Part shown: piece by piece, positions 1 through 64,000 of the stretch | Layout: each line of letters begins with the position of its first letter | Position numbering within the stretch: position 1 is the stretch's first letter | Position numbers and translations under genes: made by a program | Source: Raillietiella orientalis | Taxonomy: Eukaryota | Assembly (NCBI GenBank): GCA_036172245.1 | Contig: JAYWIR010000002.1 | Coordinates: forward strand, 2,604,001 to 2,668,000 | Direction of reading: 5' to 3' | DNA: 64,000 nucleotides | Notes under the pieces: generated by a model | Told to the model about the DNA's origin: nothing | Databases searched by the model: none | What the model saw: only the letters and a program-made list of their open reading frames with translations

Positions 1-319
1 GCTAATTTCCAATTTGGGAACGGTGAGGTGTTTGGAAAACCAAACGTGCTTTCCACTAGGGGGAGAGGGAGCCTCCCGGCGTCGAACCATCAGACGTGGT
101 TTTGAACCAGCCTGAAAAAGAAAATGGATAAGTGGGACTTTTTTCCGATGCCTGCGGATGATGATTTAGGAGCAAGGGGTGGAAACAGAGGTTGGGTCGG
201 TTACGTTGCAGAAGCTCGTCCTCGGGGCGTTGTCCTCCACGTCGCAGGCTCTGTGCGGGTCTCATTCGATAGACCGGGATAGAGGCGCACCCGTTAGCAA
301 GCTCCTTGTTTTCCAACGG

Positions 320-535
320 AGACTGATTTATGTTCGCCTTTATTTGTTCAGGATTTACGTCTCCATCTGAACTGGATAATTGCCTTCAATGAGTACTCGG
401 TGGTGTTTACACTTCAAAATACTAAGCAACAAAGTTGCTGAGCGCCCATTTATCTCTCGCACAAAGCCTCTCTGATCGATTCAAAAAGAGTGAAGCGGCT
501 CGCGAATCGTGCCAGTGATTTATCGTCGCGTTAAG
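320..535. promoter_or_regulatory. candidate enhancer (Exd/Pbx-Hox and Forkhead motifs)
   Basis: TGATTTAT at 324 and 516, TGTTTAC at 404, AT-rich island. Confidence 0.4.
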
Positions 536-841
536 CTGTGTCTTTTGAGCTTGAGATGATGTATTTTATCTTTTTTTTTCCTCTCTTTGTCCTCTTCCGA
601 TCCTAGGATTCCCAGCCTCAGAGAGGTCCCGAATCCAGAGCTTCCTGGAATCTGGGCGCCTGTCTCACGTTCGTGCTCCTTCTGGTGTCAGAGCCTTCCC
701 CGAGAGTTCTTGACTTTGGTCCAAGGGAGTTTCACTTTCGCGTGCCTTGTCAGGAACGCTCGTTGACGTCATTGGCGCCAGGAGGTTTGCTCTTCAGATG
801 TGCTCAGCAACTCCCCACGCCGTATTCCCTTTTCTGTTTGA

Positions 842-875
<34 letters not shown>

Positions 876-3800
876 GTGTTCCTGAGGAATCATTTTCCAG
901 CGCCTAGCGGATGCGCTATTTCCGATCCATTCTGCGGGAGTGGCGCGATAACATCCTGACGCACGAATTTTCCATGCAGCTGATTTTTTTTCCTCAGGGT
1001 GCTTTCACGGGACCCTCATTCCCGAGCTGATTAGGGAGGTCCCCTTCCGAAAACTGGTCTGGTCGACGCTGCGCCTCCAGAACGCGTCGCAAAGACGCTG
1101 CCTCTCTCCATGGTGCGCGAGACCTGCGCAGCAACAGCTCAGTCGACTCCTCGAGTTCTCCTCCCTTCCTCCCCTCTGCTGACGCGCCGGTCTGCGAACC
1201 GGTCACCCGGCGGGTCTCCATGAAATTGTGCGTCGTTGGACCAACGGCCCAACCACAATTCCCCTGTAATGTGATTTGTTTTCGTAATAAACGCCCCGGC
1301 TCACCCGGGTGAAAATCGAGTTCTCCTTCCATGCGCAAGACGCCGCTGGATCTTCGTGGACGGGAACGGTGCTGCCATCTCCATTTCACGTCGAGGAATC
1401 TCTTCCGCCCACAATCCTGCGGTAGCGGGAGAATTTCCGTGGGCTGCTGTTTTTCAAGTCGCCGCTGCGTGCTTGGCATCGGTCCTTACTAGGAAGGTCT
1501 TCCCACTTTTCACTCTGATTCTGCTGACCACCAGCCTTCGTTGTTACCAGGATCCAATGAAGGGAAGGATTAGAAGGATGTTGAGCTGTGGGAGGCACGA
1601 ACAGTGGAAGATATTTGTCTAGAGGACACACCCGTTTTCTCCTCAGGCATACCCACAACGGCTGCCGCAGGGAGCGCCACGCTTGCAACACGCCGCGCAA
1701 CTACCAGCGAGTTGGCGCTGACAAGCGAGTGGAGAAACTAGAAGGATCACGTTCCAAAAAAAATGGAAGGAGATGACTGGAGCGCCTCGGAAAATGAACT
1801 GAAAAATTGTAGAGGGATAGTACTGTCCGGAAAGGAAGATTTCATTTAAAAAGGCTCCGGATCACTAAAGAAATGCAAGGGATGGACTTTTCACAGCTTC
1901 CACATTTCATGACCCTCCCAGTTGTGTCCGTTCTTACGGGGGAAGGGCATCCGGCCTGTCACTAGGACTGGAGAATGGGGAAAGTGAGGAGGGGTTGTCA
2001 AATTGAGGGCCCTTTCAGGCGGGTTCGCCTCCTCCTTTCGAACCCGTGTCCTCCTCCTGCCCTGGACCGAGAGTACGCCTCATCGATCTTCGTCGCGGGC
2101 AGATTGGTGTCCTTCTTCGACCGACCGATGATTGGACAGACGATGTAGATCTCCACAGTGGCTGTTTAGAGGATGCTCCGGAGATGCAAACTCTGCGTTC
2201 CCCTTGCGGACCTCGCGGAAGCGTTCACCACTTTTTGCGTGCAGCCGCCTGCATGATGCGTTTTGACCTGTTCTGGCGGAACGATTTCGCGTGACCTTCT
2301 CGCCCGCATGTGGTCATTTCAGCCTCAGTCGTGCTCTCCCGGAGCATCGGTGGAAGGAGACTGATAAAAGAGGTCATCCGGCCGCGAGGAGCGGATGGAA
2401 GGTCAGATCGTCTCCCTCAGCTAACCGGGCATGCTGTGAAATGGACCAGAGCCCATGTTCGCTCGTCACTAAGGGAGAGATGCGAGGCACTCTGAAGACG
2501 CAAGAAGAGTCCACACGCAAGCGCAGATGAGCTGCGTCCCCCCTTGAGAGGGATGCCGCGTTCCTGCTGGAGCTATGCGGTTCCTCCTTGGGATCCGCCA
2601 CGCGGTTCTCACGATCCCTGTTCGGTATTTCAGGGACGGCAGGATCGCTCTGATCATGTGGCACCCCTGCAACCTATGTCATCGGAGACGGCGTCGACGA
2701 AGCAGTGGCGGGACGGAGATGAAATCGGGGCGGTCGTCACCGGGAGAGGTCGATGGGAAGCAGCATCGCTCTTGAAGGTCTCCAAGGAACGTTCCTCCCG
2801 CGAGATGGACCGCAGAGCTCGTTTTGCCTGGGGGCAGCTTATCATCTGGACCGGCGAGTGTTCAAGGTGGTCGTCTGCTCGTGCGTTCTGCTCCATTCTC
2901 CAGAGAAGGCGCGCGTCCGCATCGGAGGAGGCGCTGGTAGGGATCGCTACCTCCACCGAGGGGAGAAACGGGGCCTCAGCTTCCTGGAAGACAGAGCCCC
3001 TTCCCGAGACTCGGGGATCCCGGCTGAGCGGTCCCGACCAGCTAGGAGTTCCCGGAAGCCTTCAGAAGGAACGCTGTTCGCGGGCGCCGTCTGGCGGCTC
3101 GACTCGGGACGACGGAGCAGGGAGGGAACGGGATCCTTCCTGCGGAAGAACGCGAAGATCGGGGCCGGAGCGGAGGAAGCGAGGAAGGAACGCGAGTCCT
3201 CTCCTCCGGGATCGAAGGCATCCGGGAAGGGAGAGTGATAGAGTTCCCCCGCGGATGAGTTTCGGGCTATCTCCCGCGTGGTCAGGCGCTCCGTTGCTTC
3301 CCGGGATTCGCTGCTCCGGGGAACCTTACCGGCATCTTCCCTCCCTTCCGGTTGTGGGGAACCTCGCCCTAGGGAACCCGGGGGAGGCACGTTTTCGTGG
3401 AAGCAGGGCAGGAAGGCGGCAGACGAGGAGGCGGTCGAGCCAGGGAGCGAAGAATCCCTTGGATGGAGAACTTCGAGGAGTTCTCGGGAACACGGAAGGA
3501 AGCTCCTGTTCCTCCCACGCCACACCCTCTTGGAAGAGGCTGCGCGCACGTCCTCCCCCTCACCTTTTCGGCCAGGCGCCCGTCGCCCAGCGGGGCAGGC
3601 GCCCTGCCTGCCTCCTCCCCCTCCTGTGTCGTCGTCCGCGGGGTTGCCTCGCTCCCTCCCTGCCTGCCTGTTGGCGATGGCCAGATTTTTCCCGGGAGGG
3701 GCGGGGCACCTTCCACCAGTCGGCCGGTTTTGCCGGCGTCCCGAGAAGGCAGGCCTTCCTGCGGCGGCTTCCGTCCCGGAATTTGCGGGGCGGCGGCGCG

Positions 3801-4559
3801 CGTGTCCTCTTGGAGTCTCTCGGGGAGGTTGCCGAGCGGCGCTGGCCATTCGGCACTAGGAACCAACGGGAGAGAGACTTTTCCCGATCCTTCCCGGGAG
3901 CTGGCGGCGCTCCTGGATAATCGGCGGCGCATGTGCCGATGGCTCTCCGAGGTCCGGGATCGCGGGGTCGCCTCGCTGAGGGAGGTGGAAGGGGAGAGGG
4001 GGTGGCGGCGCCGTGCTCTGCCTTTCTCTGGTCTGTCTGCCGTCCTGCAGGAGGAGGTCTCTCTTTGGATGGGGGAAGAAGGGGTGGCAGGGAGGGATTC
4101 CTCTCCGGAGGACCGTCGTATCGCAGGGACCTCGCTCCGAGGCGCGTGCGCGGCTTCCCCTCTCCCCTTCCTCCCATCGCAAGAAGAAAAAGAGATGATG
4201 ATGCCGGCAAAACGACCCAGCTGATCCGACCGTTGCCTTGAGCACGCGCTGCAGCGATTCTCTCCCCCTTTCCCCTCCCCCTTTCCTCCTCAGCGTGCTA
4301 AACGACATGCCGAAGTGGCCACAGCGCCACTCCGGCGTATCACCAGGGGGGGAGTGGATGTTTTTTTTTTTTTTTTCTTCTGGGGAGGCTGGCCGGAAGG
4401 AGGAGAGAGAGAGAGAGAGAGAGAGAGGAGGGGGGACAGGGAGGGGGAGACGAAAACGGGGGGCGGTGGCTTGCTTGCTTGGTTGCGCGCGCGCGCCCAG
4501 CCTCCCCTCCGCCCGGCTGCGTGTGACACTACCCGCGACGGGGAACCTACGGCGTTACG

Positions 4560-4870
4560 GGATTCCCGGCTCGTGACGTAATGCTCTCGAGGATTGGCTG
4601 CTGGCTCCCCGATGCGCTGGCTTGATTGGTGCTGCCGCTCGGAGAGGACTCTCGACTACTTTGCAGATATTTGCACATCTCTGATACGTCTCTAGAGGGA
4701 GTGGCCCAAGGGAGGATCTGTTGCCTGGAAAGAGAAACGACAAAAGCCAACCTCCCTGGAGTCAAAACATCAAATTCTCTCTCTCTTATCCGCATTTAGA
4801 GCTGTCATAAGCGCTTTAGCTTTTAGTGCAGTTCTGCGGGTTATTCACGGGGATCCGACTCGTCACTCTG
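4560..4870 (+). promoter_or_regulatory. candidate upstream promoter of COE
   Basis: TGACGTAA (4574), two reverse CCAAT boxes GATTGG (4592, 4624), COE-type site CCCAAGGGA (4705-4713); followed by a repeat-rich putative 5' UTR exon ending at a perfect donor AG|GTAAGT (5328). Confidence 0.55.
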
Positions 4871-4892
4871 TGGACCTTTTTTTACCGGTCGT

Positions 4893-5172
4893 AAAAAAAA
4901 AAAAAAAAAAAAAAAAAGAAAAAAGGAAAAAAAAAGAGAGAGAGGAAGAGGAAGCAGAGGAAGAAGAAGAAGAAGAAGAAGAAGAAGAAGAAGAAGAAGA
5001 AGAAGAGGAAGAAAACAAACAAACAAAGGAAGGAAGAAGGGAAAAGTGGGATCCCCAGTGCTCCTCGGATCGACCGCCGGCAGGAAAACAGCAGCAGCGG
5101 CCGCAGCAGCGACGACAACGAAGGCGACGACGACAACGGCGGCGGCGGCGACGACGACGACCGCAGCGACGA
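4893..5172 (+). repeat. poly-A, (GAA)15 and (CGA/CGG)n simple repeats
   Basis: A-run from 4893, GAA run 4960-5004, CGA/CGG run about 5110-5172. Confidence 0.9.
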
Positions 5173-6040
5173 CCGTGCCCATCCCCAGTGCGTGACCGCG
5201 ATGGATCGCCCCAGCATGAACCGCGGTTGAAACCGAAAGTTCCCTCCCCCCGTCGCCACCGAACCACCGTCGTCCACACCTGACAGCTTCAACTCGCCCC
5301 GCCTTCCCTTCCACAGTGGATTTCAAGGTAAGTGGATATACCAAGGGTGCGGAGCTCCTCCACCCCGTTTGCGCCGTTTTTTGCCGTCCGTATTACCCCC
5401 TCTCCCTTTGATCTCCCGGGCAAGGGAGTCGATCGGCGGAGCGGGTCGGTGGTCGTCCGCATACGCGCTCGGGAGGGAAGGGGGAGAGGGGGAAGGAAGG
5501 GGAGGAGGAGGAGGAAGGGGAGAGGAAGCGGGCACCTGTCTCATCACCTGTCTCATCCGCGTGGGTGGGGCGCGCGCCCGTTCGCGCCCGGGATCCGCGG
5601 TGCCCTCCGAGGGTACTGGCGGCCGACATGCTCCTCTGGGGAAAGGGGGGGGGGCGGCCCTCCGCGCGTCATCCTCAGCCCCTTCGGGAAGGTGGGAATG
5701 GCAGCCACTCGCCAGGATCACGGCCCTTCCTCGCGTCGCCACAAAGCGGGGCGGGAGGGGGGAGAGAAGGGATTTTGCACAGAACGCCTCCTCCCCCTCC
5801 ATCCCCCCCACCCCAAGGTCGTCGCTTGCCTGCTCGGAGCCACCGGAAGGTGCTTCTGGAGCAGTGACCTTTCTGGGGAGCACCTCTGACGGATGACAAA
5901 TGGAACTGTGGAGATGCGTAACGCCGGGCAGGATGGCTCTTCCCGGAACGCACGCGTGCAAGGAGGGGAAGCAAGAAAGAAGCAAAAAAAAAAGGGGAGG
6001 AAGGGAGGGGGGGGGACAAGGAAAGCAAACAAGCGGCAAC

Positions 6041-6059
6041 GCACACACACACACACGTA

Positions 6060-6090
<31 letters not shown>
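6041..6090 (+). repeat. (CA)n-(GCAC)7 compound microsatellite
   Basis: Read directly. Confidence 0.9.
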
Positions 6091-6929
6091 GGACGGGCGA
6101 TCGTACGGGGCGGCGGAGAGGCAGGAGATGGCGTTCCCTCTGCCGCCGCCGCCGCTTCCGGAAACGTTTTCCGGGAGAGAGGGCGCGCTCGCGAGCCTTC
6201 CCGGCCGGCCGAGTTGAGCGGTGCCCGTCAGGAGACCAGGAGCTCCTCTGCCCTCCCTCCCCCCCTTCCCCTCCCCTCCCTCTTCCTCCTCTTTCCACCT
6301 CCGCTCTCCTTCCCGATGGCGCGCGCGCGCGACAGGGGCGGCGAGCCTCCCGCTCGCGGGAGATCCCGGCGGCGGCAGAGGTTCCTGTCCGGGCGCAAAT
6401 CAGATAATTTAACGCCATATTACGGGCGGTGATCACGTGCCGGGCGCGCACGAGACGGGAGCGCGCGCGACGTTCCTCTTCCCTCCCTCCCTCTCCTCTC
6501 CTCCTGAGGGAGCTCGTTTTCCCGCGGAGGGGGATCGCGCGCGAGGAGGCGAGGGGGAGGGGAGGAGGGATGAAGGAGAAGAGGCGACTCCCTCGGGTGT
6601 TCGGAGGTGCTCCGCGGTCCCGGAGGGGGTAAGGAGGGCAGGGATGGGTGCGGGTCGCACGCGCGCAAGGCGAAGCAAGGAGGAGAGGGGGCGCAACGGC
6701 CGTCCGCCCCCTCCTGTGCCCCCTCTCCCCTCCCTATTTGCCTCCTCGCCCACTTCTCGGCGAGGGCTGCTCGCGCGCGCGCCCTCTTTCACCACCGCCA
6801 CCGTCTCCGGGAAGGGGCGCCCTCCCGTCGGACGCGCGGGGGAGAGTTCGCGTGGGAGGTCTTCCTCGTCCGCCAGGGCCATAAATCTCCTCCTAGGACA
6901 CACGGAAGAGACTCCGCCTCTTGCAAAAC

Positions 6930-7057
6930 ATGTTCGCTTTGCAAGACTCCGTTCACCAGCCGAGAGGACCATTAACGAGCCTCAAGGAGGAACCTCTGGG
7001 AGTCCCCAGCCAGCTGCCCGTGAGGTCGGCGTGGATGCAGTCCGTGGTAGACACAAG
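6930..7057 (+). CDS. kn: COE coding exon 1
   Basis: ATG 6930; MFALQDSVHQPRGPLTSLKEEPLGVPSQLPVRSAWMQSVVDT resembles the EBF N-terminus; phase-2 donor AG|GTATTA at 7058. Confidence 0.9.
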
Positions 7058-8741
7058 GTATTATTCCCCTACCTCCACCACACTTTCTCCCTCCCCGTCC
7101 GCCTTCCCTGCTTCTCGCGTCCTTTCCCGACCCCCCCCGCGCCCCGGCGGTCCCCTTTGTTCCCACCCCCGCCGCGGCCGCCCTCGCGCATTAACCCCGA
7201 CCACCCTCGCGCAGCTGGGGTTCGCCCTAATGAAGTGGTCGGCCATGCCGCCGCCACCGTGCCGCCGCCGCTGCCGCCTCCAAGGGGGGGGAGGGAAGTC
7301 AGCGCTTGGGAAAGATGGGGACGCAGCCGGCCTCCTGCCGGAAGCCGCGCGCGAAACCATCCCGTTCCTCCCCGCGACCCCCTTCCCGCCGTCCTGCTCG
7401 CGCCACCGAGGAGGGGAAACGCCTCTACCCGCCTAACCCTCCCGCAACTCTCGCTCCCTGCCTGCCCCCCGTTTGCTGTGGGAAGGAAGGAGCGCGGCGC
7501 TCCACATGCGGGAGGCCTTCCCAGGGGAAAAGGAAGGGCTTCCTACCTCACTGGAGAGGGCCACAAACACCCCCTCCTCCTCGTTCGCGAATGCCGGAAG
7601 CTCGCGTGGGTCTCCGGAGGGATGCATGTGATGTGCCTCCTCCCCCCTTCCGTCTCCGCTGCTGTCCTGCCTGGATGGCACTTTGGGGAACCGCGCTCGC
7701 TACGCGTGTGGGCTCCAGGAAGACGCGTGAGGCAGCCACCGGCCTACTCGGAAAGCCGAGAAGAAATGGAGGGTCTTCTTTTCCTCCCCGAGCGCCAAAT
7801 CCCCCCCGAAGGCAGCGCAGCCCGGAAGAGAAGGAGGAAGAGGGATCGGTTCCCAGCACGCACGTCCTCCTTCTACCCCCTGCTTCCGAACCTAGCAGTG
7901 GCCGGGGGAATCCTTCTGTTCTCTTTCGTAGGAAGCAGGGAGGGAGGGGGGAAGGAGGCAGTGGCGCGGTCCAGGAAGGGAGGGAGGGGGGAATGAACAG
8001 GGATCTCTTCCTGGAGCGCAAAGTCGGCGTACGAGATGCGTTTCGGCCGCCTCCTTCCAGGAGTGCCGGGCTGATCCCGCCACTCACCGCGTGAGGTGTG
8101 CGCTCTCTCATCCTTTCGATAGCATCTTTCCCGGAACGAGACTCTTCTGTTCCCGGGGGCATCCCTCCTCCCGGAGCGCGGTCCCGGCGGCTGCTCAGTC
8201 ACGCTTTCACGGGATACCCTCGGCTCCCGGTGTGTCCGATAAGGACGGCCGAAAGGGTGAGCGAGCGGTCGGGACGCTCCCGGGGAAGGATTAGGATCCT
8301 CGAGCGAAAGAGATCCTGCCGCTCGGGCGCCCGCCGGCCCCACGGGCACATGCGCCGCGCGCGCTAATCCCACAGCTTTCGCACGAGGGGCCGCCGCTGC
8401 TGCCTCCGGGAAATGCGATTTCCTCCCTCCCTCTCTCTCTTTTTTTTTGAATTTCCTTGGCCTAGAGGAGGGGAAGGGGACGTGACCTTCCTCCCCCTCA
8501 CCCGCCGCACTTTCGGATCTCCCGTCGCAGCCAGCCGCTGTTGGCACAGAGAGAGAGGAGCGGAGAGGAGGAAAAAGTGTCGGCGTTTCCCTGGGTTACC
8601 TGTGCTCCCGGAAAGCTGACCGAGTCGAACGGCGGTCACCTAGTGTCCTTCACGTCGTTCCCCCGTCCCTCTCTCCCCCCTTTCCCCGTCCCCCTCCAGA
8701 GGAAAGGAGGAGGCCGGCACGGGGATGTCGTACCGTTGCAG

Positions 8742-8895
8742 CGCAGGGATAGGGAGAGCCCACTTCGAGAAGCAGCCTCCTAGCAACCTGAGGAAGAGCA
8801 ACTTCTTCCACTTCGTGATCGCCTTGTACGACCGCTCGGGGCAGCCCATCGAGCTGGAGAGGACGGCCTTCGTGGGCTTCATCGAGAAGGACATG
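8742..8895 (+). CDS. kn: COE coding exon 2
   Basis: ttgcag| (S)[51 protein letters not shown] |gtaaga. Confidence 0.97.
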
Positions 8896-8952
8896 GTAAG
8901 AGGGACGCAGTGTCCCCGTAGGGGCCGGCCCACACTCTCCTTCCTTCCCAAG

Positions 8953-9016
8953 GAACCGGACGGTCAGAAGACCAACAACGGGATCCAGTACCGCCTCCAG
9001 CTTCTCTACACCAATG
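8953..9016 (+). CDS. kn: COE coding exon 3 (64 nt)
   Basis: cccaag| [21 protein letters not shown](G) |gtgagt. Confidence 0.97.
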
Positions 9017-9280
9017 GTGAGTGGCGGCGGCGAAGGGCGAAGCCCTCGGCTCCCTTCCCCTTCCTTCCTCCCCCCGCCCACCCTCGTCCCTTCCTTCTCC
9101 CGGGGGAGAAGGAGGAGGAGCGGGAGCAAAACTTCTTGCCTCGATACGCTCCCGCTTCCGGTGCGGCGTGTCTCCTTTCCTCTCTCCCTTCAGCGGGACG
9201 CGACCATCCCTGAACCGGCGCCGCCGGGGAAGAGATGACCGCCCGAGAGGATCTTTCATTCCTTTTCCCTTGTGTTCCAG

Positions 9281-9336
9281 GTGTTCGTCAGGAACAGGAC
9301 ATCTTCGTGCGGCTGGTGGACTCTGTCACGAAGCAG
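9281..9336 (+). CDS. kn: COE coding exon 4 (56 nt)
   Basis: ttccag| VRQEQDIFVRLVDSVTKQ |gtgaga. Confidence 0.97.
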
Positions 9337-12300
9337 GTGAGAGGGTGCAGCCGCCTCAGCTGGAGTGGTCCATCGCGGGGGAGGAGGAAGCCGTGAGAGT
9401 GGGAGAAAGGAGCGAAGGGGAAGAGAGGGGAGGCTACCTCTGGAAAGCAAGAAGGAGGAGGAGGAGAAAGAGGAGGGCGAAAGGGATGAGGAGGAAGAGG
9501 AGATCCGGGAGTCTCTTGGGCTGCGACTGGAGCGCGTGCGAGGCACACAGGGATCCGAGAGGACGTCTCTTCCTATGGAGAAGGGAAGAAAGGGGAAAAA
9601 AGTTCACCCTGAGTCCCTTCTTGCGCCCCACCCCCTCCTCTCTCTCTCTCTCTCCTCTCTTGGTTCAAGAGACGGATGGGAGAGCGGTAGGACGCAGGAA
9701 GCGGCCCTGCGGTGCGCATCACTCAGCGGCCCTCCGCTGAGTGGATGGGCAGGACAGTCGAAGGGGGAGTGCAGGTTTGATTCCAGGCCTTCCCTCGGGA
9801 GACGCCAAGCCGCCGAGTAGCTTACCGGTGTGCGAGGTTCGGTCTCTCTGAGACTGCCCCTCCCCTTCTCTCCCGCTCTTTTCCCGGTGTTGTCGTCGGA
9901 TGCGCCCTGCAGCCGCTGGAGAATGCTTGCGATAGCCGCTGGGTGGACGCGAGGTGCCCGGCTGGAAGAAGTCGCCTCCCGTGGACGCCGCGGTAACCAT
10001 GAGAGGGTGTGGTCGGGACGGGGAGGGAGCTCCCGTTTCCGTGACGGTGATCTCCGGAAGGGTGGGAAGAGGCGGTGCAGCGGAATCTCCGTCGGGAAGG
10101 GAGGCCACTAGGGGGAATCGCGCCATGGAGTTCCCCCTCGCTAGCGCGAGCAGATCGAGAGGCTCCTCCACTCTCGCTCTGAGCGGGACTCCGGGACGCC
10201 GGCTGGCCTTCCTGGAAGACCTTGGGAGGTCGGGCGGTTCTCTCGTCCCGTCAGATGCAGCGTCTCGCGTTCCCCGCCCTCTCGCCAAAGGGCGAGTGTA
10301 AAGGGCTTTTCCCCGAAAGAGCGCAGGGGGACGGCCAGGAAGTCGCCCGCAGGGGCGGATCCGGGAGAGGGAGGGAGGAATCTACGGGAAACCCCTGATT
10401 CGGACCGGAATATGGGAGCGACCCCTTTGAGGGGCTATGGGGTTGCATCTGGGAAAGCCGCCGGGAGCCTCTCCCTTTCCCCCCTTCTCTCAGTTCCTCA
10501 AGGACGTGCCCCGGAGGCGAGATCCTTCCCAAGACCTGCCCCACCAAATCCATTCCTCATCCATCCAGGAGATTCCCTCAGTGAAGGACTCTTTCTCTCG
10601 GAGAGTCCAGCCTCCTCCCTCCACCTTGAGCCCGGACTATTCCGGGAGGACCTCCATCGGGCCTTTTCCGAGGACGAGTGTTTCGGGAATCCGGAAGCCT
10701 CACGGGAGTCATGGGCGAAGTTCCTTTGGAACTCCAGGAGGAAGGAGGAGAGAACTTCCCTCCTCCTTGGATGCCTCCCTTTGGAAAGGTATCCAAAGGG
10801 AAATCCAATTCATTCCCTTTGGATAAAGGGGCGGTGGGAAGGGTGCCTCCCGTGCCCGCGCCGGTGAAGTAGGGCCGCCTTCGGGCGCGGGGAGAGGGAA
10901 GCAGGAAGAGCAGGGAGAAACTTGTTCTGCCTGAATGAGGGGCGGGGCGTCCTCGTCTCCCCGCGCCCTCGCGAGGGGCTGACGGGAACGCGTCCGTGGA
11001 GTGGGAGGAGGGCGAGGGAAGAAGAGGTCGCCCTCCTCGCACCTCTCCCGCTTTTTTTCCCGTCGCTTCCTGCAGGAGGCGGAGAGCGCGCGTGCTCCCC
11101 GCCCCGCTGAAAAGCAGGCCCCCGGACGGCGGCGGCTTCCCCTAGGAGAAGGAGAGGGACGCACTTCCTCCACTCCTTTCCTTCCTCCTGCTCTCACTCG
11201 CCCATGTGGTGGGGGACCCCGGCACGGGAGAGAGAGGAGGGTGGAAAGACCTGTGAAGCCAGTCCTCGAAACCGGGAGGGAGGTGGCGAGGGCACGGGAG
11301 GAAAAGGAAGGAGGTGGGGGTGGGAGTGCTGTCCGTCCGTCACCGGGAAACCCCGTCCTGTCAGGGGGACTCCTGGAGGAGCGTCCGATCAGATCTCCCG
11401 ACGACGGCAGGTGGTGACTCATCTCCGAGCGGACGGGAAACTCCCCCTCCGTCGCGATCTCTCTTCCCTGATTTTTATCTTCCCTAGTTTCCCGGCGACG
11501 CGCCCCGCTAATGTATGCGCGCGCGGGTTCCCGGGATCCCGTTCGGCCACCGGAGGCAAACAGACCCGGAGGGAGCCGAAAATGGGATTTTCGCAGCACA
11601 AAAGGTCCGCATCGCCTCGTCCGGGAGCGAGTGCGGCCCCTAATTGGATTGGTGGAGGGACTGCCGTTGGTGCTGCATCCGCTTTTCCCTCCTTCCCCTT
11701 CCCGGTTCCCTTCTCCCGCAGGCGCCCTCCCGACTCCCGCGGAGCGTGCCGCCGTGCACCTTCGGAGGAAAAAAGGGGGTGATGGCAGTGTGGGTGGAGA
11801 TGGCGCCCTGCCGGCCAATGGCACAACTCCAGCGAACTCTTCTCTGGGAATGAGGGAGGGTGGCAGGGGATCGTGCGTTCCGGACGGGGTCCCCAGCGGG
11901 AAACGTGGAGCTGAGATCAAGGCGGGGTGAGGGCCCAGGGAAGGAGTCGGAAGAGAGGAAGATAAGGACGGGAGGGAGGGGATGCTTCCTCGAGAGAAAC
12001 TGAGGAAGAGGAAGAGGCGAAGCCGAAAAGGAGCGCCATCCCCGAAGATCTTGGAGGGACGAGTAGGCAGGGCTGCTGCGAGATGCCGAAGAGTTGCCGC
12101 GCACTCTCCTCCTGATCTGGACCGCGAAGGAAGAGTCCCAAAGCGCTTCTCCAGCAAGCCACGGGAATAGCAGCGGGAGGGTGGACGGGGCTCCTCGGAA
12201 TCTCCTCCTCCGGGAGCGCCTGCTCTTCTCTCCGAGCCGGAGTGCATCCGGGGTTCGTCGGGAAGTCCGGCAAACGGGGAATGGAATCCCCTTTCTCGCT

Positions 12301-14113
12301 GCACCAAAACATAGTGCGCCCACTTCGTTTCCTCCCGGTTGCGTGTGTGGGGGGAGGGGGAACCGAATTGGCCGGGGCTGGCTCCTCTGGTTCCCGCTCT
12401 CTGCTTTCCGCTCCCGCCTTCCCCCCCCCCCTGCATCCTCGAGGATGCCAGGCTGTGGACCTGTCTCTTGCCCTCGGAAGGATCTTGTCTTGTTCCCCCA
12501 GATCATCCAGCCAGCCAGCGACCTTTCTCGAGGAAGGGGAACCGCAGGCAAACGGGAGAAGGGATGCGGTGAGACGGCGGCGGCGACTCGCCCGCGCCGA
12601 CTTCCTTTCTTCCTCCCGGACGACGACAGGCTCTTCCGGCGTTTTCCCCGTCCCCCTTGCCGGTTTTCTCGCCCGTCGGTGAAAGCCTCCCGCAGAGGAG
12701 CTCCTCCTCCTCCTCTTCCGGAATCGCATGGGTCCGGCGGGATTAGCGCGCAGCGTCCCGATCTCGGGAGTAGTCGAGCGTGCCAGTCCTTTGAGGTCTC
12801 CCATCGGTCACTCGGGATGGTTTTCGCGAGCCAGTTCGGTTCTGCTCCCTCGTCCTCCTCCTTCTCCGAGCGGGGGAATGCTGCTGTTACCAGGAGTTCC
12901 CCATGGGTTTCCTGCCACGACAATCCACTGGGGGGGGAGGGAGGGACACGAGCGAACGAACTTTCCTTCTCCAGAGGGACTCTCCAGCGCACATCGCGCC
13001 TCTCCACAGGGATTCCCCTCGACCTTTCCTTCCCAAGAAAAGCTCCTTGAGGGACGAGGCGCCCGGAGGCTCCTTCCCGAGATGAGTCCCGCATGCGGGT
13101 GTCCGAGAGTCCCCCTGTCCCGACCTTCTCCACCTTCCCTGAGCTACGGAAGAGTCCCTTCGGATAGAGGGGTAGAGGAAGGAGAGAGGGACAACGCCTG
13201 AAGGCCGTCCTTCCGCCCCACCAAGGTACTGCCGCCTCGGGGCTCGTGCGAACGGCTCCGAGAGTCCCTTCCGTGGCGCACTGGATCCTCGGGAGTCCCC
13301 GATTCTTCTTTTGGGGATCCCCGAAGGGGTAACGGAAGTGAGACTCTCCTCGTAGACCTTTTTTCCACTTTCGGTAGCCGAAGCAACGCGCGCTCTCTGC
13401 ACAGCGCTGCTATCCTTCACGCTCCCTCGAGCCTCTCTCAGGGATGGCGGCGTCCTGGGAGTCACGAAAAGAAAAGCGGGATAGCAATCTCCGAATCCTC
13501 TTCTCCCTGAGCGCCCCCTCCTTCCCTTCTCTCTCTCCCCCTTCCTTCCTACTCCTTGCCCTTCTGAGGGTGGCGGGACCCTCAAACTCCTGACGATTGA
13601 GAGGAACGGGAAACTTTTCTGAGGAGGGAGAGGCAGAGGTTCCGGGGGGACTTTGAAGATAGGGATCCTCCGGGGACGAGGGGTTGTCCTCCGGGAATTC
13701 CTGCAGTCGCAAAAGGAACCCTCGCTTGGATTCCCTATCGCTCAGGCTCCTCCTCCCGTTCCCTTTCTTCTCGGACCCCGGTTTTCCATCTTCCTAGAAA
13801 TGGAAAGGAGGAGTGAAGGGAGGGAACGCCGCCTCCAGGAAGTGCAAGGAAAGGAGAAAGAGAAGAAAGAGCAACAACAACACACACAAAAAGAGAGGTC
13901 TTTCTTCCTTGTGTCTTCCGGGGTGCTTTATCCTTTCTCCTTCCCTTCTGCTCTCTCCACTCTTCCCCCTCCGCTCACCACTACAGCCCGCTTTCTCGCG
14001 AAAACCTCCCAGCCGAAAAATCGGGAAGGGGGGAAGAGAAGGAAACAAAACTCGGGAAAAAGGGATGAAAGGAGAGGAAGGAAGATGTGAGTGTCCGTCT
14101 TCGGAAGTGCTGA

Positions 14114-14215
<102 letters not shown>

Positions 14216-14287
14216 TAAGCCACAGGGGAAGACGGAAGGTCCTCTGCTTCTCCGTTCGATCCCTGACCCCTCTCTCGTCTTCCCCAG

Positions 14288-14356
14288 CCGATGCTGCGAT
14301 AAGAAGAGCTGCGGTAACCGCAACGAAACCCCGTCTGATCCCGTGATAATCGACAG
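14288..14356 (+). CDS. kn: COE coding exon 6 (69 nt, zinc knuckle)
   Basis: ccccag| [22 protein letters not shown](R) |gtaggt. Confidence 0.97.
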
Positions 14357-15657
14357 GTAGGTGCTACTCAGGAAGGTCTTTTGTCCCTCCTCCCCCTTCT
14401 TCACGTCCTTCCCTCAAAGAAAGCAGAAGAGGGCTCAGGAAGCGCGTCAAGTTCCTCCGGGAGCGAAGGGGGAGGCAGGTCGGATCCCGCCGGGAGGCAA
14501 GGGATGTGTGAGTTGGGATGGAAGGGGAGCTCATCGTGCGGCGTCTCGGACCGACGTCCCTTTCCATCCCATTCCCGTCTCCACCTTTCTTTCTGCTCCC
14601 GTTGCGTGCAGAAAGAAAGGAAAGCGTTCCCGGAAAGGGTACCAATGCCCCGATCTTCAGAATTCCCTGACCCACTACGACCTCCCTCCCTCTCTCTCTC
14701 TTCCCGTAATAACTCGCCTAGTCCAGTCCGTATTATCTTCCCGTTCCCCTTTCCTCCTCCTCCTCCTCCTCCTCCTCTCCGTTCCCGGATCTGATGAGTT
14801 CCCCCGGCTCCTGGCCGTAGTGTAGGGAAGAACCTCGTTCCTGCTCCCGGGACCCCTCAGGGCTCTCCCCTGTATGCGTCTCGAGAGGGACTCCGATCCT
14901 CCCCCCCGCGCAACCCGTCGGAATTCCCTCCGCGCGAAGAGTCGCGGACGCGTCCCTCAAGTCCCTCCTCGGACCGTGTTTTCTGGATACTCCGGCAGCT
15001 CGCGAGCCGCCTGTTTTTCCCGTCTCCGCTGGGCTCCTTTTCTCCCAGGAGCTCGAGATGTCCTTCTTCGGCTGCGATGCGATCCCGGCACTTTCATTGG
15101 TTGATATCCCGGGAGGAATCTTCTCCGCGGATCGATAACCTCTGGAGACTCCTGCAGGATTCCCCGGAGTAACATAACGTGTTCCTACATTTTACCTGTT
15201 TGCCTCCCTCACGAGTTCCATCCTCGTAATCGACCGGGACTTTTCCCTCCTTTGGATTCGTCCGGGATATAAAAAGAGCGGTCGGGATTCCTCGTCTTAT
15301 CAGCCGCTTGGCGAGCCCGGGATTCCTCGAACACGCGTCGTCGCGCTCCATCCTCCGGAGAGGAACAGAGAGAGAGGGGGGGAAGGAAAGAAAGAAGAAA
15401 GCAGAAGAAGAGCGAAAGACTCTCCTAGCTCCTCCCGTCTTCCCACTTGAGAGCCGAGGAGGCAGAGAGGCCTCCAAGGACTCCGGAGGTCCTTGGAATT
15501 GACTCCCGTCCTGTGAGGAAGCCAACTCGATCCCGGAAAGAGAGAGAGAGGCAGAGGAAATAAAGGAAAGCGATCCCGGGGAGCGGGACGCTTGGCGCTC
15601 GCGCTCGCCAGCGAAGCTGCGTAGGAGATCCCCCTTTTCTTCCCTTTTTTTTCCTTT

Positions 15658-16720
15658 GGGACTCCGCTCACGGCAGTCTTTCACTTGCGCAATCCGCGAG
15701 GCGAGCATCCGAAGAGCACGGAGCGGGAACGTCACGGTGGATCTTCACGGAGGACGCGCGCGGCCTGCCCTTCCTTCTCCTCCCTCTCTGGGAGACGCGG
15801 AGGCGTCGGGAGGAACGCGAAGGGGAAAGGGTGGCAGACGAGAGAGTTTCCGGGGCAAGCGGCGCCAAGTTTCCTCCGACAGCAGCGGGAGGAGCAGGAA
15901 GGCTGGACGGATCCTCCCTCTCGCTAGGCATCCAACAGCTGGTCGGAGTGAGGTCGTCAGGGGCCGGAACCAGGAACCCCGGGTGGGTGGGGGGTGGGGA
16001 TTCTGCCCAGCTGGCAGCCCCCCGCGTTCCCTCAAGAGGGAGCGCAGGGAAGGGAGCGAGCTGCCCTCCCGCTCTGTCGGCGGGGAAACCCCCCCGTCCG
16101 CGCCCTACAGGGTCTATCTAGGGTGAGAAGTGGCGGAGAGGAAGGAAGGGAAAGTTCTGGAAAAGGCAAGAGGCCTCCTCTCACTGAGGCGCACTGCCTT
16201 CCCCCGTCTTCGTCTCTGCTCCTCTTCTTCCCCTTCTTTGGCGCGACCCGAGAGCTTCCTCTAGAGGAGGGCGCCGCCCTCTCTTATACCACCCATGCTC
16301 CTTCCCACGTCGGTCGGCCGCTCTCCTGCAACAGGGGATGTGTGGAATGGGCGAGCACGGGAAGTGGTTTTTTTTCCCGGAGACGAGAAGCCTCTTCGCT
16401 GCGGGCAAGCATCGGCCCCTCGCCCTTTGTCCCTCCCTCTTATCCAGGATCAAACGCACCCTCACACGCGCCCAATTCTGATGAGAAGGGACCCTCAAGG
16501 GAAGAAACTTGGCGCCGCTTGCCCCGGAAACGCTCCCGTCTGCCACCCTTTCCCCTTCGCGTTCCTCCCGACGCCTCCGCGTCTCCCAGAGAGGGAGGAG
16601 AAGGAAGGGCAGGCCGCGCGCGTCCTCCGTGAAGATCCACCGTGACGTTCCCGCTCCGCGCTCTCCGGATGCTCGCCTCCCGGATTGAGGAAGCGAAAGA
16701 CTGCCGGGAGCGGAGGTCCC
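15658..16720. repeat. inverted repeat pair, arms 15658-15877 and 16500-16720 (about 220 bp, low-90s % identity by eye)
   Basis: Direct reverse-complement comparison; near-identical peptides in ORFs 15656(+) and 16440(-). Confidence 0.95.
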
Positions 16721-17330
16721 CGGGGAGCAATTGCAGCAGCAGCGACGGAACGGAATGCAAATCGTCTCGTCCTCCGGGCTGTGCCCGAGAGCGCTCGAGC
16801 GGAGTAGTTCGCTCCCTGAACGCGTCTGAGCGGTCGCTCTCCGCGGAAGAAGAAACGGAGGGTGTGCCCTGACCCGGGGGAGGAAAGGAGGGAGAGGAGA
16901 AATCATCCTCTTCCCTTTCTTGCTCAGGCCTGGCTCGAAGCGGCACCTCCCAATCTCTCCGCGATCCCCGCATCACCCACCCGCCCCTGGATTCGTCTTC
17001 GGAAATCGCACAATCACCCGGGATCAGCAAGACGGGAAATCCGAGGGAGCGACGGAGACGGGGGATGAAAGGAGCTGTCGTCGCTTCGAGCATTCCCAAG
17101 GTCCCGTTTCCGGCTCCTTTTCCGGATGGCTGATCTGCCGCACGTGGGGAGCACAGTGCCCTTCGTTCTTAGGGCAGCTGCCCTCGAAGACACGGCAGGC
17201 GCGCCCTCTGCGCCCAGACTTCGGCCCCTCTTCCCTCCCGCGTGGACGTGCGGGTCCCTACGATCGAAAGCGGGGGAGAAAAGGGCAACACTAGTCAAGG
17301 AGGATCAGCTTTCCCGGAAAGGCAAGATCT
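16500..17330 (-). pseudogene. inverted histone-array block (H3 then H4 on -)
   Basis: ORF 16440-17099(-): DCAIS..RDWEVPLRARPEQ (H3 LCAIH..[13 protein letters not shown]) followed by IREASIRRARSGNV (H4). Confidence 0.65.
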
Positions 17331-17769
17331 GACGATTCCTCTCCCGCCATGGGGAGAGCACCCTCCACGAACCTCGTAGGGCATCAGTCAAGGAAAAGTC
17401 ATCCCAGAGGTCGCCAGCTGCTCTCCCCTATCTCGGAGCGGCCCCTCGTCTTGTGCTCCTGTAGCAGGAGGCGGAGGGAACCTCCCGAGACCTTCTTAGG
17501 GATCCCCACACGAGATTCATGGATCTCCAGGTTATAGACGCTCTAAAAAGAGAGCTTGGAGGAGAGTACAGAGAACATCATCTCTCTCTGGACAGCCCAA
17601 GAAGAGGGGGGGGGGAAGGCATAGGAAGGGTCCAAGGTAGCTTCGAGCCAGTCTCGTGTGGTCGGTGCGATAGCAGCGCAACCCCGGTGGCTAGTGGAAG
17701 GGTCGTCTCCTGCTCGTCCTCTCCCCAGTCTCCGTCCGAAAGAATCTCATTAGGATCTTCTATTTCCAG

Positions 17770-17851
17770 ATTCTTCCTCAAGTTTTTCCTCAAGTGCAAC
17801 CAGAACTGCTTGAAGAACGCGGGTAACCCCCGAGACATGAGGAGATTCCAA
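17770..17851 (+). CDS. kn: COE coding exon 7 (82 nt)
   Basis: ttccag| [27 protein letters not shown] |gtaagt. Confidence 0.97.
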
Positions 17852-18355
17852 GTAAGTGCAAGTCTTCCTTTGCCCAGGGAAGGGGATCCCAGGGGCTCCG
17901 AGGGTCTCCCGTAAAAAGGGAGTGGACAGGGGGAGAGCACTGGTAACTCCAAATTCCCAAGAAGAGAAGGAGGGGGGCAATCTGGCAGCAGCCACCACTT
18001 CTCCAGCTCCTCGTCTCTGACTCCGCATCCCTTCTCTCCCCTCTTTCCCAAGGGACGTTTCCTTTTGCTCACCGGGGATGCTGCTTCCACAGAACCAGAG
18101 TGAGCAGCCCCTCCAGATGTGGACGCGTCAGTAGAGCATGAGCGCAGCGCTTCCTGCTACTCCCCTTCCCTCCACACCCTCCCCCTTCCACTTCCCGTCC
18201 CCAAAGGATGGTTCCCGATGCCTCCCTGCTCCTCTTCACGTCGCCCTCCCTCACCTTTCGAGCCCGGAGAGCAGCGGTGGGGGCACCACGGGACAACCTC
18301 TCCCCTTTCCCCCCCCGCTGGGTATTCCAACTTTCTCCGTGCCCGTCCTTTCTAG

Positions 18356-18473
18356 GTAGTGATAGCAACTCAGGTCAATGTGGACAGCAACCTGCTGGCT
18401 ATTTCGGACAACATGTTCGTGCACAACAACTCCAAGCACGGGAGGAGGGCGAAGCGTATGGACCCCTCAGACG
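18356..18473 (+). CDS. kn: COE coding exon 8
   Basis: ttctag| [39 protein letters not shown] |gtaatg. Confidence 0.95.
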
Positions 18474-19618
18474 GTAATGCTGCCCTCTCGCATTGGTCGG
18501 GTGTTCTTGGAAGGGACGTCTCCTCGGGATGGACTTTTCCTTTCGCACGCGCGCGCGCGCCGGTAGCAACTGAGGGTCGCGGATGCTTCAGAAGCGGAAT
18601 GGGAGGAGGGAGAGGAGGGCAATTCCCCTCCCTCCTCCGGTTCTCTCCCCCCCCTTCTTTCCCATCCGGACTCCCGGATGGGAGAGGAGGGAGGTAGGAG
18701 TGCTGTCGGGGATCACGCTGATGTCAAAGAGATGGACGAACGCTCCATAGGAATCTCCCTGCACTTCCACGCGCGCTCTGCCTTCCTTCCTATTCGGGGA
18801 CTCCTGCCTTTCTTCCTCCAGCCTGCTCCCCCCCGTTCTTCCCCCTCCTGGTGATGGAGGAGCTCCATAGAGCTTCTCCGATTGCGAGCGGAGTGGGTTT
18901 CGTCTTCCTGTGAAAGGGAGCAACGCAGTTTGCCCGTTCCACCTTCCTTCCTCCCAGGAGGCACACAGTCTCCCCTTCCTTCCTCTCGGAAACCTCGATG
19001 CTCGCCTCCGATTCTCGGGCATCGGGAGATCTTCGCTGGTGAGTCCGCATGGACGTGGAGAATAGTGCGCCAACTCTCTCGAAGGCTTTCGCTCTGGCGT
19101 GCTGCAAGCGTGCCGAACCGCCTCCGTACCAGCGGCGGAAGGATGCTGACCGTCCAGGCAAGACGATCTTGACTTTGACCCCTACGCTGCTGCCCGGTAT
19201 TTCCAGCCTCTCCCTCTCTCTCGAGTCTCGTGGAATCTATTGAGGAGACTGTGAGGGTCTTCACTCGTTGCATACCCACGAACGGGATGTGTAAGCACGG
19301 GGGGCACGCAGGGTCACGCGTACTTCGAACGCCAAGCCCTGCCACTTTCACGATCCCACGAATCTTTCTTTCCTCGCCCTCTCCCGAGTTCTCTCCATTC
19401 TTGTTCAAAGGCCTCCACTTGAATCTTTCCCCTTTCACGTTGAGATGATGATGCTTCCCTGAAACACCACTTCGAGACTTGGGAACATTAATCATTCTGA
19501 TTAAAACATGGAAACCGTAACCCTAGGCATTGACACCCTGAATCGTGACTCCATGGGACTTCTTGGCTATGTATCGCCGCCTTTTTGCTCTTGAATCGCT
19601 CTAACAATGAGAGCCTGG

Positions 19619-20540
19619 GAATCCCATGGCTTTAATAGCGCAAAATTCCAAGATGGTGGCGCTCAGTGTAGGCTTGACGGGCTTCCAAGACGGACGATTG
19701 CATGCATTCCAGTTTTTGTTTCAAGAATTTCCTTCCCCACCCTTTCCTCCCAAAAGCACGGGAGTCGTGGTACAGGCTGAGCTCTAGATTTCTTCCGGAC
19801 CCAGGGCAATGAGGGGTCCCTGCAAAAGTGGCAACTTGTCCTAATGTTCATAGAAGGCACATGCATCTGTGCTCCTGGGTTCGCGGCGTGTGCCCCATCT
19901 ATCGTAAACATAACCTTCAGCGCGAAATGATTTCGACACGATAGGGAAAGAACAGGGTAGCCACCCCTGCGTTTTGTACCCCAAAGGATCGGAGAAGCAG
20001 GCCGGCATCACGTGCGCGAAGAGAGTGCTTCCGCTGTGTCACCAAAATTCAGAGATCCCTCGTACCAGTTTACGCCTTTCATGTTTGCCGCATGAAACTC
20101 TTTGAGGTTCCAGGCTCTCGAGAGCCGTCCTCCTGATGGCCCACGACACCGTTATCCTGCAAGCTCGTTTCCACGAAAACGTGCATCCTCTTGTAACAAG
20201 GCGAGATGGGCGCTCGCTTAATGAACCGAGTAATGCCATGTTCGCTGACAGGCGTCGATCTTGGAATGCAGGTCCACGGTTTTCTTCTCTTATCACGTGA
20301 ATGAACTTTTCTCATGAGACTGAACACACAGCTCCTAGAAATACATGCATCTGTATGCACATTACAAACAGGTGCTCCTTCATTTCCATGCTCACAGTTC
20401 ATGGAACGTATGCCACCTGCTATCTATATGTGTATTTATATGTATGCATACATATATGCATATCATCCGACTTGAAAGCTCGGCAAGCCTACACGGAGCG
20501 CCGCCATCTTGAATTTCGGGCTATTAAAGCCGTGGGATTC
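19619..20540. repeat. inverted repeat pair, arms about 19619-19706 and 20456-20540 (about 85 bp, roughly 85% identity by eye)
   Basis: gaatcccatggctttaatagcgcaaaattccaagatggtggcgctcagtgtaggcttg versus caagcctacacggagcgccgccatcttgaatttcgggctattaaagccgtgggattc. Confidence 0.9.
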
Positions 20541-20600
20541 GAAGATGTGTGTAGCAGGTGGCAACCGATTTGGCTTTTCTTTTATAATATGTACACGAGA
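19890..20600 (-). pseudogene. inverted histone-array block (H3, H4, start of H2B on -)
   Basis: ORF 20079-20402(-): HGITRFIKR and MHVFVETSLQD match H4 QGITKPAIRR and LKVFLENVIRD. Confidence 0.6.
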
Positions 20601-23026
20601 AACCTTTGCTAATCGGTACACTTACCACATGTACATTCATGGAAATAATAAAGGTGAAATTGTGCACTTATCTCTGTAAATGCATAATTTCATTGGCTTT
20701 CCAACAGTTTAGTTAGGACCTAATTATGAAGCTGAATGCGGTGAGGAAATTAGAAAGGGTACCGTCAGAAAGATTCCGGATCTCTGAGCAGGAAACCAGA
20801 AATTTCGGCCTGCGCACACCTGAGCGCGGTCTTTCATTTCTTTAATCCTCCTGGCAAGGGGCACCCACCATAAGAACGAAGAACGTGCTGTGGTGCATTT
20901 TGGTGTTTCTGTGAGACGCATCTCCAGGACGTGTCCCGCTAACAAGTGTGTGTGCAGCCATTCCGATCCGGGAGAGGAGCCCACTCCCAGACAAAGGCCC
21001 ACAACACATTCCCGCCCACGATCCATTATTCATTTCTTATTAATTATTAAGTGCTGCTTCGCGAGCGGCACGGCACTCGCTGCCGATTCTCGCCGTGCAC
21101 TGCAGAGTCAGCAGCGTGGAGCCGCCTCTGCGCGCTCTTAAGAACGGGAGCTGACCTCGGAAGCCTCCTTGAGAGTGTGTGTGTGTGTGCGCGCGCGTGT
21201 GTGTGGAGGAACGAGGGGGATGGAGACTCTCCAGAGGCAGGAGAGCGATACCTTCCCGCAAGGCTGGCGCCGGAGATGAAAATTCGAAAGGATCTTCTTC
21301 CGGATCGATTCGGCTTGCCCTCTTCGAACGAGCACTTCCCGACGACGGAGGCGGCCATATTCCCAGACGGGAAGGGGGGCTCATCTCCGAACCAGAAGAA
21401 CCCTGCTATTCTTTCTAGAAGGGAAGACTCCCACTCGCCCGGACGGTCGGGCTGCACCCGTGCCTTGCTGGCGCCGAAGTTTCCCTGCATCGTCGGTTCT
21501 TCCCGAGAGCCTCCTGGTCTCGGAAGGACCGCGAGGGTCCTCTTCCAGACCCGGTCTGAGAGTGGAAGTTTCTTCGGCACTGCTGTGCTGCTGCACCAAG
21601 GGTCTCCAAGGTCCCGATCGATAGCGGTCTCCTCTCCGAGTTCATAGCGCGCCGCCGAAAGGGAGGGAAAGGGAGGAGAGGAGGAGCCTCCGTGACGAGG
21701 GGGTGGCGTCACGGCGTGTCATCCCTCCGCCTGCTTCCCGTCGCTTTCCCGAGAAGCGGGGCTTTTCCGAGATTCACGACGACCCGCCAAGCAAGGCTCG
21801 CCGCGGCGGCGGAGGCTGCTCCGCTTTGGCGCGACCGGGAAAGCGAGAACTTCCGCCTCCGGAGGATGGTGTGGGCGCGTCTCCAGCAGCTCTCTCGCAG
21901 CTCCCGGGAACGCCGCTATTATCCGAGAACGCTCACCGTGAGGTGTCGCGACCGGGAGACGGGAGCGTTCTCCGGCGACGACACGATCCGGCGGGGTTCT
22001 TCTCTCGCTCTCTCGACCGGTTCCCGCCCGGGATCATCTCATCAAGAATTCTCCCTCGTCCTCGTTCGAGGGTAGGATGCGAGGGTGGCTGCGTGGGGAC
22101 GGGGATTTCCCTTGCCCCTCCACAGCAGCATCAGGGGTCCTTTGGGATTCGACCCTTCGGAGTCATCTCTGATGATAACATGCCCAGCACCTTTCCCGTA
22201 TGAGAATCTGGAGGAGGGAGCGAGGAGCAGCGACATTTTCAAGGCGACCGGTGCGTTGGTCACGCCGTGTCTCTGAACCAGCGGAAATGCAGATTGGGAT
22301 CGTCAGCCTCCCTCCTCTGTCCGAGAGAAACCGGCACCTCTCTCATCCGTTCGCAGGAGTGGCCCTTTTATCGGGAGAGCAGGCCCTGGACTCCTCTGGG
22401 ACCTCGGTAGCCCGCACTGGAGCGCGTATCCTCCTTCTGGAAGGATCTTTCTCTCGCCTCATCGTTCGGCACGCGCGCCACACATCCGCTCAGCCATCGC
22501 GCCCATCCGCCCCGTCTACCGAATCGTCTTCCGGTGCTCCACCATCAGAGTCGACTGAGGGAGGTAGAAGAAGAATGGGGAAGAGAAGAAGAAGATGAGC
22601 GGGCAACTGGGAGCTCCATGAGCCCTGTTTTTCGACTGATGGCTCTTCATTCCCCACTTCTTTGTTCCCGACGGGGGCGACGAGTTCCCTCCTGGGGATC
22701 GGTCGCAGGGTCAAGGAGCACCTTTTCTTCGGACGCTTCGGATGCATCTTCCACCATCTCTTGGAACCATTCGGAAGCCACCCCTGTAGTGACCCTCCTT
22801 CGGTTCCCCCCACATCTTCCCTCACTCTGAACATGCCTTCACTGCTCCAGCATTCTCGGGGTCAGGACGGGCGTCCTTGGATCTCATCAGCGCACCGAAA
22901 CCAGCAGGAAACTGAGACGGGACGAAACGACCGCAGCTCGAACCCTGCGATCGTCGGAGGAATCTGAAGAGGATGGTCCGTGAAAAGGTCGAGCTCGCTG
23001 CCGGAGTCGGGGTGAATTCCCGCTGA

Positions 23027-23371
<345 letters not shown>

Positions 23372-23441
23372 TAATCGTCCTTCCGCCCCCTCCCCCTCCT
23401 CTCCTCCTCTCTCTTTCTGCTTCCCGATCTTTGCGCGGCAG

Positions 23442-23568
23442 TTCATCACCACGCACGCCATCCGAGTGCAAACGCCGCCCAGGCATATCCCCGGGGTGGT
23501 CGAAGTCACCCTATCCTACAAATCCAAGCACTTCTGCAAAGGGGCTCCCGGTCGCTTCGCCTACGTGT
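23442..23568 (+). CDS. kn: COE coding exon 10 (127 nt)
   Basis: cggcag| [42 protein letters not shown] |gtaagt. Confidence 0.96.
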
Positions 23569-23637
23569 GTAAGTAATCCAGAAAACGCTCCAGCGCGCTT
23601 CAGCACTCAGGGTCTCGGGAAAAAGTTCCCACCGTCT

Positions 23638-23726
23638 CGCTCACCGAACCCACGATCGATTACGGTTTCCAGAGACTGTCAAAGCTCATACCGAGGCATC
23701 CGGGAGATCCTGAGAAGCTGCCGAAG
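23638..23726 (+). CDS. kn: COE coding exon 11 (HLH helix 1); 5' boundary uncertain (no AG at the conserved position; in-frame AGs give starts at 23611 or 23626)
   Basis: (S)[29 protein letters not shown] |gtagca. Confidence 0.88.
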
Positions 23727-23815
23727 GTAGCACTGCCCTCCGGCCTGCCTCTGGGAGGGAGGGAGGCCGCCCCTTCCTTCGCCCTCCTAACTCTCTCCCA
23801 TCTGCCCCACCCTAG

Positions 23816-23990
23816 GAGATCATCTTGAAGAGAGCGGCAGACCTGGCAGAGGCGCTGTATAACATGCCGAGGAGCAACCAGCTCGCCCTCACGAATCCGA
23901 GGTCGCCGGCCATCAACAACATGTCTAGCGGGATGGCGGGTTTCAACACGTACAGCGTCCAGGACACCCCTGGAGCCCAGTGGAGCGAAG
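23816..23990 (+). CDS. kn: COE coding exon 12 (HLH helix 2)
   Basis: ccctag| [31 protein letters not shown]...QWSE |gtgagg. Confidence 0.93.
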
Positions 23991-24082
23991 GTGAGGGAAC
24001 GCACGCATCGAAAAGGTTCAACACACTCAAAAACTCCCTTTTTCTTTTTTTTTTGGTTCTCATCTCAGGTTTTTTATTTTAG

Positions 24083-24375
24083 AAGACTATGGGATAGGTC
24101 GCGGGCAGACTGACGGGGAAAGTCCGAGGGGATGCACATCTTCCAACACTAGTCACAGCAGCTACCCGTCTCCCTACAGTTCCGCGGCGCAATTCTCGTC
24201 CACCTCCATATTGCAAGGATCATCGCGTAAGGGGACTTGCGGGTTTTCCGGAATGACGGTCATTCCAGGGATGGGCTCTTTAGTGTCCACGCCCTTCTCC
24301 AACATCAACCCTTTCGGCCTGCCCACTTGCAACACCCAGATGTACGGGAACGCCCTCATTACCTCGGCGAAATGA
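24083..24375 (+). CDS. kn: COE terminal coding exon (may contain a 42-nt in-frame intron, 24227-24268)
   Basis: ttttag| (E)DYGIGRGQTDGESPRG...NINPFGLPTCNTQMYGNALITSAK TGA(24373-24375). Confidence 0.85.
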
Positions 24376-24712
24376 CATCGCTCCCCTCCCCCCCGGCGCT
24401 CTTCCGGACCCTCGTGCCCCGCAGGGAAACCCTCCTCCTCCGCCGACCTCCGGGCAAAGATAGCTCGCCGCCTCCAAAGACCTCTCTCCAAAGTGTCGCC
24501 TTTTCTTTTTGAGAATGTTGTGCCAAAGATTTTTAGGTTTATTTTAGAAGACAGTCTATATTTATCCACGACACTGTGTCATAAGTCTGGTTACTCTACG
24601 GTGGCTTCTGAGACGTCGCTCCAGATGCCAAAGAAGAACACGGTCTCTCCGACGAGGCCATTCCGATGATCTCAGACATAAATAGCTTACATGACATATC
24701 ATTAGATAGTTG

Positions 24713-24718
24713 AATAAA
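24713..24718 (+). terminator. candidate polyadenylation signal AATAAA for COE
   Basis: First AATAAA downstream of the stop codon, in an AT-richer patch. Confidence 0.45.
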
Positions 24719-27700
24719 AGGATTAATGAATCGTAGGGGCTTCTTGTCGTAGGGCTCATGGGGGTCAGCTCCACCTCTCAAGGTGCAAGAGCGCTAGAAT
24801 TTCCCGAGGATGGACGCGTTCTCTGCGGGACAGCTCTTCGTCCTTCCTCTCCTAGGAGGGGGTTTTCTCGTCCCGGATCGCTTCCTTCCCCCCCTTCCTC
24901 TTGCACGCACCATCGCGCGCTGCTCCCGGCAGCAAGGTGATCCCGAAGCTAAGTGCAGCAAATGCGGAAGGATCCAAAGATTCCCTCTCTGTACTGGAGA
25001 GGGGGGGAGGAGGTCACCTCCTGCCAAAGAAGGCCTGTAGCCTTCCTTCCACCCAAGGGATGGTTTCACCGGGGCTTCAGGGGGAGCCTGAAACGTGAAG
25101 GTGTTCTGCGTGGTCCATCAACAAGTGGCTTCTCTCTTGCACTTCCGAGGTGAGGGGACTCCCTCGTCGAGAGTAAGACCACTGCATACGGTCATGTTGT
25201 GGAAGCCAGGACGCACCCCCCTCCCCTCCTCTTCTTCCCGATCATTCCTCAGATGTACTGGAATGTCTAGTAGAAGGTTTTTCTGTGGAGTTGCGTGTTG
25301 TGACACGTTCTTCAAGGAAACAGCCACTGGATGGATGGCCTGAGGAGAGCAACACAACCTTCTCCAGTCTTTCCTTATCAACGGGGCTACCAATCGGAAG
25401 TGCCTCTAGAACCTTGGGGGGATGCTGGTTCCAGGAGGGGGGGAAGGCAAAAAAAAAGTCCCGGGTCTTCCTACCAAGGCACACGCGAGAGGGAGCGATT
25501 GGTGGGGTGGCACGTGTGAGGAATGGCTGGAGAAAGGAATAGGGTCTGAGGGGGAGAAGGGAACCTCGCGGTTCTGCTCCTTGGAGCTTGCCTTCCCGGG
25601 AGAATGCCCCGAGTGCGACACCCAAAGGGAAGCTGAGCGACTCCGGTGCCTTCCCCAACCATTATTCGAGTACCCGAGACTTCCGGGAACCCACGGCCGA
25701 CGTTTCTGAGGCTGGAGAACGCACTTTCGACAGCTTGCTGACCCTGTAGGCTTCCTCCCTCGTTCCCTCTCCTCCCCTTATCCCCCTTCCGCGTTTGCGA
25801 CAAAGCCAGGAGGGTGGGTTACGTCTTCGATCTGCTCATGCGATCGCGCCGCCCCCCTCAAGGGCGGGTGGATCGTCCCGCACGGACATCGCGTCTTCCC
25901 TCCCTTGGGATCTTCCTCCCTATTACGAAATGCCGTGTCATCTCATTCGGTGCTTTCGGCCCCTTCCTATCTGCAGCAAAGGGAGGAGGGAAGAAAGGGA
26001 GTGGGAGGAGGAGGAAACGGGTCCTGAAAAAGTGGCTGGAGGGGGACACGTCCCTTTTCCTCTGGATGGCACCTCTGGCGCAAGGGAGCACGTCTTGGGC
26101 GGCTCTTCCAAGGAGCATGGCGACCACTCGCAAGCGCTCAGAGCTCTTTCTGGTACCGCTCAGGCTCAGGGATGTAGGAGCGCTGCCGGAGGACCTCCAA
26201 CTTCCAGCCCGCGAGCTCGGATCACCTCCTTTCCCCTCTTCTGGGTAGACCACATGCCCTCTGACTTTCCTTACAGGCAAGAAACATAAGGCGCGCTAGG
26301 CGTGAGGTCAGTGCGCTAACACGAGACTGAGACCAATAGAAAAGGAATGGGCAGTTGCTTTAGTCATGCAACCGGCTGGCGCGTGGGTGCTGGTGCTGGT
26401 GGGCAGTGGTTGCGGGAATCGAGTTGGAACCCGGAGGAATCCATGCCATGTGCATGGGAAGGCGACCTCGCCCTTATCTCTCGTTGAACCACTCCGCACA
26501 CAGACGCAATCGGGTAGGGGAAAAGAGATCTTTTGCATCACGTGGAGGTTCCCTCCCTCGCAACTAGGAAGTGATGTAAGGGCTTTCCAGAGTCTCAGAG
26601 GGGCGCCAAGACCGATCCCGCGGGTATTGCCCCGTCATCGCTCCTCCCTCTCCAGGGACCGCGATTACAGGCAGTGGAGGGAGTATAAAGGAGAGTTGAC
26701 ACTTGCGTTTCGAGAGAGGGGAGGATCCATGAAGTGATCACCTCATCAAGGAACAAGGTGCTTACCCCGGCCTCGAGGACCACGAGGGTCCCCGCGCACC
26801 TGGCTCCAGAGCCCAAAGAGAGCCAATGGCGCTCCTGAAGCGTTCGGCATTCCAACCGACTCTTCGGGGCACAGCGGGTCACTCTCCCGGGCTCTGGGAT
26901 TTGGTGTGCAACCCCCTGCGAGTTCAGGGGAAGCGCGTGACTTCCTTCAAGAGCCCCCTGCTGCTCCGAGGACGCGAAGATGGTGTCCCGAGGGAGAAGT
27001 CTCTGGAATCCCTTCCTCACCTCTTCAGATCCTGGGCTCTTTTGGCAGCTTCTACGAGCCCTCAACGGAGCTGCCACCGTCTCCTTTGTCCGGAGAGGAG
27101 GGTGTCTGGGGAGGGGATCAGATATTCTTGCTCTCTACCTAGAGAAAATCCCTCTTTCTTCCTTTTTCACCCTCCTGGCTCCCAACGCGGCGTTGCTGCA
27201 AAAACCGGGAAGGGTGAAGTCACGTCCTCAGGTTTCCCCCTGCCTCATCTTCACCCCCTCTCCTACCCTGACCGTCCGTAGTGCGAGGTGCTCCTGCGGT
27301 CCCAAACCTCGCAAGTCACGTGACCACTCCCAGCAGCGCTCATTCGTGCCCAGTGCCGTCAGCTTCGATGTTGCTGCAACCGCTCTCTCCCCCATGTACC
27401 TTCCGACGTCGTCACGCGTCTTCGGGGTCAGGTCGACTCTGGTTAGGTACCCTGGGAGAAAAAAGGACTTCCTCAAGGTAAAGGTGCGAGAAGGAGCGGG
27501 ACAGGTTCCTGGGGGGAAATCGAGGGGGCAGGTTCCTGCCTCCTAGACGGGATTGAGGGCTGCTGCTGGACGTGGAGAGAGCAGGGAGGCCTGAGGGAGT
27601 CGCGTGCGATCTTCCCATGTCCTCTCCCTCGCTTCACGCGAGGGAATGCAAATATCCCCGGGCCTGCCGTAATTCGATTTCCAGGGATGACGCACTTTGA

Positions 27701-30700
27701 CATCCTGTAATCAAATTCTGACTCGGGATCCCGTCACCCAAGAAAAGCCGAGGGAAGGAAAAGAGAGCGTCCGCTCCCGTTTTTGCATTTGCGTCCTGGA
27801 ACGGCTGCCACTTGCTGTTTTTCCGGGATTTGAAAAATGGTTCCCACCTCGCGAAAAATCTTTCCTGGCGCTTCCGCGTAATCTCTTTTAATCAATTACC
27901 CGGATTTCCTGTAGAGCCGGGAGACTTAGGAAACGTAACGAGAGGGATTCACCGGGATTCGGCTGATCCGACGGCACTAATTGAATGTGAGGAGCGCCTC
28001 CCCGACTCTGGGAGACGCGGGAATAGCCCGCCGCGGATGCCGGGCAAGCCACGGAGCTCTCCCGGAGACTCCAGGAGCGCAGGATGCATTGAAGGGAAGC
28101 GGCGGCGCGGCAGAGAGGTGTAATCCTCTGGATTAAGTCCCGGAAGCCGCGGTGCCCGGCACTCCTCCCAGCTCCATTTGTCGACGAGCGCTCTTCCCGA
28201 TTGACGGTGTTCCGTTTTTCGCTCCCCCTTCTTTTTTTCGTCTCCCGTCTCTATTCGTAGGAAGGAAGAGGAGGCAGGAAACCGAAAGCTACCGCTGCTC
28301 CTCCCCATTCGCTGACGGTGGCCCCCCCTCCATCAGGCAGGTTCTGCTTCCGCGGTGTCATTGCCGCTTCTACACTCCTCTTCCTGGTGGGCGGACGGCG
28401 TGTGAGAGGGAGAAGAAAAGGGGGAGGAAGGAAGCAGGTGGAAGAGGAAGGACAGGAAGTGGAAGATAGGAATAGGAGGAGGAGAAAAGGGAAGGTGCTG
28501 CCTGGGGGCGGCCGCGGTAGTCTCGCCATCGAGCGTTCGTGCGCTCCAGTCCTGCGCGGATCCGGGAGGAAGGGAGGGAAGGAAAAGGACGACCCCGCGC
28601 TCCCTCCAGCAACATGGGCAGAGCCCCTAAAGGGTTCGGTAGAGTTCCTCCCCATCCATTTCCCCGAATGCAGCATCCCTTCCTCTCCTCGGGGAGGGAC
28701 GCAGCAACTGGGCCGGATCAGGAGGCGAGACGACCGCCCGCGGCGGGAGCGTCCCGGCTGGAAAGGAGGGGGATCGATGCCACCTCGAACGACACAACTG
28801 GGATGAGGGGGGATGAATCCACTCCGGAGGATCGCGGTCGGCGCGTGGGGCGACGCAGCCGTCGTATCCAACGCGACGCTTCCTCTCCCGCTCCCCCTCG
28901 TCAAGCGGTGACGGCGCGCTAGGTGCCCAGAGGTTCCCTTTTTTGCGCAGTCGGCCGAGCTGCGCACAAGATTTGAGGAGCAGCGGCAGTGGGAAGGGAA
29001 AGCCACACTCAGGTAAACCAGGGAGCGAGCAGAGGTTCGGTTGGCATGGTCATCGAGTGCGCTAGCAGAGCCGCGTTCTAAAGAAGGGGAAAGGGAGGGT
29101 GGGTGCACAGGAAGGGGAAAAAGTGGAGCTGCGCACCTGCTTCGCCCGCGTCTCCCCGAAAGGGGAAGCGGAGAGGGGGACCTGCGGCTTCCCGCAGATT
29201 GCGTCCCCATTTTTTAGGAGATGCCTTCGACCGAGTAGGACGTCTTCACGGGAGCGAGGCGTCCGTGTCCATCCAACCAGTTCCGGAGCCGCGGATAGTC
29301 GCCTCCCACAGGAGTCGCACTAGTTCTCCCGGAGCTCCCCGAGAGGGAGCTCTCTTTCAGACGAATAATACGGCGACGGGGGAGTCCCGGACACCGGAAT
29401 CCTTTTGGTGCTTCCCCGAAGGGGACGGAGAGGATGACGAAGAAGCTCTTCCGGTCGTGCTCACCCAGAAAGGTGGCTCGTTCAGCTTTTCCTAGGAACC
29501 GCGAAGGGACCATTCCGCTTGCGGGTTTTGTGTGCCGAACTACGAAGCTGTAAGGGTATAGGGAATCGACAGGATCGTCGGGAACTCCAAAAAATCGGTC
29601 CGGGAGAATCCTCCTCCTTCTCAGTCTACCCTTCGTCCCCAGAAATTTCTCGGGAAAGGGAGGGAGGGAGTTGGCAAGGGTTCCGTGGGAGGAAAAGAAG
29701 GAAATAAAAAAAGCATTTTCTTGGCTTGGGAGGGGAGAACGCGGACGATCCCATCCTATTAGGAGAGGGCAGAGAGGTCCTCTCGATCCCAGTCCGGAGG
29801 TAGGGAAGATCTCCGGTTGCCCCTTCCCGCCCACGGAGTTTCCGACAAGACGCGCGCCCGGAAGGAAATCGTCAAAAGGCGATACCCGAGAAATATTCGC
29901 GAGTCCTTCCTCTCCAGTTCGGGAAGGGTGTCGATTGCAGCTTTTCTCCCCTGCTCTGCTCCCGAGGCTGCAAGTTGGCGACGCCCTCTCCCTGGAGCGA
30001 AGTCGGCAGCGATCCCTAATCTTCCCGTTGCGCCTTGGATGAAGCGGGAAGAATCCAGGCACCCCTACGTGGGAGCATGAGGTTTTCCCTCTGCGGGCCT
30101 CCTCCCTTGATAGGTTCCCTGGTTCTCGCCCCCAACTCCCTTTTGCAGGCGCACGTCTTCTCCAGATGGATGGCGGCCAGCGGCAACGAAAACTCCTTAG
30201 GGGGATCTTCGCAAGCAGTCACCGAGGGAGGACGCTGACCAGGATCACAGGTCCGTCTGATCCATCCCTCACTTCCCTCGATCTCTTCTCCTCGATCGTG
30301 AGGACAAGCGATTCCCGAAAATTTCCACTCAACTGCTTTCGCTCCTTCCTCTTCTCCCGAATTCTTCCTGAGTTGCTCCTCCCGAAGAGAAATGTCATGA
30401 CGCGGTTTAGCTTCTCTTCCCTCCCCGCCTTTTTTCCCTATCCGGGATAGTCCGGTAGGTCTCGCGGGAGAGCAAGGATGAAGGTGTTCTTCCAGAGGGA
30501 CCTCTGTCAGGGGTTCTTCTTGATCTCCCGGAGCCTCGAAGCCCGTCCGCGAGTCCCAGACTGTCCCGGAGCGCACTTTGGGGTCCTCTCCTGTTCCTCT
30601 GGACAGATCGTTGGCGGGAAAGGAGGGAGGAAAGACCGCGGAGGGCGCGCAACCGATATATGGGAGAGCTGAGACCTTCCTAGATGGAGGAGGAGTCCCT

Positions 30701-33700
30701 CCTGCCTCCCTGGAGTGGTGAGGGTTTCCAGGAGCTTGCCTCTGCTCCAGGCTCACGAAGAGGTGGTGAGCTCCCCGTTCCCGGAAACTCTCGCAGGGAA
30801 GTGTCCTCCTCTTCCCCTACTGCCCGCATCCCAAACCGACGAACGAGAAACTTCCGACGGGCACGTTCCTTTCCCAGCGTCCAGGATTTTCCCGATCGCT
30901 CATTCCCGAAAAAAGGCCGTCTGCCACGAAACAGCGGGGAATATGAGAAGACGGGGGAGGGGAGGGGGAGGACAAACAACGGCGGCGGTTCGGCCCCATT
31001 TTTTTTTTTTTTCCTCTCCCATCTTTTCCACTTCCACTCTGGCTCCCGCTGGAAAGGCACGAGCGCGCGTCGCTCACACTCTCCCCCTTCCCTCGAACTG
31101 CAGGGTCCGAGAAGGGTGCGCCTCAGTTCCCTCCCACCGCCCTTTCCCGCTCGCGCCCAGAGTCCCGGCGGGGGACGACAGGTTTGTGCCGTGCCCGAGA
31201 CCCCTCGCCGAAATCGAGTTCTTCCTTCCCTCTCTCTTCCCTCTTCCGGGGCCGACCTGCACGGTAGATCAGTCCTGCAGTCTCCCTCCCTTTCCTCCCT
31301 CCTTCCACACCTCCCCACCCCATTCTCCCCTTTCTTTTTGTTTTGTTTCACCCCCTCCCCCCTGCTCTCCCTCCTCGTCCGCCCTCGTGCGGCTGCTCGC
31401 TTTTTCGGGGAAACTCTCGGCTCGCCTCAGAACGCGCCTCCCCTCCACTCCCAAACTGCGAAGAGAGGGGGGGCACGGGAGCACATCGGAAGCCCAGAGG
31501 TCGCTCGAGAGAAGGGGGGGGGAGCGAGAGCGATGTCTGCGCCTCCATGGGGACTTGCGGAGAGGGGATTGGCGATCACGCTCCGGCCGGACCTCGATTT
31601 GCTCCCGAGCATACACGGGGACGGGAGTTGGCTCCGGATGGCGGGGGGGAAGGGGGGTGGTTTCTCGTTTCCTTCGGGAGACGGGAGCGTCCTCTGCTCT
31701 CCTCTCGCGGGACGGCTTCCGCAGCTCTCACGACGACCTGCGAGAGCAGAGATGCGGGGTAAGTCGAGATCAACTCTCTCACCCCTTTCCAAACACGGCG
31801 ATTTCCCCTCCACCTCCTTCCTCCCCGATGTCATCCAGGAAGCCTCGGGCCCTCCCAGCGCGGCTCCCAGCTACGTGCGCAACGCACGACCAGTGTTCTC
31901 CCGCCGCTGTGCCCGCGTGCATGGCCTGCGGGACCGTCCCCCAGGACGCTCTCGGGGCTTTTGTTATCAAGGGATTAGCAGGAAGGAAAAAAAAAAAAGA
32001 AGAAAAAAAGATCGGTAGGGTCACGAGTGAGAGAGCAGCTCAAACAAATGCCGCAAGAGTTTCCATGGAAACGTGTGCATCTCTGGAATGGGATCCGTTG
32101 CCTGGCTTGAAAAGAGGGAGGAAGTGGGGTGGAAACCTGTCCTTTTTCTTCTTCCTCTTCCAGGTTTCCTAAAAAAAAAAAGAGAGAGAGAGAGGGGAGG
32201 GAGAAGAAACGAAGAGATAAAAAAAACTCGCCTGTGTTCCCCCAGTCCCTGTCCCCACGAGGTGGATCCGTGAAGACCTCCACAAGTCTTTCCATCCCCC
32301 CCTCGCCCACCTGGAGAATCTTCTCTCCCCCGAACGCGCACTCTTCCTCTTTCGAGTTCTCCGCCTACTCTCCGACAACACCTGCTGGTGAGGGGAGGGT
32401 CGACCGCGGCCTCCGCCGACCCTCTCCTTGCTTGCTCTCTCCCATTCTGCTTGCACGAGAGATGGGGACTTCCCAACTGAGGGGTGAGAAATTCCGGCAT
32501 CCCCTCACGCGCACCCCCTGATTTTTCGCCTCGCTTTCCTCTCTCTCTGCCTCTCCCATTCCAATTCCTTCTTTCCTCCTCCTGGAAGCGCGCACTCCAC
32601 CCGAGGAGGGATTGAAGCAAGCCGTTTGGGCCAGCGAACCAACCTCCCCGGCTCCCCTCTTCCCCTTCTTCCCTAATCCCCTTCCTTCCCCGGTGCGTAC
32701 AGTACAGACCCTCAGGTCTTTTCACATAGACGGTGGCTGTCCCCCTCTCCCTCTTCTCTTTCCACCGAGGAAAAGGAAGGGGAGCGGACCATCTACCTCC
32801 GAGAACAGAAGAGCTCACTCGAGGCCGTTTTCGTCGCTTTCGTTCCCAGGTGGTCCCGAAGCAGAAGGAACCTGGCTTGATCCGGCTAAGTCTTCCTCTT
32901 CCCCCACCTCCACAGTGGGACCATTAGATCCGAAGCAGAAGGATCGCATGGAGCGAAGGAGGACCTGGGATGAAAAACTTCCTCCTTTTTCTCCGAGTAA
33001 AATGTCCCGTGCGCCCCCTCCTAGGCGGAACCTAGGGACAGGTCTGGAACTCCCTTCCGGGATTAGAAGGTTCTGCGCCCTGAAGACAGTCCCGGCCCCG
33101 GGAGAGACTCGGAGCGCGTCCTGCGTTGTGGAGAAGTTGGCCGAAGGATCTCTCGAGGGAAGTGAAGAATAGTCCCCCAGGATTCATCTTCCGGGAAGGA
33201 GGGACGGCAGTGGGAGAGAGTCATAATCGGGAAGGAACGCCCAGATGAAGGGGAATGACGGAGGGGGGCGAAAAGGAAGACGCCCAGACGATGAGGAGCT
33301 CCCGCCCTTCTTTTCACCTGGGAGTCCTCCACGAAGACTGGACGCTTCGGCGCATTTCCGGAGGGCGAACGCGAAGGACGGCTTCGCTCCCGCGCAGCGG
33401 GGCGCGGGCACCTATGCTGATCGCATCGACAACGGCTGGAGAGCGTCGGTGAGTCTGGTGGGCGCGGGGAAGCGGAGCACTAGAAGCACCCTCAAGGGTC
33501 CAACCCAACCAGCCGAAGATGGTCATCGCCTTCTTCGGTCCGGAGGTGGCTGTCCTGCCCGTCGGCCTTTTGCCCTCCGAAGACCCCATCCTCCTCCTCC
33601 TCCCTTCTCCATGCACCTTCAGGATTCTAGTAAGCAAGGAGATCGGGCTTGCCCTCTACCGCGGAGAGGGATCTTCAGCGGGTAGCGCGCCGTCAACGAT

Positions 33701-34269
33701 GCCCGGGAGCGTTTCTTTCCTGCTTCAACGACTCCCTTTGCTCTTCCCCCAGGGAAAGCCCCTTCTCCCCCTCAGCTCGCTCGTGCTCCTCCCGAGACGT
33801 GGGACGCGGATGGGCAAAGGGGGTTGCAGAATACCGGATCCGCGCATCGCTCACGGAATAAACCGGCACGTGCGCCCGGAAAAACCGGAAGGCCGGTGGT
33901 CTCGGCGGGATCGGCTCCCGTCCTTCCCTCCCCCCATGTCCTCCGCGGGGAACTGCCGCCACCACTGGCCGGAGGGTGGGGTGGGGTGGGGGTGGGGTGG
34001 AGGGAGGCCAGTTCCCTTTTCTCCTCTTCGAATCTCTGGGGAGCTCTCTCCTGCAAAAGGGGCGCGCGGAAGAATCGAAGCGGGTGGAGGCGTCATCGCT
34101 CTCGAGGAAGGAAAATCGGCGGCGGCGGCGGCTAGGAGAGAAGGAGGAGCAGCAGCAGCAACAGAAGAGCTCGATCCGGAGGATTGAGTCATCCTCCTCC
34201 GGGCACCTCTCGCCCTCCCTCACCAGGCGCGCGCGCACGAGCGCACGCCAAAGTCCGGGACGGGCCTCG

Positions 34270-34560
34270 GCGCGCCAATCATAAATTAGCCCGCTCGGTT
34301 CCATCGCATTTCCTTCCGTCCACGGCGAGCCATATGCACCTAATAAAAAATTCCGCGCCATAATTAAGTTGGAGAGGGACCTGCCTACAATGATAAATCA
34401 AGTAAATAATTAATGTCAGCAGTATGGGTGCTTTTTTGAGGAGCGCTCGAAGTCTCCTAATAAATGCCATATGGCTGCCGGCGAGCGCTGCCGCAGAGGA
34501 CGGGTACAGCGATTCAGCATCAGGATTCCCGAATTAATTCGCACGGAATAATGGCTTCGT
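34270..34560. promoter_or_regulatory. candidate enhancer (homeodomain site cluster and CATATG E-boxes)
   Basis: AT-rich island in GC-rich DNA: TCATAAA, CTAATAAA x2, TAATTA x2, CATATG x2. Confidence 0.55.
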
Positions 34561-37500
34561 CCGGTTCATCCGAAACTACATCCACGCGTGATTAGAGGAG
34601 GCCGGGATGCGCGCCCGATGAGCTGAGGAGGGGGAAGGAAGGCGGGAGGAGGAGGAGGAGGAAGAGGAGAGCGCTCTGGGAAGGGAGGGAGAGAGAGACG
34701 GGGGCTGCCGCCGACATGCACGGACGTGCGGAGAGATCCGCGGGCGCGCCGCCCTCCACGAAGGCGCCCCGAGAGACGGGAAGCAAAGCAAAAAACAAAC
34801 AAACAAACAAGAACGGGCGAGGTGGAGCAGCCCTGGGGCGTTCTCCTCTGCGCTCAAGGACCCGACACGGCATCAGCCTCCTCCACGCTTGCCGTCCGGG
34901 ATGGCCTTGCGGAGGGGGCGGGGCTTCCTCGTCGGGAGCGCCTCCGCCCTCTTCACCCTTTCCCTCCTCCCCCCCTTTCTCACCCCCCGAGAGGGATCGA
35001 GCGAGTTCTCGGCGGGGACGCGAGCGGGCTGGGCCGCCGCCACTCCCGGAGGAGAATGTGATACCCCGCTGCTTCGCTTGGAAGAAGGGATGCGCGGCCG
35101 CTCGCGGCGTAGGGGCTTCCGGTCGGGCTCGGTCGCGTTTCGCCCTCCCATCTCCCGTACCCCCCATCCCCCACCCCATCCCGCCCTTGTCGATCGAAGA
35201 ATGGGAGCACTTCCCCTGCGGGCAGGGGGCTCTGGGGCGGGACCTGTTCGACAACCGCATACGTACGCCCCGCTGCTCGGCCCGGAAAAAAAAAGGCCCG
35301 AGGTTAAAGCAGAGAAGCAGGAGGATGGAATTTATCCGAACCTGCTGCGTGAATGGGCCTTGTAGCGTTCGGGGGATGAATCCTGCCCACCTCCCACTTC
35401 CCTCCCTATTACACATCACCGACTGATAGCCCAACTAACGGCTTTCCCCCTCCCTACCTCCCGTCTCTCTGTACAATCGAATTCTCCTAGAATTCCTCCG
35501 CGAGGGTCCTTGTCCCTCCGTTCCCGCCGACTGACGGGATGGATCGCCGGAGAGAGTCCGAAAAAGCCGCCGGAAAGTCCCCCACGGCCATCCATCACAC
35601 TCCTTTCCACCGGGCATCTTTGTCGGCCCCGTTTATCTCCGAGGCTGCTCGGCGTTTTCCCTGGGATTCCGACGATGCCTTCCGGGGAACGGAATGCGGA
35701 TCTCTTTCGCCCGGTCCGCTTCCATCGCGCTTTCCCCTCTCCTCCCCCTCTCCCCTTTTTTTTTTCCGTTATTTGCGAGGGATGACCGACATACCCTCCT
35801 GCACACGATAGGGTCTCGCGAGATCCCTATCGTGGAGCTTCGGAACGAATCCAAGAACTGGCGGTGTCATAGGTCCATCGCGCGAAGGAGAGGGAGGAAG
35901 GGTGTGCAGAGGCCGAAGGAAGAGGGGGTAACTGCTGTCAAGGAGGTAGCCGAGGTCCCCACCGGAGCGGGACTTCCTCCCCTGGGAGGAATCCTCCGGC
36001 AGGAGAGAAAGGGAGACCGGAGGAGAAAGGGAGTAGGGTTGCAGAGGGAGGGGGAGGTTTTCCGCCTCGTACGACCCTTCTTCCTCGTGAGGAGATCCCC
36101 CACCCCACTCCCACTCCCTCATGGAAACTGAAGCTTCATCTGCCCACTGCCTCCCGCTCCCCTTCTGTCCCACCCTCCCGATGGTGGACGGCAGATGAGG
36201 CAGGGGCGTTGGCAGCGCCGGTTACAGTTGCAAGAGAACTTTCCTCGAAACGCTGCTGCCGTTCGCTCGTGGTACCTCAGCGTTCCCATCTGTCTTCCGC
36301 GAGAGACCATGCGCCCTGGAAGGAGGTCCTGTGTTGCTCTCTGGCTTGCTTCTCCCGCCCGTCTAGAAAGACACCCCCTTCGCGATTTACCACGTGTTGA
36401 TTCTCTCGTGCCTGAGGGTTGCTCGTGCTTCATCCCGGAACGGCTTGTTCCGTCCTGCGGAGACCGCCAGGGCAAGCGGGCGGACTTGCACGGCGCGCGC
36501 TCGGCAGGGTCTGAGCCCCGAAAAAGGCAACGAACCGAACCCTCCTTCTCCTTCCCCCCCATCTCTTCTCCTGTGGTCGCGGGGAGGGGAAGAACGAGCG
36601 TTCGCGTGCGGGCACCCCTTCCTGATGCCTGTCCGGAGGTGAAGGGCGACTCGGAAAACTTCTGGATCCCGCGCGGTGGCTGAGAAGCAAGGAGGGATCT
36701 TTCCTCCGAGCCGAATTCGGCATCACCCGAGGACGCCTTTTCTGGATGCATCTCGTGCACGTTCCGAGATCGGACGGAGAGACGGAAGGCGGAGGAAGAA
36801 GAAGGGGAGGGGGAAGGGGGAGGCATAGATCCTGATTAGCTCCGGTAATGGACGAGGGAGAGAAGAGAGAAAATTCCGTCTGAGTACCACTTCGGAAAGG
36901 CGAAGAGGATCCGCGTCCATTCGCCCGCACGCTTCATTGGCATTCCCATCCCATCCCGGTTCCTCTCCTCGTTGGCGATGAGCTCGAAGAGGTCCCGTTC
37001 CCCCTCCGAATTACAATAATAACAAACTGTTGCCTTTCTGGGGCTTCCTTGGCCTCGTCACGGCGGCAGCACAACAACCCGCCTCGAGCCGGGAAGCCTC
37101 CTCTCTCGGACGTCGGATGCGAGGCATCCCAGCGACGGCGCGCGTTGACTCGCTTCCGTTCCGCGCGAGTCGATCGTCTGAGGGATGGCGCTGGACTGGC
37201 GCTCGCCCGTGAGCGCGCGGCCTCACGAGGGAGACCTCCCGGCGATAAAATGTCCCCCACCTTGGGGGGAAGAAAAAAGCGAAACAGTTCGTACATGCAT
37301 CCCGCCTCCCAGAAAGAAATGCGAACGTGCGTTGATGGTTTCAGTTCCTGACGTCAGGAGCGTCTTCAAACCTCCTTCCCCCTTTCCTTCTCTGTCTTCC
37401 CCTCCCCTCCTCCCACCCTTCCATCTCCTCCTCTTCTCCTCACAACAGTCTGATTACTTCGCTTTTTTGGTCCTGCAGCTCAGATTTCGAAAAACTTTTC

Positions 37501-40500
37501 ACCGAGCGGGAGAGCTTCCCCCCCCCCTTCCTCCCCCAAAAGTTTTCCAATTCGTGCTGCTGCTTGACGATGATCTCGGAGCACGGATGATCCCGGTGCA
37601 CGCGGACTCCGTTGTCGTCGCTGGCGGGAGGAGGGCCCGCTTCCTTCAACGAGAGCGCGAACGGGACTGGGCGGAGCTTCCAGTGGGTTGCATACGTCAT
37701 CGAGAGACAGGTGATCGAGTTGCTGAGTCCGGATGTCTAGCAGCAGCTCTATCATCGCTCGTGCTACAGCTGACGTGTGGATCTCTTCCCTTCGGCCCTC
37801 TTCCTCCTTACCCTTCGCCTCCCCTCGAAAGAAGCATCCGAACCCAAGCCGATTTGACTTTGGTCCAGCATCTGCTCGTTTCAGACTCCGGAATGCTCGT
37901 CCTCCCTCTTCCATCCTTGATGGCATCTCAAGAAACGCTTGCTGGGATGGACTGAGACTCGGGACGGTTCGGAAAAGTGTTCCTTTCCGAATATGTCCCG
38001 AATGAGCTCGCGTCAGCGAATCGATCTGATCAGAAAACTGTAGCAGCAGCAGCATCCACATCTCGGGTCCACTGCATCCTCTCAGCAGAGAAAGCAGACC
38101 CATATTAACGTCCAAATCCACTTCCGGAACAGCGAACAGCGCTTTTCCGTCGCAGATAATGAGGTCTCAGCACCTTTTTCTTTGTGCATCCGGCGACCTT
38201 CCTATGAGAGCTCCGAGGAGTGGTTGCTGCTGCTGCTGCTAGTGGAGTTTCCAAGGAACGAACTGGATTTCGATCGAAGGGCGGACCGAGGCCGAGCTGA
38301 AGAGGTCCATCTTTTCCCTCAGCAATATGGGTTCCTGTTCCCCCTCCCTCCCCCTCCCATCTGTGAGAACTTTTGTTCTCGACGCCCGTTTCCATCCGTA
38401 GAGAGCTACCTGAGATTTCTCTAGAGCGACCTCGACTCTTCAGGTCATTTCTCTCGGGCGCTGAAGTGAGCAGACCACCTCATTTTCCAGGAACGAGTCA
38501 TCGCTCACGATCGAAGTCGGACACATCAAATGGAATTTCAGATCGACGGCTTCATCCCAGTCATTTTCCACTCCCCTCCGTCGAAGATTCCAGAAGAAAA
38601 CCCGTTCCAAGCCCTCCGCACCTACTCCGCCTTCTTACCCCAGTCCGGACTTCCGAGGTGCAGCTCTCCCTGAGTCTACTTTATTAGTTCTCCTCCGGGA
38701 TGAGGGTTTCCTGCAGCCTCCAAAGAAGATCAAGGTGAATACGCTCAGCCCCTCTTTTGGCTGCAGCCCGGTGTTTTCGCAGACTCCATTCGGAGGAATC
38801 GTTGATCTCCTTTCTGAACGCCGTCGGGCCGCTGGTAGGGAGGAACTGGAATTGCAACTGCTCCCGCCGTTGCGCTGCGCAGAGAAATTTTTCCCTGAGG
38901 CAACTCCTTTCCAGGTGCGGCGCGAGGGTGCCTGACTCCCCTAGGCAAAGGAAAATTTGGCGCCTTATGTATTAAAAAAATATGCAAGCGAAAAATTAAC
39001 AAAACGCCATTGTTCACCCTGTAATTTGGCGAGCCTAGTAACCTGGTGCCCATCGGCAATGCTTATATTCGCCTAATGGTAAAACCGACTCTGCTCCTTA
39101 CCATGTGGGTGTGGACGAGATGTTCTGTAACGTCGGAGAAAGGAATCACATCAGCAGACCTTCCTGAAAGAGGACAAATCTTCATCCAGCCACAAGCCTA
39201 AAGATACCGAGATGTTGTCTCACACGATGCTGAATCTGCCCCACCTGCGGTATGATGAATCTGATTGCGACGGATGGCCGGGACCCTTGCATCTTCAGTC
39301 TGCAGCCCGAGTCCTCACCATGGTGTAGAAATCCTTCAGGAAGCAGTGGAAAGCTCATCATCGTCCCTAATTCTTGTGGCTCGCCGGTGAGGATCCTGCA
39401 GTGGGCGTTGGACACAAAAGTACCAAAAATGTATCTATTGTTGCGTCTCTCCCTGTCTCCGCACGGATGGAGAATCTCCTTCCTAATCTCCCACTCCGCA
39501 CACAATCGCTCCCTGTTCCGTTTACCATAGAAACGCTTCCTTTTCCAGATTCCAGAATCTTCGGCCTTCTTATCCGCTCCTGTTTCCTTTTATTCCTTTC
39601 CACTTGTTAATTCTGGGACGTTGCAATGTTCGGGTATGTGTGTGTGTGTTTTTGCTCTTCTTCTTCCTCCTCTTCCATCTTCAAAATCGAAAGGAACTCC
39701 AAGAAAGCAATCAGCTTCCAATTCGACTCCCCAGCAGCTCGTGGAACGGAGCTTCCTATTTCATTTCCGAGCTCGCTCGCTATTGGACGGCTTTCAATAG
39801 GGACCGGACTGGATCGTTGATGGCGTGAAAATCCCTCATTGGTTAGTCCTTTGTTTCATTCCTGTATTCCATTCTGCAAACGGATCCTCCTTAAACTTAT
39901 CTTCGGGTTCACTGATGTGTGTTTTTACTAGAAGCGTCGGCAGTGTTTGTCAACTGTCGGAAACCCTCCCGACACACAGCTTTTTCCCATCTTCTTTCTT
40001 TCTTCCTTTTTTTTGTGTATGTGCGTGTGTGGATTCCTGGAGGAAGTGAGTAATCACAGGTTAAAGTCTCTCCCTGATGGCGCATAGCCAGATCCCCGAG
40101 CCGTGCCAAAGAGTCTCCTCTCGACAGATGGGGAATCTTCGAAGGGTCCTTGCGAGGAATTGATGGTCCAGTCTTGCTCCCATTGAAAAATGCGAACCAC
40201 AACGTGGCGATTACCTCCTCTCTCCCTCTTCCTTATCAAGAGCCTGGTCGTTGCCTTCGAGTTCTCTTGTTTCTGCTCCTGCCTTCCTCTCTCGTGGCTA
40301 GACCCTTGGAGCTAGATGGAACGCACCCCTGCCTCGCGGTTTCTGATCTGCTTTTCCTCCTACATCTCGGCCGGAAACGCTGTCAGATTCTCCTGGTTTA
40401 TCTACGACTACATCGGACTCATCTATGGGGATGTTTCTAACAAGAAAGGAAAAATCTCGAAGCTTCTAGCTTCATCTTCTTTCTCGATTTCCCGTGCTGT

Positions 40501-41428
40501 GGACGGCCATTCGGTGCATCCCTTGCTCAAAGCACTGCATCTCCGTTATCTCACAGAGGGATCTCTAAGAAGGAATTTTTAGGGCGATTCGCTCATGCCG
40601 ACGGATACCACCAACCGCGGACCCAACTGAGCCTTCCAAAACGGTGATCCTCTTTCTGTCATCAGGATCCCATGAGTCACCTCCTACTCTCACCCCGATT
40701 TCTTTCACGTACTTCCGATACACAGTCACTTTCGACGTTTCAGTTCAGTGCGGGTGTATTCGTGGGTTTCCAACAAAAAGATGCAACGAGAGACGGCCCG
40801 TCGCATCTGCATGCTCTCTTTCGACCTTCACTGCAGCAGTTCATCCCGACTAACCCTTAACCGATTTGGCACGATCCTGATTCGGCGCGACGCCGGCAGC
40901 ACAGCACGCGTTTGGACGGCACAAAAGCGGCTGCACCCTGTCGGGAATCGGCTTAACACTTCGGCCGCACTGGCGTTCCTTTGAGGAGACGCCCTTCGGT
41001 GGAAAGGCTGTACAAGAACACTTAAACGACAGCAACAACAAAGAAGACAAATACCGGGAGCTAATGCCCCTCCTTTCCGCTATCTATCTGGGGAGCGCCG
41101 GCAAGCGTCGATGGAGGGATCCCCGGAACCATGGAACCCGAGGAGCGGCGAAATGCCCAGAGAACTCACGCACGCAAGCAGAAAAGCTTAAGAAGAGGTG
41201 GGTGCGTGCCGACGTGCAGCATAGCCGTGACACGTATCGGGCTCGCCGTCCAGGCCACCGGCCAGGACGACGATGCCCAGATGGTGTCCGAGAACCGTCC
41301 CCCGCTGCCGCGGAGTTGTTGGGTTCGTCTGCTCGCAAATCAGAGTATGCGCGTGTTGGCGTGGAGGTCGTCGATGCTTTTATGGTCTCCCTAAACGTTG
41401 ATGGGTTCCATACAAACGGAGTACCCGG

Positions 41429-41800
41429 ATGTTAGGCAGAGGCAAAGGAGGAGAAGGGAGAGGCGAGGTCAGAGTCCCCTATGGAGTTCCCGCGCCGGCC
41501 TGCAGCCGCGATCGGTCCCATCCATCGGTTGCTGCTCAGGAGGCCAACTGTGTGCCTGAGCTCCCGCGTAACTGCCGCAGAGCATTTGGCCGGATTGCTG
41601 GAACTGACCGGGAACGCAGGTGGTGGCAGAAGAAAGCCGCCGCACTGCTGCATTCCGTGCACCACGCGCAGCTGTTCGTCCGCGCCGACGAAGAGCCGAT
41701 CAGGGGTGCTGGCCGCTTGGCAACCGCTGAGGAAGGTGCGCTGCCCGGCGCGTTGGGCCCGCGCCCCGCTTTCGCAAAGGAAAGGGAAAACAAAAACGTC
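41429..41800 (+). pseudogene. histone H2A-like relic (one of the best-preserved copies), frameshifted
   Basis: MLGRGKGG, SSRAGLQ, IGPIHRLL, EHLAGLLELTGNA, HAQLFVRADEE, EEGALP colinear with H2A across frames. Confidence 0.9.
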
Positions 41801-44800
41801 AGTCTCCGGTGGATGTTTCTGCGCCATGCCTTCTAGAGTCAGAAAGGAGTAGGGACGAAATCGGATCGTTCCTGCTTAGCATCAGGACACTGGGCAAGAG
41901 CGGGCTCACGTGGCCGTAGATTCCAACACATTAGCAAAAATTGTTCCTTGTAAAGGGAGGAACGGCAAGACTGTCAAGGAGGTTGCAGTCTCCGTGGAGA
42001 CGAAGAGAGCTTTTAAAAAAGGATCCTGTGAGCGGCAACATCCAGATCTCTCCGGAGATCTACTGGGGACACCATATAGGTTATTTACAGTAATCCTACC
42101 CAATAGAAAGAGCCGAAAAGGCTGTGAGGGAAGGTGGAAAAGGAGTGGAAAATGAGTAAAATTCTTCCCTTTCCTTCCCTCTCATGCGACGTTCAGTTTC
42201 TATTCTACGTCAGCCCTTCTGAGAGGAGGAGGAGGGGCACTTTTTTGACTTGAATAAAAAACTTCAGACCGGATAACCAGATGGTGGAGAATCCTCTTAA
42301 ACGGTTCATCTTATGTAACAAAATTCTGAATGCATCTCGTTAAATCCCATCTTTCCTCATCTTTTGAAAGGTTTTCTGGTGCAGACCGCTGCAAGGTAAC
42401 CACTTTTTTCAAAAAGCAGCAAAGTGCCTCCAAAGGTGGCGAATTTGACCCGTTTCTCCCTTTTTGGGTTTGTCTCTTCCTCTCGACACGTTTCCATGTG
42501 TGGAGGAGGAAGTAAGCTCTTTTGGATCGGATACTTGAATCCGGGCAGGGAGGCGCGCTGTCTCTTCTCCAGCAGATCTGGAGAGCAAAGAGTTTCTGGG
42601 ATGGAAACAAAATTGGACAAGCAGGGGAATGGGATGCTTCCTTCCCCAACATCTTGAAAGGTAGACTCACGTTGGCTAAGCAGGCAGAGTGGCAGCTTGG
42701 CAACTTGACTCCTTTCCCCCTCCTTCCAGGCAGCTCTTTAAGAGGGCACCATTCTTGAAGAATCTGAGGCATCGCTGCTTGACCAGACCGTCCATGGTAA
42801 CGCGTCTCAACCTTGGCAATTGTTCCACAGAATAGCAGTTTCTCAGAAGAGAAGCAATCTAAAAGATCTTTTCTGTCTTCGAGTTTGCCCTTCCATGCCA
42901 TCGGTCTTCATTTCCTTCTGGCGATTGGACTTTTGCAAGGGAAGGGAAGGGAGAAAGGATAATTGCTTTCTTGACGTTCCCTGCCTTCTTCGTCCCTGTT
43001 TACGTTGGGAAGATCATCTGGAAACTTCATGCACCCAGTGCCTCCATTTTTCAAGCGCGGGAATGCGCTCGCGTCGTCACCAATGATACTGTGGCTCCTG
43101 TTATTCCTGTGGCTCTTTGCTTTCTTGCACATCATCAGGTTCCTCCGGCGCGCAAGGTCACCTGGAAAAGAATAGCCACCATCTCGTAGAGCCGTTTGCT
43201 GCCACCATCACTGACGTGCTGAAGAGCAATGAAATGGTCCGACCTTAGGATGCGCAGCAGAAGCGAACAGGTGACCGGGCAGACTAACCCGAAATCGACC
43301 AACGCACCCCTTCCCCTTGTTTCCCTTCCCAAGGCAGGCTCTCGGGAATCACTTCCAGTATCGTTCATCATATCCCCCATCCCTTTATTTATTTATTGGC
43401 CCTTCCTCCTCTTCTTCCGCTACTCCTTAGTTCCGTCCTCGATGGAAGTTCTCTCTTTGGTTTCGTGCTGGAACGTGTCGGTCCTCCTTCTCTACCTCTG
43501 GATAAATTTTTTTTTTGTTTATTTGCATCAGATGGATGACTCGGAGATCTGGGATGAGAAGGTCAGATGTCTTGCCTCATTCCAATGGTTTCAGAGTTTT
43601 GAAAGACATCCTTGCCATCTCACGAGAGCTCTCTGTTTGATCTCCGAAAAACCAGAGTGGCGGAAATTGCTCCGGAACGAGTGGAAGCTGGGAGGAGGAG
43701 GAGAAGAAGAAGAGAAAATCCAGGAACATGAAACAGCTTCCTGGATCTTCCTCTTTGACAGAAACATTTCGTGTTTGGAGGAGACTCCACGTCCGTGTTG
43801 CGGCACACTCGATACGCTGTAGAGGCCGGGAGATCAACGGGAACAAATGAGTTTCTCGGAGAGCATCGCCATGTTCCCGTCTTAAAAAGGCAAGGTGCTC
43901 GGGGAAGAAACAGACAGAATCCCGAACGCCAGTGAGACCAGGATCTCGTAAGAACGGGAGCTCTGCATCCCAGAACAGGGCGAAGGATGCTGATGCTTTT
44001 TGTCTCCTAGCCACTTTGGTGGCAGGGTCTTCATGAGGGATTGGAAGCGAAAGCGGGATGGACCGAAGGATGGACCCAGGCGAGAGCACCGCGCAGGAGG
44101 GGACTTGGAATTTGGGAAGCCGTTGCACCCCCTGAAGGAGGAAAGGCCGAGAAATCATCCGAAGAGGCATAATGGGCCTCATGTAAGACGGTCGCTTGAA
44201 CTTTTCCTCCCACAAGGATGGCGATATGGTCGGAAACGTTCCTCAGGGGAAGCTGCGCAGTGCTTCCACGATGCCATGCAGAAAGCAGAGACCAGATGTC
44301 GGATGAAGAGCTCGAATCGAGCTGCTTCAAGTAAAAGAGGAAAGCCGGGGACTTCGCTTGCTCTGTCCTTTCGTCTCGAGGAGAGCTCTGAATCCTCTGG
44401 ACCGGGTGAGCCGGGCGATTCCTTCCAGAAACTGGAGACCTGCTCTTCCCAAGGAAGAAGACGCTTCATCGTGATGGAAACTCGAAGAGAAGTTCCTGAT
44501 GACGGGTGCTCGGGTGCTTCCGGTGGGGATGCCGCCTTCGACCCCTGAGCAGGAAAAAGCAAAGTGGGCGCACCCAAGGGGGCCTTTCCTCTCGAGGTCG
44601 TCTTTGCGGTCCCTGGAAGGGGGAATCGCCTGGATGAAGAGTCCTGGGAAGAATTCTCTCTACCTTCATCATACCGAGCGGTTCGGGCTAGGTCGCAGGA
44701 CAGATGTCAAAAAGATCGGCGTCAATGGCGGCGAGCTCGCACTGCGTCCTTTCAGGGAGCCCACTGGACCGCCTCAGGAAGCAGAGCTTTCCGAGAACGC

Positions 44801-47800
44801 CTTCCCATTCGGCTTCCGAGGCACCCAAGGGCATTCTCCCTGCTGCTCACCGTGCCCCTCACGTCTACGCTATCCCGACTGTCCCGGAAGCATCCCGAAA
44901 CTCTTCCAGGAGTCGCACAAGCCTGAAGATTCTCCTCACTCCGGGGGGGAAGGGGAAAAGAGTTTCTTCCATTGCCCTTCCCCCCCCTGCAGACTCGCGA
45001 GGTGGAATGCCCAAGGAGAAAGGAGAAAGTACCCTTGGACAGGATCCCCATCACGAGGGAGGAGCAGAAAGGCGTCTCGGATCGACCCTTAGTCCTCCTC
45101 CAGAAGTCCCATTGTGTTCTTGGTAGAATCTCTGGCGGATGCTGGGTTTCTTTCATGCTTGCAAATAGTAAAACCGGGAATGTATTGCCGTACGAAAAAT
45201 CGGGCCATAGATGCCCCTCAGGGACGAGGAACCTGGGAGCTCGTCCAGCTTCCCCCTTCTTTTCCTGCTTACCTTTCCTCCTGAGTGTCTCTCGCGCGTC
45301 CTTCGCCTCCGGGACCCGGATCGGGAGCTCCTTTGCCGAAGATACTGTGTCTCATTTCTTATCCCTGCTCCCTGTTATCCCCTGGACCCCACCTCCGCGG
45401 GCATCCTTCCGTTCCCTCCCTTCGACCTGACTCATCATCTCCTTCCGGACATTCCAGCGACCTCGTTTTCACCCCGCGGGGTCTCTGTCTACTCCCCAAA
45501 CTGACAGGAATTGTCCGCAGCGTGCTCGGGCACCCTGAGAGTTTCCTGTCAAGCGAAGGGAACTTAACCTTCCGGCTTCCCCGTTTCCCGCGTGTCATCG
45601 CTCCCCTCGATTAAAAAGCTTCATGACCCCGGCAAGACAGGCTTGCAGAGGGAAGTGTCCCTGGAGACCCGCTTTGCATCTCCAAGCCTCAGTCTGGATC
45701 TCCAGACGTGATCTCCGAGATGGTCTTCTTACGGGGCCCGAACCCTGGAAACCAGAAGAGGGTGGCGCAGATCTGTCTGAGGTTCTTCGTTTTCCTGGGA
45801 GGCAGCGAGAGGTCCAGACGCACTCATGGTCACCGGAAATCCTAGATGACTCCCTCCATCGGCATCGCCCGCAGGTTCTCGAGTTCCCCGACAGAGGGGA
45901 AGAACCCCAGGGAGCAACCGCAGACCCTTACGCGCCGGCCTTGCGACCTTTTCCCTCCCCTGGAGCTTCCCACGTGCGCCATGAGTGCCCCCAGGATCTA
46001 CCAGCAGCCTCGCCTTCCGTCCTCTTCCAAGAATCGCGGGACCGATCTAGGAATAGCTTCCCTAATACTGCACCTTTCCCCCCACCTCCAGTCCCTCAGC
46101 ACCTTGGGAGAGGCAGCCGTCCCCGGAGGGAAGAAAGGGGGGGAGGATGGAAACGATATCTCCGTGCGTGCCCGCTTGCTCTCTCGCTGAAGCTTCTGTT
46201 TACTTATGAGGTGCTTCCAGAGGATGAAGGGATGTACTTGGTGGGAGTTAAAGGGGAGATGAAGAGTCAGAATGTCTCCTCTGCGGGTGACCTCGACCGC
46301 CTTCCTCCGCCGCGGTCGAGCTGATGGTCCCCAAGGTCGGGGGCCGCCAGCTGCAAAACATCTCGGTACAGGAGGAGAAACTCCGGGGGTCTTCCGCTCG
46401 TTGCCCATTCCCGTTTCTCCTTTTTCTCCCTCCCTTATGGGGTAGTCAAAGCTGTCAGGCTTTGTGCTTCCCCGTCCTGACTACTCGAGCGTCCCGTTCC
46501 CTCGGGAAGCAGGCATATCCCGAAAAGGGCCGCGAATCCCTCTTGCTCAGCTCCATCCCGATTTGCTCGTCCCCGCGAGGCACGCCTAGAGCGTTCCGAG
46601 AAGGAGAGGAGATGGAACCAGGAAGGGGAGCACCTCTCTCGGTTTCTTCCTCCCCCTCTCCCTCCGTACATCAGTCCTTTTGTCCTACTGCTTCCCAGTC
46701 CGGCTTCGGCTCCCTTTCCCAGTGCCTGGAGGAAGAATCCCTTCTCGAGGAAATTCCACTCCCTTTGGGAACGCACCTGGCACCCCGGAGGGAGCCACCT
46801 TTATCAGGAATGCTCACCGCTCCCCCCCTCTCAACCCCACCGCGGTTTCCTCAAGACCCGTTCGTCTCGGACTCCTGCGACCTTTGCCATCGCCACCTCG
46901 GCTGTCTCACACGGCCGCGGCGGTCCTCGAACTGCTGCAGTCTCGCAGGGGAGCCTCTGAATCTCAGGAGGCTTTCTTCTGGGCTCTCGTCTCTGCCTTG
47001 GGGATCCGGAAGGGCACGTCGCATCAAGGGGTCTTGGTAGACGTCAGGGGGAAAGGGGAGGGAATTGTCGATCTCCGGCCGGCCCAGCAGCCTCAAGGAC
47101 GGGGCGTATCCCGGCAAACAGTCAGGAGGAAGATGACAGGGAAGTTCGGATCCGGTGGCTGGAGGGAGCCCGCAGAGCTTAGGGAGCGGTGGTAGCAGCG
47201 GGTGTTCCCTCAACACGTTGAGAATCGGGAAGCAGCAAGACCAGGGAAGGCGAAGGAGCGGGAGCGCACGCGAGAAGGCGGCGGTGGACCCAGGAATCTC
47301 TCTTTCCTCGCTCATCCTCACATCCAAGCAACCACTCCTTTCTGTCGAGGGGGAGGTCCTTGGGACACGGGAGCGGGCGGAAGCTGTGGAGACCCGGTTC
47401 CTGCCAAGCCACTCGCTCGCAAAGCGAGGGGAAGAAGTGCAAGGGAGGAAGGGGGTAAGAAGAAAGGTCTCGTCCCTTCTCACTGGGGTGGGCACGCTCC
47501 TCCTCCGCTCCCGCGCGGGAGCGGAGTCCTCGCTTCTTCTCCTCTTCCGGGAATCGAAGAGAAAAATTGGGATCCTGTCACCGGGATGAAAAAACAAAAA
47601 AACAGGGAAGAGGGGGGGGGGTGATGGAAGGAAGGAAAAGTAGAAAGAGGAAAAGCAAGAAAAATGCGCAGGAGACGGCACAGATGTTCCTGGAGCTGCT
47701 GGCTAATAAATTTGTCAACGGGAGCGACGGCCTGCGTGTTACGCGCGGTCTCCCGATTTTCACGCACTTCATCATGGCTGGGGCTCACCGCTCGCGATCA

Positions 47801-50800
47801 GCGCGCGCGCGCAGTCGCCCCTTCCGTCTTCTCTCCGTTTTTCGCCTTTCCCGCCCACCGCCCTCCCCCTCGCGCTCTGGAGAAGAGGAAGGAACTTCGC
47901 CTCCTTTCCTCCCCGGACACCACAGAGGAGAGGGGAAGCGCTGGAATGGTACAGGAGGGGGGGGGGAAGGAGAGGGGATCGCCGGGAATCCTTCTTTCCT
48001 CGTTCCCGGCTCCGGTTGGCCTGCCCGCCCGCCCGCGCGCGGGCGGGCGGGAGATCCTCGAGGGAGCGAAACGTCCGCGGGCGCCTCCCGGTGCTCCGCG
48101 AAGCGCGCGAGGCGTAATTCGATTTCTCCTCCCTTCCGGGAAGACCGGCCGTCCCCGCTGCTCGCAGATTAATGCGTCTTCATCATCTGCGAAACACTTA
48201 TTCCCCGAAACGGGAGCGGGGGGATCTCCGTTCCCTTCCCTTTCTCTCTCTCCCTTTCGAATTTGCAAGTCTTCAGGGAATGCATGCGCGCGTCTTATTG
48301 ATCGCCCCGTCCTAAAGAGGAAGAGGAAACCATCCGGGCTGGCTCCGAGGAGAGGCGCTCCCTGAGTCCTCCTCATCCTGCGCGCGCGGGATGGGGAAGG
48401 AGAGATCGTCTAATGACTCCCCTCCCTCCTCCCCCTTCCTTCCTCCCTCCCTCGCCATCCCGGGAGCGACCCGGACGAGCCGCAGGGCTCAGCAAGCTCC
48501 TCCTGCTCCACTGCCTCAGGGAAGAGGGGGAGGGAGGAGAAGGAGGGAGGAGAAGGAGGGAAAGGGGGAGTGGCGGCTGCCTCTGCTCCCTTGATCGGTG
48601 CCGGGCAGGAGGGAAGGGAAGAAGGAGGAGAGACTGCGCAACCCTCTCCCGGAAAAAAGAGGAACGAAAATCTCCAGGAGGACCCAGGTAGCCTTAGGGT
48701 TAATTGTTCCATCCTTCTCTGGAGGCGAAAAACCGCGCGCAGTGTCCCCTTGGGGAGAGCAGAAGCTGCAAGCGGGACACACGCCCTTTCTCGGGATGAC
48801 CTGGCCCAAGGGATAGAGCGCCTCTCCCTTTCCTCCACCCGTTTGCGCTCCCTCTCCGGATTCCCGTGCCTTCTTCGGGATCGAGAGGGGCACCCGGTGG
48901 GAGGCGAGCTCCCTCCCAACGCGCAAGTCGCTCTGGGGCTCAGAGCGGTCCCTTCCGTGCTCAGGAAACTCCCGAGGAGGGGGATCGGAACGCACGGTTT
49001 CCTGCTCTCGCTCCCTCTTACGATCACCCTTTTCTGAGAGCGACGGTGCAAGGAGCAGGGCCCCACCCTCACTCTCCCCCTACGAGAACCCGTCCAGGAA
49101 GGGGGAGAGCGCTCCCCAGGATGAGCGCCACTGCCACCGTCGTTTCCCAGGAGGGGGATCTTTCGCTGTACAGGAAGGAAGGAGGGATGGAGGGAGGGGG
49201 AGGGAGGAGGAACGCAGGGAAGAGAAAAGCTGCTTCTCCGAGAGGCGGTTTCTTTCGTCCCGATGCTCTCCTCTGGGACCTCGGCAAGCCGCGCCTCGGG
49301 GTGGCAGGCCAACGTCCTCCCCGCCTCCCCTTGCAGCCAATGGCGTGACGCGATCCGTTCCCGCGGAGTGCGGTTGCGTGCGTGAGGAGAGGGAAGGGGG
49401 CTGGGGGGGGGGGGGGACGAGAGCTGGGAAGAAAATAAATGGAGAGGAAAATGGGTTCAAGCGGTTCCCGGAAAAAAAACAAAAATTAGCGGATCGCAAA
49501 TTACGAAAAAGGAGGAAAGCGAAAGAAGGAGAGAGAAGAGAGGGGAAGAGGATTGGGGAGGGGGCGGGGTGGAACAGGAGGAAGTGGAGGACGGTAAAAA
49601 GGAAAAAGGAAGAAAGCCGCACAAGCGGTCCCCATAATTGGGGTTTCTTCCGTCCACCCTTAAATCACATCCCTTCTCCGTGGCGCGTCCTCCTCCAGGG
49701 ATGAATGGGGAGCTGCCGCAGCATCCGGAATTTATGCGTCTTCGGGAAGCGTCGTTTGCCACGCGGTGACAGGCGAAATGGCGAACGGTTTCCTGGAAAA
49801 ATGATACGTCTCGGGAGAACGGGACTCCTGGGTCCCGAGACGCCACTTCATCCAACCGGGAAGCAAACACTTTCGTTCCCGTTTTCGTTATCGCGGCAGG
49901 GACGCGGGCGAGAAGCGATCTCGCGCGCGAAAGATGGTGGGGGAGAGGGGAGAGGGGGAGGAGGATTCTGGAGAAGAGAGAAAGGAGCGCGTGAAGCGGC
50001 GCACGTGGGAGGGCGCGTTTAGTTCCTCTTCGCCGGAAAGTTGACTCTCCCCACTCTTTCTCGTTCTCTTCCAAGGGAGGAACGTCCCCCTCCTCCCTCC
50101 CTCTCCTTCTCCCTTCCTTTTGACCCTCTCTTCGTCTCATCCCACGAAAGGGGGTAGGAATACCCTTTTCCCGTCTCTCCCCTTTTTGCGGCTGACGTTC
50201 GCAGCCTCTCCACCCCCTACCTTCTCCAAGATCCCGAGAGTCTTGCTTCTGCCTCCCCCATTCCTCCCTCGTTCCTCCCTCTCGCATCTTCAGCTCTATC
50301 GAACAATATGAGAGGAACAGAGGTATTCTGGACCCTTTCCCCGCTCCCTGAGACTCCTCCTTGTGTGATTCCTGTGATCCTCTGAGCACAGAGCGAGCGA
50401 CCTCCGCGGTTATCCCTTGCGGCTACGGGCAGGATCGCTGCGCCCGTGGGGAACCCCTGCTGATCCTGGCGAGTCCCCAAGGATGCGAGGAGGCGGGGCT
50501 GGCTCTCTCCCTCCCTCCCCAGCGTCTCCTCCTCTGAGTGTGGTAGGGTCATCGGAAGCCTCTTTCCAGACTGATGGTGGAACGATCTCCCCGCCCACGC
50601 TCCTCTCCCGGATCCACCTCTTTCGGCTTTCTCCTTCCTTCGTTTCTGCTCCTATTCTCTTCTCCTCCTCTCCTTCCCCCTTCCTTCGAGATTCCTTTGG
50701 GGACGAAACCGGGGTGGTCCCTTTTCGGTCGAAGGAAACCGTTTGCTCGCGTTTTCCCCCCGGACTCTGGGCGAGTTGCCGCCGGCGGCTCCCTCCTTCC

Positions 50801-52609
50801 CCTGCTCTGCCTCCCCCCTTCAAGTGCAAACGGTCATTGGAAGCTCTCCTGCGGGGGCCCACGGAGCAGTGGCCGATTACTTCCGCTTCGCGGCGGTGAG
50901 GGAGTCTCGGGATCATTAGCATGTCCCGCGGTGGGGACGGCGGAGCGGAGAGCGCGTCTCGCTTTCTGGAGCTCGAGGCTGTCCTTGAGTGGGTGGTTTC
51001 CGCGGTGGGGCACAGGCCTCTTCTTCTCCTCTCCTCCCCTTCCATCGCCTCCTTCCTTGTTCTTCTCCCATCCTTCATCTTCCTCGGATTCCAGCAGCTT
51101 TTCTCCAGCGACTGGAAATGGTCGGGATGCGACAAGAGGGATCTGGAATGGCTGCAAAAGAACCCCAGGCTCAATCCTCCCCTTTTTCTTCCTCTATCGC
51201 CAAGTGGATTAGGATCATAAGGGCGTCGGAGGGAGCGGAAGAGGAGGGGGGGAGGAGGAGGAAGGGAGGTGGAGGAGAAAGGGAAGTGAAGGAGGAAAGG
51301 AGGTGGAGGAGGACAAGAGGATCGACAAGAGAGCGGAGGACTGCTCGGAAGTCTCCGCCACCCGAAGGATGGGAGGTTTCTCGCACAGGCGGCCCGGAAC
51401 GCCCTCGGGAGCGGGAACACTCCAAAAGCCCCCGGGGAAGGGATAGTTGGGAGTAAGGGGATGAGACGAGGGAGACGGGAGTCGGACGCTCGGATGGAAG
51501 GCTGCTGGAATGCCTAGCAGCCCGGCGCGCTCTTCGAGCATCACCTGGGACCCCAAGAGCAGATCAACCTTCCCGTGGGTGGCGTCTTCGAATAGACGGG
51601 CAGCTGCGGTTGGGAGATGGGAGAGAAGGAGGAGAGCGAGATTTTGTCTGGAAGAGCAGGGTCACGCAGCTAGAGGCAAGGACGAGGGGAGGGCTCGGGA
51701 TCCAGGAAGAACCCGTTTTCTCTTGCTGCCATTGAGTGTTCCCGCTCCTCCCGTGGTTCCCTTCTGGAGACTCTCAAGTGCTATCGACCCCTGTGGAAAC
51801 TTCCGGCGCTCAGACAGCTGACTGATCCTCCAGGCTGACCAAGCTCGGGTTATTCTCGCAGCTCGAGGCGATCCCTGAGATGCCTCCACCCCTTTGTCTC
51901 CTGTTCCATTCGGGATGGCCCCAATGGCTTCAGCCACCTTCAGCCTCCGGCGCTACCCTTTTGAACCGAAGGTCCACCTGAAGGGAACAAGCAGAGATCA
52001 GCAGTCCCCGCACCGCCGGCTTCCGCTTCCCTCGGGCTGAAAAACACCTTTCCGGAGGGATGAGCCTTGCCCAACAGCAGTGCCATCCGCTACCTAAGAA
52101 AGCTCTCTCCCAGAGGAAGAGCCTGCAGCAACAGGACCCTGCTTCATAGGACGCATGGTGAGACGCCATGGGGCCTCCCTCCCGCATGCCGGTCGGAAGG
52201 GGGAAATGGGGTCTCCTTCGCAGCTCTGGAGGTGACTTTCTCAGTCGCGGAGGGGATTCTCGAACCACTCCCAAAGACTCCGCTCCGAATGCTGTGGATA
52301 GGCGGAACCCGGAGATCCCGTGTTTCTGACATCGGCACACCGCCGTCCTGCTGGTGGCTCTCTGAAGACTTCCTCGGAACGAGGGACGTCATCTCGCCTT
52401 AGAAGGGGGTATTTCCTAAATCATACTTCATCAGGATCTTTGATGGAGTGTGATTTTCACGAATTTCCAAGGAATTGACCTTATAATGAGGTAGTGAATT
52501 CCTACCCCCGCCCCCCCCCCCCATCTCGCGCGTTGCTGGGATTCTCGCCTTTCTCGATTCGGACTGCAGCAAGGATGGGTGCTCACCCCTCCTGGCACTC
52601 CCGTTCGCC

Positions 52610-55465
52610 TCTCCGGAACCACCGGTCGGCGATCCCCTGCGGCATGTAAGCGGCCACGATGCCGAACGGGAAGAAGGGTGCGTTGCCGCCACCTCATCCT
52701 GGGAGCCACCTCCCTCCTGAGGGGAGCGGTGGAATGGTGCGACCTCATGGGGTGTGAAATGCAGGAGGCGCCTTGGGAAGACTTGGATCATCATGGCTCG
52801 AAACCAGTGACAGTGCTCCATCCCGCCCTCTCTTGTCTCCCCTCTTCCGATGCAGGACCTCTGGGACCATGTTCCTCACACAAGGTATGAATCGGTCAAT
52901 TCCTTCCCGTACCCATTTCATTTACGTATTTGAAATAGACAATACGGGATACAAAGGTTTTGGTAGGCTCCGCTTCTTTCTTTTTACTGAAGCACTCCAG
53001 GGATTTCGGGGTGGAGAATTGACTCTGAAGTTGCAGTCGCCGCTTTTACTTGGAAACAACCTAGGCTACCGCAGCACCCAACACACTGGAGCCATCTGCC
53101 TCATCATCCCCGAAGGGCAGTCGTTTGGGAGCCACGGTCCCTGCACCACTGGGAGGTTCTTCCGAACCATCCGACCTTCCTTCCTCCCGTAGGTCTCTCT
53201 TTGCGTGCCTTCAGGTGGCCGCTGATACAGAGAGAGAGCTCCGCTCTCTCTTGATTCGCCCACGATGAACAGCCGACGCCGGTCTGCTCCTCCTGTAATC
53301 TTCCATGATTTTCCTCCCTTCCCGGAAGCAGGATACCTCGTATCTCTGGGAAAGAGGGAAGTCAGGTGGTTTGGAGAACCCTTCGTAGAGGGCTCTCTTC
53401 ATCTCCCTTGCTGCTTCCGTCCGAGTTTCCTCCTCTTCGGGAGCTGTCGGGTCACCTCCCCGAGGACTGCGCGTAGCCGTGAGGAATTTGACCCGGTTGT
53501 ACCCACCCCTACTCTTCTGAAAGAAAAGTGGGATGCGGTGGGGAAGAAACGAGGGCGTACGTGAAAAGCAGGATTTTCAAGATCTTTTTCTGTTTCCACG
53601 TCCTCAGCTTTCAAGATCGCATCTGCTCTTTCCGCTGCAGGTGTGAGAGAAGAGAACAGAGTCCGCGCTATCGGCAGCAGATCACCCTTCTCGATGCTGC
53701 GCCAGGGAGTTGTCTTCCCCGAGCTGCTCAGAAACTCCCCGCCCCCTTTCTGGAATCTCCGCAAGATGGGGCAGTCGCGCGCATTCGGAGGAGACGCGCA
53801 CGGAAAATCTCACGTCATCTCCATCCAAGAAAGAGGAAACTTTTCTTTCCGATTCCGGACGATTCCTCCGAAGGCTCCTGCATCCATTCTCCCCTCCTCC
53901 CTGCCCCCCTTCTTGGAGCTCTGAGTCACGGGGCGAAACATTTGCTCTTCCTGTGCCCTCTTTCTAAATCTGGCTGCCTGTTCAGCACCGAAGATCCCTA
54001 GACCGCGCCCACCTGTTCTTCGAAATTTCGGCTCCCAGTGAGTCGGCGCGTGCTGCGCTCTTCCCAGTGCTCCCGTGGTACCATCTTTCAAAGACCCATA
54101 GTCCTCTCCGTTCTGTTACAGCTCCACTCTTGCCTCGGATTTCTGTGCGGAAGATCGGAGACCGGAAGAAAAGCTTACTTTACCGGTGTTCCCGAAATTT
54201 TCTCCGCCATCCGCTCCGTGATAAAGAAAAGAATCTGCTTCTGGCAGGCTCGTCCGTTTCCTCTTGTTCGGCACGCAATGAAATGGACCTTTCTGGTGAT
54301 AAATCGAGGGGGACAGCCTTCGAGAGCACGAAGAGGGCCACACATCCTGCACCGATGGTTGACTCTGGCTGCTACTGGATGTGGCCCCGCGCACGCAACG
54401 CTCCCCCGGTCTACAGTGTACACTCAACAAGTACAGACGGGAGTGGTGGCTCCTGATTCTGGATGTAGTAGGACTGGTAAAGCCTCAGGAAAAAACACCA
54501 CTGAAGAAGGCAGGAACTGAGAGGGGAAGAAGAAGAGGATTTGAAGTGTTGGGGTGTTGGAGCAGATGAAGCTGGGACACGGGCACGTCGAGCCGCTCCA
54601 TGGCGATCGTCGTGAACAGCTTTGTGGACAGCATCTTCGAGCGGGTCGCTGCAGGAGCTTCCTCCCTGACCCAGCACGACGATCATTGCCCACGCGAGGC
54701 GCACAGGAGACTGTGAATCTGCCGCTTTCCTGGCAACTGGCCGGGCACACCGTCTCGAATGCCACGGAAGCGGTGACCAAGTGCCCGTGCCCGAAGTCAG
54801 AGCCGCGCGCAGCTGACATTGTCTGGTCATCTTGCTTGTCCAAACGGACTACTGATGATCGCGAAGAGGATCTCACGGAAACCAGGAAAGCTCCTCTCGC
54901 TTCCTCGTTCTCTCCCTTCCCATTCTTCACTAGGCGTCCGAAGAGGGGACACTCTGACGTCGCTCTCCATCTCTTTCTGTCCGGATCTTCCTCCTTTGAT
55001 TTCTTCTCTTATCTATGAATGCAGAAGCGCGAAGCTGAGCAAAGGATCGTGGTTCCTTTTAGCATCCAGCCGCTATGTGGATGGTCGCAGGGACAGACAG
55101 CATCGGTGCGGCAGCAGAGTCCCAGAGCCCTCTTCTGCAAAATCCACCTCTTCCAATGACCACTCAGTAAAGGAATTGACCGATTCATACCTTGTGTGAG
55201 GAACATGGTCCCAGAGGTCCTGCATCGGAAGAGGGGAGACAAGAGAGGGCGGGATGGAGCACTGTCACTGGTTTCGAGCCATGATGATCCAAGTCTTCCC
55301 AAGGCGCCTCCTGCATTTCACACCCCATGAGGTCGCACCATTCCACCGCTCCCCTCAGGAGGGAGGTGGCTCCCAGGATGAGGTGGCGGCAACGCACCCT
55401 TCTTCCCGTTCGGCATCGTGGCCGCTTACATGCCGCAGGGGATCGCCGACCGGTGGTTCCGGAGA
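52610..55465. repeat. inverted repeat pair, arms 52610-52905 and 55170-55465 (296 bp, apparently identical)
   Basis: Reverse-complement match; identical translated peptides in the ORF track on opposite strands. Confidence 0.97.
54480..54800 (+). pseudogene. histone H2B-like relic (one of the best-preserved copies), frameshifted
   Basis: VLEQM, DTGTSSRSMAIVVNSFVDSIFERVAAGASSL, QLAGHTVSNATEAVTK colinear with H2B. Confidence 0.92.
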
Positions 55466-58400
55466 ATCGAACTCAGCAGAGAAACGAGCGTCGCGGACGA
55501 ATCTCTCCCAGCAGAGGTTTGCATTCATTTTTCAGATGCCAGGAAAACTCTGCCGCTTGTCATATGCTGTGGGCACTCTTGCTGGATGCTAAGCTGCTGA
55601 GAAGAAATCTGAAAGCAGCAGCGTATCCTTGAAGTCGCCCCCGTGGAGAGTGCTGGCTGCTGAATGGTTGAGATCTGTGGTATTCCTCTAGCCAAACATG
55701 AGTCAGCAAGCAATGAACAGTGAACAGGAGGGAATGCTTGTCTGAGTCAGCAAATGGGATGTCGGTTGCGTGCTCGCTCCCAGTGGCGAAGCGAAGATTC
55801 CCCTCTGAAAAACAAGGGCCGCCTCACTGTCGTCGTCCTCGATGCTTCTGAAGCCAGAATTCCTCTCGGCTTTCTCTGGTCCTCTCCCTACTCTCCATGG
55901 TCGCACGGAACAACCTGAGGATCGCTTCGAACGTGATTCAGGCAGATTACCAATATCAAAATCCTCCGCCAGATGTCTTCAGCTCTCGAAGCAACCCTCC
56001 GAGGTGCTACGCAGCTCCGCTCTAGCGGACCTTCTTCGCGCCGTCCAAATCCTGTGCTTGCGCATGCAGATCCTATTCCAGCCGTGATTGGTCAGTTTCA
56101 GATCGGAACGATGCAGAAAGGAAGCATCCCTCATTGTGCTGCAGTGCGAGAGAAGGAACCGGAAGTGATGCGGTTCCGCGAGGGGCTGACTACATGAACA
56201 TTCGACCCGCGAACAAGCCTCCATATTTCGGAGAGGAGCAATCCACAACGTTCTGAGTCCCTTTTCCACGATGCAGCGGCTTCTGCCTCATGAATTCATC
56301 CCATGAGGCAACTTTTCCCACAGCAACGATCATAGTGTCAGCATTCCGCCGCCAATGCGGCATTTGACAGTCCACGGAGGCGTAAATGCATCCAGGGACC
56401 CCTCTCCATGGAAGCACGTAGCGGTTCCCCACTTTTGCCATTGATGGGATGTCTTCCTGTTCTTCCACTGTCCATTGAAAACATTGCCATGTCTTGTTTC
56501 TGCTGGATGGCCTCTCGTTTGTGTGCTCTTGAATACCATTCTAAGGATCCTGAAAAGGATACTCATCTTCGAAATCTTCCTCCATTTCCTCCTTCAGGTT
56601 GTCATCTCGTCGCTTCATATTGCAAAAAGGTGCTTAGTTGTATGAAAGAAGTGCTGGACATCTGAGTCTTCGTACTTGTTCTCTTAAGCGCACCCAGATC
56701 TGACGATTATCCCTGATATCACTCGAACGGATTCTCTCTCCGGCTGCTTCGGTCGAGTGTCCTCCGAGCAGGTCGATAATAAATAAGACTACTGCTTGAT
56801 GGCATGCAAGACAATTGATACGAGATCCTCGTTTCCGAATCCTTCTCCTAGACAGCAGCACAGCTGCCACGATGCCTTTCATGCACGGTCAAAACGATTG
56901 GATAACATCCATCTTTTTGAAATGCTGTTATCCATCTTTAACGACCTTCAGCTACTCAATCCGCTGTCCGTGATCACTGGTGAGGTTTGCATCGCCCACC
57001 AACGGTTCTTTTGGGGCTTCAATACCGCCTCTCCGTGACCTCGTACTCACACAAAGCCGATGAACTTTCCTTGTTCGCATAGCTACTGGTTCTTTAATTC
57101 TCGTGAGGCTGTGCTTTCAATTCGTCCTCTTCCTCCTGGCAGATAGGAAAAAGGTTCAAAATGCTCTTCACTGCAGATCCTTCCCTCTTTTTAGACTGAA
57201 GGCAAGAACGATGTTTCTTCTTCTGACCACGTGGGTTCGTTGGAATGGATTTTCGAGTGTAATCTTCATCGCCAGATGGTGCAGACTAGAGAGATTAGCA
57301 CGCGGTCGCGTCCTCATGTCTTGCGACACCTACCTGACAGCAACTATCTCACACAGGCCGATAAAACCGATGCTGCTTTCAAGAAAACAGCTCGAAGAAG
57401 GCTCCGTAATGTTTTTTCTACGTCTTCCGGTTCTTGCAGGGAATTTTCGCATAATCCTACAGAATCCTTTATTGTGACCTGATTGGAAGGACATCATTGC
57501 TTTTTTATTTTTGGAAGAAAAGGAGTAAGACATTTAAAAATGGCCTTCTCTAAACCGTTGGAAAACCCTTTATCATGGAGGGTCCGCTCCATACCATCCT
57601 CTCCTAAAAACAGGTTCAAGTTGCTGTTTTCCTCGGTTGTGACGTCAAGAGAATATGCATTCCATCTCCTGATCATCCACTCCTCTGATCGTATTATTTC
57701 ACAGTTCTTAATAGATCATTGCCATCAAGAAATGACTCCGCGGCCATTTCTTGACGTGCCCACCCCTATTGTTTCCCATTTAACCTCTTGTCTCCATTCA
57801 GCAAGCTGCTCCTGGTGCTTCCCTCGATCACTGGTTCGAAACCCCGCCGATTGTCGATTTCTCACCTTTCTGACATCAGAGATCGGAGGAGCTGGATTTT
57901 CGCGTTATCCCAAATACTAGAAGAAAAGGCCACCTCAGAGATCTCGCGTCGTGCAACCGAAAAAAATTGCCGAGAGGAACTCCCCTGCGAAAGTTTCGAC
58001 CGAAAGTCATTCGGCGTGAATCTCTTGCCCCCACATGCAGCTCCCCCGAACAGCTGCCGCTCGCGGGACAGTCTGTTTCAAGTTTGCAAAAGATCCCGGA
58101 AGTGCACGAATGCCCGCCGCCCCGTGCGTGGATCGTTTGTTTCGAATTCCTGAAGAGGTGATGGTTTTCCCTAGCATTTTTTCCCAGCTCTCCAATGCGC
58201 TTCGCGTCCAGTTCTCGCAGAGCAGGTTCTTGCAGTTCCCACGACGCTTTCCTCTGGGTAATCCGGAATATCTTCTCGTCTTCATTCGCAGCCTCATGCC
58301 CACGAGAATCAGATTCGAGAATTCGTAACACATGATTCAAGAGCTGAACCCCATCATTCCGGCTTTGCTCCGCGCTACGGAAGATAAACTCAGGTAATGA

Positions 58401-61400
58401 ATTGTGCTGAAAGAGCCCCTTCTCGAAGAAGAGGAAGAAGGAGAAGAAGGAGAAGGAGAAAAAATAGGATAGAAGGCTAATTAGTGCTTGTACGCGTGCT
58501 TCGAGAGGATTGTAAAGTTTGAATGCCTTTGTAAACATTGAATGCCTACTCTCTCCTCCGAGTTTATTTGAAGCAATCCACAGAGAATCTTACGGTGCAG
58601 TCGCTTTCTTGGCAACCAGAATTTTCGTAAATTACCGAAAGGATTTGAAGATCATTTTGGATACACAACGCGGGTTTGATACATTTTGTCTGTGTCTGTT
58701 TTGTAACACGAGAATTGGAACTATGAAATCCCCCTTTCTTTTTTAATTCGTGATGCCCGTCGAATCTAAGAACAGTGATTACAGACCTGTTCCCTTTTCC
58801 TGATTGGTGCAAGCGTACTAGAAGGAAACGCCATAAAAAAAGATAGCATGATTACATTTCCCTGATACTCAGAGCTTAATGTTATGCAAATGACTTCGGA
58901 AAGATATGCATGGCTCGATCTCGCATCCGTTTCGATGCTCACTTCCGAGAAAAAGCATCGAAACTCAGATGAAACTTTGCATTTTCAAAAATTTCCAGCA
59001 AATTCCATTACGAATGGCTCAGGTTATTCAATCCTTAAGAAAGATTAAAGTCATGTTCTCCCTACTTACAAATGAGCATTTTTTTTTTTTTTTTTAAAAA
59101 AAAAAAAACGCTTGTACGAGAAGCACCGAGAAGGGTGCGTTCCGTATTTTAACATCAATCATGTGTATCTGAATGGATCGCGGCAAGATCTCCTCCTCAC
59201 TTCCTGTTCCAGCATTTAATAACTCTAAGAAAGCGTCCAATGCAGCCATTGCATTTCAATAAAAACATGTCTGTCACTGGATTTGCCCTGGTTCTCACTC
59301 TCCAAGCCTCTAAGCTTTAAGGTGAGAGCATGTTGTCTCGAGTACAGAAACAAACAAAGAAACGCTATGGCGTGCTTAGGAGTTGCAGACGTCAGCACAA
59401 AAGACGGAAGCTGTGTGACGAGGGGCTTCCCATCCTGAATAGGTGGATTCTGAAACCCAAACGGCATCGGACCCACAGAGGAGTTCGTGTCTGAAGTAAA
59501 CTCCACTTTTAACTGTTGAACAAAGCCATGGAAGACACTCTTCAACAGGTAAACACATGTTTTCGTGTAAGCCAAAGTGGAAACCATGGAAACAAGAACC
59601 CAAACAGCCTGAAAGTGAACCCTTACAGTGAGGCCATGCCATTAATGTTATGTTCCATTTGAAAAGATGTGTTTACCAAAACACTATCGGGAGATTAGAT
59701 GAAGCAGGGAGTTTACGGTTCAAGAAGCCACTGGCAGCGGTCGCAAAAACGAGATGAAAAAACACGTCATCTGAAACGGTATCCCATAAGAATGTTTCTT
59801 AACCGCGCTCACAAACCACGCATCTTCAATGAGGAATATTAAAGATGTGACATGGGGTTACTCTTTTCGACCACGTCTGTGCAAAGCACGTCTTGAAATG
59901 CGAATGTACGAACCAAGGATAAATCAATCTCGTCTTTTTTTTCCTTTCCTGCAGCCCAGCATTACGCATAAATAATTTCTCTTCTTCTTACCGTGTGTGA
60001 CTATTTATCATGTATCCAAGTTCCATATCATTGTACAACAAATCTCTTTTGTCTTTTTCGAGCTTGTAATCCGACATCATTAAAAATGGATCGTTCCTGT
60101 TGATGGAACCAATGTTTCCTTTGTTTTCAAAGAACAAAGGACAAGGACTCAACAACAAATGCTGACAGTGATCCAATTGCACAAGAATAAGTAATAACTG
60201 GCAGGACTGCTTCCTGTGAAGATGGAACGTGGCCCCTGCGCAGATCAAAAGTGAGTTCGAGCCACGTCGGTTGATCGCAGCCGCTGCAGCAAAGATGTTT
60301 CATTGCGCTCGAAGCCTCAAAAACGGATGAGTGGACGAGAGCTCCAAAAGAGGGGTGCAGAGTCGACATCTTCGAATTCGTCCCTCATTTAGTGAGAGCA
60401 GCACCGTTTTGAAATATTTTCGCAGCTGGAGAGCTCTGTGGGCTGGACGATCGATGCATAAGGGAGCTCTTTGGCTGCAGCGTCGTATCTCCATATATCC
60501 TTTGCGATACCCTTCCATTTTTACGGAAGGAAAGAGCGTGTTACTCTCTGTCGCGCTGTTGCGTCTCTGGACGATTCCACACACAGTCGCGTGCATCCTG
60601 GTGTTTGACGAATGGTTCGAAAAAGATGGGAGCATCTCCGAAGCATCCCTTGGCTTCCTCTGAGCCAGTGGGATGGAGATTCTTCCCGTTCCGCACGGAG
60701 GAGTCCGATCTTCGCTGTGCGATTTCCGGCCACATTGCGAGCTGCAAGAGAAGGCAACAGGTTCATGGGGGGTCTCCGAAAGATGAGAAGCCGAATTTAA
60801 AGGTGACCTCGATCGTGTGTTTCGGTGGCTGCAACAAAGTGAGTGAAACAAATGGACTGCATCTCGAGGAAAGGAGACCAGCAAGCCACTTTGAAATTCT
60901 ATCGAATGAGAGAATCGAAAATGCAGCTAAGAAATGAATGTCGAGAACCATGGTTGGCATAGCGATCCGTTTCAAATGCCAGCTGTTTCGTTTCGATCAA
61001 CATTTCGTTCCTAGCTTGCTGAGAGTTACACCTTGTCCAAATAATGTACTTCCATTTCTCGAAGAAGCACGCCTGCTAAACAGTGAAACCTGCAGCGACG
61101 CAGAGCTATTGGCAAGACGCGTCCAGAGTCCGATGTTGTCCACTTCGTAAAACGCGATACGCCGGCGTGCAGATTCATGCATCCCGAAAGCACCATAGAT
61201 TTGTGCAGCAGCTCCTTTTCCCAGCGAGTTACTATCGAAAACGCTTCCATTTTTTTCTCCATTTTCTGTCAATAGTGAACAATCTTTTCTTTGCATCATT
61301 ATCCTGAGAACATCAGTTCCTTCACCTTTAATCTACAAATCTTTCACTGCCTCTACTGAAGCCATCCTACATCCTCCACACAGTCTTCTTTGCCTCTATG

Positions 61401-64000
61401 TTTCCCATTTCCTTCTTAACCTAGTCATCATGTCTGCCTTGTCTGCGTCTGATCCCCCGAAAGACACTCTGGAAGTTGTGGCTGTGTCAGGATGCTTTCC
61501 GAAACATGGTCCCTCTCCTGTGTGTGGACACCTCCGTGTTCCCGCTCCGGTGCAAACAGGATGTTCTGCTGTTTCTGCATTGGGGATTCCGGTGCAATCA
61601 GCGCAGACACCTCGTTTCCGGGAGAGTTGCCTTCCCGAACTGTTTAAGGTGCGGGGCGATGGAATCGCTCCTGAACCTTTTGCTGGATGGCAGTGCCCTG
61701 CAGAGCCTATGACGGAGACTCACTCCGACAACCGCAGGACACCGCTTTGGACTTGCTACAACGTTTCTTCACCGGAGTTGGGCTGAAGAAGAGCGCTGTG
61801 ATGGCAACTGTCTGTTGCAGCCGCGTCATAGTGACAGCCCGACACGTGTTGGAGTGAGGTTCGCGGCGAATGGCAGCAGCCTTCATGAAGGCAGCAGCAA
61901 GGTGGCCACATCTGCCAGAAGAAGTCTCCAGAGAAATTGCCACCGTCCAGAGCCGCTTCTGGAAGGAAAGGAACGTCAGCTAAACACCTCTGTCCCCACC
62001 TTTCCGTCTTTTTTTATTTATGTATTATCCTTTCCCTCAGGTCCCTACTTTTTGGAAGCCGGCCTGCGTGCCGGTGGTCATCCCGGATGAACCTTGGGAA
62101 TTTCTCGTTTTCCAGAGGTTCTTCTCCCCTCTTTCTCGTAGTTTGTTTTTCCAAATAGATGTCTCGGTGTCACCAAGTAAAAACCGAACCTAGGAAACCA
62201 CGTTCATCAGCTTCTAAGCAGACGTGGCATCGCTGGAAGTCTTTGATCACAATCTGCTGCTTACTCATCAGGACACTGAATTCGGTGACCCTGCAAGGTG
62301 ATACTGCAAAGATGCTTCCGCACAAGTTATAAGGCAGTTGCCTTATAACTTGCACATTGATTCGCGAAACAAGATCGATGGTCTCCTGAAGCCATGGTCC
62401 CCTGTCTGCAAGAGAAGCGAGTTAAAACTGCAAAGTCTCCACGGTCGGGTTTGGATGCAGCTTCGATCACGAGTGATTTTCGTAAGAATGGATCTCTTCT
62501 TGCAGATACGTCACGGAACCTCGACATTTGAATACACATCGAATTAATACATGTAATACATTTGAATACCTACTGGATGTATCTGATTACTGCTGTCCTT
62601 CTACAATTTTTCCTGCATTCGCTCGTTGCACGTTCTTTCAGCTTCCAAGAAGTCGCTTGTTCTTGGATCCCCTTGCCTCTAACTTTGCGTCGAAATTCTC
62701 TGATCTAATAACCGGAGATGCTAATTCCGAAGACATCTCGTTCTTCAGGAAGTTCTCACTCATAACTCTCAGCGAAAGCGATTACTGATCTTCCCTGACT
62801 CTTCTTATCAGTTTCCCCGATGCCACAAGGCTTTTTTTTTTTTTTTTTTTCCTCGGATCAATTCACCACGGATTTCTTTGGGAAGAATCCTTTATTTTCA
62901 ACTTTTAGAGAGAGCACATTCCAAGGATCGAAGCCCTTGCTCGGGACTCGTTTTTTTGCGTCTCGCATCCTCCGACGTTAAAGAACGCATGTAGCCTGCA
63001 TCCTAATCTGTACTTCCGATTAGTTTTATTATCGCGAAAATTGCTTTCGGTTTCGCATAAAACTTCATCCCTGTCGTTAGATGTTTCCATTTCTCAACAG
63101 GAATCCCCTCTTCCCAGAGACACGAACCGGGAAATGCAATACATTTGCAGCAATTCGGATCCTCATTTGAGAATCGCACTCTTCCTTCCGGGAGAATATA
63201 AAGAAAATTTTCATGCACCAGAAACAAAATAAAGAAAAATAAAAAAAAATCTTGCTCATAGGATTTCTCTTCCTCATCTCCGTTCCCCGTAGGCTGACAC
63301 CTGACCGTCATATCATTCAGTAGGGGGTCCAGGTTTCGGACCCTTATTCCCGCACAAATTCGTTTTAGAGATAAACCTTTTTTTTAGAAAGAAAAAAGAT
63401 GCATCCAGATTCTCTCGAAGCTTCTCAGCACACTGGATCAAGCTCTTCAAGAAGCATGCGGGGCGGAATTCCTCCAAGTCCCAGTTTATTATTTTCGTGG
63501 CTGATGGTTTTCCACGATACGACTGTGGCGTGTCTTAGAATACATTTGGTATGGAATTACATAATGCATGTGAAGAAGGAAAAAATCTTCTGCCTACAGA
63601 AAAGACGTCCGGGATGCGATATGGTTTTATCAGCACAACCGACCAATCATCACAATGGCATCGACGTTGCTCACTAATGAAATCCCCACGTGATTTCCAA
63701 CGCAAGTTTGCAAGGAGACCATACCAAGGCTTTCGCGTTTTGTTTATCCCCTCCTGCTTCATGGCCATTGGATTTATTGTTCGACAGATTTTTCCTGCGC
63801 CGACGTCCAAAAGACTGTTTCCCGGAATTGCAACCGAAGAGACGTAGGAATCAAGAATTTCATTCCTCCTTCAAATCTTCAAGGCTTACCGATGAGTAGG
63901 TGTGTAGAGGACGGAGATGAAAAGTGCTGGTGCTAGGGTGCATGTTTGTGTTATTCTGGAAGAGAGCAAACAAAATTGGGCTCACATCATGGGAAGGGAT
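55170..64000 (-). pseudogene. degenerate histone array, - block (more AT-rich)
   Basis: H2A EAALVFQRG (55800); H4 TMRDA (56125); H3 ILRMVFKSTQ (56520); H2A IIDLLGG..ERI (56730); H2B KAMMSFQSGHNKGFCRI (57453-57503); H2A ELGKNAREN (58165); H3 FHGFVQQLKVEFTSD (59490); H3 EIRRC..FKTVL (60400-60500); H4 LGKGAA..ARRRIA (61150-61225); H2A DVGAG..NKTR (63730-63807). Confidence 0.8.

Follow-up and report, generated by a model that had tools for sequence, protein, structure and literature searches.

A COE/EBF/collier gene with a missing intron-10 acceptor and a probable acceptor shift at its IPT/TIG-HLH junction

COE factors, which include collier/knot of Drosophila, UNC-3 of C. elegans and EBF1-4 of vertebrates, share the domain order COE1_DBD, IPT/TIG and COE1_HLH, and known COE genes have in common an exon pattern with a phase-1 donor after the last TIG strand. 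The accessible text of Daburon et al. (2008; PMC2394523) describes COE intron positions as conserved and the IPT plus HLH block as conserved in length, and it argues that dimer formation depends critically on how IPT and HLH are positioned with respect to each other. The COE isoforms described in the same text arise elsewhere, through alternative exon-8 donors that place 8-10 extra residues in the linker between DBD and IPT. Structural work on EBF1, as far as the accessible portion of PMC2923972 goes, backs the assignment of a zinc knuckle in the COE DBD, and its IPT/TIG crystallisation construct ends just before the TIG-HLH linker stretch.

The window, that is, the whole stretch of 64,000 nt analysed here, contains a single COE/EBF/collier gene of 13 coding exons on the + strand (6930-24375), identified by tblastn with the prawn collier protein P0016. 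This gene has the domain order and the phase-1 donor of the known COE genes, but it differs from them in lacking the acceptor before HLH helix 1, with a predicted TIG-HLH linker of 6 or 11 residues in place of 2. Exon boundaries were read from the sequence after the tblastn mapping with P0016; the coding part opens with the ATG at 6930 and closes with the stop at 24375:

6930-7057, + strand: exon 1
8742-8895 (or from 8700), + strand: exon 2
8953-9016, + strand: exon 3
9281-9336, + strand: exon 4
14141-14214, + strand: exon 5
14288-14356, + strand: exon 6
17770-17851, + strand: exon 7
18356-18473, + strand: exon 8
23193-23344 (or from 23214), + strand: exon 9
23442-23568, + strand: exon 10, second half of the IPT/TIG domain, ending in phase 1 with T at 23568
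23638-23726, + strand: exon 11, conserved 89-nt core, helix 1 of the COE HLH, with its donor GT at 23727
23816-23990, + strand: exon 12
24083-24375, + strand: exon 13

Apart from one splice site, the gene is intact. Its joined frame is open, giving 526, 530 or 535 aa in three exon models that differ in the choice of intron-10 acceptor, and the coding sequence of about 1.58 kb holds no frameshift and no stop. All introns other than intron 10 (11/11) run from GT to AG, with lengths from 57 to 4804 nt. A tblastn search of the window detected no second copy of exon 11.

The three COE domains were recovered exon by exon. Five single-exon translations pass the 27-bit cut-off of Pfam COE1_DBD (PF16422), with 92, 47.1, 43.7, 54.7 and 49.1 bits; together they span profile positions 32-80 and 122-231 of 231, the remainder being covered by tblastn. 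The segment ending ...THEVMC and the exon that follows it show 92.6% identity to P0016 across both exons (tblastn), and this stretch we take to be the zinc knuckle of the DBD. After the DBD comes IPT/TIG (PF01833), with a cut-off of 20.9 bits: exon 9 exceeds it at 38.1 bits (positions 1-42 of 84), while exon 10 scanned alone gives 14 bits, below the cut-off, over positions 46-84 of 84. In tblastn, the exon 9 segment (23207-23347) shares 93.6% of its residues with the TIG domain of P0016, and the match containing exon 10 extends across intron 10 into exon 11 with an overall identity to P0016 of 64.4%. The HLH domain (COE1_HLH, PF16423) is found on exon 11 with 68.4 bits against a cut-off of 27 (positions 1-29 of 44, starting at the Leu codon 23640-42), and its positions 30-44 lie on the exon 12 translation with 23.8 bits. 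Exon 11 also matches the PDB chains 3MUJ, 3N50 and 3MLP, which are solved COE1 and COE3 chains.

Protein searches returned COE proteins only, with identities of at most 78% in exon 12 and at most 97% in the 31 conserved residues of exon 11. Aligned from end to end with a 522-aa scorpion COE protein (P0088), the predicted product shows 73% identity, and the best value, 81% over 467 columns, was obtained with a springtail protein. A quick tree places the gene inside the arthropod clade (SH-aLRT 97), in an unsettled position near the hexapods and on a fairly long branch (0.22). The best reading of the locus is a functional COE/EBF/collier gene of an arthropod-like animal. Compared with P0016, six residues are absent after ...GFNTY within the continuous exon 12; the gap is a small deletion specific to this lineage, downstream of the HLH.

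The exceptional splice site is the acceptor of intron 10. An earlier note on this DNA had claimed that the conserved 89-nt exon beginning at 23638 lacks its 3' splice site, and that frame could be rescued by AGs at 23609-23610 and 23624-23625; all of this is borne out. Positions 23636-23637 read CT instead of AG, directly before exon 11 (CG CTC ACC...), and the elements around the site are these:

23569-23574, + strand: intron-10 donor GTAAGT at the conserved phase-1 position, following the end of exon 10 (...TAC GTG T, 23568)
23598-23610, + strand: branch-point-like motifs TTCAG (A at 23602) and CTCAG (A at 23609, overlapping the AG at 23609-23610), named by motif resemblance only
23609-23610, + strand: candidate rescue acceptor 2 (CAG|G), frame-preserving; its use would leave an intron of 42 nt and add 27 nt (9 aa)
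23624-23625, + strand: candidate rescue acceptor 1 (AAG|T), frame-preserving; its use would leave an intron of 57 nt and add 12 nt (4 aa, F-P-T-V)
23626-23637, + strand: 12 pyrimidine-rich nt ending in CT where homologues have AG; 8/10 pyrimidines at -12 to -3 of the ancestral site

The 69-nt interval before exon 11 contains six AGs, and only the last two are in frame. Retention of intron 10 would place an in-frame stop right after ...YVCK, and the first AG within exon 11 (23671-23672) was rejected as an acceptor because it would form a TAG stop with T23568. Given these two stops, the conserved exon can be reached only through the two upstream AGs. Two other readings of the intron were set aside by inspection, without scoring: a U12-type intron 10, as the donor is a plain GTAAGT, and alternative donor GTs at 23565 or 23567, which would leave introns of only 15-27 nt. 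The pyrimidine-rich stretch at 23626-23637 looks like the old polypyrimidine tract of the lost acceptor and is probably now coding. The base before exon 11 is T, and the junction codon in the window is consequently Ser (TCG).

How exceptional this site is can be judged from the homologues. In the set of 120 listed, 103 show the IPT-HLH junction, and exactly four residues separate GRFxY from EPT in 98 of these 103. Four of the five exceptions run straight past the junction with C-K or C-E, which corresponds to an unspliced phase-1 donor (T|GTAAG or T|GTGAG), and the fifth is an unverified gene model. Anonymous genomic ORF fragments that read through the end of the intron have Ala (GCN) before the Leu in 62/62 cases (17/17 and 45/45), meaning that the base preceding the exon is G every time. 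Seven distant metagenome loci were also recovered. All five that bear the intron have AG exactly at this spot, where the window has CT although its donor occupies the conserved phase-1 position; the other two, read by eye, are contiguous across the junction and appear transcript-like or intronless. The sequence found upstream of exon 11 in the window occurs in 0/7 of these loci. No bona fide insertion at the TIG-HLH junction was found among 229 homologues, and no insert is present there in any of the 98 cleanly spliced ones. Judged from these comparisons, the loss of the intron-10 AG exceeds chance and is meaningful.

Such invariance also bears on the reliability of the window itself. If the assembly or its consensus were wrong at this point, or if it carried a variant of one haplotype, for example with an AG dropped after 23637 or two bases miscalled, the organism would have a normal acceptor and a V-S junction. 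This would suit the invariance of the junction throughout the homologues checked, a good tract (8/10) that abuts the ancestral site and rescue AGs that look random, and restoring the AG would give an intron of about 69-71 nt, typical of the short introns of this gene (57-97 nt). However, the site does not lie in a homopolymer and would require a 2-nt deletion or a double miscall, while the open frame over all 13 exons and the 11 canonical introns speak for a sound sequence; the lack of any frameshift in the coding region in particular argues against a sloppy consensus. Moreover, neither of the last two AGs breaks the frame, an outcome with about 1 chance in 9 if they are unselected. An error or a one-haplotype variant is therefore considered unlikely, though by no means negligible.

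The explanation preferred here is a real, lineage-specific acceptor shift that would lengthen the two-residue linker between IPT/TIG and HLH, and as a whole it is given a probability of about 0.6. According to this explanation, the metazoan-wide acceptor of the phase-1 intron between IPT/TIG and HLH would have been lost through replacement of AG by CT, and with the donor unchanged, the reading frame could be kept only by using an AG upstream. The likelier site would be the AG at 23624-23625, which would place the extra residues F-P-T-V after the last TIG strand and ahead of HLH helix 1, and the AG at 23609-23610, with nine extra residues, could serve as an alternative or in a minor isoform. 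States of this kind usually arise when a tandem alternative acceptor becomes fixed and the old AG then decays. What the data show directly is the state of the sequence, the reading frames, the otherwise intact gene and the invariance of the junction in other COE genes; the reality of the change in the organism, the choice of AG and the tolerance of a longer linker are points that we infer from genomic sequence.

In favour of the acceptor shift stands the integrity of the rest of the gene, with its one open frame, its regular introns and all three COE domains. The gene also contains two more in-frame tandem acceptor pairs (8699/8741 and 23192/23213). On the other side, the best pyrimidine tract still lies before the dead ancestral site, and the rescue AGs resemble random AGs; this combination points to a change of very recent date or else to an error. 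The lack of a bona fide insertion among the 229 homologues and the importance that Daburon et al. (PMC2394523) attach to IPT-HLH positioning for dimers also count against the shift. The configuration is like known cases in which a gene that has lost an acceptor turns to a cryptic or tandem 3' splice site: the AG is gone, the donor is as before, and the nearest in-frame AG lies 12 nt upstream. It departs from typical acceptor sliding in that the replacement site, presumed to be in use, has almost no pyrimidine tract (3/10).

The two upstream AGs were compared with a position weight matrix built only from the 11 main acceptors of this gene, and scores were ranked among the 4416 + strand AGs of the window. 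The sites ending at 23610 and 23625 score -8.6 and -9.1, at the 62nd-64th percentile, whereas the 11 main acceptors, in leave-one-out scoring, range from -1.4 to 10.7 and lie at the 90th percentile or higher. Pyrimidines at -12 to -3 amount to 7/10 for 23610 and 3/10 for 23625, compared with 6-9/10 at real sites. Neither rescue acceptor is good, and 23610 is the better one close to the site.

Intron architecture, on the other hand, favours 23625 over 23610. The gene has another 57-nt intron, at 8896-8952, which likewise ends in AAG, and the distance from the branch-like As at 23602 and 23609 is 23 and 16 nt to 23625, compared with 8 and 1 nt to 23610. A YTNAY motif is present in 3/5 of the other short introns, where its best-placed A is 20-25 nt from the intron end; intron 12 also carries a TTTAT, which lies 6 nt from the intron end. 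With 42 nt, intron 10 would fall below the length of all 11 others (minimum 57). Assuming that the change is real, use of 23625 is slightly favoured, use of 23610 alone is the less likely choice, and use of both is rather unlikely.

Short introns of this kind have been described in Drosophila. The accessible part of Pai et al. (2017; PMC5762160) describes a class of "ultra-short" introns, 40-50 nt in length, whose 3' sites are weak and whose branch motifs lie near -14, and on this ground a 42-nt intron is not impossible in an arthropod. The resemblance lies in the short intron, the weak 3' site and the near branch motif, about -14 in Drosophila and -16 here for 23625. However, the window comes from a different species, and the splicing precedent for introns of 42-57 nt within it is one 57-nt intron of the same gene.

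Weak substitutes could also mean that splicing fails. The gene would then be a loss-of-function allele or a decaying copy, with correct splicing abolished and no working COE protein. The lost acceptor and the poor quality of both upstream AGs agree with this, and neither fallback would save the protein: retention leads to the stop already described, and skipping of exon 11 should shift the frame, since the phases at the ends of exons 10 and 11 differ (1 and 0). Against it, all other exons are open and strongly conserved, up to the 81% identity with the springtail protein, all other splice sites are canonical, and an in-frame cryptic AG is at hand 12 nt upstream of the ancestral site. A dead gene is thus regarded as improbable.

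The retained tract raises a different possibility, namely that the ancestral position is still spliced as a non-canonical GT...CT intron of 69 nt, yielding a normal protein. The tract is rightly placed for the old site, as are the branch-like motifs 28 and 35 nt upstream of 23637, and the T at 23637 gives the same Ser codon as a spliced T|CG would. The donor, however, is of the plain U2 type, and the 11 other introns of the gene all end in AG. CT is not known as an acceptor dinucleotide of either spliceosome. Splicing of this kind is very improbable.

The stretch before exon 11 has a further property, in that its 12 nt (23626-23637) resemble the last 13 nt of exon 10 (23556-23568), with 9 matches, 3 mismatches and 1 gap. 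In a fixed-length test, 0.3% of random 12-mers from the window were as good, although the similarity had been noticed only after looking; in the fairer length-free anchored test the proportion is 2.7-4.6%, making the significance marginal. At the protein level, the predicted insert F-P-T-V echoes the preceding F-A-Y-V. One could imagine that the acceptor was overwritten, and that 23626-23637 is a decayed copy of the end of exon 10, joined to exon 11 as in the spliced mRNA. A break at the 3' end of the intron would have been repaired from a spliced transcript or cDNA, the tract and the AG would have been replaced by exon-10 sequence, and use of the AG abutting the copy would have been forced. 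Overwriting of this sort would explain both the echo between F-P-T-V and F-A-Y-V and the contiguous coding of V-S-L-T-E-P-T. With the fairer test at 2.7-4.6% and the post hoc notice, the similarity was rejected as evidence and kept as a weak lead only, and overwriting of the acceptor is judged improbable.

Another cause had been proposed by the earlier note, which read TTC CCA CCG TCT CGC across the lost acceptor as FPPSR, an H2A-like motif in the phase of a local array, and suggested that a histone-patterning process had altered the splice site. The bases do read FPPSR, but the frame that contains them (23362 to 23730) is non-coding and there is no array. The one point on the side of this idea is that FPPSR shares 3/5 residues with the H2A motif FPVGR quoted in the note. 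The 122-aa frame with FPPSR matches no Pfam family at E <= 1, and in the six-frame translation of the window FPPSR occurs 4 times and FP..R 84 times. Seven strict histone signature patterns gave 0 hits in the six frames of the window, and a loose 5-residue histone pattern gave one match, at 45577, far from the site. Tandem Repeats Finder detected no tandem repeats at 14777-28424, and no dispersed array was found at the site, the dispersed repeats of the window being purine-rich or poly-T low-complexity families only. The resemblance of FPPSR to H2A is a matter of chance. With neither an array nor histone-like sequence present, the histone interpretation is rejected as far as these scans reach, its probability being practically nil, and nothing in the finding speaks for histone-like sequence being written into genes by some process. 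What stands of the proposed shift of the IPT-HLH junction is the absence of the ancestral acceptor and the probable addition of 4 or 9 residues; the cause given for it does not.

If the acceptor shift is real, the insert would fall into the two-residue gap between the domains, where the Y of exon 10 is the last residue of the Pfam TIG match and the Leu codon 23640-42 opens COE1_HLH, and it would extend the TIG-HLH linker to a predicted 6 or 11 residues between the last TIG strand and helix 1. A known parallel is provided by the DBD/IPT linker isoforms, as far as the accessible text on them goes, since they too involve a small in-frame change of length through nearby splice-site choice in an interdomain linker. 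However, the variable linker described there is that between DBD and IPT, whereas the change in the window would affect the length-conserved IPT plus HLH block. As far as the compared sequences go, an insert at the TIG-HLH junction is unusual.

A real change would represent a natural experiment on a junction whose length is invariant across the animal COE proteins examined, and a working COE protein with a linker longer by 4-9 residues would set a bound on the constraint on IPT-HLH spacing. Otherwise, the case is a routine loss of an acceptor with cryptic-site rescue, or a flag for a base-level assembly error. Most likely the gene structure has changed in an ordinary way, by an acceptor shift, at a junction that is otherwise invariant to an unusual degree.

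Several minor observations concern the rest of the gene and its surroundings. Intron 2 (8896-8952) is 57 nt long, in frame and stop-free, with an AAG end, and its retention would add 19 residues within the DNA-binding domain; alignment with orthologues favours its being spliced rather than retained. The tandem in-frame acceptors are 42 nt apart in intron 1 (8699/8741) and 21 nt apart in intron 8 (23192/23213), the latter pair lying in the DBD-IPT linker, which is known to vary among COE isoforms.

No other genes were recognised at 1-6900 and 24400-64000, where ten long ORFs outside the COE gene have no Pfam family, and Rfam and tRNA scans of the window gave 0 families and 0 tRNAs. The GC content of the window is 0.44-0.68, and purine-rich GA/GGA low-complexity tracts are abundant. 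The COE gene appears to lie in gene-poor surroundings. Inside its intron 6 there is an inverted repeat (15662-15877 and 16500-16715) with arms of 216 nt that are 95% complementary and separated by 622 nt, which may be a foldback or MITE-like element.
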